Assembly (NCBI RefSeq): GCF_988243305.1
Contig: NZ_OZ547136.1
Length of the DNA stretch: 64,000 nucleotides
Reading direction: 5' to 3' (one strand)
The notes under the pieces were generated by a model. That model saw only the letters and a program-made list of their open reading frames with translations. It was not told where the DNA came from and searched no databases. The translations under genes were made by a program, and so were the position numbers. Numbering within the stretch: position 1 is the stretch's first letter; every line of letters starts with the position of its first letter. This document shows positions 1-64,000 of this stretch, piece by piece.

Positions 1-22
1 CTAACGACGGTTAGCTTAATTG

Positions 23-1075
23 TCAGTCATCCGTATCAGAAAAGTTTTTACGCGTTTTTACCTGCGCCATGCTTTCCAGAATACGGTGATAGTTTTCGAA
101 ACGGGTTTCCGCGATTTTCCCTTCCTCAACCGCTTCCCGGATAGCGCAGCCCGGATCGGTATCGTGTTTGCAATCGCGATATTTACACAGACCTAAGTAG
201 TCATGGAATTCGACAAAGCCCTGAGTGATTTGTTCCGGCTCCAGGTGCCAGAGGCCGAATTCACGCACACCAGGGGAGTCAATCACATCACCGCCGTGCG
301 GGAAGTGATACAGCCGAGCGGCGGTCGTGGTGTGCTGACCAAGCCCCGAGTTGTCAGAGACATCGTTGGTCAGGATCTCTTTTTGCAGCCCCAGCAGCGC
401 GTTCAGCAGGCTGGATTTCCCGACGCCGGACTGCCCGGCAAAAATGCTGATGCGCCCGGTCAACGCCTCTTCCAGCGGTTTCAGCCCATCCTGAGTATGG
501 CTGGAAACCATCAATACGCGATAACCGATATTGCGGTAGATATCCATCTGCTCGTTGACGAATGCCATGCCTTCGTCGTCCAGCAGGTCTATCTTGTTGA
601 GCACAATAATCGGCTCAATCCGCAAGGTTTCGCAGGCCACCAGGTAACGGTCGATAATATTGAGCGACAGCTCCGGCAAAATGGCGGAGACAATGACAAT
701 CTGGTCGATGTTGGCGGCAATAGGTTTCACGCCGTCGTAGAAATCCGGACGCGTCAACACCGAGGTGCGCTCATGCACCGCTTCCACGATCCCTTTGACA
801 TTTACGCCTTCCGCCGCCGGTTTACCCGGACGCCAGACTACGCGGTCGCCGGTCACCAGCGAACGGATGGTACGGCGAATATTGCAGCGGTGAACGTCGC
901 CATCTGCGGATTCCACATCAGCGTGCATACCAAAGCGGCTGATGACGATACCTTCATCAGGCTCGCCAAACAGATTGTCGTCGTAGTCGGGCTTCTCCTT
1001 AGACGTTTTAAGACGACGCTGGTGATTGGCGTTCACGCGGCGCTGCTGGCCTTTGGAGAGTTTATTTTTACTCAA
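23..1075 (-). CDS. rsgA: Ribosome small-subunit biogenesis GTPase RsgA (YjeQ)
   Basis: ORF 23..1108(-); translation matches RsgA; 350-aa form starts at TTG (1075..1073, ...LSKNKLSK); P-loop [10 protein letters not shown]-terminal Cys/His zinc motif. Confidence 0.93.
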
Positions 1076-1169
1076 TCGTACAGACTCCTGGTCGCCCCTG
1101 ATGGGCAAAACATCTATGATACACGCAATTGTGGATCAATATAGTCACTGTGAATGGGTGGAAAATAGC

Positions 1170-1715
1170 ATGAGTGCCAATGAAAACAACCTGATTTGGA
1201 TCGATCTTGAGATGACCGGTCTGGATCCCGAGCGCGATCGCATTATTGAGATTGCCACGCTGGTGACCGATGCCAACCTGAATATTCTGGCAGAAGGGCC
1301 GACCATTGCAGTACACCAGTCTGATGAACAGCTGGCGCTGATGGATGACTGGAACGTGCGCACCCATACCGCCAGCGGGCTGGTAGAGCGCGTGAAAGCG
1401 AGCACGATGGGCGATCGTGAAGCTGAACTGGCAACGCTCGAATTTTTAAAACAGTGGGTGCCTGCGGGAAAATCGCCGATTTGCGGTAACAGCATCGGCC
1501 AGGATCGTCGCTTCCTGTTTAAATACATGCCGGAGCTGGAAGCCTACTTCCACTACCGTTATCTCGATGTCAGCACGCTGAAAGAGCTGGCGCGCCGCTG
1601 GAAGCCGGAAATTCTTGATGGTTTTACCAAGCAGGGGACGCATCAGGCGATGGATGATATCCGTGAGTCGGTGGCAGAACTGGCTTACTACCGTGAGCAT
1701 TTTATCAAGCTGTAA
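1170..1715 (+). CDS. orn: Oligoribonuclease
   Basis: ATG at 1170 inside ORF 1026..1715; 181 aa [29 protein letters not shown]... DEDD exonuclease signature. Confidence 0.95.
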
Positions 1716-1819
1716 AATTTTTCCTGGTCACGTAAGCGCCGGAATCCACTTGCGGCGGCGTGATTTTGACGCTAAATTGAACGTCTTGCTGATAATTTCA
1801 GCATTTGAGATAAAAACTC

Positions 1820-1876
1820 AAAAAAAATTTTTTAGGGGGGTTGCAGAGGGAAAGATTTCTCGTATAATGCGCCTCC
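1820..1876 (+). promoter_or_regulatory. Sigma70 promoter for the tRNA-Gly array (-35 TTGCAG 1841-1846, -10 TATAAT 1863-1868, GC-rich discriminator, upstream A/T tract)
   Basis: Near-consensus hexamers with 16-bp spacer about 55 bp upstream of the first tRNA; GCGCCTCCC after the -10 is typical of stringently controlled stable-RNA promoters. Confidence 0.6.
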
Positions 1877-1925
1877 CGTAACGACGCAGAAATGCGAAAA
1901 TTACGAAAGCAAAATTAAGTAGTAC

Positions 1926-2001
<76 letters not shown>

Positions 2002-2158
2002 AAATTTGAAAAGTGCTGCAAAGCACAGACCACCCAATCGCAGTATTTCGAATTGCGACAAGGCGGCAACTGAACGAATCCTTGGGAGCTTACAAAAGTA
2101 AGTGACTAAGGTGAGTGAAGGCAGCCAAGGCAGTAGCGGTTCGAAAAACGAAGATTAA

Positions 2159-2234
<76 letters not shown>

Positions 2235-2269
2235 AAATTTGAAAGTGCTATAAAGCACAGACCACCCAA

Positions 2270-2345
<76 letters not shown>

Positions 2346-2614
2346 AATTCTTCTCTCAATAAAATATCCACAGCGACGCGATGCGTTATTGCTGGTTTTT
2401 GTTGTCTCTGACAAACTATTGTAAACAGAGTTATCCACAGCCTCAGTCCGTAATCTTAATTTCAAAGAAACTTCGCACGGTGAATAGTATTTTTTTAACT
2501 TACTGATATATAGGTTGAAAATTAAGATTCTGTTTTGTCGAGTCGATCACTTGACGATTTTATTCGTCTTGAATTGCAATGTGTTTTTATTTTTATTCAC
2601 AAGCTGTGGATGAA

Positions 2615-3752
2615 TCAGGCATCACGCGGTAACCCTTTTTCAATTACCCGAACCAGACGCTGTTTTTTCGGCAATTGCACTGCGACTATGCACGCATTTC
2701 GTCTCTCGATTTGCTGCGCAATCGCCCACGCTATGTGCTCATCAAGAAGTGGGTGCTCACCTTTACGACTTTCCAGCGCCGCCAGAATCGTTTCATCCCA
2801 GGGCGCATTGCCTAAGGCTACGGCAATATTACGCAGCCAACGCAGGTGACCTATACGGCGAATCGCCGAACCTTCCGTGACTTTTAAAAACTTCTCTTCA
2901 CTCCAGGCGAATAACTCAATGAGTTCCGGTGCGTGTAGCGGCTTACGCGGGCTGAAATCGTCTTCTGTAGTGAGTTGCGAATAGCGATTCCACGGGCAGA
3001 TAAGCTGGCAGTCATCGCAACCATAAATACGATTTCCCATTAACGGTCGCAACTCTTCCGGGATCGCCCCCTCCAGTTCGATGGTGAGATAAGAGATACA
3101 GCGGCGAGCATCGACGGTATATGGCTCGACGATGGCTCCGGTCGGGCAAATCGTCATACAGGCCACGCATTTACCGCATCCTTCCTCGACTGGTTGATCC
3201 ACGGGCAGAGGAATATCGACCAGCAATTCGCCTAAAAAGAAGAACGAACCGGCCTCGCGATTGAGGATAAGTGAGTGCTTACCTGTCCAGCCAAGTCCTG
3301 CTTTTTCAGCTAACGGGCGCTCGAGAATAGGCGCAGAATCGACAAACGGTCTAAAATTCAGCGAAACACAATGTTGCTGAATCATCTCGCCCAGCTTTTT
3401 AAGTCGGTTGCGCAGAAGTTTGTGATAGTCACGGCCCAGCGCATAACGGCTAACATAGCCGAGTTTGGGATTTTTCAGCGTGCTGGCAAATGCGGCGTTA
3501 GCAGGAAGGTAATTCATCCGCACGCTGATCACGCGCAGCGTACCGGGCAATAACTCATGGGGGCGGGCACGTAGCATACCGTGACGCGCCATCCAGTCCA
3601 TTTCGCCGTGGTATTGTTTGTCCAGCCATGCTTGCAGTTTGGGCTCGGACTCGCTGAGATCGGTATCGGTAATACCTACCTGCTGAAAGCCCAGTTCTAG
3701 CCCCCACTGTTTAATATTTTGCGCTAATTGATTGAGATCGAGGGGCTCTGAC

Positions 3753-3754
<2 letters not shown>
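2615..3754 (-). CDS. queG: Epoxyqueuosine reductase QueG (4Fe-4S, cobalamin-dependent)
   Basis: ORF 2615..3862(-); 379-aa form starts at ATG 3754 (MSEPLDLNQL...); ferredoxin-type Cys motifs CGKCVACMTICP and CDDCQLICP. Confidence 0.9.
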
Positions 3755-5733
<1,979 letters not shown>

Positions 5734-5751
5734 CCTTTGAAAGGTGGCGGG

Positions 5752-7089
5752 ATGATGTATCGCATCAGAAATTGGTTGGTAGCGACGTTGCTGCTGCTGT
5801 GCGCGCCGGTGGGTGCCGCGACGCTCTCTGATATTCAGGTTTCTAACGGTAATCAACAGGCGCGGATAACGTTGAGTTTTATTGGCGATCCTGATTATGC
5901 GTTTAGCCATCAAAGCAAACGCACCGTGGCGCTCGATATCAAACAAACGGGCGTGATTCAGGGACTGCCATTGTTGTTCAGCGGTAATAATCTGGTGAAG
6001 GCGATTCGCTCCGGAACGCCTAAAGATGCACAAACGCTACGGCTGGTGGTCGATCTTACCGAAAACGGTAAAACCGAAGCGGTGAAGCGGCAGAATGGCA
6101 GCAATTACACTGTCGTCTTTACGATTAACGCCGATGTGCCGCCACCGCCTCCTCCGCCGCCTGTGGTTGCGAAACGCGTTGAAACGCCTGCGGTTGTCGC
6201 ACCGCGCGTCAGCGAACCGGCGCGCAATCCGTTTAAAACGGAAAGTAACCGCACTACAGGTGTTATCAGCAGTAATACGGTAACGCGTCCGGCAGCGCGC
6301 GCGACGGCTAACACTGGCGATAAAATTATCATCGCTATTGATGCAGGACACGGCGGTCAGGACCCTGGCGCTATCGGCCCCGGTGGTACGCGGGAGAAAA
6401 ATGTCACCATCGCCATCGCACGTAAATTGCGTACTTTGCTCAATGACGATCCGATGTTTAAAGGCGTTTTAACTCGTGACGGGGATTACTTTATTTCGGT
6501 GATGGGGCGCAGTGATGTGGCACGTAAGCAAAACGCTAATTTCCTCGTGTCGATTCACGCTGATGCCGCACCGAACCGCAGTGCGACTGGCGCTTCCGTA
6601 TGGGTGCTCTCTAACCGTCGCGCCAACAGCGAAATGGCCAGCTGGCTGGAACAGCATGAGAAACAGTCGGAGCTATTGGGCGGAGCGGGCGATGTGCTGG
6701 CGAACAGTCAGTCTGACCCCTATTTAAGCCAGGCGGTGCTGGATTTACAGTTCGGTCATTCCCAGCGGGTAGGGTATGATGTAGCGACCAGTATGATCAG
6801 CCAGTTGCAACGCATTGGCGAAATACATAAACGTCGACCAGAACACGCCAGCCTTGGCGTTCTGCGTTCGCCGGATATCCCATCAGTACTGGTCGAAACC
6901 GGTTTTATCAGCAACAACAGCGAAGAACGTTTGCTGGCGAGCGACGATTACCAACAACAGCTGGCAGAAGCCATTTACAAAGGCCTGCGTAATTATTTCC
7001 TTGCGCATCCGATGCAATCTGCGCCGCAGGGTGCAACGGCACAAACTGCCAGTACGGTGACGACGCCAGATCGCACGCTGCCAAACTAA
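5752..7089 (+). CDS. amiB: N-acetylmuramoyl-L-alanine amidase AmiB
   Basis: ORF 5737..7089; start ATG 5752 after RBS AAAGGTGG; signal peptide, AMIN domain, poly-Pro linker, amidase_3 domain. Confidence 0.92.
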
Positions 7090-7098
7090 GGACGATTG

Positions 7099-8946
7099 AT
7101 GCCAATTCAGGTCTTACCGCCACAACTGGCGAACCAGATTGCCGCAGGTGAGGTGGTCGAGCGACCTGCGTCGGTAGTCAAAGAACTGGTGGAAAACAGC
7201 CTCGATGCAGGTGCGACGCGTATCGATATTGATATCGAACGCGGTGGGGCGAAACTTATCCGCATTCGTGATAACGGCTGCGGTATCAAAAAAGATGAGC
7301 TGGCGCTGGCGCTGGCTCGTCATGCCACCAGTAAAATCGCCTCTCTGGACGATCTCGAAGCCATTATCAGCCTGGGCTTTCGCGGTGAGGCGCTGGCGAG
7401 TATCAGTTCGGTTTCCCGCCTGACGCTCACTTCACGTACCGCAGAACAGCAGGAAGCCTGGCAGGCCTATGCCGAAGGGCGCGATATGGACGTGACGGTA
7501 AAACCGGCGGCGCATCCTGTGGGAACGACGCTGGAGGTGCTGGACCTGTTCTACAACACCCCGGCGCGGCGCAAATTCCTGCGCACCGAGAAAACCGAAT
7601 TTAACCACATTGATGAGATCATCCGCCGCATTGCGCTGGCGCGTTTCGACGTCACGATCAACCTGTCGCATAACGGTAAAATTGTGCGTCAGTACCGCGC
7701 AGTGCCGGAAGGCGGGCAAAAAGAACGGCGCTTAGGCGCGATTTGCGGCACCGCTTTTCTCGAACAAGCGCTGGCGATTGAATGGCAACACGGCGATCTC
7801 ACGCTGCGCGGCTGGGTGGCAGATCCGAATCACACCACGCCCGCACTGGCGGAAATTCAGTATTGCTATGTGAATGGTCGCATGATGCGCGATCGCCTGA
7901 TCAATCACGCGATCCGCCAGGCCTGTGAAGACAAACTGGGGGCCGATCAGCAACCGGCATTTGTGTTGTATCTGGAGATCGACCCACATCAGGTGGACGT
8001 CAACGTGCACCCTGCCAAACACGAAGTGCGTTTCCATCAGTCGCGTCTGGTGCATGATTTTATCTATCAGGGCGTGCTGAGCGTGCTACAACAGCAACTG
8101 GAAACGCCGCTACCGCTGGACGATGAACCACAACCTGCACCGCGCGCCATCCCGGAAAACCGCGTGGCGGCGGGGCGCAATCATTTTGCTGAACCGGCAG
8201 TTCGTGAGCCAGTAGCTCCGCGTTACACTCCTGCGCCCGCCTCAGGCAGTCGTCCGGCTGCCCCTTGGCCGAATGCGCAGCCAGGTTACCAGAAACAGCA
8301 AGGTGAAGTGTATCGCCAGCTTTTGCAAACGCCCGCGCCGATGCAAAAACCAAAAGCGCCAGAACCGCAGGAACCTGCACTTGCGGCGAACAGTCAGAGT
8401 TTTGGTCGGGTACTGACTATCGTCCATTCCGACTGTGCGTTGCTGGAGCGCGACGGCAACATTTCACTTTTAGCCTTGCCAGTGGCAGAACGTTGGCTGC
8501 GTCAGGCGCAACTGACGCCGGGTGAAGCGCCAGTTTGCGCCCAGCCGTTGCTGATTCCGCTGCGGCTAAAAGTTTCTGGTGAAGAAAAATCGGCATTAGA
8601 AAAAGCGCAGTCTGCCCTGGCGGAATTGGGTATTGATTTCCAGTCCGATGCGCAGCATGTGACCATCAGGGCCGTGCCTTTACCCTTACGCCAACAAAAT
8701 TTACAAATCTTGATTCCTGAACTGATAGGCTACCTGGCGAAGCAGTCCGTATTCGAACCTGGCAATATTGCGCAGTGGATTGCACGAAATCTGATGAGCG
8801 AACATGCGCAGTGGTCAATGGCACAGGCCATAACCCTGCTGGCGGACGTGGAACGGTTATGTCCGCAACTTGTGAAAACGCCGCCGGGTGGTCTGTTACA
8901 ATCTGTTGATTTACATCCGGCGATAAAAGCCCTGAAAGATGAGTGA
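7099..8946 (+). CDS. mutL: DNA mismatch repair protein MutL
   Basis: 615 aa from ATG 7099; GHKL ATPase motifs ([16 protein letters not shown]) match MutL. Confidence 0.95.
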
Positions 8947-9889
8947 TATCAGTAAGGCGAGCCTGCCTAAGGCGATTTTTTTGATGGGGCCGACGGCCTC
9001 CGGTAAAACGGCGTTAGCCATTGAGCTGCGTAAAATTTTACCAGTAGAGTTGATAAGCGTTGATTCTGCCCTTATTTACAAAGGGATGGATATCGGGACG
9101 GCGAAGCCGAACGCTGAAGAGTTACTCGCCGCGCCGCACCGATTGCTGGATATTCGCGATCCGTCGCAGGCTTACTCGGCTGCTGATTTTCGCCGCGATG
9201 CGTTGGCGGAAATGGCCGATATCACCGCGGCGGGGCGGATCCCACTGTTAGTGGGCGGTACGATGTTGTATTTCAAGGCATTGCTGGAAGGGTTGTCGCC
9301 GCTACCGTCGGCAGACCCGGAAGTGCGGGCCAGAATTGAGCAACAGGCGGCAGAGCAAGGTTGGGAGTCATTGCATCGTCAACTTCAGGAGATCGATCCG
9401 GTTGCGGCAGCAAGGATTCATCCAAATGATCCACAAAGGCTTTCCCGGGCACTGGAAGTTTTTTTCATTTCGGGTAAAACTTTAACGGAACTGACGCAAA
9501 CGTCAGGAGACGCTCTACCGTATCAGGTGCATCAGTTCGCCATCGCCCCGGCGAGCCGTGAACTGCTCCATCAACGAATTGAGCAGCGTTTTCATCAGAT
9601 GTTGGCTTCAGGTTTTGAAGCAGAAGTCCGGGCGCTTTTTGCCCGAGGAGATTTGCATACGGACTTGCCTTCCATTCGTTGCGTGGGTTATCGCCAGATG
9701 TGGTCTTACCTTGAAGGCGAAATCTCATACGATGAAATGGTTTATCGAGGTGTTTGCGCCACGAGACAGTTGGCGAAGCGGCAGATAACCTGGCTGCGTG
9801 GTTGGGAAGGGGTTCACTGGCTTGACAGTGAAAAACCAGAACAAGCGCGTGACGAAGTATTACAGGTTGTTGGTGCTATCGCAGGCTGA
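8939..9889 (+). CDS. miaA: tRNA dimethylallyltransferase MiaA
   Basis: 316 aa; P-loop GPTASGKT; overlaps mutL stop by 8 nt. Confidence 0.95.
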
Positions 9890-9962
9890 ATGTGTACAAT
9901 TGAGACGTATCGTGCGCAATTTTTTCAGAATCGAAAGGTTCAAAGTACAAATAAGCATATAA

Positions 9963-10283
<321 letters not shown>

Positions 10284-10359
10284 GGTTTCGGGCTGTTTTT
10301 TTTACACGGGGAGCCAGCGATCCTGCGTTCCCCGCTGATCTATTTAGAGGGTTATACGC

Positions 10360-11640
10360 TTGTTTGACCGTTATGATGCTGGTGAGCAGGCGGTACTGGT
10401 ACACATCTATTTTACGCAAGACAAAGATATGGAAGACCTCCAGGAGTTTGAATCTCTGGTCTCTTCCGCCGGTGTCGAAGCATTGCAGGTGATTACCGGT
10501 AGCCGTAAAGCGCCGCACCCAAAGTATTTTGTAGGTGAAGGTAAAGCAGTTGAAATTGCGGAAGCTGTCAAAGCGACGGGTGCTTCGGTCGTTCTTTTTG
10601 ACCATGCCCTGAGCCCGGCGCAAGAGCGTAACCTGGAGCGTTTGTGCGAGTGTCGTGTTATCGACCGCACCGGCCTTATTTTAGATATTTTCGCCCAACG
10701 TGCGCGTACCCATGAGGGTAAGTTGCAGGTTGAGCTGGCGCAGCTGCGCCATCTGGCTACGCGCCTGGTGCGTGGCTGGACCCACCTTGAAAGACAGAAA
10801 GGCGGGATAGGTTTGCGTGGTCCGGGTGAAACCCAGCTCGAAACCGACCGTCGTTTGTTGCGTAATCGCATCGTGCAGATACAGTCGCGCCTGGAAAGAG
10901 TTGAAAAGCAGCGTGAGCAGGGGCGGCAATCGCGTATCAAAGCCGACGTTCCTACTGTTTCGCTGGTGGGATATACCAACGCCGGTAAATCTACCCTTTT
11001 CAATCGCATCACCGAAGCGCGGGTCTACGCGGCAGACCAGTTGTTTGCCACCCTCGACCCGACGTTGCGGCGTATTGACGTCGCAGATGTCGGTGAAACC
11101 GTGTTGGCAGATACCGTAGGGTTTATTCGCCACCTGCCGCACGATCTGGTGGCGGCATTTAAAGCCACGTTACAAGAGACGCGGCAAGCCACATTGCTGC
11201 TGCACGTCATTGATGCGGCGGATGTACGTGTACAAGAAAACATCGAAGCGGTGAATACGGTTCTTGAAGAGATCGACGCTCACGAGATCCCAACCCTGCT
11301 GGTGATGAACAAGATCGATATGCTGGAAGATTTCGAACCGCGTATTGATCGGGACGAAGAGAACAAACCGATCCGTGTCTGGCTTTCCGCACAGACCGGA
11401 GCGGGGATACCACAGCTTTTTCAGGCTTTGACGGAGCGGCTTTCCGGCGAGGTGGCGCAGCATACATTGCGTCTGCCACCGCAGGAAGGGCGTCTGAGAA
11501 GTCGTTTTTATCAGCTTCAGGCAATAGAAAAAGAGTGGATGGAGGAGGACGGCAGCGTAAGTCTGCAAGTTCGTATGCCGATCGTTGACTGGCGTCGCCT
11601 CTGTAAACAAGAACCGGCGTTGATCGATTACCTGATCTAA
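10360..11640 (+). CDS. hflX: Ribosome-associated GTPase HflX
   Basis: 426 aa, TTG start at 10360; G motifs [18 protein letters not shown]. Confidence 0.93.
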
Positions 11641-11725
11641 CGGCGTAGCGTCTGAAGCGTGGAGTCATATCCTCTGGCGTCGAAAGACAACAGGGATCAC
11701 CGCATAACAAATATGGAGCACAAAC

Positions 11726-12985
11726 ATGGCGTGGAATCAGCCCGGTAATAACGGACAAGACCGCGACCCGTGGGGAAGCAGCAAACCTGGCGGCAACTCT
11801 GAGGGAAATGGAAACAAAGGCGGTCGCGATCAAGGGCCACCTGATTTAGATGATATCTTCCGCAAGCTGAGCAAAAAGCTCGGTGGTCTGGGCGGCGGTA
11901 AAGGCACCGGATCTGGCGGTGGCAGTTCATCGCAAGGCCCGCGCCCGCAGCTTGGCGGTCGTGTCGTTACCATCGCAGCGGCAGCGATTGTCATTATCTG
12001 GGCGGCCAGTGGTTTCTATACCATTAAAGAAGCCGAACGTGGCGTGGTAACACGCTTTGGTAAATTCAGCCATCTGGTTGAGCCGGGTCTGAACTGGAAA
12101 CCGACGTTTATCGACGAAGTCAAACCGGTGAACGTGGAAGCCGTGCGTGAACTGGCCGCTTCTGGTGTGATGCTGACGTCGGACGAGAACGTAGTGCGCG
12201 TTGAGATGAACGTGCAGTACCGCGTCACCAATCCGGAAAAATATCTGTATAGCGTGACCAGCCCGGATGACAGCCTGCGTCAGGCTACCGACAGCGCCCT
12301 GCGCGGGGTTATCGGTAAATACACCATGGACCGCATTCTGACGGAAGGTCGTACCGTGATTCGTAGCGATACTCAGCGCGAACTGGAAGAGACGATTCGT
12401 CCGTATGACATGGGTATCACTCTGCTGGACGTCAACTTCCAGGCAGCTCGTCCGCCAGAAGAAGTAAAAGCGGCGTTTGACGATGCGATTGCCGCGCGTG
12501 AAAACGAACAGCAATACATTCGTGAAGCAGAAGCGTATACCAACGAAGTTCAGCCGCGTGCGAACGGTCAGGCGCAACGTATCCTCGAAGAGGCACGTGC
12601 GTACAAGGCCCAGACCATCCTGGAAGCTCAGGGTGAAGTGGCGCGCTTTGCTAAACTTCTGCCGGAATATAAAGCTGCGCCGGAAATTACTCGCGAGCGT
12701 CTGTATATCGAGACGATGGAAAAAGTGTTGGGTAACACCCGCAAAGTGCTGGTTAACGATAAAGGTGGCAACCTGATGGTTCTGCCGTTAGACCAGATGC
12801 TGAAAGGTGGTAACGCCCCTGCGGCGAAGAGCGATAACGGTGCCAGCAATCTGCTGCGTCTGCCGCCAGCCTCTTCCTCCACAACCAGTGGAGCAAGCAA
12901 CACGTCGTCCACCAGTCAGGGCGATATTATGGACCAACGCCGCGCCAACGCGCAGCGTAACGACTACCAGCGTCAGGGGGAATAA
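11726..12985 (+). CDS. hflK: FtsH protease modulator HflK (SPFH/band-7)
   Basis: 419 aa; Gly-rich N-terminus, TM segment, SPFH domain. Confidence 0.95.
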   Translation: MAWNQPGNNGQDRDPWGSSKPGGNSEGNGNKGGRDQGPPDLDDIFRKLSKKLGGLGGGKGTGSGGGSSSQGPRPQLGGRVVTIAAAAIVIIWAASGFYTIKEAERGVVTRFGKFSHLVEPGLNWKPTFIDEVKPVNVEAVRELAASGVMLTSDENVVRVEMNVQYRVTNPEKYLYSVTSPDDSLRQATDSALRGVIGKYTMDRILTEGRTVIRSDTQRELEETIRPYDMGITLLDVNFQAARPPEEVKAAFDDAIAARENEQQYIREAEAYTNEVQPRANGQAQRILEEARAYKAQTILEAQGEVARFAKLLPEYKAAPEITRERLYIETMEKVLGNTRKVLVNDKGGNLMVLPLDQMLKGGNAPAAKSDNGASNLLRLPPASSSTTSGASNTSSTSQGDIMDQRRANAQRNDYQRQGE

Positions 12986-12987
12986 CG

Positions 12988-13992
12988 ATGCGTAAGTCAG
13001 TTATCGCGATTATCATCATCGTGCTGGTAGTGCTTTACATGTCTGTCTTTGTCGTCAAAGAAGGTGAGCGCGGTATTACGCTGCGTTTTGGTAAGGTACT
13101 GCGTGACGATGACAACAAACCTCTGGTTTATGAGCCGGGTCTGCATTTCAAGATACCGTTCATTGAAACGGTGAAAATGCTCGACGCACGTATTCAGACC
13201 ATGGACAACCAGGCCGACCGCTTTGTGACCAAAGAGAAGAAAGACCTGATCGTCGACTCTTACATCAAATGGCGCATCAGCGATTTCAGCCGTTACTACC
13301 TGGCAACGGGCGGTGGCGACATTTCGCAAGCGGAAGTGCTGTTGAAACGTAAGTTCTCTGACCGTCTGCGTTCTGAAATTGGTCGCCTGGACGTGAAAGA
13401 CATCGTCACCGATTCCCGTGGTCGTCTGACCCTCGAAGTACGTGACGCGCTGAACTCCGGTTCTGCGGGTACAGAAGATGAAGTTACTACCCCGGCAGCA
13501 GATAACGCCATTGCCGAAGCGGCAGAGCGCGTAACGGCTGAGACGAAGGGCAAAGTTCCGGTCATCAACCCGAACAGTATGGCGGCGCTGGGTATTGAAG
13601 TTGTCGATGTGCGTATTAAGCAGATCAACCTGCCGACCGAAGTGTCTGAAGCGATCTACAACCGTATGCGCGCCGAGCGTGAAGCGGTAGCGCGTCGTCA
13701 CCGTTCACAAGGTCAGGAAGAAGCGGAAAAACTGCGCGCGACTGCCGACTATGAAGTGACCAGAACGCTGGCTGAAGCTGAGCGTCAGGGCCGCATCATG
13801 CGTGGTGAAGGCGATGCAGAAGCAGCCAAACTGTTTGCTGATGCATTCAGTAAAGATCCGGACTTCTACGCATTTATCCGTAGCCTGCGTGCTTATGAGA
13901 ACAGCTTCTCTGGCAATCAGGACGTGATGGTCATGAGCCCGGATAGCGATTTCTTCCGCTACATGAAGACGCCGACTTCCGCAACGCGTTAA
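12988..13992 (+). CDS. hflC: FtsH protease modulator HflC (SPFH/band-7)
   Basis: 334 aa; 2-nt gap after hflK; SPFH domain. Confidence 0.95.
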   Translation: MRKSVIAIIIIVLVVLYMSVFVVKEGERGITLRFGKVLRDDDNKPLVYEPGLHFKIPFIETVKMLDARIQTMDNQADRFVTKEKKDLIVDSYIKWRISDFSRYYLATGGGDISQAEVLLKRKFSDRLRSEIGRLDVKDIVTDSRGRLTLEVRDALNSGSAGTEDEVTTPAADNAIAEAAERVTAETKGKVPVINPNSMAALGIEVVDVRIKQINLPTEVSEAIYNRMRAEREAVARRHRSQGQEEAEKLRATADYEVTRTLAEAERQGRIMRGEGDAEAAKLFADAFSKDPDFYAFIRSLRAYENSFSGNQDVMVMSPDSDFFRYMKTPTSATR

Positions 13993-14020
13993 TATAACGA
14001 CTGCGGTACAGGTCAATAAA

Positions 14021-14060
14021 GCCACCGCATCCTCAGGGATGTCGGTGGTTTTCTTTTTCT
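14021..14060 (+). terminator. Rho-independent terminator after hflC
   Basis: Stem GCCACCG/CGGTGGT with 15-nt loop followed by TTTCTTTTTC. Confidence 0.6.
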
Positions 14061-14073
14061 ATAAGGATAATGA

Positions 14074-14271
14074 ATGAATTCGACAATCTGGCTGGCGCTT
14101 GCCCTGGTTTTGGTACTGGAAGGTTTAGGGCCGATGCTTTACCCGAAGGCATGGAAGAAGATGATCTCTGCGATGACCAATTTGCCCGATAATATTTTAC
14201 GTCGTTTTGGCGGTGGACTTGTGGTTGCGGGCGTTGTGGTCTACTACATGTTGAGGAAAACGATTGGCTGA
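14074..14271 (+). CDS. yjeT: DUF2065 small membrane protein YjeT
   Basis: 65 aa, two hydrophobic segments; conserved position between hflC and purA. Confidence 0.85.
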   Translation: MNSTIWLALALVLVLEGLGPMLYPKAWKKMISAMTNLPDNILRRFGGGLVVAGVVVYYMLRKTIG

Positions 14272-14371
14272 ACAAAAAACAGACTGATCGAGGTCATTTT
14301 TGAGTGCAAAAAGTGCTGTAACTCTGAAAAAGCGATGGTAGAATCCATTTTTAAGCAAACGGTGATTTTGA

Positions 14372-15673
<1,302 letters not shown>

Positions 15674-15877
15674 TTCTGGTACGCCTGGCAGATATTTTGC
15701 CTGCCGGGCTAACAGTGTGATACATTGCTGTGTCGGTTAAGCCATTACGCTTTCCGACACAGTGTTAAATCCTCGCTTTTTTCCTTCCCCGAACTGAAAT
15801 AAATTAGCGACACAGCTTGTGGCTGGTTTATCATCAATATAAATGTATTTTTTCCCGATTTCCCTTTTGAGGTTGAT

Positions 15878-16303
15878 GTGCAGTTAACGAGTTTCACTGA
15901 TTACGGATTACGTGCGCTGATCTACATGGCGTCATTGCCAGAAGGGCGGATGACCAGTATTTCTGAAGTGACTGACGTCTACGGCGTCTCCCGTAATCAT
16001 ATGGTCAAAATAATCAATCAACTTAGTCGTGCCGGCTACGTGACTGCTGTTCGTGGAAAAAATGGCGGCATTCGTCTGGGTAAACCGGCGAGTGCGATAC
16101 GTATTGGTGATGTGGTGCGCGAGCTGGAGCCCTTATCGCTGGTGAATTGCAGCAGTGAGTTTTGCCACATTACACCTGCCTGTCGGTTGAAACAGGCGCT
16201 TTCTAAGGCCGTGCAAAGTTTTCTTACGGAACTGGATAACTACACGCTTGCCGATTTGGTTGAAGAGAATCAACCGCTTTATAAATTATTGCTGGTGGAG
16301 TGA
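15878..16303 (+). CDS. nsrR: NO-sensing Rrf2-family repressor NsrR
   Basis: 141 aa, GTG start 15878; Rrf2 HTH; Cys ligands for Fe-S cluster ([12 protein letters not shown]). Confidence 0.92.
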
Positions 16304-16341
16304 CGAAAATCTTCATCAGAGATGACAACGGAGGAACCGAG

Positions 16342-18783
16342 ATGTCACAAGATCCTTTCCAGGAACGCGAAGCTGAAAAATACGCGAATCCCATCCCTAG
16401 TCGGGAATTTATCCTCGAACATTTAACCAAACGTGAAAAACCGGCCAGCCGTGATGAGCTGGCGGTAGAACTGCACATTGAAGGCGAAGAGCAGCTTGAA
16501 GGCCTGCGTCGCCGCCTGCGCGCGATGGAGCGCGATGGTCAACTGGTCTTCACTCGTCGTCAGTGCTATGCGCTGCCGGAACGCCTCGACCTGGTGAAAG
16601 GTACCGTTATTGGCCACCGTGATGGCTACGGCTTTCTGCGGGTTGAAGGGCGTAAAGATGATTTGTATCTCTCCAGCGAGCAGATGAAAACCTGCATTCA
16701 TGGCGATCAGGTGCTGGCGCAGCCGCTGGGCGCTGACCGTAAAGGTCGTCGTGAAGCGCGTATTGTCCGCGTACTGGTGCCAAAAACCAGCCAGATTGTT
16801 GGTCGCTACTTTACCGAAGCGGGCGTCGGCTTTGTGGTTCCTGACGACAGCCGTCTGAGCTTCGATATCTTAATCCCGCCCGATCAGATCATGGGCGCGC
16901 GGATGGGCTTTGTGGTGGTTGTTGAACTGACCCAACGCCCGACTCGCCGTACCAAAGCGGTGGGTAAAATCGTCGAAGTGCTGGGCGACAATATGGGCAC
17001 CGGCATGGCGGTTGATATCGCTCTGCGTACCCATGAAATTCCGTACATCTGGCCGCAGGCTGTTGAGCAACAGGTTGCCGGGCTGAAAGAAGAAGTGCCG
17101 GAAGAAGCAAAAGCGGGCCGTGTTGATCTGCGCGATTTACCGCTGGTCACCATTGATGGCGAAGACGCCCGTGACTTTGACGATGCGGTTTACTGCGAGA
17201 AAAAACGCGGCGGCGGCTGGCGTTTATGGGTCGCGATTGCCGACGTCAGCTACTATGTGCGCCCTCCAACGCCGCTGGACAGAGAAGCGCGTAACCGTGG
17301 TACGTCGGTGTACTTCCCTTCGCAGGTTATCCCGATGCTGCCGGAAGTGCTCTCTAACGGTCTGTGTTCGCTTAACCCGCAGGTAGACCGCCTGTGTATG
17401 GTGTGCGAGATGACGGTTTCGTCGAAAGGCCGCCTGACTGGCTACAAATTCTATGAAGCGGTAATGAGCTCTCACGCACGTCTGACCTACACCAAAGTCT
17501 GGCATATTCTGCAGGGCGATCAGGATCTGCGCGAGCAGTACGCCCCGCTGGTTAAGCATCTCGAAGAGTTGCATAACCTCTATAAAGTGCTGGATAAAGC
17601 CCGTGAAGAACGCGGTGGGATCTCATTTGAGAGCGAAGAAGCGAAGTTCATTTTCAACGCTGAACGCCGTATTGAACGTATCGAACAGACCCAGCGTAAC
17701 GACGCGCACAAATTAATTGAAGAGTGCATGATTCTGGCGAATATCTCGGCGGCGCGTTTCGTTGAGAAAGCGAAAGAACCGGCACTGTTCCGTATTCACG
17801 ACAAGCCGAGCACCGAAGCGATTACCTCTTTCCGTTCAGTGCTGGCGGAGCTGGGGCTGGAGCTGCCGGGTGGTAACAAGCCGGAACCGCGTGACTACGC
17901 GGAACTGCTGGAGTCGGTTGCCGACCGTCCTGATGCAGAAATGCTGCAAACCATGCTGCTACGCTCGATGAAACAGGCGATTTACGATCCAGAAAACCGT
18001 GGTCACTTCGGTCTGGCATTGCAGTCCTATGCGCACTTTACTTCGCCGATTCGTCGTTATCCTGACCTGACGCTGCACCGCGCCATTAAATATCTGCTGG
18101 CGAAAGAGCAGGGGCATCAGGGCAACACCACTGAAACCGGCGGCTACCATTATTCGATGGAAGAGATGTTGCAACTGGGTCAGCACTGTTCGATGGCGGA
18201 ACGTCGTGCCGACGAAGCAACGCGCGATGTCGCTGACTGGCTGAAGTGTGACTTCATGCTCGACCAGGTAGGTAACGTCTTTAAAGGCGTAATTTCCAGC
18301 GTCACTGGCTTTGGCTTCTTCGTCCGTCTGGACGACTTGTTCATTGATGGTCTGGTCCATGTCTCTTCGCTGGACAATGACTACTATCGCTTTGACCAGG
18401 TAGGGCAACGCCTGATGGGGGAATCCAGCGGCCAGACTTATCGCCTGGGCGATCGCGTGGAAGTTCGCGTCGAAGCGGTTAATATGGACGAGCGCAAAAT
18501 CGACTTTAGTCTGATCTCCAGTGAACGCGCACCGCGCAACGTCGGTAAAACGGCGCGCGAGAAAGCGAAAAAAGGCGATGCAGGCAAAAAAGGCGGCAAG
18601 CGTCGTCAGGTCGGTAAAAAGGTAAACTTTGAGCCAGACAGCGCCTTCCGCGGTGAGAAAAAAACGAAGCCGAAAGCGGCGAAGAAAGACGCGAGAAAAG
18701 CGAAAAAGCCATCGGCGAAAACGCAGAAAATAGCCGCAGCGACCAAAGCGAAGCGTGCGGCGAAGAAAAAAGTGGCAGAGTGA
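16342..18783 (+). CDS. rnr: Ribonuclease R (3'-5' exoribonuclease, RNB family)
   Basis: 813-aa form from ATG 16342 inside ORF 16300..18783; RNB catalytic domain, S1 domain, Lys-rich C-terminal tail. Confidence 0.95.
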
Positions 18784-18837
18784 TCAATACCCTCTTTAAA
18801 AGAAGAGGGTTAGATTGCTGACAAAATGCGCTTTGTT

Positions 18838-18940
18838 CATGCCGGATGCGGCGTGAACGCCTTATCCGGCCTACATAATCACGCAAATTCAATATATTGC
18901 AGAGATCATGTAGGCCGGATAAACGTAGTGCATCAGGCAA
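18838..18940. repeat. REP/BIME-type palindromic units (inverted pair)
   Basis: GCCGGATGCGGCGTGAACGCCTTATCCGGCCTACA and inverted TGTAGGCCGGATAAACG... between rnr and rlmB. Confidence 0.8.
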
Positions 18941-18962
18941 AACGTAAACAACGAGTACATTA

Positions 18963-19694
18963 ATGAGCGAAATGATTTACGGCATCCACGCAGTGCAGGC
19001 CCTGCTGGAGCGCGCCCCTGAACGTTTTCAGGAAGTCTTTATTTTAAAAGGTCGTGAAGATAAACGTCTGTTACCGCTGATTCACGCCCTTGAGTCTCAG
19101 GGCGTGGTTATCCAGTTGGCAAACCGCCAATATCTCGACGAGAAAAGCGACGGTGCCGTGCATCAGGGCATTATCGCCCGCGTGAAGCCAGGACGTCAGT
19201 ATCAGGAAAACGATCTGCCGGATCTGATCGCTTCGCTCGATCAACCGTTCCTGCTGATCCTCGACGGCGTAACCGATCCGCACAACCTCGGCGCGTGCCT
19301 GCGTAGCGCGGACGCTGCTGGCGTTCACGCGGTGATTGTGCCGAAAGATCGCTCCGCACAGCTCAACGCTACGGCGAAAAAAGTAGCCTGCGGCGCGGCA
19401 GAAAGCGTTCCGCTGATTCGGGTGACTAACCTTGCGCGCACCATGCGTATGTTGCAGGAAGAGAATATCTGGATCGTCGGTACGGCAGGCGAGGCGGATC
19501 ATACACTCTATCAGAGCAAAATGACCGGACGCCTGGCGCTGGTGATGGGTGCGGAAGGTGAAGGTATGCGTCGCCTGACTCGTGAACATTGCGATGAGTT
19601 GATCAGCATCCCGATGGCTGGAAGCGTTTCTTCCCTGAACGTTTCGGTTGCGACCGGAATTTGCTTATTTGAAGCGGTGCGCCAGCGCAGCTAA
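18963..19694 (+). CDS. rlmB: 23S rRNA (guanosine2251-2'-O)-methyltransferase RlmB
   Basis: 243 aa; SpoU/TrmH methyltransferase motifs. Confidence 0.95.
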
Positions 19695-19711
19695 TTTCTC
19701 AGAATTATGAA

Positions 19712-19742
19712 AAGCCATCCAGATTTGGATGGTTTTTTTTTG
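19712..19742 (+). terminator. Rho-independent terminator after rlmB
   Basis: Stem CCATCC/GGATGG with 5-6 nt loop followed by a run of 9 T. Confidence 0.75.
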
Positions 19743-19820
19743 TCTATAGCTGGTAAGATAATTACGTATTGCAAATATTCATTTTATTAATATTTAAACT
19801 TAATCTATATGGAATAATAT

Positions 19821-20222
19821 ATGACATGGAATCCGTTGGCGCTAGCGACGGCGCTGCAAACTGTACCTGAACAAAATATTGATGTAACAAATAGCGAGAA
19901 CGCATTAATTATTAAAATGAATGATTATGGCGATTTGCAAATCAATATTCTTTTTACTTCCCGCCAAATGATTATCGAAACCTTTATTTGTCCGGTGAGT
20001 AGTATCAGCAATCCAGATGAATTTAATACCTTCTTATTAAGAAATCAGAAGATGATGCCGTTGTCATCGGTAGGGATCTCCAGCGTACAACAGGAAGAGT
20101 ATTACATTGTTTTCGGGGCGTTATCGCTTAAATCTTCTCTTGAAGATATCCTGCTTGAGATAACCTCGCTGGTAGATAACGCATTGGATCTGGCTGAAAT
20201 TACAGAAGAATATTCACACTAA
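19821..20222 (+). CDS. yjfI: DUF2170 protein YjfI
   Basis: 133 aa; AT-rich upstream region; first gene of the yjfIJKLMC cluster. Confidence 0.85.
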   Translation: MTWNPLALATALQTVPEQNIDVTNSENALIIKMNDYGDLQINILFTSRQMIIETFICPVSSISNPDEFNTFLLRNQKMMPLSSVGISSVQQEEYYIVFGALSLKSSLEDILLEITSLVDNALDLAEITEEYSH

Positions 20223-20240
20223 TTACAAGGACGGGTATTT

Positions 20241-20939
20241 ATGGGAATTTTAAAAAGTTTATTTACGCTGGGGAAATCGTTTATCTCCCAGGCGGAAGAA
20301 TCCATTGAAGAAACCCAGGGCGTGCGCATGCTGGAACAGCATATTCGTGACGCTAAAGCTGAACTCGATAAAGCCGGAAAATCTCGCGTTGATCTGCTGG
20401 CGCGGGTGAAATTAAGTCACGATAAGCTGAAAGATTTACGTGAGCGCAAAGCCAGTCTGGAAGCCCGTGCGCTGGAAGCGTTAAGCAAGAACGTTAATCC
20501 GTCGTTGATTAACGAAGTTGCTGAAGAAATCGCGCGCCTTGAGAATCTCATTACCGCTGAAGAGCAAGTGTTGTCGAATCTGGAAGTCTCCCGTGATGGC
20601 GTGGAAAAAGCAGTTACAGCGACAGCGCAGCGTATCGCTCAGTTTGAGCAGCAAATGGAAGTCGTTAAAGCCACTGAAGCCATGCAGCGTGCACAACAGG
20701 CTGTAACAACCTCTACCGTTGGCGCATCTTCCAGCGTTTCGACAGCGGCAGAATCCTTAAAACGCCTGCAAACGCGTCAGGCCGAACGTCAGGCTCGCCT
20801 GGATGCTGCCGCACAGTTGGAGAAAGTCGCAGACGGTCGCGACCTTGACGAAAAGCTGGCGGAAGCCGGAATTGGCGGTAGCAATAAAAGTAGCGCCCAG
20901 GATGTATTAGCAAGACTGCAACGCCAACAGGGCGAGTAA
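20241..20939 (+). CDS. yjfJ: PspA/IM30-family protein YjfJ
   Basis: 232 aa, predicted long coiled coil, PspA/Vipp1-like. Confidence 0.88.
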   Translation: MGILKSLFTLGKSFISQAEESIEETQGVRMLEQHIRDAKAELDKAGKSRVDLLARVKLSHDKLKDLRERKASLEARALEALSKNVNPSLINEVAEEIARLENLITAEEQVLSNLEVSRDGVEKAVTATAQRIAQFEQQMEVVKATEAMQRAQQAVTTSTVGASSSVSTAAESLKRLQTRQAERQARLDAAAQLEKVADGRDLDEKLAEAGIGGSNKSSAQDVLARLQRQQGE

Positions 20940-20946
20940 TTTTTTT

Positions 20947-20979
20947 GCCAGCCTCGCTAAAAGGCTGGCAACTATTTTA
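20947..20979 (+). terminator. Hairpin plus T-tract after yjfJ (possible attenuator or terminator)
   Basis: Stem GCCAGCCT/AGGCTGGC followed by AACTATTTT. Confidence 0.45.
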
Positions 20980-20989
20980 AGGATAAAAT

Positions 20990-21649
20990 ATGTCTGGTTT
21001 TTTCCAGCGTCTGTTTGGCAAGGATAATAAGCCTGCTATCGCTCGCGGTCCGCTGGGACTTCATCTCAATAGTGGCTTTACGCTCGACACGTTAGCGTTT
21101 CGTTTGCTGGAAGATGAATTGCTGATTGCGCTGCCGGGTGAGGAATTTACGGTAGCCGCTGTCAGCCACATCGATCTGGGCGGCGGTAGTCAGATTTTCC
21201 GCTACTACACTTCAGGCGATGAATTTCTGCAAATCAATACCACCGGCGGCGAAGATATTGATGACATTGATGATATCAAGCTCTTTGTCTATGAAGAGAG
21301 CTACGGTATCAGTAAAGAGAGTCACTGGCGCGAGGCGATCAACGCCAAAGTGATGGGGGCAATGATCTTAAACTGGCAGGAAAAACGCTGGCAGCGATTT
21401 TTTAACAGCGAAGAACCGGGAAATATCGAACCCGTCTACATGCTGGAAAAAGTAGAAAATCAAAACCATGCCAAATGGGAGGTCCATAATTTTACCATGG
21501 GCTACCAACGCCAAGTAACCGAAGATACTTACGAATATTTGCTGTTAAATGGTGAGGAATCTTTTAACGATCTCGGCGAGCCAGAGTGGTTATTTTCGCG
21601 CGCGTTGGGTGTCGATATCCCGCTGACATCACTTCATATTATTGGTTAA
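20990..21649 (+). CDS. yjfK: DUF2491 protein YjfK
   Basis: 219 aa; conserved order after yjfJ. Confidence 0.85.
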   Translation: MSGFFQRLFGKDNKPAIARGPLGLHLNSGFTLDTLAFRLLEDELLIALPGEEFTVAAVSHIDLGGGSQIFRYYTSGDEFLQINTTGGEDIDDIDDIKLFVYEESYGISKESHWREAINAKVMGAMILNWQEKRWQRFFNSEEPGNIEPVYMLEKVENQNHAKWEVHNFTMGYQRQVTEDTYEYLLLNGEESFNDLGEPEWLFSRALGVDIPLTSLHIIG

Positions 21650-21666
21650 TTACAAGGACGTTTACA

Positions 21667-22065
21667 ATGCATATACTGGATTCACTTCTTGCCTTTAGCG
21701 CCTATTTTTTTATTGGCGTGGCTATGGTGATTATTTTTCTTTTTATCTATTCTAAAATTACACCGCACAACGAATGGCAGTTAATCAAAAACAATAATAC
21801 CGCGGCTTCACTGGCGTTCAGTGGTACATTGTTAGGTTACGTTATCCCATTATCCAGTGCGGCAATCAATGCGGTGAGTATTCCAGACTATTTCGCCTGG
21901 GGCGGGATTGCACTGGTGATTCAGTTACTCGTTTTTGCTGGTGTCAGACTTTATATGCCCGCATTAAGCGAAAAAATTATTAATCACAATACCGCAGCAG
22001 GAATGTTTATGGGAACCGCCGCGCTGGCTGGCGGTATTTTTAACGCAGCTTGTATGACATGGTAA
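21667..22065 (+). CDS. yjfL: DUF350 inner membrane protein YjfL
   Basis: 132-aa form from ATG 21667 (MHILDSLLAF...); multiple TM helices. Confidence 0.85.
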   Translation: MHILDSLLAFSAYFFIGVAMVIIFLFIYSKITPHNEWQLIKNNNTAASLAFSGTLLGYVIPLSSAAINAVSIPDYFAWGGIALVIQLLVFAGVRLYMPALSEKIINHNTAAGMFMGTAALAGGIFNAACMTW

Positions 22066-22074
22066 TGGACGATC

Positions 22075-22713
22075 ATGGCCAGAAAACGCAAATCAAGAAA
22101 TAACAGTAAAATTGGTCACGGAGCGATCAGTCGCATTGGAAGACCGCATAATCCTTTTGAGCCGCGCCGCAATCGCTACGCACAAAAATACTTAACGTTG
22201 GTGCTAATGGGCGGTGCCGTTTTTTTAATAGTCAAAGGATGGAGTGAAAGTAGCGATGTCGATAACGACGGCGACGGAACGTTTTACTCGACAGTGCAGG
22301 ATTGTATTGATGACGGTAATAATGCCGACATTTGCGCGCGTGGCTGGAATAACGCCAAAGCGGCGTTTTATGCCGATGTTCCGAAGAATATGACTCAGCA
22401 GAACTGTCAGTCTAAGTATGAAAATTGTTACTACGACAACGTTGAACAGAGTTGGATCCCGGTAATATCTGGATTTTTGTTAAGCCGGGTTATTCGTAAA
22501 GATCGCGATGAGCAGTTTGTTTATAACAGCGGCGGATCCTCATTTGCTTCCCGCCCCGTCTGGCGCAACACTTCCGGTGATTACTCCTGGCGCTCCGGTT
22601 CTGGCAAAAAAGAGTCTTACTCTTCAGGCGGCTTTACCACCAAAAAAGCGTCAACCGTTTCGCGCGGCGGCTATGGTCGTTCTTCCAGCGCCCGTGGGCA
22701 TTGGGGAGGCTAA
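22075..22713 (+). CDS. yjfM: DUF1190 protein YjfM
   Basis: 212 aa; basic N-terminus, TM segment, Ser/Gly-rich C-terminus. Confidence 0.85.
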   Translation: MARKRKSRNNSKIGHGAISRIGRPHNPFEPRRNRYAQKYLTLVLMGGAVFLIVKGWSESSDVDNDGDGTFYSTVQDCIDDGNNADICARGWNNAKAAFYADVPKNMTQQNCQSKYENCYYDNVEQSWIPVISGFLLSRVIRKDRDEQFVYNSGGSSFASRPVWRNTSGDYSWRSGSGKKESYSSGGFTTKKASTVSRGGYGRSSSARGHWGG

Positions 22714-22715
22714 TC

Positions 22716-23879
22716 ATGCTGAGACACAACGTTCCTGTGCGACGGGATCTGGACCAGATCGCCGCTAACAACGGTTTCGACTTTCATATCATCGACAATG
22801 AAATCTATTGGGATGAGAGTCGGGCTTACCGTTTTACTCTGCGCCAGATTGAAGAGCAGATCGAAAAACCGACTGCGGAACTGCATCAGATGTGCCTTGA
22901 GGTGGTGGATCGCGCGGTTAAAGACGAAGAGATCCTGACGCAACTGGCGATCCCGCCGTTGTACTGGGATGTGATCGCCGAAAGCTGGCGCGCACGCGAT
23001 CCTTCGCTGTATGGCCGGATGGATTTTGCCTGGTGTGGCAATGCGCCGGTGAAGCTGCTGGAGTACAACGCCGATACGCCGACCTCGTTGTATGAGTCGG
23101 CTTATTTCCAGTGGTTGTGGCTGGAGGATGCCCGGCGCAGCGGCATTATTCCGCGTGATGCCGATCAGTACAATGCCATTCAGGAACGCCTGATGTCGCG
23201 CTTTAGTGAGCTTTACAGTCGGGAACCGTTTTATTTTTGCTGCTGTCAGGACACCGATGAAGACAGGACTACCGTGCTGTACTTGCAGGACTGCGCCCAG
23301 CAGGCAGGGCAGGAGTCGCGGTTTATCTACATTGAAGATCTCGGTTTGGGCGTCGGCGGCGTACTGACCGATCTTGATGATAATGTCATCCAGCGTGCAT
23401 TTAAGCTGTATCCGCTGGAGTGGATGATGCGTGACGATAACGGTCCGCTGCTGCGCAAGCGTCGCGAGCAATGGGTGGAGCCGTTATGGAAAAGTATCTT
23501 GAGTAATAAAGGGCTAATGCCGCTGCTTTGGCGCTTCTTCCCTGGTCATCCTAACCTTCTTGCATCCTGGTTTGAAGGTGAAAAACCGCAGATTGCCGCT
23601 GGCGAAAGCTATGTGCGTAAACCGATCTACTCGCGCGAAGGCGGCAACGTCACCATTTTCGACGGTCAGAATAACGTCGTTGACCACGCTGATGGTGATT
23701 ACGCCGATGAACCGATGATCTACCAGGCGTTTCAACCTCTGCCGCGATTTGGCGATAGCTACACACTCATCGGTAGCTGGATTGTCGATGATGAAGCGTG
23801 CGGAATGGGGATCCGTGAAGATAACACGCTGATCACCAAAGACACCTCTCGTTTCGTTCCGCATTACATTGCTGGCTAA
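22716..23879 (+). CDS. yjfC: Glutathionylspermidine-synthase-like ATP-grasp protein YjfC
   Basis: 387-aa form from ATG 22716 (MLRHNVPVRRDLDQIA...); 2-nt gap after yjfM. Confidence 0.88.
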   Translation: MLRHNVPVRRDLDQIAANNGFDFHIIDNEIYWDESRAYRFTLRQIEEQIEKPTAELHQMCLEVVDRAVKDEEILTQLAIPPLYWDVIAESWRARDPSLYGRMDFAWCGNAPVKLLEYNADTPTSLYESAYFQWLWLEDARRSGIIPRDADQYNAIQERLMSRFSELYSREPFYFCCCQDTDEDRTTVLYLQDCAQQAGQESRFIYIEDLGLGVGGVLTDLDDNVIQRAFKLYPLEWMMRDDNGPLLRKRREQWVEPLWKSILSNKGLMPLLWRFFPGHPNLLASWFEGEKPQIAAGESYVRKPIYSREGGNVTIFDGQNNVVDHADGDYADEPMIYQAFQPLPRFGDSYTLIGSWIVDDEACGMGIREDNTLITKDTSRFVPHYIAG

Positions 23880-23962
23880 GAATGTTTTAGCAATCTCTTT
23901 CTGTCAGGAATCCATGGCAGTGACCATACTAAAGGTGACTGCCATTGATGGAGGGAGACACA

Positions 23963-25588
23963 GTGCACTGGCAAACTCACACCGTTTTTAATCAACCTAT
24001 ACCATTAAATAACAGCAACTTATACCTGTCTGATGGCGCGCTCTGCGAAGCGGTAACGCGTGAAGGTGCTGGCTGGGATAGCGATTTTCTAGCCAGTATT
24101 GGTCAGCAGTTAGGAACGGCTGAATCCCTTGAACTGGGGCGGCTGGCGAATGTGAATCCGCCTGAATTATTGCGCTACGATGCGCAAGGACGCCGTCTGG
24201 ACGATGTGCGTTTTCACCCCGCCTGGCACCTGCTGATGCAGGCGCTATGTACCAATCGGGTGCACAATCTTGCCTGGGAAGAAGACGCTCGCTCCGGCGC
24301 ATTTGTGGCGCGCGCGGCGCGTTTTATGTTACATGCGCAGGTTGAGGCGGGGTCGTTATGTCCGATAACCATGACCTTTGCCGCCACGCCATTGTTGTTA
24401 CAGATGTTACCCACGCCGTTTCAGGACTGGACCACGCCGCTGCTGAGCGATCGCTACGATTCTCACTTATTGCCAGGTGGGCAAAAACGCGGTTTGTTGA
24501 TTGGCATGGGAATGACGGAAAAGCAGGGCGGTTCCGATGTCATGAGCAACACCACCCGCGCAGAGCGCCTGGAAGATGGCTCTTATCGGCTGGTGGGGCA
24601 TAAATGGTTTTTCTCGGTGCCGCAAAGCGATGCGCATCTGGTGCTGGCGCAGACTACGGGCGGTTTGTCCTGCTTTTTTGTGCCGCGCTTTTTGCCTGAC
24701 GGGCAACGCAACGCGATTCGCCTCGAGCGGCTGAAAGATAAGCTGGGTAATCGCTCTAACGCCAGCTGCGAAGTGGAGTTTCAGGATGCCATTGGCTGGT
24801 TGTTGGGGCAGGAAGGGGAAGGAATTCGTCTGATCCTGAAAATGGGTGGGATGACGCGTTTTGATTGCGCCCTGGGTAGCCATGCCATGATGCGCCGTGC
24901 GTTCTCGCTGGCGATTTATCATGCACATCAACGCCATGTTTTTGGTAATCCATTGATCCAACAGCCCCTTATGCGTCATGTCTTAAGTCGCATGGCACTT
25001 CAGCTTGAAGGGCAAACGGCGTTGCTGTTTCGTCTTGCGCGAGCGTGGGACCGGCGTGCCGATGCCAAAGAAGCTCTGTGGGCGCGTTTATTTACACCTG
25101 CGGCAAAATTTGTGATCTGCAAAAGAGGTATGCCGTTTGTGGCCGAAGCGATGGAGGTGCTGGGCGGCATTGGTTATTGCGAGGAGAGCGAGCTGCCGCG
25201 GCTTTACCGGGAGATGCCGGTAAACAGTATTTGGGAAGGTTCCGGCAATATTATGTGCCTGGATGTGCTGCGCGTTCTCAATAAACAAGCGGGCGTATAC
25301 GACTTATTGTCGGAAGCATTTGTGGAAGTGAAAGGGCAGGATCGCTATTTTGATCGCGCGGTTCGTCGTTTACAGCAGCAGCTGCGTAAGCCAGCTGAAG
25401 AACTGGGGCGAGAGATTACTCATCAGCTATTCCTGCTGGGCTGCGGTGCGCAAATGTTGAAATATGCCTCTCCGCCAATGGCGCAGGCGTGGTGTCAGGT
25501 GATGTTAGATACGCGCGGCGGCGTACGGTTGTCAGAGCAGATCCAGAATGATTTATTGCTGCGGGCGACGGGGGGAGTGTGTGTGTAA
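23963..25588 (+). CDS. aidB: Adaptive-response acyl-CoA dehydrogenase-like protein AidB
   Basis: 541-aa form with GTG start 23963 (VHWQTHTVFNQ...); acyl-CoA dehydrogenase fold. Confidence 0.9.
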   Translation: MHWQTHTVFNQPIPLNNSNLYLSDGALCEAVTREGAGWDSDFLASIGQQLGTAESLELGRLANVNPPELLRYDAQGRRLDDVRFHPAWHLLMQALCTNRVHNLAWEEDARSGAFVARAARFMLHAQVEAGSLCPITMTFAATPLLLQMLPTPFQDWTTPLLSDRYDSHLLPGGQKRGLLIGMGMTEKQGGSDVMSNTTRAERLEDGSYRLVGHKWFFSVPQSDAHLVLAQTTGGLSCFFVPRFLPDGQRNAIRLERLKDKLGNRSNASCEVEFQDAIGWLLGQEGEGIRLILKMGGMTRFDCALGSHAMMRRAFSLAIYHAHQRHVFGNPLIQQPLMRHVLSRMALQLEGQTALLFRLARAWDRRADAKEALWARLFTPAAKFVICKRGMPFVAEAMEVLGGIGYCEESELPRLYREMPVNSIWEGSGNIMCLDVLRVLNKQAGVYDLLSEAFVEVKGQDRYFDRAVRRLQQQLRKPAEELGREITHQLFLLGCGAQMLKYASPPMAQAWCQVMLDTRGGVRLSEQIQNDLLLRATGGVCV

Positions 25589-25645
25589 GCGTATACGACT
25601 GATGCGACGCTGGTTTCGATTAACTCAATGAAATATGTGAAAATT

Positions 25646-25683
25646 GTAGGCCGGACAAGGCGCTCGCGCCGCATCCGGCATTG
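25646..25683. repeat. REP palindromic unit
   Basis: GTAGGCCGGACAAGGCGCTCGCGCCGCATCCGGCA between aidB and yjfN. Confidence 0.75.
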
Positions 25684-25704
25684 TTCATTTGCTGTAGATG
25701 ACAC

Positions 25705-25980
25705 TCATGCATACAGGATCGCCTGTACGCGCCAGTTATCAGGCTGCTGGTCTTCGTACATGGTAATAATGCGGTACCATGACGCACCTTGTTCATCGGC
25801 CTTTAACGCCACGATACGTTCCACGTCCTGCGGATCCCCTGAAATATTGCTAACTGAGATCTGACCTATTTCATTCAGGCCCGTCACGCAGTCAGCACTG
25901 GCGAATTCTGCAGACTGTGCCGTGGCGCTCGCAGGATAAGTCACTAATTGCAGCGAGGGTGAGGCAAGTAATTGTTTCAT
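25705..25980 (-). CDS. yjfN: DUF1471 (YhcN-family) small periplasmic protein YjfN
   Basis: 91-aa form from ATG 25980 (MKQLLASPSLQL...); signal peptide. Confidence 0.85.
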   Translation of the reverse strand: MKQLLASPSLQLVTYPASATAQSAEFASADCVTGLNEIGQISVSNISGDPQDVERIVALKADEQGASWYRIITMYEDQQPDNWRVQAILYA

Positions 25981-26128
25981 CGTCAGCTCCATTTTTCGTT
26001 TCCCCACATGTTGCAGGGCATTCCATCGCGGTAATAAACGCCCAGGCTTCCAGCCGGTAATTTATTGTGCACAGGTAAACGCATAGGGACGCAAAGCAAT
26101 GTAAAGCTGACTATGTAAGTTGTCTGAT

Positions 26129-26458
26129 TTATTTACGGTACAAAATGGCTTGTGAATACCACTGTCCTGTCACGATGGTTTCGTCCACCATGACGACAAC
26201 GTAATAATCAGCTTTTGCAGCGACAGCTTTCGCTCTGATTTCTGCTAAAGCGTCATCCGGAGAACCCCGAACCATCGTGCTTACGCTACCTATTCGCTGT
26301 AACCCTTGCGTCTGGTCGCGGCGAATCTCTTGCGGATGGTTCGTTACTGGCGGTGCTGGCTGTGGCGTACCTTGCAGTGCGCTACAGGCACTTAACATCA
26401 ACACCAATAATAAACTGGCAAACCGGTAAATAACGCTATTACGTTTCCTGCTAACCAT
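26129..26458 (-). CDS. bsmA: Biofilm stress and motility lipoprotein BsmA (YjfO)
   Basis: 109-aa form from ATG 26458 (MVSRKRNSVIYRFASLLLVLMLSAC...); lipobox LSAC. Confidence 0.85.
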   Translation of the reverse strand: MVSRKRNSVIYRFASLLLVLMLSACSALQGTPQPAPPVTNHPQEIRRDQTQGLQRIGSVSTMVRGSPDDALAEIRAKAVAAKADYYVVVMVDETIVTGQWYSQAILYRK

Positions 26459-26639
26459 AGTGTAGTGCCTTATTAATTTAACTTTGGGGGAATGTTCCCG
26501 AATTGTTACCTGGTACGCGATTTTCGAATGAAAACGTGACGAAAGCGTAACCCACATCTCAACATTATGAACTAATACCGCCAGCAGAAACTTGTGCTAA
26601 GGATTTCTTCATGTCATACCAGACAAAAAGGAGAGACAG

Positions 26640-27389
26640 ATGATTGAAATAGAATCACGCGAGCTGGCAGATATTCCCGTTCTTCATGCTTATCCTGTCG
26701 GGCAAAAAGATACCCCGTTACCGTGCGTAATTTTTTATCACGGCTTTACTTCATCCAGCCTGGTGTATAGCTATTTTGCCGTTGCGCTGGCGCAGGCTGG
26801 TTTGCGGGTGATCATGCCGGATGCGCCCGATCACGGTAGCCGTTTTAGTGGCGACGCAGCGCGGCGGTTAAATCAATTCTGGCAAATCTTGCTACAAAGT
26901 ATGCAGGAATTCACTACTTTACGTGCGGCAATAGCCGAAGAAAACTGGCTGCTTGATGACCGTCTGGCAGTCGGTGGCGCGTCGATGGGCGCGATGACGG
27001 CACTGGGAATTACCGCTCGCCACCCCACGGTGAAATGTACCGCCAGCATGATGGGATCGGGCTATTTTACATCGCTCGCCCGTTCACTGTTTCCACCGCT
27101 GATACCTGAAACGGCAGCACAGCAGAATGAATTCAATAACATTATCGCGCCGCTGGCAGAGTGGGAAGCGACAAACCACCTGGAACAACTTGGGGACAGA
27201 CCTCTACTGCTGTGGCATGGCCTCGACGATGACGTTGTGCCTGCCGACGAATCACTACGTTTGCAGCAGGCCTTAAGCGAGACGGGACGGGATAAACTGC
27301 TAACCTGTTCATGGCAGCCAGGCGTGCGTCACCGCATTACGCCTGAGGCGTTAGATGCTGCCGTGACATTTTTCCGCCAGCATCTTTAA
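26640..27389 (+). CDS. yjfP: Alpha/beta-hydrolase esterase YjfP
   Basis: 249 aa; nucleophile motif GASMG. Confidence 0.9.
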
Positions 27390-39473: not shown

Positions 39474-40544
39474 TTATTTAATCCGGGCCATCGCGCTTCT
39501 CAGTGCCAAATCTGCCTCTTCCGTTATCTCCAGACTTTTCTGCAACACCGTTTCTGACCGGGACAGTGCCTGACGTGCTGCCAGCGGTTTCCGGATATGC
39601 TCCATCGTCAGCATCGTGTCCTCGTAGCCCTGCTGACGCCAGGCGTCGGTATGTGCCGACGTGAAACTGAGCAGACCGCCACTGTTGCCACCATCACCTG
39701 CATATTTCAGCCTTTTCCGGGGACGGATCTCAAGGATTGTGGTGTCCGGAAAAGCCTGGCGATCCCATAAAGAACCGTCACTCAGATGCGACACAATCAC
39801 CATATTGCATCCGGCATCGACCAGAGGCGTTACAGGGGTATTTCCCTGCATATTTCGCCATCCTCCCATACCACCATCACCGAACATTGTCCCCTGAACC
39901 TCACGGGGACGGAACAACAGGGGCAGTGCGGCTGACGCAAGCAGAGCCTCTTTCTGCTGTCCGCGGGGCAGACTCTGGATATGCTGAAAAACGGCGTTTT
40001 TCGTGGTTCCGGAACCCAGTTCAGCACGAATGCAGTCAATAATATCCTGCATGCCCCCTTCTGTGGGGTACAGCGACACATACAGCGGTAGCCCGTCTGC
40101 CAGAGCATCTGTATCAAGATAATGATCCATCAGCGCTGTCAGGGGCCCATCTGACAACAACGGCTGAGTCATCGGATTGTCGAAGCCGTTGATTATCGAT
40201 ATATGGCGAAGAAGTGTCGTAAGCAGTGCTCCTGCACGTCCGGGGATCTGGCAGAGGTTCATTGCCTGGAACAATTTTTTCAGCAATGAAAAGTAAACCG
40301 ATCGGTTTACCGACAGCACCTGATTATTCCCAAGATGATCCCAGAGCGCCTCCAGGCGTACGGCAGCTTCTGACAGATCGGGAGAGGCCGCGATAATGGC
40401 ACCATTGAATGCGCCAATGCTGGCCCCTGAAACCATGCTGATCTGTGTACCACACTCTGCCAGTGCCTTAACCACTCCCGCCTGATAAGCGCCCACCGCC
40501 CCACCGCCGGACAGCACCAGCCCTGTTTTTATTTCTATACTCAT
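39474..40544 (-). CDS. Patatin-like phospholipase
   Basis: 356 aa; oxyanion motif SGGGAVGAYQAG, nucleophile GASIG (GxSxG), catalytic Asp in FGDGG; ATG overlaps stop of upstream gene (ATGA). Confidence 0.85.
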   Translation of the reverse strand: MSIEIKTGLVLSGGGAVGAYQAGVVKALAECGTQISMVSGASIGAFNGAIIAASPDLSEAAVRLEALWDHLGNNQVLSVNRSVYFSLLKKLFQAMNLCQIPGRAGALLTTLLRHISIINGFDNPMTQPLLSDGPLTALMDHYLDTDALADGLPLYVSLYPTEGGMQDIIDCIRAELGSGTTKNAVFQHIQSLPRGQQKEALLASAALPLLFRPREVQGTMFGDGGMGGWRNMQGNTPVTPLVDAGCNMVIVSHLSDGSLWDRQAFPDTTILEIRPRKRLKYAGDGGNSGGLLSFTSAHTDAWRQQGYEDTMLTMEHIRKPLAARQALSRSETVLQKSLEITEEADLALRSAMARIK

Positions 40545-41446
40545 GCAGCCCCCTTCTGAAATATTTCATCGACCATACTTTCAGAGAGGCGTTCTGCAGA
40601 GCAGAGACGGGGCATGCGAACCGGTAAGTGTTCTGCAGCCTGCGTGGTTGACCAGATCACCGGATGCTGCTCTTCACTGCACCAGTCCCCCAGCCAGTTA
40701 ATCGCGTCATGCCACTCGTTATCTGCCTGCTCCCGGCCCTGACCACCAAGCCAGTCCAGAGTGTTCAGACGCACGGTTGCACTACCGCCACTCTCCTGTG
40801 CCATCTGCGTTAATGCTTTATGTCTGAGAATATCCAGTAGCTGGTTAACCTGGCCTGTTTCGCCCTGACGTATCACATCACCAAACGCGCCCCAGCGAAG
40901 CTCTTCAAGTGCCACATAACAACGTCCGGCAGGGGAAAATGACGCATATCGCCCGGCGCTCCACCAGGAGAATATCTGCTCAAGATGTAACTGCGCCCGC
41001 TGAACCAGGTCAACACGGTGGAGTTTTTCTTCAAGATGATTCAGTTTCTGGTGAACCTGATCGGCCAGGGTGAGTAACTGCTCCCGCGTATCTGCGGAAT
41101 AATGCGCCAGCCTGGCAGTATCACTGACCAGTGAACTGACCCTGTCGTTTACCCGGGTAATCGCGTAGTTTGTGGTGGCAAGTGACGTTGTCAGCTCCGT
41201 CAGCCAGCGCAGGGACGCCTCAACGCCCTGTGCAAGCGAAGCATTGATGGCATTCTGCCGTGCAGCACCTTCGCCGCTCAGCCCCTCTTTTAACCGCCGG
41301 AAGAACGTGCGCTCTCCGGCCGTACGGATATGCTCCTGTGCAACATCAATACCGTTTGCGAAATCAACCACAAATTTTTCAGGAAGACAGGTGAGTACCT
41401 GACATACCCGGTTATCAGCAATTTGTTGAATAAATGGTGAAGTCAC
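40541..41446 (-). CDS. YjcZ-like protein (partner of dynamin-like GTPase)
   Basis: 301-aa ORF; GTG start overlaps dynamin stop; family call from memory of chromosomal crfC-yjcZ pair. Confidence 0.65.
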   Translation of the reverse strand: MTSPFIQQIADNRVCQVLTCLPEKFVVDFANGIDVAQEHIRTAGERTFFRRLKEGLSGEGAARQNAINASLAQGVEASLRWLTELTTSLATTNYAITRVNDRVSSLVSDTARLAHYSADTREQLLTLADQVHQKLNHLEEKLHRVDLVQRAQLHLEQIFSWWSAGRYASFSPAGRCYVALEELRWGAFGDVIRQGETGQVNQLLDILRHKALTQMAQESGGSATVRLNTLDWLGGQGREQADNEWHDAINWLGDWCSEEQHPVIWSTTQAAEHLPVRMPRLCSAERLSESMVDEIFQKGAA

Positions 41447-43827
41447 AGCATTGTCTCCAGTTCTTCCCTTAACGCCTTACTGTCAGTAATGAGCTCAGGA
41501 ACCCTTTCATTTAACGCCTGAAGACGCCCGGTCAGCCGTTCCTGCGCCTGCTGATCGCGTTTATGATCTTCAGAGCTCTGAATCAGCGTGTTACGCAGCT
41601 GTTCAACTTTCTCCCTGAATGTACAGAAAAAGGCATCGATTTCCTGGCGGACGGGCTGGTTAATATCCTGCTCAATGGATGCCTGCAGCTCCCCGAAATA
41701 TGCCCGGGTCAGTGACATCACTTCCTCTCTGACCTTGTTGATATTGATCACGCTGCGGCTCACATCCACACTGTACTCTTTCCAGCCCCAGTCACTGGTG
41801 TTTGCCCATCGACAAAGCGTACCCCAGACACCATCCTGTCGACAGCGACGGGTTACTGTCTCCGTTCTTTCCTCCATAAGCGCGCTCAGATTTGTTTTTA
41901 CTGCGAGCCGGGTCTGTAACTGGCTGACTGCCGGAAAACTGATTTTTACAGTGAAACCTTCATCCTCCAGACGGGCATTGATGCGTCCGGCAATATTTTC
42001 TGTGGCGTACAGGGCCGTACCACGAAAACCTGTTTCAATACCCCTGACGATTTTTTCCAGTTCAGGACGGAACTGTGCTTCAGCCTCACGGTGCAGGCTG
42101 GTCACGGTCGATTCGATTTGCGTCATCAGTTCAAGGGCTTCCCTGCGATCACTGAATTTTATTTCGGGGCTGTCCGGATCAAAGTCCCGCATCCTGTCAT
42201 GCTGATTTCCGGTTCCGAAAATATCGTGAAAGAAAGCGAATGCGTTTCTCTCCCGGGGCTGCGCTGAATTTTCTTCCTCCAGCATTTGCTGTTCTTTGCG
42301 TTTACCGCTTCTGAAATAGTCATTCAGCTCCTCTTCCAGTGAGGTGCAGACCCCCGTCAGTAATTCCCGGGTTCTGGCATCGATCTCCTCCATGGCCATT
42401 CTGACATCAGCGGTCACCTGCTCCTGACAGTCCGCGATTTCCCGGATATCCGCAAGCAGGCTGGTGATATGCGACTGCAGTGACTGAATGCTTTGCTGTA
42501 GCCCCTGATGGCGTAATGACAGATATTCGCTGACATTTTCCGCATTCTGCATCAGTTTTGCGGCGGCAGAATCAACCGCCAGTGCCGCCGCTCTGGAATG
42601 GGAGCTCTGTATGACTTCCGTTATCAGTTGATCGATAAGTGAGCCTTCCCACAGGTCTGTCGCCCCTTCGGTTGCCATTTCACTGTCTTTACAGACGTAT
42701 TCTTTTTTCATGCGACCGAAGGCTTCCCTGACAAAATCATCGACCCAGGCTTCATCAACAGGAAGGGTTCTGTTTTTCCGTAACTCATGAAGCGCACGGT
42801 TAGCCAGGTACGCCTGACGTGATGAGCCTGGATAAACGCGGGAGGCGGGCAGCACATCGCTGTTCAGCATTGCCGGAACTTTCTGGCGTACGGCATCTGC
42901 CCCATCGCCATTGCGGTCTTTCTCATCAAATTTATTGACCAGCACAAACAGGCGGCCAGCTGATACGTCAGCAATGGCATTAAGCTCTTTACGGACGTCT
43001 TCATCCGCTTTTGAGTTCATCTGGGTGTAATCCATCACCGCCAGCACCGCAGAGGCTTTCTGCAGTTGATCCCGCATCATCACTTCCATCTGCGGTTGTC
43101 CGGCCTCATTAGGGCCGGGGGTATCCAGCAGTGTGAGTGTTCCCTGGCATGGATCCATCCCCACCAGATGGCTGAATTCCACGTCGATCACCGGCAGTTT
43201 CTGCACTTCTGCGTATTCATCAAAAGGAAACTCACTCCCCATTGCCGCAGCAAGGCGAACCAGATCGTTTAACGATGCCAGTCCGGTAAAAATTTCCTCC
43301 TCCCCGTGGTATTCATTTTTGAGCCAGCCATCATTTGCCAGAATATCCAGCAGTTCGCAGGTATCCCCGGTTTGCTGCAGGGTCTGTGCGACTTGCTGTC
43401 CTGCCGGGGTGTCGAGTTTTTGTTTCAGTGTGCTTAATAAATTGCGGACGGGCTGAATATGTTCCAGATGGAGGACCGGCTCAGTTTTTCCGGGAACGTG
43501 GCGGATGAGCGTCGGTACAGAGGTCATGGGGCGGTTACGGTTAGGCAGAATTTCCTGCCCCACAATGGCGTTGATGGTGGTTGATTTACCTGCTTTCATC
43601 GTGCCGACAACAGCCAGCACCATCTCCCTGCGGGCGGTTTTGATTTGTTCGCCCTCCAGCTCCTCAATTCTTTTCAGTGCTTTCTGTTTATCAAAAAGCA
43701 GTCTGTTTTCGTTCTTACTGTCAGATAACACATCCGGCTCATCAACCATTTGCCGGAGCAGATTAATGTTCAGTTGCAAAAGTCGGTCGGCTTCATCACA
43801 AAGCAGGGCGATGTTCTTTTCGTGCAT
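41443..43827 (-). CDS. Bacterial dynamin-like GTPase (CrfC/YjdA- and LeoA-like)
   Basis: 794 aa; G1 GTMKAGKST, G3 DTPGPNE, G4 NKFD; long helical C-terminal region; RBS AGGAAGG upstream of ATG 43827. Confidence 0.85.
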   Translation of the reverse strand: MHEKNIALLCDEADRLLQLNINLLRQMVDEPDVLSDSKNENRLLFDKQKALKRIEELEGEQIKTARREMVLAVVGTMKAGKSTTINAIVGQEILPNRNRPMTSVPTLIRHVPGKTEPVLHLEHIQPVRNLLSTLKQKLDTPAGQQVAQTLQQTGDTCELLDILANDGWLKNEYHGEEEIFTGLASLNDLVRLAAAMGSEFPFDEYAEVQKLPVIDVEFSHLVGMDPCQGTLTLLDTPGPNEAGQPQMEVMMRDQLQKASAVLAVMDYTQMNSKADEDVRKELNAIADVSAGRLFVLVNKFDEKDRNGDGADAVRQKVPAMLNSDVLPASRVYPGSSRQAYLANRALHELRKNRTLPVDEAWVDDFVREAFGRMKKEYVCKDSEMATEGATDLWEGSLIDQLITEVIQSSHSRAAALAVDSAAAKLMQNAENVSEYLSLRHQGLQQSIQSLQSHITSLLADIREIADCQEQVTADVRMAMEEIDARTRELLTGVCTSLEEELNDYFRSGKRKEQQMLEEENSAQPRERNAFAFFHDIFGTGNQHDRMRDFDPDSPEIKFSDRREALELMTQIESTVTSLHREAEAQFRPELEKIVRGIETGFRGTALYATENIAGRINARLEDEGFTVKISFPAVSQLQTRLAVKTNLSALMEERTETVTRRCRQDGVWGTLCRWANTSDWGWKEYSVDVSRSVININKVREEVMSLTRAYFGELQASIEQDINQPVRQEIDAFFCTFREKVEQLRNTLIQSSEDHKRDQQAQERLTGRLQALNERVPELITDSKALREELETML

Positions 43828-44026
43828 TATTTAACCTTCCTGAGACGCATTTTCATGACAACCACGGAGGAGGTCATTTACTACAAACGATCGTTTATAA
43901 CGATCGATATACTCTATTAACTTGAGAAACACAACGCAAGGGGACAACCCGGGTATGGCTGCGTTTGCATAGTGTTTTCATGGAGTTAAAAATCTGTAAC
44001 AATAGCCTGGTACATCACCACCGGGT

Positions 44027-44899
44027 TCAGAAGAAAATCCAGTTCCATACCGCGCGGGCAACAGAGACCACCGAGTCACGGACGGCTCGCAGAACCGTAC
44101 GAGCCACAGAGGCAACACAGACGCTCTCCGCTGTGTCAAATATCCGGTCCACCGCACCGGTAAACTGTTCACGGGCCTGAGAGCGGACAGACTCCGTGCG
44201 CAGTTCGTCCTGCAGGCGGGTCATCAGGGGGCTGGCGGCATGGTCGGGAAGCGCTGTCATGAGCGCACTGACCAGCGTATCCAGTTCCCAGCCGGTGCAG
44301 GCCGATACGGCCACAACCGGATGTACGGGCCGGAACAGCCGGAATACCGCCTCCGTTTTCTCACGAATGTTCTGTGCCTGTGCGGGAGAAGGCTGAATGC
44401 CGGCCATATCCCATTCATGGCAGGGCTCCGTTTTGTCGGCCTGCGTCACCACAAACAGCACCTGCTGATGTCCCCGGTGCAGGATGTGTCGCCAGAAATA
44501 CTCATCCACAGACAGGGCACGGTCATCGGCTTTAATCAGCCACAGTACCAGGTCAAGTTCAGGCAGAATGTCACGGTACAGGGCTTCATACTCTGCATCC
44601 CTGTCCCGGCTCTCGCCCACCCCGGGCAGGTCAGTGATAATCATGCTGTGACCGTGGCCACTCAGACGGAAGCGCCGCACTTCCCGGGTGCCGGCGTGAA
44701 CATCACTGACCGGGGTGACCTCCCCCTGAAACAGCGCATTACAGAGTGAGGATTTACCGGCCCCGCTTTTACCCATAATGCCAATCACGGGTTCGTGACT
44801 GGTGAGTTTGCGCAGATGTTCCTGGATGTGACGGGAAAGTGAGTAAGGCAGGGAGGAGAGCGGTTTTTCAATTGCCTCAATGGCATCAGACGGATTCAT
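44027..44899 (-). CDS. YfjP/YeeP/YkfA-family GTPase of CP4-like islands
   Basis: ATG 44899 (MNPSDAIEAIEKPLSS...); P-loop GIMGKSGAGKSS, DLPG; possible upstream GTG start at 44962. Confidence 0.8.
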   Translation of the reverse strand: MNPSDAIEAIEKPLSSLPYSLSRHIQEHLRKLTSHEPVIGIMGKSGAGKSSLCNALFQGEVTPVSDVHAGTREVRRFRLSGHGHSMIITDLPGVGESRDRDAEYEALYRDILPELDLVLWLIKADDRALSVDEYFWRHILHRGHQQVLFVVTQADKTEPCHEWDMAGIQPSPAQAQNIREKTEAVFRLFRPVHPVVAVSACTGWELDTLVSALMTALPDHAASPLMTRLQDELRTESVRSQAREQFTGAVDRIFDTAESVCVASVARTVLRAVRDSVVSVARAVWNWIFF

Positions 44900-44983
44900 A
44901 CATGTATTCCCGGTGAAAAAAGACAAAACCCCCGCACACCGGAAAGGTGGCGGGGGACTCACAGAGATAATATATGTCTGAAA

Positions 44984-45901
44984 TTATCTGGAATGTCGGT
45001 ACCTTTTATACTCTTCAACAATCAGGTCATGCAGCATTTCGCCGGTACTGAGTCTTCTGACCCTCGATAATTCTTTGAGCTGCGCCCTGGTTTCTGCGTC
45101 AAGAAAAAACTGTACATTGACTTTATCTTCCTGCATTTTTTTGTACTTGCGCTGCGCCTTGGCCTTATTGAAACTGTTTCTGAAATTTTTTATATCGTCA
45201 GGTGAGGTGAGTGTACAGGTAACCCATATGTCAAATGAAAGGTGAATTGCGTGGTAAATATCAGCAGAACCAGGAAAACTGGCCAGTTTTTCCAGTGCAA
45301 TATTTTTTCCCTTCAAATAATTCCATGTCCATATGCATTCATGTTCGTTCTCCGGGAGGAGGTAACTGAAAGGACTCTTTGATTTAAATGCCCGTATCCA
45401 TCTGTCTTTGGTCTGGATTATCCACTCATCCCGCAAATTCTTATCAGAAAGAATATCGAGAACTCTGAGTATTTGTCTGAACTGTGTCGATGAGTCCGAC
45501 GGGAAGGCATTCCCTTCTAAATACTCTTCTTTAAGATACAGTTTATTCTTTTGAAGCAAGTCTGCACTTATTTTTGCCCTGTTATTCTGGATAAACTGCA
45601 TCAACAGATACCAGGAAAATAAGCATGCGCGTTCACTGCCCGCGATCCAGGATATTTTTTCCAGGGGGACCAGGAAGGCCTGGGCCTTCAGACGCATACC
45701 AGAAATGATTTGTTCAAGTTCAAAATCTGAAAGTGTGATGTTCAGATTTTCTCTGTTTTTTTTTATGTAAGCGATAAAACGTTCCGGGGGATCATAAACA
45801 TTAAGGGGCAGTACGGAGATATTACGCTCTCCAAGATAATAAGAGTAATACGCATTTGTTCTTTCATTCATAACCTTATCCGACAAAATTTTCTGAACCA
45901 T
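44984..45901 (-). CDS. AT-rich hypothetical protein with C-terminal ribbon-helix-helix-like segment
   Basis: 305-aa ORF; RBS GGAGAAAGGGG; C-terminus VQFFLDAETRAQLKELSRVRRLSTGEMLHDLIVEEYKRY resembles an RHH DNA-binding fold; base composition visibly lower in GC than neighbours. Confidence 0.7.
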   Translation of the reverse strand: MVQKILSDKVMNERTNAYYSYYLGERNISVLPLNVYDPPERFIAYIKKNRENLNITLSDFELEQIISGMRLKAQAFLVPLEKISWIAGSERACLFSWYLLMQFIQNNRAKISADLLQKNKLYLKEEYLEGNAFPSDSSTQFRQILRVLDILSDKNLRDEWIIQTKDRWIRAFKSKSPFSYLLPENEHECIWTWNYLKGKNIALEKLASFPGSADIYHAIHLSFDIWVTCTLTSPDDIKNFRNSFNKAKAQRKYKKMQEDKVNVQFFLDAETRAQLKELSRVRRLSTGEMLHDLIVEEYKRYRHSR

Positions 45902-47101
45902 CCCCTTTCTCCGGTTGCTTAAAAATTAAACACAACAAGGTGATAATAACATGATAAAAAGAAGTTTATAATGGTATATTAAGGTGGTCAATAAAAAGGC
46001 AATCTGCGCACTGTATAGTCATTATGACAGGAAATGCAGGAGGAAGGGAAGGTAACCGGCTTCGTTATGCTGACAGGAATACCTGTTATCATGGAAGTGC
46101 ATTCATGTGGCCGACGTAGCTTAAGAGGATGGAAGAGTGGAGACTGCAGACAGGGGGTATTGAAAGGTAAACATGTTTCGCCCGCCAGCTGCACCGGAGG
46201 CCAGCATCACTTTTTTTACGTTGTAACCTGGTATGCATTCCGGCTTTGATGATTACAGTCAGAGGGCAGCAGACTGACGTTATTTAACCGGACAGCAAAA
46301 TTATGGACACTGAAATATCGTCCGTTAATACCTCGTTTGTCGGTGTGGTATTCCCTGTATTACCGGCGTCACCGATAAAGAGAGTTATAAACGCCAGAAA
46401 GGTACCTGCTTTATGCCGGGGAACACTTATGGAAAATGAAGTCTGAAAAGGAGCACAATGAAAAGAGACGTGTCCCGTAAATATAACGAATCATCGCAGG
46501 ATATGCATTATCAGGTGATACCAGAGTGCATTAAACTGCCGTCACGGATAAGAATATACAACATTTCTGATAACAAAACATCATAACGTGTTTCAGATAT
46601 GTTCCGGCATCAGTCTGACGGATATTATTTCCCGGGAAAACAAACCTGCTACTGTGACGGTTAACTGTATCTGCATAAATTATTTATGATGAAAGAACAG
46701 TATTACGGATTCAAATATCATCCTGTTTGCATTCAGGCGGACATTCCCGGATGCCGAAAAGAATATCCTGCAGGCTGAGTGAGTCTCTTCCACAGTGCCG
46801 GGATCGCTGTCGCCACGTACATATTGTCACCAGGATGGGTATGTACCGCAGCATGCCATTTCTGGTGAATAACCGCACCTGCACATTCAGTCTGCTGAGA
46901 ACCTGGCGTGCATCGGGCTGTAAAGAACATCCCTGTCCGTGGCTCCTCTGGTGGTGTTGCCTGCTCAGTAATGACAGGATGCCCTTAAGACGCCCGTCAT
47001 GGCTCAGTATGATGACGACGAACACGCTCTGCAGGTGAGCATGCGGGGCCGGGAGCATCATCATTTCCGTATTTTGTCACACCTTCCGGAAGCAACCGGC
47101 A

Positions 47102-47719
47102 TCAGTTGCGGTTATCGTCAACCGTTGTGCGGTATGCCAGGAGCACGTACTGATCCATCAGATCCGTCAGTGCTGCGCTCTGCCTCTGACGGTTGATGAT
47201 CCATTCCTCCAGCTCTTTTTCTGATTTCCGTTTCAGGTTCTCTTTCCAGTCTTCAAGGCTGTTTCCGGTCATTAAATCAAGCCAGCAAAGCCAGACCAGT
47301 TTGAGGCGCAACTCCGTGCCACCAAACTGACGGAAGAGGCTAATCAGTTTATTTGCCAGAGAACGCTGCCTCAGACGTTCACATTCAGACAGGAGAATGC
47401 CTTCCAGCATCGGATGATGAACCAGCAGATGTTCACTGGTGCATAAATTCACTATCAGATCATCATCCAGGGGCGGCGTGGCCCGTTTGTCAGGGCCATA
47501 AATCAGCCGGTGCAGGCTCTGGGGTACGATGGCAATCTCCGGTTTTTCACCATTGAATGACACCCACCCGGGCGTCAGATTATGGAAGTAGTAGATATTC
47601 GGATGACACACGCCCCAGGATACGGCGTGCCGGGTGAAGCCGGTCAGCCATTTCTGGTAGCTTTCGTGGAGCAGTTCGTAACGGGTCTGATACTGTTGTT
47701 TCATTTTCATATTCCTCAC
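47102..47719 (-). CDS. Hypothetical protein (205 aa) downstream of alpA-like gene
   Basis: Uninterrupted ORF; no family recognised from sequence alone. Confidence 0.6.
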   Translation of the reverse strand: MRNMKMKQQYQTRYELLHESYQKWLTGFTRHAVSWGVCHPNIYYFHNLTPGWVSFNGEKPEIAIVPQSLHRLIYGPDKRATPPLDDDLIVNLCTSEHLLVHHPMLEGILLSECERLRQRSLANKLISLFRQFGGTELRLKLVWLCWLDLMTGNSLEDWKENLKRKSEKELEEWIINRQRQSAALTDLMDQYVLLAYRTTVDDNRN

Positions 47720-47798
47720 GGGGATATAACAGGCAGCAGAATGCCGCCGGCAGGCCGGGGATTACGTCTGCTGCGGGTGAACGGATAACGGTCAGAAA

Positions 47799-48005
47799 TT
47801 ACGGACGGGACTGTGCAATACGCGCCTGCAGCCAGGCTTCCACTTCACTTTTCAGCCATCGGGAACTGCGGCCCAGCTTGATGGGGGCCGGAAAGGCCCC
47901 ATCCCTGATGAGTTTGTAAAACCACTTATCGGTCAGGCCAGTCAGTTGAGTGATAAACGCCATGTCGACCATCTGGTCATCCATCAGTGAAACTGGGGTG
48001 GTCAT
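47799..48005 (-). CDS. AlpA-family prophage transcriptional regulator (excisionase-like HTH)
   Basis: 68-aa form from ATG 48005 after RBS GGAGG; MTTPVSLMDDQMVDMAFITQLTGLTDKWFYKLIRDGAFPAPIKLGRSSRWLKSEVEAWL. Confidence 0.8.
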   Translation of the reverse strand: MTTPVSLMDDQMVDMAFITQLTGLTDKWFYKLIRDGAFPAPIKLGRSSRWLKSEVEAWLQARIAQSRP

Positions 48006-48911
48006 GAGAATGTTCCTCCGGATGTTGTTAATCTCAACCGGCGTTGGTGATGAAAACAACGCACCACCTTCACCGGCATAACAACCGGGGAGAAACGTAA
48101 AAAATAATCGGGAATGTGACCGCCAGGAGATAAACGGGGGGATTGCGGTGGCTGAGCCGTACCGGTATGTCGGGTGGTTGTTGCGAAACGATGCTTCCGC
48201 ACGCGATAAAGGAGGGAGGACTTTCGTGAGACAAGGGGAAAACTAGCGTTCTGATAATTGCAGAGTTGTTTTTGAAGGCGGTTGTGGTATATCAGCCTGT
48301 GACCTGTGGGCAGGCGACAGTTATCACTGGTGGGATAATACTGTCTGATTGGTATTATAAATATATAAGAGAGATCAAACACATGAGATCAAACACATGA
48401 GTTCATATATGTGAAATAAATCTGTGAGTGTGATCAGCAGACCAGTCTACCCAGTAGCAACAGATTGCGTTGTACTCACAGGGTTATCCCTGATAACTGG
48501 CGTATAACCTGCGTACATAAAACGTACCTGCAATGCACCTGAACAGAGTGCATTAAGCATCCGCCTGAGCGGTAAACGTATCCGATCTGGTGAGTGACAG
48601 TCTGAGAGCATTCTCAGTAATCGCCCCCTTGTATCCTGGAAATTGGTTAAGATAACAGCGATTAGATTTGGCAAGGTGTATGCAGCCAGCAGCTTAACAT
48701 CTCAGCTAACTGGCTGGTTACCTTCAGGTTGTCGCAATGGCATCGGACATCCGGTGTCGGATAACTAAACGTAGCGTTAAGGCGATATTGCTGAGAGACC
48801 GGTTAAGTGGTTGCACGGGAGTAATGAGTTTGGGGAGGGCACCAGAATGCCAGGTTGGTGCGGTATGCTGACAGCATCCTGTTAACCGCAGCATAAAGTA
48901 ATGAGAGGCTA

Positions 48912-49124
48912 ATGGAAGTTAAAACCAAAGAAGACTGGCTGTATCAGCTCCGTCGTTGTTCATCCCGGGAGACACTGGAAAAAGTGATTTCCCACACACG
49001 TTATAAACTTACCCCTGCGGAGCTGGAAGCCTTCAACTCTGCGGTCGATCACCGGCTGGCAGAACTGACAATGAACAAGCTTTACGATCGCGTGCCGGCT
49101 TCAGTCTGGAAATATGTCATCTGA
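48912..49124 (+). CDS. Small hypothetical protein (70 aa)
   Basis: ORF with upstream GAGAGG; no family recognised. Confidence 0.4.
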
Positions 49125-49756
49125 GCGTTCGGTAATCACAACGGCATCGCGCCAGGTGTTATCCGCTTTGTGATTCTTATTGGCTCTTCTCAGGTTATTA
49201 AAAGCTGAATATGTTCCTGTTGTCGGGAACCAGGATAATGTCGGGAACGTTAAGCTGTATAACGACAACAAAGAATTCGAAATCAAAAGGGAATGGTGTA
49301 CGGAGGTGTGGACGGTAATGGGCCGATTTTCGGGCATTACCGACCTCTGCTGAGGTTTTCTCGTATTTCTGGGGATCCGGTGAGTTACTGTCACTGTCTG
49401 GCACAGCAAGCGCAGAGGCGGCGGGGCGCTTTGCTCCGCTGATTCCGGATAATTCCTCCCCTGTAACCTACCGCAACAGTACAAATACACTGACGCCTGA
49501 AACGACAGCCAGAATCAGCACAAGCCACAATCCCTGCACACCGTTTTGCGTATCACCATAACGCCTCCTCACAGCCTTACCCGTAACCGGTTTTTTACAT
49601 TAAAAAAACAACGCTGGGAATTCAATCGTCAGTCCGGAGACGACAGTCGGGTTATCACAGAGTGCCTGAGACAGTGTCCTGCCGGAGGTCACCTCAGGGA
49701 CTCTGCACATTTTTTACAGCGTGGCTATTCCGTATGAACCATACGGAGATTTAACC

Positions 49757-50326
49757 ATGACCTACAAATACAACCCCTTCTGGCAGCAACGTATTCGTGA
49801 GACGGTGCGGCACGCACTGAATGTTCATCCCCGCCTGACGGCATTGCGGGTTGACCTGCGTCTCCCGGATGTACCGGCAGCAACGGACGCAGCTGTGATA
49901 TCCCGCTTCATCAATGCCCTGAAAGCCCGAATCGACGCTTACCAGAAACGTAAGCATCGGGAAGGTAAACGCGTGCATCCCACAACCCTGCATTACGTCT
50001 GGGCCCGGGAGTTTGGGGAGTGCAAAGGTAAAAAACACTATCACCTGCTGCTGCTGGTCAACCGGGATACCTGGTGTCGTGCCGGTGATTACCGCGCTCC
50101 GGGGTCACTGGCCGGGATGATTAAACAGGCCTGGTGCAGTGCCCTGGGAGTGGATGCCGGACGTTATGACACGCTGGCACATTTTCCGGTCAGGCCGGCG
50201 GTGTGGCTGGAACGCGATGATGACACCGGCTTTCAGCAGGTGCTGGAGCGTGCTGACTATCTGGCGAAGGAGAGTACCAAAGCTTACGGCACCGGTGAGC
50301 GCAACTTTGGCTGCAGTCGTGGCTGA
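49757..50326 (+). CDS. YagK/YfjJ-family (inovirus Gp2-like) protein
   Basis: ATG 49757 after RBS GGAGAT (MTYKYNPFWQQRIRETVRHALN...); family typical of CP4-like islands. Confidence 0.7.
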   Translation: MTYKYNPFWQQRIRETVRHALNVHPRLTALRVDLRLPDVPAATDAAVISRFINALKARIDAYQKRKHREGKRVHPTTLHYVWAREFGECKGKKHYHLLLLVNRDTWCRAGDYRAPGSLAGMIKQAWCSALGVDAGRYDTLAHFPVRPAVWLERDDDTGFQQVLERADYLAKESTKAYGTGERNFGCSRG

Positions 50327-50491
50327 GCCCGACAGACGACTTATCTGACTTCAGTGTGATGACGTGTTCACAGCGACCACACTGATTTTCCCTTCTGAGA
50401 CTGAACTGAAAACCGCCATTCACACCTGACCACGCTGCCCGTACCGGGACGGCTGTTGCCTGCGTGTCGTCTGGCGGTAAGGAACCACACT

Positions 50492-50911
50492 ATGTACGCA
50501 AAATCTTTTCTCGCACTTGATGGCAACGGACGTCTGACCGGTGCCCGTACCGCACAGACCGCACCTTATGCTTACTACACCTGCCACCTTTGCGGCAGTG
50601 CACTCAGATACCACCCGCAGCACGACACGGAACGTCCCTGGTTTGAACACACTGACGACGGGCTGACGGAGCACGCGCAGCAATGTCCTTATGTCAGGCC
50701 GGAACGCAGAGAAATACGGTTGATTAAACGTCTGCAGCAATTCGTCCCGGATGCCTTACCCGTGGTACGTAAAGCCAGCTGGTACTGCAGGCAATGTCAC
50801 CACGATTATTATGGGGAGCAGTACTGCACACACTGCCAGACCGGGCGCTTCAGTGAGGACGGGGAGCAGAATGAACGGTATAAAAACGGGGCTGGGGATC
50901 ACGCCGGGTGA
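50492..50911 (+). CDS. Cys/His-rich zinc-ribbon protein, first half of a tandem pair (second half 50871..51179 in another frame)
   Basis: ATG 50492 after RBS AAGGAA; CHLCGSALRYH...WFEHTD repeated as CLSCHGRLIL...WFEHDL in the downstream frame; C-terminus runs into the IS66 end. Confidence 0.55.
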   Translation: MYAKSFLALDGNGRLTGARTAQTAPYAYYTCHLCGSALRYHPQHDTERPWFEHTDDGLTEHAQQCPYVRPERREIRLIKRLQQFVPDALPVVRKASWYCRQCHHDYYGEQYCTHCQTGRFSEDGEQNERYKNGAGDHAG

Positions 50912-51094
50912 GCACATTATCAGTGCCGACTCTGCGCTCAGCAGAAATATCCGGCATTGTTTCTGCCTTTCCTGTCATGGCCGGTTGATTCTGCAGACAG
51001 ATGCTCAGGGGGCGTGGTTTGAGCACGATTTACATGCCCTGAGTGAGCAACAGAAGGGTAAGCGTGCAGCAAGAACCGTATTGACGGGGATGTG

Positions 51095-52633
51095 TTATTC
51101 AGTCGGCAGTGCTACGCGCCAGGGGAGCAGTTCGCCGACCCGGTTTATCGGCCAGTCGGCTATGACGTCAAGGACATAGCGGAGGTAGCTTTCTGGCTCC
51201 ACTCCGTTCAGTTTGCACGTCCCGATCAGGCTGTACAGCAGCGCTCCCCGCTCTCCTCCATGATCCGAACCGAAGAACAGGTAGTTTTTGCGGCCCAGAC
51301 TGACCATCCGCAACGCATTTTCAGCGATGTTATTGTCCGCCTCAGCCCAGCCATCATCTGCATAGTACGTCAGCGCCGGCCACTGGTTCAGGGCGTATGC
51401 GAACGCTTTCGCCAGTTCTGAGTGTCGCGACAGGGTTTTCATCTTTTCACGCAGCCAGCTTTCCAGGGATTTCAGCAGCGGTTTCGTTTTCAACTGACGT
51501 TCGGCAAGGCGCTGTTCCGCCGTCATTCCCCTTATCTCTGCCTCGATGGCGTACAGTTCGCCGATCCGTTTCAGCGCTTCCTCCGTCAGGGCTGACGGGG
51601 TGCGAACGTGCACATCGTGGATTTTACGGCGGGCGTGAGCCCAACAGGCGGCTTCCGTTATCCGGCCATCCCGGTACAGCTCGTTGAACCCGGCGTATGC
51701 ATCCGCCTGCAGTACACCACTGAACCCCGCAAGATGGGTCTGCGGATGGATGCCTTTTCTGTCCGGGCTGTAAGCGAACCACACCGCCGGCGCCAGCGTT
51801 GACCCGGCGTTACGGTCGTCACGAACATACGCCCACAACCGCTCGGTCTTCGTTTTCTTATTGCCTGGCAACAGCACCGGGACAGGCGTGTCATCAACAT
51901 GGAGCTTACCGTCAGTCAGCACATAGCCATGAAGCGCCTCTTCCAGCGGAGACAGCTGCCGGCAGCATGCATCCACCCAGCCCGACAGCAGTGAACGGCT
52001 CAGCTCCACACCTTGCCGGCCGTATATTTCTGACTGGCGATACAGCGGGGTGTGCTCTGCATACTTCGAGGTCAGCACGCGGGCCAGCAGCCCCGGTCCG
52101 GCGATACCCCGCTCGATGGGCCGCGAAGGTGCAGGTGCCTGCACGATGGCATCGCACTGAGTACAGGCATGTTTTTCCCGTACCGTCCGGATAACCCGGA
52201 AGGCGCTACGCATCAACTCCAGCTGTTCGGCGATATCCTCGCCCAGATAGCTCAGTGAACCGCCGCAGTTCGGGCAGCACGGCGCCGCAGGCAACAGTCG
52301 CTTTTCGTCACGGGGTAGTGATTCAGGGAACGGCTTACGGGTGCGGGTCTGACGCAACGGACGCTGTACTGCCGGGTCATACACCCTACCAGTCAGCGTA
52401 TCGCTCTCTTTCTGAAGCCGGTTCAGATCGGCTTCCATTTGTGCGATACGGCGGGAGACTTTTTCGGAACGACTGCCGAAGTTCATCCGGCGGAGTTTAT
52501 CCAGCTGCGCCTGCAGATGGTCTATTTCGCGCTCCCGGTTGCTCAGCTTTTCCTGCAGGGCGTGGATCAGCGCTTCCTGTTCGGCCAGGCGCTGTTTCAG
52601 CAGGAAAATGTCGTCAGAAGAGATGTCGTTCAT
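51095..52633 (-). CDS. IS66-family transposase TnpC (full length)
   Basis: About 512 aa from [14 protein letters not shown]... (ORF extends to 52669); CxxC zinc motifs and DDE region. Confidence 0.85.
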
Positions 52634-53730
52634 ACATCGTGTATTTTTCGCCGGGCATGGACCCAGCACGCAACTTCTGTCTGTGCACCACCTTCACGTT
52701 TGGCACTGAACAGCCGATCGTAACCGCTGAATGCATCCGCCTGCAGGATACCCCGGAAGGGACGAAGGTGTTGTACCGGATGTTTTCCCTGCCTGTCTGG
52801 TGAGTAGGCGAACCAGACCGCCGGTGGCTCTGATGAGCCCGCATTCCGGTCATCCCGGACATACGTCCAGATGCGTCCTGTTTTTGCCTTTTTTCTGCCC
52901 GGTGTCAGCACTTTTACCGGTGTGTCGTCAGTGTGAACCTTGCGGGTGTTCATCACGTAACGGTACAGGGCATCATTCAGCGGAGTCATTAACTGGCAGC
53001 ACGCGTCAACCCAGTTGGAGATTAATGCACGGCTCAGTTCGGCACCCTGTCGGGCAAAGATTTCACTCTGACGATACAGTGGCAGGTGTTCGCAGTATTT
53101 TCCCGTTAACACGCGGGCAAGTAATCCGGAGCCCGCGATGCCGCGCGCTATCGGGCGGGACGGCGCTGGCGCTTCAACTATACAGTCACATTTTGTACAG
53201 GCTTTTTTTACCCGAACAGTGCGGATCACTTTCAGGGCGCTACTCACCAGTTCCAGCTGCTCAGCACTGACTTCACCCAGATAATCCAGCTCACTGCCAC
53301 ACTCCGGGCAACAACTTTCTTCAGGCTCCAGGCGGTGTATTTCACGGGGAAGATGTGCTGGTAACGGACGACGATGACGTGACTGTCGCAACTGGCGGGG
53401 AACCTGCGGGTCATCCTCACGCCCACTGTAACGATCGCTTTCCTGTTCGCGTTGTTTCAGTTGGGCCTCAGCCTGTTCAACCTCACGCTGCAGTTTTTCA
53501 GAACGGGTACCGAACAGCATCCGGCGCAGTTTTTCTATCTGGGCCCTCAGATATTCTATTTCCCGCTCCTCCTCTTCGATCTTTTCTTCGGCACGTGCCA
53601 GTGCAGAGCGCAGGAAGGCCTCCGTCTCTTCAACCAGACTCAGTTGCAGATCTCTCTGACGGAGGGCTTCAGCCTGCTCAGAGAGCAGCCTTTCCAGCTC
53701 AGTGATACGAATGAGGTATTTCCGACTCAT
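52630..53730 (-). CDS. IS66-family transposase TnpC, C-terminally truncated copy
   Basis: 366 aa [19 protein letters not shown]... ending at the conserved ARRKIHDV motif. Confidence 0.8.
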
Positions 53731-53760
53731 GACCGTTTTTATAATCCGGCCATGACATTT

Positions 53761-54111
53761 TTACAACATTGTCAGTGCGTTAAGACGGGATGTTTTTGGC
53801 TGACGCCAGTCCAGCTTATCGAGGAGCATTGCCAGCTGCGAGCGGGTAATGGATACCTTACCGTCACGCACCGCAGGCCAGATAAACAGGCCTTCCTCCA
53901 GGCGTTTGGTGAACAGGCACAGACCATCAGCATCAGCCCAGAGGATTTTAATCATGTCACTCCGTCGGCCACGGAAGATGAACAGGTGACCGGAGAAGGG
54001 GTTCTCATCCAGCACATGTTGTACCTGTTCCCCCAGACCGTTGAAGGATTTACGCATATCAGTAACGCCGGCAACCAGCGAGATTCGAGTGTCTGATGGG
54101 AGCGAGATCAT
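53761..54111 (-). CDS. IS66 accessory protein TnpB (Orf2)
   Basis: 116 aa MISLPSDTRISLVAGVTDMRKSFNGL... Confidence 0.85.
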   Translation of the reverse strand: MISLPSDTRISLVAGVTDMRKSFNGLGEQVQHVLDENPFSGHLFIFRGRRSDMIKILWADADGLCLFTKRLEEGLFIWPAVRDGKVSITRSQLAMLLDKLDWRQPKTSRLNALTML

Positions 54112-54533
54112 CGCCCCCTCCCGGTCAGTTCACGGATCAACACCGTGAGCAGCTCTGGTGAAGGATTTTCCAGCGTCATGTTACCGTGGCGGAACTCAAC
54201 TTTACAGGAACTGGCACTGACTGTGCTTTGTGAAGGAGTGGATAAAAGCGGAGTAAGAGCCGCCATAGGCTCTTTCTGCTCATCAGGCGTTATCTCAACA
54301 GGTAATAATTCAACGCCAGCGTCAGAAGAGGTTGTTACCGGAAGACGCCGCGATATACGCCCTTCGTTCTGCCAGAGCCTGAGCCATTTGAACAGGAGGT
54401 TATCATTGATATCGTGTTCCCTGGCAATACGGGCAACAGAGGCTCCTGGTTGCAAAGCCAGTTTAACCATTTGAAGTTTAAACTCATTTGAAAATGTTCT
54501 GCGGGGTTCTGCGGATAATATTTTCTGTTCCAT
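54108..54533 (-). CDS. IS66 accessory protein TnpA (Orf1)
   Basis: 141 aa; HTH region; 4-nt overlap with tnpB. Confidence 0.85.
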   Translation of the reverse strand: MEQKILSAEPRRTFSNEFKLQMVKLALQPGASVARIAREHDINDNLLFKWLRLWQNEGRISRRLPVTTSSDAGVELLPVEITPDEQKEPMAALTPLLSTPSQSTVSASSCKVEFRHGNMTLENPSPELLTVLIRELTGRGR

Positions 54534-55194
54534 AACAGGTGTCCACTAGTTGATGAAAAGGTGGGCACCTACGTTACCAATACTGGCTTAATGGCTACAT
54601 ACGGCGGTCAGTTTACGCTTACCATGTATCTGGCGAGTGAAGCTTTATGTCGTGTTCTGGCGTGTCCTGTGTTAGTTAGAACACGCCATCGATGGTCAGC
54701 AGGTTCATATTGCACCAGAGCGGATACAGCGTGGTGTTATGTCAGGGCTGCGCTGTTTACGTGAACACGTGGCGTATGGCCCCGCTTCCTGGCCGCTGCT
54801 GGGCATGGATCACGGCGCGACAAAGGGGCGACTACCTGGCAGCATGTGTCCAGCCGGTTCACAATCTGGTGAAGGTTCCTTACGCTCATGGGCCATACTG
54901 ATAATTCACCAGGCCATCATTTCCAGAGGAAGACGCCGTTTGCGTAGCGTGACAGTGTCGGACTCTTCAGGGCTGTGGGTAATCAGTTCCGGGGCAAGAT
55001 AGTCGCAGAGGGTTACGCAGAGAATAGTAACTGGACACTGGATCGATCAACCGATCCTTAACTGAGCGGCATGACAGCTTTCTGATGGTTTTTTTTTGAT
55101 AATCTTCACATTGTGCTTCTTTTCTGTTGGATAATCTTTGTACTTGATGGTGTACTAGGTATCCCATTATGCAGTTAAGTGAAGGTGATTAAAA

Positions 55195-56112
55195 ATGCAA
55201 TGTGAATTTAAAGGGGTCATATCAGCATTACCCACTCCTTATGACCAATCCCAGCAAACCGATATGGAGAGTCTTCGAAAACTGATCCGTTTTAATATCG
55301 AACAAAATATTAAGGGATTGTATGTTGGAGGCTCTACTGGAGAAGCATTTCTTCAGAATGTTGCAGAGCGAGAAAAAATTCTTGAAACAGTAGCCGATGA
55401 ATCAGATGGAAGACTGACACTTATAGCGCATGTGGGCGGAATCAGTACGGCAGAAAGCGAGGTACTTGCAAAAGCTGCAAAAAAATACGGATATCATGCT
55501 ATATCTGCTGTTACTCCATTTTATTATCCTTTTTCATTTGAAGAGCATTGTATCCATTACAGGAAGATTATTGATTCTGCAGATGGACTTCCGATGGTAG
55601 TTTATAATATACCGGCTCTTAGCGGAGTGCGTTTTTCTTTAGATCAGATAAATGAGCTTGTCACAATACCCAGGGTTTGTGCATTAAAACAGACATCCGG
55701 TGATTTATTCCAGATGGAACAAATCAAAAGGAATCATCCAGAGCTTGTGTTATATAATGGTTACGATGAAATATTTGCATCAGGGTTAATTGCAGGTGCA
55801 GATGGGGGAATCGGTAGTACATATAATATAATGGGGTGGCGTTATCTTGAAATATTTGAAGCAGTCAAAAACAATGATGTGATTAAGGCGAAGGAAATGC
55901 AAGTAGCCTGTAACCAGGTTATTGACACTCTTATTCAGAGTGGTGTCCTGGCAGGTATAAAAACTCTTCTTTACTATATGGGGATTATAAATACTCCTGT
56001 ATGCAGAAGTCCTTTTTCTCCGGTAAAGGAAAAGAATCTGGATGTATTATCAAAACTTGCAGAGCGACTGTTCGAAGAACATGACAGAAACAAAAAAATG
56101 AAAATAATCTGA
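55195..56112 (+). CDS. N-acetylneuraminate lyase paralogue (NanA-like, DHDPS family)
   Basis: 305 aa; GGSTGE and Schiff-base Lys region (ALKQTSGDL) resemble NanA. Confidence 0.8.
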
Positions 56113-56145
56113 ATAATTGCAAGATTGTTATATAGGTGAAAATGA

Positions 56146-57021
56146 ATGATAACACTGGCTGTTGATATAGGAGGAACGAAAATTTCAGCGGCGTTGATAT
56201 CTGATGACGGTTCATTTTTGCTGAAAAAACAGATATCAACACCTCATGAAAGATGTCCTGACGAAATGACAGGGGCTTTACGTCTACTGGTTTCTGAAAT
56301 GAAGGGAACAGCGGAGCGATTTGCAGTAGCATCAACAGGGATTATTAATAATGGAGTATTGACAGCTCTGAATCCAGACAATCTTGGAGGGCTGAAAGAG
56401 TATCCTCTGAAAAATATAATGGAAGATATAACTGGTTTAAATGGAAGTGTGATAAATGATGCCCAGGCAGCCGCATGGGCAGAATATACAGTTTTGCCGA
56501 AAGAAATTTGTGATATGGTTTTTATAACCGTTTCTACGGGGGTTGGAGGGGGAATTGTAGTTAACAGAAAATTATTAACAGGTGTTTCTGGATTAGCCGG
56601 ACATGTTGGGCATATATTGTCCGGAGTAACGGATACAGAATGTGGATGTGGTCGTCGGGGATGCGTTGAAGCGGTTTCATCTGGTCGGGCCATCATGGGG
56701 GCAGCAAAAAATAAACTTGCAGGATATAGCACCAAATATATTTTTGAATTAGCGAGACAGGGATATAAGGAAGCAGAATTTTTGACAGAGCGTTCTGCCA
56801 GTACTATTGCTGAATTAATAGTAAGTTTAAAATTACTGCTTGATTGTCAGGTTGTTGTTGTCGGAGGAAGTGTTGGACTTGCTGATGGGTATGTTCAGAA
56901 AGTGTCGAAACATCTTTCCATATATTCTGAAATTTGTAATGTAATGCTGTTTCCGGCATATTTCAGAAGTGACTCTGGTCTTATTGGTGCAACTCTTTGG
57001 GACCGGGATTGTATTACTTAA
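56146..57021 (+). CDS. ROK-family sugar kinase (NanK-like)
   Basis: 291 aa; N-terminal DIGGTK and ROK zinc motif CGCGRRGC. Confidence 0.8.
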   Translation: MITLAVDIGGTKISAALISDDGSFLLKKQISTPHERCPDEMTGALRLLVSEMKGTAERFAVASTGIINNGVLTALNPDNLGGLKEYPLKNIMEDITGLNGSVINDAQAAAWAEYTVLPKEICDMVFITVSTGVGGGIVVNRKLLTGVSGLAGHVGHILSGVTDTECGCGRRGCVEAVSSGRAIMGAAKNKLAGYSTKYIFELARQGYKEAEFLTERSASTIAELIVSLKLLLDCQVVVVGGSVGLADGYVQKVSKHLSIYSEICNVMLFPAYFRSDSGLIGATLWDRDCIT

Positions 57022-57069
57022 AGTAATACTCCAGTGTATTATAAATCCGCTATTATTGTGAGGTTTAAT

Positions 57070-58536
57070 ATGGACTCCTGTATTCAGAAAAAGCAGGTTT
57101 GGTATAAGCATCTTTCACCCAGACAGTGGAAGATATTCGGTGCGGCATGGACAGGTTATTTACTTGATGGTTTTGATTTCGTTCTGATATCTCTGGTTCT
57201 TACAGAGGTTCAGCATGAATTCGGCTTGACGACAATAGAAGCGGCAAGCCTTATTTCCGCTGCTTTTATTTCTCGATGGTTTGGGGGGCTTGCTATTGGC
57301 GCTTTATCGGACAAGATGGGGCGCAGGATGGCAATGGTTTTAAGTATAGTGCTATTCTCTCTCGGAACCCTTGCCTGTGGTCTGGCTCCTGGATATGCAG
57401 TGATGTTTATTGCTCGCATTGTTATTGGGCTTGGTATGGCAGGTGAATATGGCTCAAGTGTAACATATGTTATCGAAAGCTGGCCTGTTCATCTCAGAAA
57501 CAAGGCAAGTGGTTTTTTAATTTCTGGATTTTCTATTGGGGGAGGTTTAGCTGCACAGGTTTATAGCATTGTAGTACCACTATGGGGCTGGCGTTCTCTT
57601 TTCTTTGTCGGCATGCTTCCAATATTATTTGCTTTTTATCTTCGCAAGAATCTTCCGGAGTCTGATGACTGGCAAAAAAGGCAACAAGAGAATAAACCCG
57701 TCAGAACAATGGTGGATATTCTGTACAGAGAAAAGAATAAATACATAAATATTCTTCTGTCTTGTATTGCATTTGCATGTCTATATGTTTGTTTTTCAGG
57801 CGTCACTGCAAACGCTGCTTTAATCACAGTTATGGCATTGTGCTGTGCGGCTGTTTTTATCAGTTTTATATATCAGGGTATGGGGAAAAGATGGCCAACA
57901 GGCATTATGTTGATGCTTGTGGTTATGTTCTGTTTCCTCTACGGATGGCCACTGCAGGCTTTTCTTCCTACATGGCTTAAGGTTGATATGCAGTATTCAC
58001 CAGAAACTGTTGCTCTCATATTTATGCTGGCAGGTTTTGGCTCTGCAGCTGGAAGTTGTATAGGTGGTTTTATGGGGGACTGGCTTGGAACCCGAAAAGC
58101 ATATGTTATATCACTTCTTATCGGTCAGCTTGTTATTATCCCCGTTTTTCTTGTGGACCGGGACTATGTATGGTTACTTGGCCTTCTAATCTTTACTCAG
58201 CAGGTTTTTGGTCAGGGGATTGGTGCTCTGGTGCCGAAAATAATCAGTGGTTATTTTAATGTGGAGCAGCGTGCGGCAGGACTGGGGTTTATTTATAATG
58301 TAGGTTCACTTGGTGGAGCATGTGCGCCTATTCTTGGTGCAGTTGTTGCGTCTCATACAAGTCTTGGTACAGCAATGTGTTCTCTTGCTTTTATCTTAAC
58401 ATTTGTTGTTCTTGTCCTTATTGGTTTTGATATGCCATCACGTGTACAGAGATGGATCCATCCAGAAGCTGCGCTTGAATATGATACTGTCGATGGAAAA
58501 CCTTTTTATGGAGCAAGAAAAAAGAATGTTGCATAA
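57070..58536 (+). CDS. MFS sialic-acid-type transporter (NanT-like)
   Basis: ATG 57070 ([37 protein letters not shown]...); about 12 TM helices. Confidence 0.8.
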
Positions 58537-58566
58537 GAATAACGGATGCTATCAGGGAATAAAAAA

Positions 58567-59376
58567 ATGATTCATTACAGGGAGAATATATATTCTCTTG
58601 ATAATTATGAGCGTTATATAACTGACAGTTCGCTATTTGAGAATACTGGCGATGGCATAATATATACAGGTATTGTGCCCCTTATTACAGTTGTTGAGCC
58701 TGTTGTATCTAATCAACATAGTGTGCTGATTATACCTGGAGGTGGATACAGGAGGATTGTTTATGAAAGAGAGGGACTTGATGTTGGCAGATGGATAGCA
58801 GGTCAGGGATATACGGCATTTATTCTTTCTTACAGAATGCCCTCCGTTAATGGTTATTATTCCTTTGCAGATGCGAAGAATGCCCTGAACTTTATTTCTT
58901 ACTGGGCCGGAATGTCGGAGAGAACATTTAAGAGTGTTGGATGTATGGGGTTTTCGGCAGGTGGTCATCTTGCTGGATATATTACTCATCTCCATTATGA
59001 GGAAGAGACTTCTGTGCGTCCTGACTGGATGGCTCTGATATATCCAGTTATATCTCTTGACAGGAGTATTGCTCATCAGGGATGCCGGAAACGTCTTCTG
59101 GATGCAGGTGAAAGTGAATATTCAGCCAGTCTTGAAAATAGTGTTACAGAGTATATGCCACCAGTCTTTATTGTGCATGCAACAGATGATAAGGATGTTC
59201 CAGTTATTCATTCTCTGAGATATTTTAACTCTATTCGGGATAAGGGACATCATGCAGAAGCTCATTTTTTTGATAAGGGAGGTCATGGATTTGGTGTATC
59301 CGGAAAAAATGGATATCCGATAGAAAAATGGCAAAGCCTGCTTCTGGAATGGCTTGCGGAACATAAGTTTTATTGA
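58567..59376 (+). CDS. Alpha/beta-hydrolase esterase (copy 1)
   Basis: RBS AGGGA upstream of ATG 58567; IIPGGGY and nucleophile GFSAGGH motifs. Confidence 0.75.
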   Translation: MIHYRENIYSLDNYERYITDSSLFENTGDGIIYTGIVPLITVVEPVVSNQHSVLIIPGGGYRRIVYEREGLDVGRWIAGQGYTAFILSYRMPSVNGYYSFADAKNALNFISYWAGMSERTFKSVGCMGFSAGGHLAGYITHLHYEEETSVRPDWMALIYPVISLDRSIAHQGCRKRLLDAGESEYSASLENSVTEYMPPVFIVHATDDKDVPVIHSLRYFNSIRDKGHHAEAHFFDKGGHGFGVSGKNGYPIEKWQSLLLEWLAEHKFY

Positions 59377-59421
59377 GAAATCAAATTACAAGTGATAAAT
59401 ATATTTAATGATGAGGCATTT

Positions 59422-60132
59422 ATGAAAAAATATTATCCACTATTAACTGTAATTCTTCTTGGTTTACCTTTGTGCTCTCAGGCATTAACTCTTAATCTAC
59501 GTGGGGGATACAGAAGCGCCAGTCACGCTTATGAAACGTTGATTCAGGTTAGTCAGGGGTGGAATAATGGTTGGTGGGCAAGTTTTGAGTCAAACACCTG
59601 GAATACAATTCACAACAATGAAAATGAATTGTTTGCACTCAATTATAATAAAATAGATATAAATAAAACATATAAAATAGATGACAAATGGGCTCTAATC
59701 CCAGGGATTCAGACACAATGGATGTCAGCAGGAAGTCAGTATAACCCTTATCTGAAAATTTCGTATCAGGCAACGCCAGATCTTAATCTGGCCTTACGCT
59801 ATCGCTATGACTGGAAAGCTTTCCGACAGACGGATTTAGATGGCAACAGGGCGCGTAATGATCAGCATCAGTTTGATGGTTATGTGACATACAAAATTAA
59901 TGATTCATGGTTGTTTGCATGGCAGACCACGGTATATACGAAGGTTAATAATTTCAAATATGGGAATCATAAAAAAACAGCAACTGAAAATGCATTTGTT
60001 CTGCAATATAAAATGTCACCGGTGTTCACCCCATATATAGAATATGATTACTTGGATAAACAAGGGGTGTATAAGGGGAAAGATAATAAACATGAAAATA
60101 GTTACCGTGTCGGTGTTCTGATTAATTTTTAA
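59422..60132 (+). CDS. KdgM/NanC-family outer-membrane channel
   Basis: ATG 59422 (MKKYYPLLTVILLGLPLCSQA...); signal peptide; C-terminal beta-strand ending in F. Confidence 0.8.
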   Translation: MKKYYPLLTVILLGLPLCSQALTLNLRGGYRSASHAYETLIQVSQGWNNGWWASFESNTWNTIHNNENELFALNYNKIDINKTYKIDDKWALIPGIQTQWMSAGSQYNPYLKISYQATPDLNLALRYRYDWKAFRQTDLDGNRARNDQHQFDGYVTYKINDSWLFAWQTTVYTKVNNFKYGNHKKTATENAFVLQYKMSPVFTPYIEYDYLDKQGVYKGKDNKHENSYRVGVLINF

Positions 60133-60144
60133 AAGGTGATTACA

Positions 60145-64000: not shown

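Follow-up and report, generated by a model that had tools for sequence, protein, structure and literature searches.

The locus belongs to a CP4-57-like genomic island of E. coli and forms a three-gene module, in which a YagK/YfjJ-like gene is followed by two tandem zinc-protein paralogues. Combining the evidence described below, we conclude that the module very probably consists of a YagK-type gene, an intact first paralogue (gene 1) and an IS66-truncated second paralogue (gene 2), with a putative role in DNA processing. The products of the tandem paralogues are small stand-alone proteins with two predicted zinc-binding sites each. The main value of the analysis is a correct annotation of the locus: one intact zinc-protein gene and an IS66-truncated paralogue pseudogene, and no frameshifted single gene. 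The following features were located in the 64,000-nt stretch of DNA that was analysed (the window).

49757-50326, plus strand: YagK/YfjJ-like gene ('inovirus Gp2 family protein'; PF11726; RefSeq CDS in CFT073 and BR1220)
50492-50911, plus strand: gene 1, intact, 139-aa 'putative zinc ribbon protein' (DUF7828, Zn_ribbon_11; identical to WP_001423036.1)
50864-50865, plus strand: position of a 1-bp deletion, compared with the majority allele (alignments A1 and A3)
50871-50911, plus strand: 41-nt stretch shared by gene 1 and gene 2, read in different frames (ORF list, RefSeq, alignment A1)
50871-51057, plus strand: gene 2 pseudogene fragment, first 62 codons (intact paralogue 136-141 aa; RefSeq pseudo-CDS; comparison with strain 114)
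51058-51179, plus strand: chimeric tail of the gene-2 frame, 40 codons and a stop (IS66-family terminal inverted repeat and 3' end of tnpC)
51058-54622, minus strand: composite of two IS66-family elements (tnpC, truncated tnpC, tnpB, tnpA)

The initial annotation recognized two paralogous zinc-binding units at this locus, and profile searches bear this out, with both units scoring above the DUF7828 cut-off. The ORF of gene 1 (50456/50492-50911, plus strand) encodes 139 aa from the ATG at 50492 and contains CHLCGSALRYH...WFEHTD; that of gene 2 (50751-51179, plus strand) lies in a different frame and contains CLSCHGRLIL...WFEHDL. The gene 1 product matches Pfam DUF7828 (PF25165; gathering cut-off 25.7 bits) with 105.3 bits (E 1.4e-30) over profile positions 1-87, and its residues 94-123 match Zn_ribbon_11 (PF11682) with 32.6 bits, above the threshold of 24 bits. 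The predicted zinc ligands are C31, C34, H53 and C65 in the N-terminal DUF7828 domain, and C99, C102, C112 and C115 form the CxxC-x9-CxxC motif of the C-terminal ribbon. The zinc-ligand positions are invariant in alignment A2. An AF2 model of the gene 1 product has a mean pLDDT of 83.8, with values below 50 for the tail residues 130-139. The gene 2 fragment matches DUF7828 with 57.3 bits (E 1.3e-15), at profile positions 2-62 of 87 only. A profile search found no Zn_ribbon_11 match in the fragment because the ribbon part is lost; the match is present in intact gene 2 copies elsewhere. The gene 1 product shares 32% identity over 87 aa with the intact gene 2 product of strain 114 (BLASTP, E 6e-13). 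Between the two products encoded in the window itself the alignment is weak (E 7e-4), gene 2 being a stump of 62 aa. The BLASTP match and the C/H/C positions, which are invariant in both proteins (alignment A2), indicate that gene 1 and gene 2 are paralogues.

Whether the paralogues derive from one gene or two was decided by intact homologues. It had been proposed that the locus is a single gene with an internal repeat, now frameshifted. An ancestral gene of this kind, split near 50871-50911, would account for paralogous, adjacent units in different frames; a real 1-bp indel exists at 50864/50865, and rare fused proteins occur (P0012, P0024, P0036, P0044 and P0180). However, the intact homologues are two separate genes, the finding that the initial annotation had named as its refutation, and are annotated as such by RefSeq in CFT073, BR1220, ZH193, strain 114, 3CM and UTI89. 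At intact loci the two products have 127 and 141 aa and the genes share 4 nt (ATGA); across the loci examined, gene 1 encodes about 127-139 aa and gene 2 about 135-141 aa. Each intact gene of the pair encodes both a DUF7828 domain and a C-terminal CxxC-x9-CxxC ribbon. The genes are separate throughout Escherichia, Serratia and Citrobacter: a Serratia pair is separated by a 27-nt spacer, and in Citrobacter a single DUF7828 gene follows each YagK-like gene. Almost all members of the family (315 sequence matches and 274 profile matches) are 125-145 aa long, and the fusions fall into four small clusters (1, 4, 11 and 1 member sequences) whose junctions all differ. Putting the deleted T back into the window's sequence gives ...GTA GCA GAA TGA, the normal gene 1 stop overlapping the gene-2 ATG. 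This is the majority arrangement, and the ORFs stay unfused, with no continuous frame. In addition, the majority allele carries a TGA in the gene-2 frame 18 nt upstream of the gene-2 ATG (read from alignment A1). A split ancestral gene is therefore very unlikely, and the supposed frameshift zone at 50871-50911 is a plain overlap of two genes. In intact loci, the ATGA overlap would couple translation of gene 1 and gene 2. A promoter scan of 49400-51200 gave no promoter-like site, and a terminator scan of the same interval gave one terminator-like hairpin, inside gene 2, at chance frequency.

Overlapping ORFs in different frames could also point to programmed ribosomal frameshifting, which would produce a two-unit fusion protein beside a short product, and the overlap contains an A-rich run (TATAAAAAC, about 50880-50888). 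We consider this extremely improbable. The overlap is not conserved, being 41 nt here and 4 nt in most alleles, replaced by the 27-nt spacer in Serratia and missing from the Citrobacter single genes. In the majority allele the gene-2 frame is open for only 18 nt before the ATG, without an X XXY YYZ heptamer (alignment A1), and neither a conserved slippery site nor a downstream structure was seen across alleles. Gene 2 also has its own start: the true start is the ATG at 50871, as annotated by RefSeq, with GGGGAG ahead of it, and 50751-50870 is an upstream non-coding extension of the ORF.

Two separate genes being the preferred reading, the 1-bp indel has another meaning. Gene 1 is intact and represents a minority allele. 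Relative to the majority allele, one base pair is missing at 50864/50865 (GGGGTAGCAGAATGA to GGGG-AGCAGAATGA; alignments A1 and A3), three codons ahead of the gene 1 stop. The deletion changes the C-terminal VAE to EQNERYKNGAGDHAG, so that 3 residues are replaced by 15, and shifts the stop from the ATGA overlap to 50909-50911, which makes the overlap 41 nt long instead of 4. The exact 61-mer of the deletion allele occurs in 128 of the 1271 complete genomes having the segment, and the other matches listed span 62 nt. The same allele is found beside an intact gene 2 in L015, which means that the deletion has not disrupted a fusion. The search for a frameshift by alignment to intact homologues, which the initial annotation had suggested, thus uncovered a real indel, but one without the consequence ascribed to it.

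The deletion could instead mark gene 1 as a second decaying pseudogene, which would leave the whole module dead in this strain. The 15 new residues are predicted to be disordered (residues 130-139 having the pLDDT values below 50), gene 2 as the partner has already been lost, and the usual ATGA coupling is gone. Against this, the altered residues come only after both Pfam domains and the last of the eight conserved zinc ligands, and the C-terminal tails of family members are free to differ in both length and sequence (alignment A2). A cluster of 244 sequences, 88% identical, has the same gene 1 tail, the 139-aa allele exists next to the intact gene 2 of L015, and RefSeq annotates the protein as intact. 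Decay of gene 1 is therefore unlikely. Single-base indels in G-runs are frequent errors, and the site, GGGG(T)AG, is a G-run, which raises the question of whether the indel and the apparent truncation of gene 2 are sequencing or assembly artefacts. There is virtually no chance of this. The identical 61-mer recurs in 128 complete genomes and the identical gene2::IS66 junction in 705 of 5426 complete E. coli genomes. The exact 139-aa gene 1 product and the exact 102-aa chimeric gene2::IS66 ORF are each found on at least 1000 independent contigs from many projects, which indirectly answers the initial annotation's call for a check of read support, and the deletion travels with a nearby G-to-C substitution that is common to L015.

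Gene 2 is a pseudogene whose last 239 nt have been replaced by an IS66-family end at 51058. As the initial annotation had stated, the truncation coincides with an IS66 terminus: homology to intact copies ends at 51057, and the IS end starts at 51058 with GTAAGCGTGCAG..., a 100% match to an ISEc22-type end. Compared with the strain 114 gene, the window retains nt 1-187 of 426 and 239 of 426 nt are missing; a search with the strain 114 gene as the query did not find the missing 3' part beyond the IS or anywhere in the window. The fragment keeps the CxxC and WFEH motifs, but C65, the fourth ligand, and all of the C-terminal ribbon are missing. RefSeq annotates it as a pseudo-CDS, 'missing C-terminus'. 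Presence or absence of the indel and presence or absence of the IS66 junction occur in all four combinations among island copies, a distribution compatible with recombination among them.

The sequence next to gene 2 is a composite. An intact tnpC (51095-52669, minus strand), carried by an ISEc22-like end, matches DDE_Tnp_IS66 (PF03050; E 2.9e-106) and NF033517 (465.9 bits; cut-off 180). It is joined to a second IS66-family element with a 3'-truncated tnpC (52630-53730), tnpB (53761-54111) and tnpA (54108-54533); tnpB and tnpA are annotated in identical RefSeq loci. The outer ends of the composite are GTAAGCG... and ...CGCTTAC. No 8-bp target-site duplication surrounds the composite, its flanks being ACAGAAGG and CATGTATC. 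The lack of a target-site duplication, the composite of two elements and the absent 3' part of gene 2 argue against a simple insertion, and the loss of this part therefore involved an IS-associated deletion or recombination.

The YagK/YfjJ-like neighbour, also named in the initial annotation, is confirmed at 49757-50326 by a match of its product to PF11726 (162.5 bits, E 1.2e-47; cut-off 25.8 bits). The product scores 25.0 bits (E 2.3e-5) against REP_ORF2-G2P, under the Pfam cut-off of 27.8, and HYHLLLL (HUH-like) and YLAK motifs are present in its translation. Directly upstream of the zinc-protein gene or genes there is a YagK-like gene in every locus with annotation examined. The YagK/YfjJ-like gene would be the Rep-like upstream partner in the module.

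The zinc proteins may be zinc-dependent nucleic-acid-binding or adaptor subunits, and the Rep-like, HUH-motif YagK/YfjJ protein would be their partner in processing island DNA, with replication or maintenance after island excision as candidate roles. We put these steps forward with low confidence. In the window, the gene-1 paralogue alone could still act. The more general proposal is that a Rep-like YagK/YfjJ protein with HUH motif and its conserved partners, one or two stand-alone CoiA-type-finger/zinc-ribbon proteins, constitute an uncharacterised module for DNA processing in CP4-57-like islands of Enterobacterales, which we regard as doubtful at present. If it were true, possible functions of the module would include replication or maintenance once the island has been excised, and also defence. 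DNA recognition would then fall to the zinc proteins, with the tandem paralogues acting as a heteromer, and the frequent disruption of the second paralogue by IS66 would point to a lineage whose module is degenerating. Searches for experimental literature on the function of DUF7828, PF11682, DUF3279 or YagK/YfjJ found nothing, and neither zinc-ribbon protein matched the PADLOC (defence) or PHROGs (phage) libraries. The DUF7828 family is narrowly distributed. Only 3 of its loci occur in IMG/VR, so the family is not phage-borne. Fusion to an enzymatic domain was considered as a functional clue; there was none among 274 profile matches (1.84 billion representatives), all of which are at most 238 aa long.

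The locus can be compared with several known systems. The closest are the pairs that RefSeq annotates as 'putative zinc ribbon protein' and 'DUF7828 domain-containing protein' in Enterobacterales islands, which are the same locus as that in the window without substantive difference. The top database matches to the locus are 99.9-100% over 731 nt. In CFT073 (WP_001423036.1 and pseudogene C_RS29745), the gene order, with an inovirus-Gp2/YagK-like gene in front, is as in the window, and so are the IS66 junction and the annotation of a pseudogene. The two-gene annotation with the second gene as a pseudogene is thus already public in RefSeq, in hundreds of genomes. Strain 114 has an intact pair (WP_000271020.1 and WP_032181455.1). 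The window differs from the majority allele by the 1-bp deletion (139 versus 127 aa) together with the truncated second gene. The composite shares with IS66-family elements the tnpA-tnpB-tnpC organisation, a DDE_Tnp_IS66 transposase and terminal repeats beginning with GTAAGCG. Unlike a single element of the family, it combines the truncated tnpC of one element with the end and complete tnpC of a second, and lacks the 8-bp duplication.

At the protein level, the two-hairpin C-terminal CxxC-x9-CxxC ribbon weakly resembles ribosomal protein eL43/L37Ae (E 0.14-0.98) as well as TFIIB and further ribbon families (E 0.002-0.1), a motif-level likeness that is not significant and does not imply membership. 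CoiA, a nuclease involved in DNA processing, has a putative zinc finger at its N-terminus (bioRxiv 10.1101/2024.02.06.579203), and the DUF7828 N-domain aligns with this finger over 49 columns with an hhalign probability of 87% (E 3.8e-6), in a comparison with database CoiA sequences only (alignment A4). Like CoiA_N (PF25164), the first ~50 residues have a short strand-rich leader, a CxxC and an aromatic-FxH motif. A direct CoiA_N match was found in only 1 of 32 members (E 0.11), and many CoiA proteins also score on the DUF7828 model (precomputed PF25165 matches). None of the 32 members contains the PD-(D/E)XK nuclease domain (CoiA_nuc, PF06054), their sequences ending after the zinc ribbon, and the DUF7828 proteins are therefore not CoiA. 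They differ from CoiA also in that the ligands are apparently CCHC (C31, C34, H53 and C65) and not C2H2, in the extra C-terminal zinc ribbon, and in their setting, which is Enterobacterales islands in contrast to the competence regulons of Firmicutes. The similarity between the DUF7828 domain and the CoiA finger is a first hint that these proteins may have a DNA-related role.

The zinc-ribbon locus belongs to a CP4-57-like island, where it lies 3' of a YagK/YfjJ-like gene. Its two members are an intact gene for a small zinc-binding protein and a tandem paralogue reduced to a pseudogene by IS66 truncation. RefSeq already annotates this ordinary locus correctly. The features of the locus are:

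49757-50326: YagK/YfjJ-like gene, 5' of gene 1
50492-50911, + strand: gene 1 ORF, 139 aa from its ATG
50751-51179: second ORF as called mechanically, in a frame other than that of gene 1
51058-54622: IS66-family composite joining an ISEc22-type end, which carries a complete tnpC, to a second element of the family
51095-52669, - strand: IS66-family transposase gene, complete tnpC (PF03050, E 2.9e-106; NF033517, 465.9 bits)

The initial annotation described two ORFs with the same Cys/His pattern beside a YagK/YfjJ-like gene. Both ORFs are present, and the neighbor matches PF11726 (E 1.2e-47). The pattern is not a chance one: both ORFs match Pfam DUF7828 over the gathering score, gene 1 with 105.3 bits (E 1.4e-30) and the second ORF with 57.3 bits (E 1.3e-15). 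Gene 1 also has a C-terminal Zn_ribbon_11 match (32.6 bits) and a good AAGGA ribosome-binding site 5' of its ATG. The gene 1 product is 32% identical to the product of intact gene 2 across 87 aa (E 6e-13); judged by sequence, the two genes are paralogous. Residues C31, C34, F51, H53, C65, W97, C99, C102, G108 and C112 are invariant in the family alignment and common to both paralogues, and C115 is kept in at least 90% of the sequences. Each protein would amount to a CCHC-type site and a CxxC-x9-CxxC ribbon.

The two ORFs had been interpreted as one gene with an internal repeat, frameshifted near 50871-50911. Homologues refute this interpretation, since the intact loci carry two genuinely separate, overlapping genes. 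A 731-nt region of the window is 99.9-100% identical to loci of E. coli CFT073, ATCC 25922, BR1220 and others. RefSeq annotates there an intact 139-aa ‘putative zinc ribbon protein’ (WP_001423036.1), equivalent to 50492-50911, and a pseudogene, ‘putative zinc ribbon protein, missing C-terminus’, equivalent to 50871-51056. IS-free loci carry two complete genes, of 127 and 141 aa with a 4-nt overlap in strains 114 and 3CM, and of 133 and 136 aa in UTI89. The majority junction in the nucleotide alignment reads ...GGG GTA GCA GAA TGA, with the gene 2 ATG embedded (ATGA). A 27-nt spacer lies between the two Serratia genes, and in Citrobacter one DUF7828 gene follows each YagK-like gene. Fused gene 1-gene 2 proteins were found (clusters P0012, P0024, P0036, P0044 and P0180). 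They have 1 to 11 member sequences apiece and differing junctions, and are therefore secondary deletions or fusions.

Compared with the majority allele, the window lacks 1 bp between 50864 and 50865 (GGGGTAG to GGGGAG), a deletion linked with a G-to-C change at 50860. The deletion falls in gene 1 codon 125, 3' of all zinc ligands. It changes the C-terminal VAE to EQNERYKNGAGDHAG and shifts the stop codon to 50909-50911, producing the 41-nt overlap (50871-50911) that had been taken for a frameshift zone. It also joins the open upstream frame to the gene 2 frame, so that the mechanical ORF starts at 50751 and not at the real ATG at 50871. When the base is re-inserted, the ATGA stop/start overlap is restored and the genes are not fused, again arguing against a single gene. 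Joining of the two ORFs by programmed frameshifting is unlikely: the overlap varies between homologues, and in the majority allele the 18 nt that stay open 5' of the gene 2 ATG contain no slippery site.

The new gene 1 tail is predicted to be disordered (pLDDT <50, residues 130-139). It is unlikely that gene 1 is also dead: it retains every ligand and both domains, the C-terminal tail varies freely in the family, and the deletion allele is also seen with an intact partner, a 136-aa gene 2 in locus L015. The exact 61-mer with the deletion occurs in 128 of the 1271 complete E. coli genomes having the segment; the other rows listed are 62 nt. Strain ZH193 has the IS66 junction and lacks the deletion. 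All four combinations of indel and IS66 truncation thus exist among E. coli (strain 114, ZH193, L015 and the window), suggesting that the 2-6 island copies in each genome have exchanged sequence by recombination or gene conversion. Recurrent mutation would be the other source of these combinations.

The truncation by IS66 proposed initially is borne out by the alignments. Gene 2 homology to intact copies stops at 51057 (nt 187 of 426), and the IS terminal repeat GTAAGCGTGCAG... begins at 51058. The last 239 nt of gene 2 are absent throughout the window. The fragment encodes residues 1-62, keeping the CxxC and WFEH but losing C65 and the entire C-terminal ribbon; its frame runs 40 codons into the IS end (stop at 51177-51179). 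In the composite, the complete tnpC abuts the 3'-truncated tnpC (52630-53730) of the second element, which retains a tnpB and a tnpA. The tnpC copies form direct repeats, 73-78% identical and spaced 1034 nt apart. The outer 8-bp flanks of the composite show no target duplication (ACAGAAGG versus CATGTATC). The unlike flanks and the composite show that the 3' part of gene 2 was lost by IS-associated deletion or recombination, not simple insertion. A sequencing artefact is refuted by hundreds of independent assemblies: the identical gene 2/IS66 junction is found in 705 of 5426 complete genomes, and the exact 139-aa product and exact 102-aa chimeric ORF each occur on at least 1000 contigs, which rules out an assembly artefact.

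Several other features of the window were observed. The island-chromosome junction lies directly after ulaD (ORF 31718-32524, OMPdecase family), and the gene beyond it is the island's DUF4942 gene (32796-33644, - strand), indicating that the ula operon is interrupted. This junction has no tRNA gene and is common to 63 complete E. coli genomes. Within the island, adjoining a YeeP-like GTPase gene, a three-gene cluster (39474-43827, - strand) encodes a dynamin-family GTPase (794 aa), a YjcZ/RdcB-like protein (301 aa) and a patatin-like phospholipase (356 aa), tightly packed with overlapping stops and starts. The core-chromosome part of the window has three tandem tRNA-Gly(GCC) genes (1926-2345), and over 14000-24000 (purA-rnr-rlmB-yjfC region) it shares 99.4% identity with ordinary E. 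coli chromosomes.

The family is small. A sequence search found 315 relatives, nearly all of 125-140 aa, in Escherichia, Salmonella, Citrobacter, Klebsiella, Enterobacter, Serratia and Edwardsiella. Searching 1.84 billion representatives with a profile gave just 274 matches at E ≤1e-3, none longer than 238 aa or fused to another domain. The family is nearly missing from IMG/VR (3 loci), PHROGs and PADLOC gave zero matches, and we found no literature on it.

In every annotated locus examined, the zinc-ribbon gene or genes lie directly 3' of a YagK/YfjJ-like gene. The product of this neighbor in the window has an HUH-like motif HYHLLLL (KKHYHLLLLVN) and a YxxK-like motif YLAK (DYLAKES), as rolling-circle Rep endonucleases typically do. 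Its match to Pfam REP_ORF2-G2P (inovirus/microvirus Rep) is sub-threshold (25.0 bits, cut-off 27.8). In Citrobacter loci L009-L012 (~300-8390), the module of a YagK-like gene and a single DUF7828 gene occurs at least twice, adjoining what looks like a Dpd-type cluster for DNA modification or defence, whose genes encode DpdD, a PLD-family protein and a large DEAD helicase. From gene neighborhood and domain similarity, we tentatively propose that the zinc proteins might act with the Rep-like YagK/YfjJ protein in island DNA processing, possibly as nucleic-acid-binding or adaptor subunits.

The N-domain, DUF7828, is similar to the zinc finger at the N-terminus of the competence protein CoiA. Profile-profile comparison of the family alignment with real streptococcal CoiA gave a probability of 87% (E 3.8e-6, 49 columns), and many real CoiA proteins have precomputed DUF7828 matches. 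CoiA is a PD-(D/E)XK nuclease required for transformation D-loop resolution, with a putative N-terminal C2H2 finger (bioRxiv 10.1101/2024.02.06.579203). In contrast, the zinc-ribbon proteins have no nuclease domain and their ligands appear to be CCHC. They are therefore not members of the CoiA family; the small domain alone appears to be related.

Follow-up and report, generated by a model that had tools for sequence, protein, structure and literature searches.

Genes and features at the locus

The window analysed here is a 64-kb stretch of DNA, in which a composite of two IS66-family elements was located on the minus strand between positions 51058 and 54622 (3,565 bp), with one outer end contributed by each parent element. 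The left end, tnpA, tnpB and 366 tnpC codons of an IS682-like element are followed by the complete tnpC and right end of a second IS66-family element. All open reading frames of an earlier note on this DNA (tnpA, tnpB, a 366-aa tnpC fragment, then a full-length tnpC) were recovered on this strand, and their identities were confirmed by Pfam and NCBIfam matches. Each exact end of the composite lies one base outside the region given in that note (51059-54621). The features are listed below by coordinate.

50871..51057, plus strand: second DUF7828/zinc-ribbon gene, cut after codon 62 of 141 (Pfam DUF7828 to profile position 62 of 87)
51058..51087, minus strand: right terminal inverted repeat, ISEc8/ISEc22-like, ...GTTCTTGCTGCACGCTTAC (element ends at 51058)
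51095..52633, minus strand: complete tnpC, 512 aa, MNDISSDD..., ISEc8/ISEc22-like (ATG at 52633, alignment to intact copies)
52630..53730, minus strand: truncated tnpC, first 366 codons, IS682-like, ending ...ARRKIHDV (alignment, Pfam)
52632..52634, minus strand: breakpoint of the proposed deletion, 3-nt microhomology TAT (three-way alignment with both intact parents)
53761..54111, minus strand: tnpB, 116 aa, intact, IS682-like (Pfam TnpB_IS66, E 7.8e-35)
54108..54533, minus strand: tnpA, 141 aa, intact, IS682-like (Pfam HTH_Tnp_1, E 1.4e-15)
54593..54622, minus strand: left terminal inverted repeat, IS682-like, GTAAGCGTAAACTGACCGCCGTATGTAGCC... (element starts at 54622)
54679..55077, minus strand: remnant of an IS4-family transposase gene, degenerate N-terminal part (Pfam Nterm_IS4, E 1.8e-8, one frame)
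54622 and 51058: outer ends of the composite, GTAAGCGTAAAC... and the complement of GTAAGCGTGCAG..., from different parent elements

The left part was compared with complete copies labelled IS682 by PGAP (e.g., L003). Homology extended from 54622 to 52632 (reference nt 1 to ~1988 of 2533) at 97.2% DNA identity, a value that covers the surviving 79% of IS682 and refers to PGAP-labelled copies, not to the ISfinder sequence. The left repeat was identical to the first bases of the complete L003 copy (2501-), an element with the 8-bp duplication TCTTTCTC on either side. The left repeat, tnpA, tnpB and 366 tnpC codons are shared with IS682, and the TnpC fragment has 97% protein identity to it; the last ~545 bp of IS682 (171 tnpC codons and the right inverted repeat) and a target duplication are absent here. 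The IS682-like part is thus not a complete copy, and it appears not to be a mobile one. NCBIfam models were matched by tnpA (IS66-like TnpA NF047595, 86.6 bits, cut-off 74), tnpB (IS66_TnpB, 114 bits) and the tnpC fragment (transpos_IS66, 265 bits, cut-off 180), and the CFT073 equivalent of the first gene is called tnpA by PGAP. Compared with full-length TnpC (L003 and L004), the fragment is without its last 171 of 537 residues, including the rear of the DDE domain, and its Pfam match to DDE_Tnp_IS66 ends at profile position 163 of 284. In the PGAP annotation it is a pseudogene that lacks its C-terminus.

Homology to the second element extended from 52634 to 51058, with 99.4% identity to a complete 2442-bp copy from its nt 866 onward. 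No difference was seen between the right repeat and the right end of the complete 2442-bp element on plasmid pMTY14664 (L002, 1636-4077); an 8-bp duplication, CACTGTAT, flanks that element. Complete copies of 2442 bp carried by E. coli and E. albertii plasmids, with the transposase annotated only as "IS66 family transposase", were 99.4-99.7% identical to the second element over tnpC and the right repeat. Its TnpC has 99% amino acid identity to the intact plasmid copies and CFT073, and 94% to the PGAP "ISEc8" TnpC. The protein contains, in full, each of the four Pfam domains of an IS66 transposase (LZ_Tnp_IS66, zf-IS66, DDE_Tnp_IS66 and DDE_Tnp_IS66_C). The leucine zipper, zinc finger and DDE_Tnp_IS66 of an IS66 TnpC are all present; DDE_Tnp_IS66 was matched over positions 1-283 of 284, with DDE_Tnp_IS66_C in addition (E 3e-106), and transpos_IS66 scored 466 bits (cut-off 180).

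An isoform, by ISfinder convention, has at least 95% DNA identity over the length of the named element. PGAP-labelled ISEc8 copies reached ~92% over tnpC and the right end, below that threshold, and PGAP-labelled ISEc22 reached ~93.8%; identities of 92-94% argue for a relative of the elements bearing these PGAP labels and not an isoform. The left inverted repeat, tnpA and tnpB of ISEc8/ISEc22 (nt 1 to ~865) are gone from the copy here, in agreement with the earlier statement that the second copy has neither gene and supplies tnpC alone. The claim that the second tnpC is clearly divergent was likewise upheld, given that the fragment and the second TnpC are 63% identical as proteins, an identity that points to clearly different elements.

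The gene order tnpA, tnpB, tnpC that is typical of IS66 is present in the IS682-like part, with tnpC truncated, and terminal inverted repeats start with GTAAGCG (GTAAGCG... at 54622 and ...CGCTTAC at 51058). Both composite ends open with GTAAGCGT, and agreement between them is limited to the 8 terminal bases and CCGTAT (positions 19-24).

The junction between the two elements

In the three-way alignment, intact IS682 reads ...CACGATGTAT|ACATCAGC and the intact second element reads ...CGGGCTTAT|GAACGAC. At the junction, IS682 stops at ~nt 1988 and the second element takes over at nt 866-868; TAT is all that they have in common. The breakpoint is interior to both elements and non-homologous, falling at tnpC codon 366 in one and 1 nt before the tnpC ATG in the other. 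The two reading frames share 4 nt, ATGA, which hold both the stop codon of the fragment and the ATG of the second tnpC. An overlap of about 40 nt had been reported previously; it arose from a longest-ORF GTG start at 52669, and the real start is the ATG at 52633.

The joint had also been placed at the conserved motif ARRKIHDV. The fragment does end exactly after this motif, which recurs at residues 334-341 of the second TnpC, and homologous recombination between both tnpC genes through a conserved 14-residue stretch could be imagined from this. The partner breakpoint, however, is 1 nt upstream of the second tnpC ATG, ~1 kb from its ARRKIHDV motif, and the product consists of a truncated gene and then a complete one instead of an in-register hybrid. 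The alignment refutes such an exchange, to which we assign a negligible chance. That the joint falls at this motif is coincidental, because a hybrid tnpC in register and of normal length would have been the outcome of recombination through it.

The breakpoint coincides with the 3' foot of a tnpB-tnpC hairpin in the intact second element (ATAAGCCCG/CGGGCTTAT; DNA dG -9.2 kcal/mol, z -4.55), which is a plausible pause or slippage site. Promoters and terminators predicted over 50900-54800 were in no excess over shuffled sequence, and none was found at the junction.

Just before the breakpoint the composite reads AAATAC, as does the second element, while intact IS682 copies read AAATCC. A longer patchy-homology exchange, at which this A could hint, was considered and rejected; it would rest on one base, in an element that differs by 3%, and this is indistinguishable from ordinary divergence.

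Independent insertion sites and a single origin

At the right end, the element overwrites the 3' end of the zinc-ribbon gene, as the earlier note had stated. The last 8 bp before the element (51050-51057) are CCTTCTGT on the minus strand. Strain A2 (L006) carries an intact 141-aa zinc-ribbon gene with an empty site, ...GGCCG CCTTCTGT TGCGCAC..., in which CCTTCTGT occurs once; the 8 bp at 51050-51057 would be the surviving copy of the second insertion's target duplication. At the left end, the IS4-family remnant (a "transposase domain-containing protein" pseudogene in PGAP) is the insertion target of the IS682-like element. It is uninterrupted in L015, and in strain 2015C-3121 the uninterrupted IS4 site loses homology at 54621-54623.

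A check on terminal inverted repeats and 8-bp duplications, suggested previously, fixed the ends at 54622 and 51058 and found no 8-bp target duplication around the composite (left flank GATACATG, right flank CCTTCTGT). Its absence would be expected for the remnant of two insertions. Taken with the separate empty site for each outer end, it argues for two insertions followed by one illegitimate deletion.

The same flanks bear on whether a hybrid IS, composed of left end, TnpA and TnpB from IS682 and of TnpC and right end from the second element, transposed here as a unit. Such an element would have three intact ORFs (tnpA, tnpB and the second tnpC), an ATGA overlap that would permit translational coupling, and ends that both begin GTAAGCGT. 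Against this, there is no target duplication, the flanks are unrelated sequences each with its own empty site, and one copy per genome across 658 genomes gives no sign of mobility. Copies differ from one another at clustered, mostly non-synonymous positions, and one difference private to the window, G264E, lies in the conserved KTKTGRLW block. IS679 transposition reportedly requires tnpA, tnpB and tnpC. We consider transposition of a hybrid unit very unlikely.

Nested insertion, which the earlier note offered beside illegitimate recombination, would place the ISEc8/ISEc22-like element in the IS682-like tnpC, with later deletions removing its left third and the IS682 3' remainder. IS66 nesting has a precedent in pMTY14664, where the same second element lies inside an ISEc23-like tnpC with the 8-bp duplication CACTGTAT, and tandem IS66 relatives are present in O157:H7. 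Here, nesting requires at least two additional deletions with precise outcomes. The junction is away from the second element's end and has no inverted repeat, and the right end of that element meets zinc-ribbon sequence, not IS682, exactly at an otherwise uninterrupted site. No IS682 3' remainder follows the second element's right end (...CACGCTTAC), and no IS682 3' fragment was found anywhere in the window. We regard nesting as improbable; of the two earlier suggestions, illegitimate recombination is the one supported by a non-homologous breakpoint sharing TAT only.

Of 5,426 complete E. coli genomes, 658 carried the identical junction, essentially once each (659 records), among them CFT073, ATCC 25922, Nissle 1917 and ST131 strains. 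Its sequence was identical in four independent loci and the same in CFT073, BR1220 and TUM11356, and the left flank around it was constant (689 genomes, one place each). The arrangement is already known, in that RefSeq (PGAP) annotates the CFT073 locus likewise, as a tnpC pseudogene plus tnpC, as it does in ~660 other complete genomes. IS copies are classic misassembly sites, and a collapsed or chimeric repeat had been named as a possible refutation; an identical junction in 658 independently finished genomes from many laboratories, with several independent assemblies of CFT073 and ATCC 25922, makes an artefact scarcely credible. A reference IS with exactly this organisation had been named as another, and no multi-copy one exists in those genomes; the arrangement occurs at one copy per genome with constant flanks. 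In the papers found, IS682 and ISEc8 are named in IS inventories only.

A further ~380 genomes cover at least 80% of the composite without the junction, and those sampled were arranged otherwise. O157:H7 strains have a 5'-truncated ISEc8 and then an IS682-like element, the opposite order, and one plasmid (H182) has two IS66-family elements side by side. The only full-length IS682-like copy found at this left flank is in strain cM8a, where a CDI immunity gene lies at the right flank. It was rejected as an ancestor, since the right flank is unrelated and there is no target duplication, and it is read as a probable later IS682 x IS682 homologous exchange.

The pre-deletion state was seen in no genome. 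A synthetic query joining the lost 3' part of the second zinc-ribbon gene, CCTTCTGT and the second element's left end matched 0 of 5,426 genomes. No ancestor was found among GTDB species representatives using the 20-mer beside the IS682 left end, which matched two contaminated MAG contigs with the same chimera and, by chance, one Mycolicibacter genome.

Proposed origin and comparison with known systems

Two independent IS66 insertions followed by one illegitimate microhomology deletion very probably account for the composite. The IS682-like element would have entered the IS4-family remnant beside a sialic-acid (nan-like) cluster, and the ISEc8/ISEc22-like element would have entered a CP4-like module of the island, in its second DUF7828/zinc-ribbon gene. 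Both would have stood in the same orientation. Two pre-deletion junctions are predicted: the IS682 right end + GATACATG + GTGGAAACC..., and the second zinc-ribbon gene's 3' part + CCTTCTGT + GTAAGCGTACAGCC. A single RecA-independent, microhomology-mediated deletion at TAT (slipped mispairing or end joining) would then have taken out the final ~545 bp of the IS682-like copy, all DNA between the two insertions, the zinc-ribbon gene's 3' part, and ~865 bp at the start of the second element (left end, tnpA and tnpB). The resulting 3,565-bp chimera would be immobile, passed on vertically and moved horizontally with the island. The anatomy of the composite, its breakpoint, the separate insertion sites, the single origin and the copy number of one are shown directly. 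Because no pre-deletion genome was found, we infer in what order the events took place and how much DNA was lost, as we do the deletion mechanism; with only 3 nt, the microhomology is short and does not point to a particular enzymatic route.

As a scar in a genomic island of E. coli type, the composite is ordinary; it is fixed and of single origin, and not an active or unusual transposon. There is a small chance that the chimera is still active, through trans effects on other IS66 copies or low-frequency movement as a hybrid IS. If so, the IS682 promoter could drive TnpA, TnpB, the 366-aa TnpC fragment and an ATGA-coupled heterologous TnpC; the fragment (leucine zipper, zinc finger and partial DDE) might be a trans-inhibitor of host IS66 copies, and the full TnpC a trans-activator of host IS66-family copies. 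Beyond bookkeeping, the scar matters little. The exact breakpoint could be used as a PCR or k-mer marker for the island lineage in ST73, ST131 and related strains, and for annotation, 52630-53730 should be a pseudogene and the second tnpC should start at 52633.

The composite marks the seam between the nan-like sialic-acid module and the CP4-like module (Ag43, YfjI, Hha, Gp2 and zinc-ribbon genes). In E. coli pathogenicity islands such as the CFT073 pheV island, with their IS-bounded deletions and mosaic seams, a degenerate IS cluster likewise lies at the join of two modules. Endpoints at IS ends would indicate a transposase-mediated event, and in-register endpoints a homologous one. The seam described here differs in that both endpoints fall within IS copies, at a microhomology of 3 nt, and are neither at IS ends nor in register.

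Organization of the IS66-family composite

Four consecutive open reading frames on the minus strand were found in an IS66-family remnant of 3,565 bp (54622-51058) by ORF listing and Pfam/NCBIfam searches.

Open reading frames of the composite
54533-54108, minus strand, IS66-type TnpA, 141 aa
54111-53761, minus strand, IS66-type TnpB, 116 aa
53730-52630, minus strand, truncated TnpC, 366 aa
52669-51095, minus strand, complete TnpC, 524 aa counted from the GTG start

The truncated TnpC matched the Pfam domains LZ_Tnp_IS66, zf-IS66 and DDE_Tnp_IS66 (the last only up to profile position 163 of 284), and all four domains were present in the complete TnpC; the two proteins were 63% identical across their shared part. 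The ends are also IS66-type, with GTAAGCGTAAAC... starting at 54622 and ...GCACGCTTAC finishing at 51058. The ORFs, domains and ends together confirmed the truncated-tnpC/full-tnpC arrangement described in the earlier note, which had the place right (51059-54621) but stopped one base short of the true end on each side. The reading-frame overlap of about 40 nt proposed there was an ORF-caller artefact, IS682 sequence read in another frame. Alignment with intact copies put the second tnpC start at the ATG at 52633 (MNDISSDD..., 512 aa), so that the TGA of the fragment and the ATG of the second gene overlap as ATGA; apart from overlap size, that description was accurate.

The left part (54622-52632) was 97.2% identical to complete 2,533-bp elements, named IS682 here after their PGAP transposase label ('IS66-like element IS682 family'). 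The right part (52634-51058) was 99.4-99.7% identical to complete 2,442-bp elements from E. coli and E. albertii plasmids, hereafter the second element. An IS682 reference copy (L003, 2501-5033) is flanked by the 8-bp duplication TCTTTCTC, and a plasmid copy of the second element (L002, 1636-4077) by the duplication CACTGTAT.

Junction and outer flanks

In a three-way alignment, the IS682 parent reads ...AAAAATCCACGATGTAT|ACATCAGC, the second-element parent ...AAAATACGGGCTTAT|GAACGACATC and the window ...AAAAATACACGATGTATGAACGACATC, and TAT (52634-52632) is the only sequence common to both parents at the joint. The joint falls at about nt 1988 of 2533 in IS682 (tnpC codon 366 of 537) and at nt 866-868 of 2442 in the second element, 1 nt upstream of the tnpC ATG. 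This breakpoint lies within both elements, far out of register. A transposase-made joint, expected at an IS end, is thereby ruled out, and so is homologous exchange through a shared 14-residue TnpC stretch, which would yield a hybrid gene of normal length. Of the mechanisms suggested earlier, illegitimate recombination is supported, given an internal, out-of-register joint with only TAT in common, and nested insertion is not. The spacer between tnpB and tnpC of the intact second element carries a stable hairpin (ATAAGCCCG-loop-CGGGCTTAT; DNA dG -9.2 kcal/mol, z -4.55) whose 3' foot coincides with the breakpoint, a position that would fit slipped mispairing at a fork paused there.

IS66 relatives do nest in one another's tnpC, since on plasmid pMTY14664_IncFII (L002, NZ_CP135651.1, 1277-5862) a complete second element, with its 8-bp duplication, splits the tnpC of an ISEc23-like element, which IS421 interrupts as well.

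No target duplication was found around the composite (left flank GATACATG, right flank CCTTCTGT). On the right the composite abuts the second DUF7828/zinc-ribbon gene, which is interrupted after codon 62 of 141; in strain A2 this gene is intact and CCTTCTGT is present once, exactly at the interruption point. The left flank is a decayed N-terminal remnant of the IS4 family, which continues uninterrupted in strain 2015C-3121, where homology to the window ends at 54621-54623. Past that site this strain carries a methylase, a DUF1281 gene and a primase fragment, all absent from the window, and the chimera is therefore the seam joining the nan-like module to the CP4-like module (Ag43, YfjI, Hha, Gp2 and zinc-ribbon genes). 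Its outer ends are two separate insertions.

In the related CP4-like island of strain A2 (L006), a complete ISEc23 (IS66 family; 2923-5320), in the same orientation as the window elements, lies ~440 bp beyond where the intact zinc-ribbon gene 2 ends, suggesting that this neighbourhood is a recurrent target of IS66-family elements.

The simplest history is one in which two IS66-family insertions in the same orientation would have been followed by a single deletion, taking ~545 bp of IS682, ~865 bp of the second element and all DNA between. A pre-deletion state was not found in any genome. Next to the same left flank, strain cM8a (NZ_CM176589.1, 9573-12106) has an IS682-like element of full length, though frameshifted, with no target duplication and an unrelated right side (a CDI immunity gene, then a hemagglutinin-repeat gene); the chimera probably recombined here with another IS682 copy by homology, as a later, secondary rearrangement.

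Distribution, variation and genomic background

A 400-bp probe spanning the joint was covered in 659 records from 658 of 5,426 complete E. coli genomes, at about one copy each, and the left flank was found once per genome in 689. Carriers include CFT073, ATCC 25922, Nissle 1917, ABU 83972, JJ1887 and other O25b:H4-ST131 strains, and the junction sequence is identical among CFT073, BR1220 and TUM11356. This recurrence of an identical junction indicates a single origin and rules out misassembly, a concern of the earlier note. Other arrangements are present in the sampled genomes that cover the composite without having the junction, e.g., in O157:H7, where ISEc8 precedes an IS682-like element.

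In E. coli HSP60 and UPEC69, a 3.9-kb query (window 50900-54800, composite and short flanks) matched in two pieces over 6.3 kb, within which the IS21-family ISEc10 (istA/istB) is annotated; the scar region apparently keeps gaining IS insertions. Two MAG contigs, labelled Segatella copri (L011) and Bacillota (L012), were 99.6-99.8% identical to the Escherichia island; both have the IS682-like left end and L011 the junction, and they are almost certainly binning contamination.

No sign of chimera activity was seen (single copy per genome), and a promoter/terminator scan returned nothing above chance. Chimera copies differ at few positions; the differences fall in clusters and most are non-synonymous. 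A G264E change private to the window TnpC falls in the KTKTGRLW block, which every other IS66 transposase compared, the IS682-like one included, conserves. Relative to CFT073 or BR1220, the window shows six differences in 17 nt of the second tnpC (51828-51844; composite nt 2779-2795) and three in 7 nt of tnpA (54448-54454; composite nt 168-174), and the truncated tnpC of BR1220 has an extra cluster of 24 over ~150 nt. Such clustering points to patches of gene conversion from other IS66 copies rather than to point mutation.

Window regions 20000-39300 and 44000-64000 were compared. For the flanking core genes (aidB, ula operon, yjfC), the best identity to any of the 5,426 genomes is ~96.4%, whereas the island part with the chimera and nan-like cluster matches CFT073 at 99.6%. 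The host may thus belong to a divergent Escherichia lineage, one that gained the island by horizontal transfer with the scar already inside. In BR1220 the CP4-like module starts beside setC, in a different chromosomal context, and the first ~32.8 kb of the window has no match to that region. Three tandem glyVXY-like tRNA-Gly(GCC) genes near the window start (1926-2345) are unrelated to the chimera.

Relation to annotated elements

PGAP annotates exactly the same order in CFT073: tnpA, tnpB, tnpC 'incomplete, missing C-terminus', tnpC and a zinc-ribbon pseudogene. The locus is an ordinary, already-annotated remnant in which two IS66-family elements were fused by a microhomology deletion. The second of these is called ISEc8/ISEc22-like because it is ~92% identical to PGAP-labelled ISEc8 and ~93.8% identical to ISEc22.
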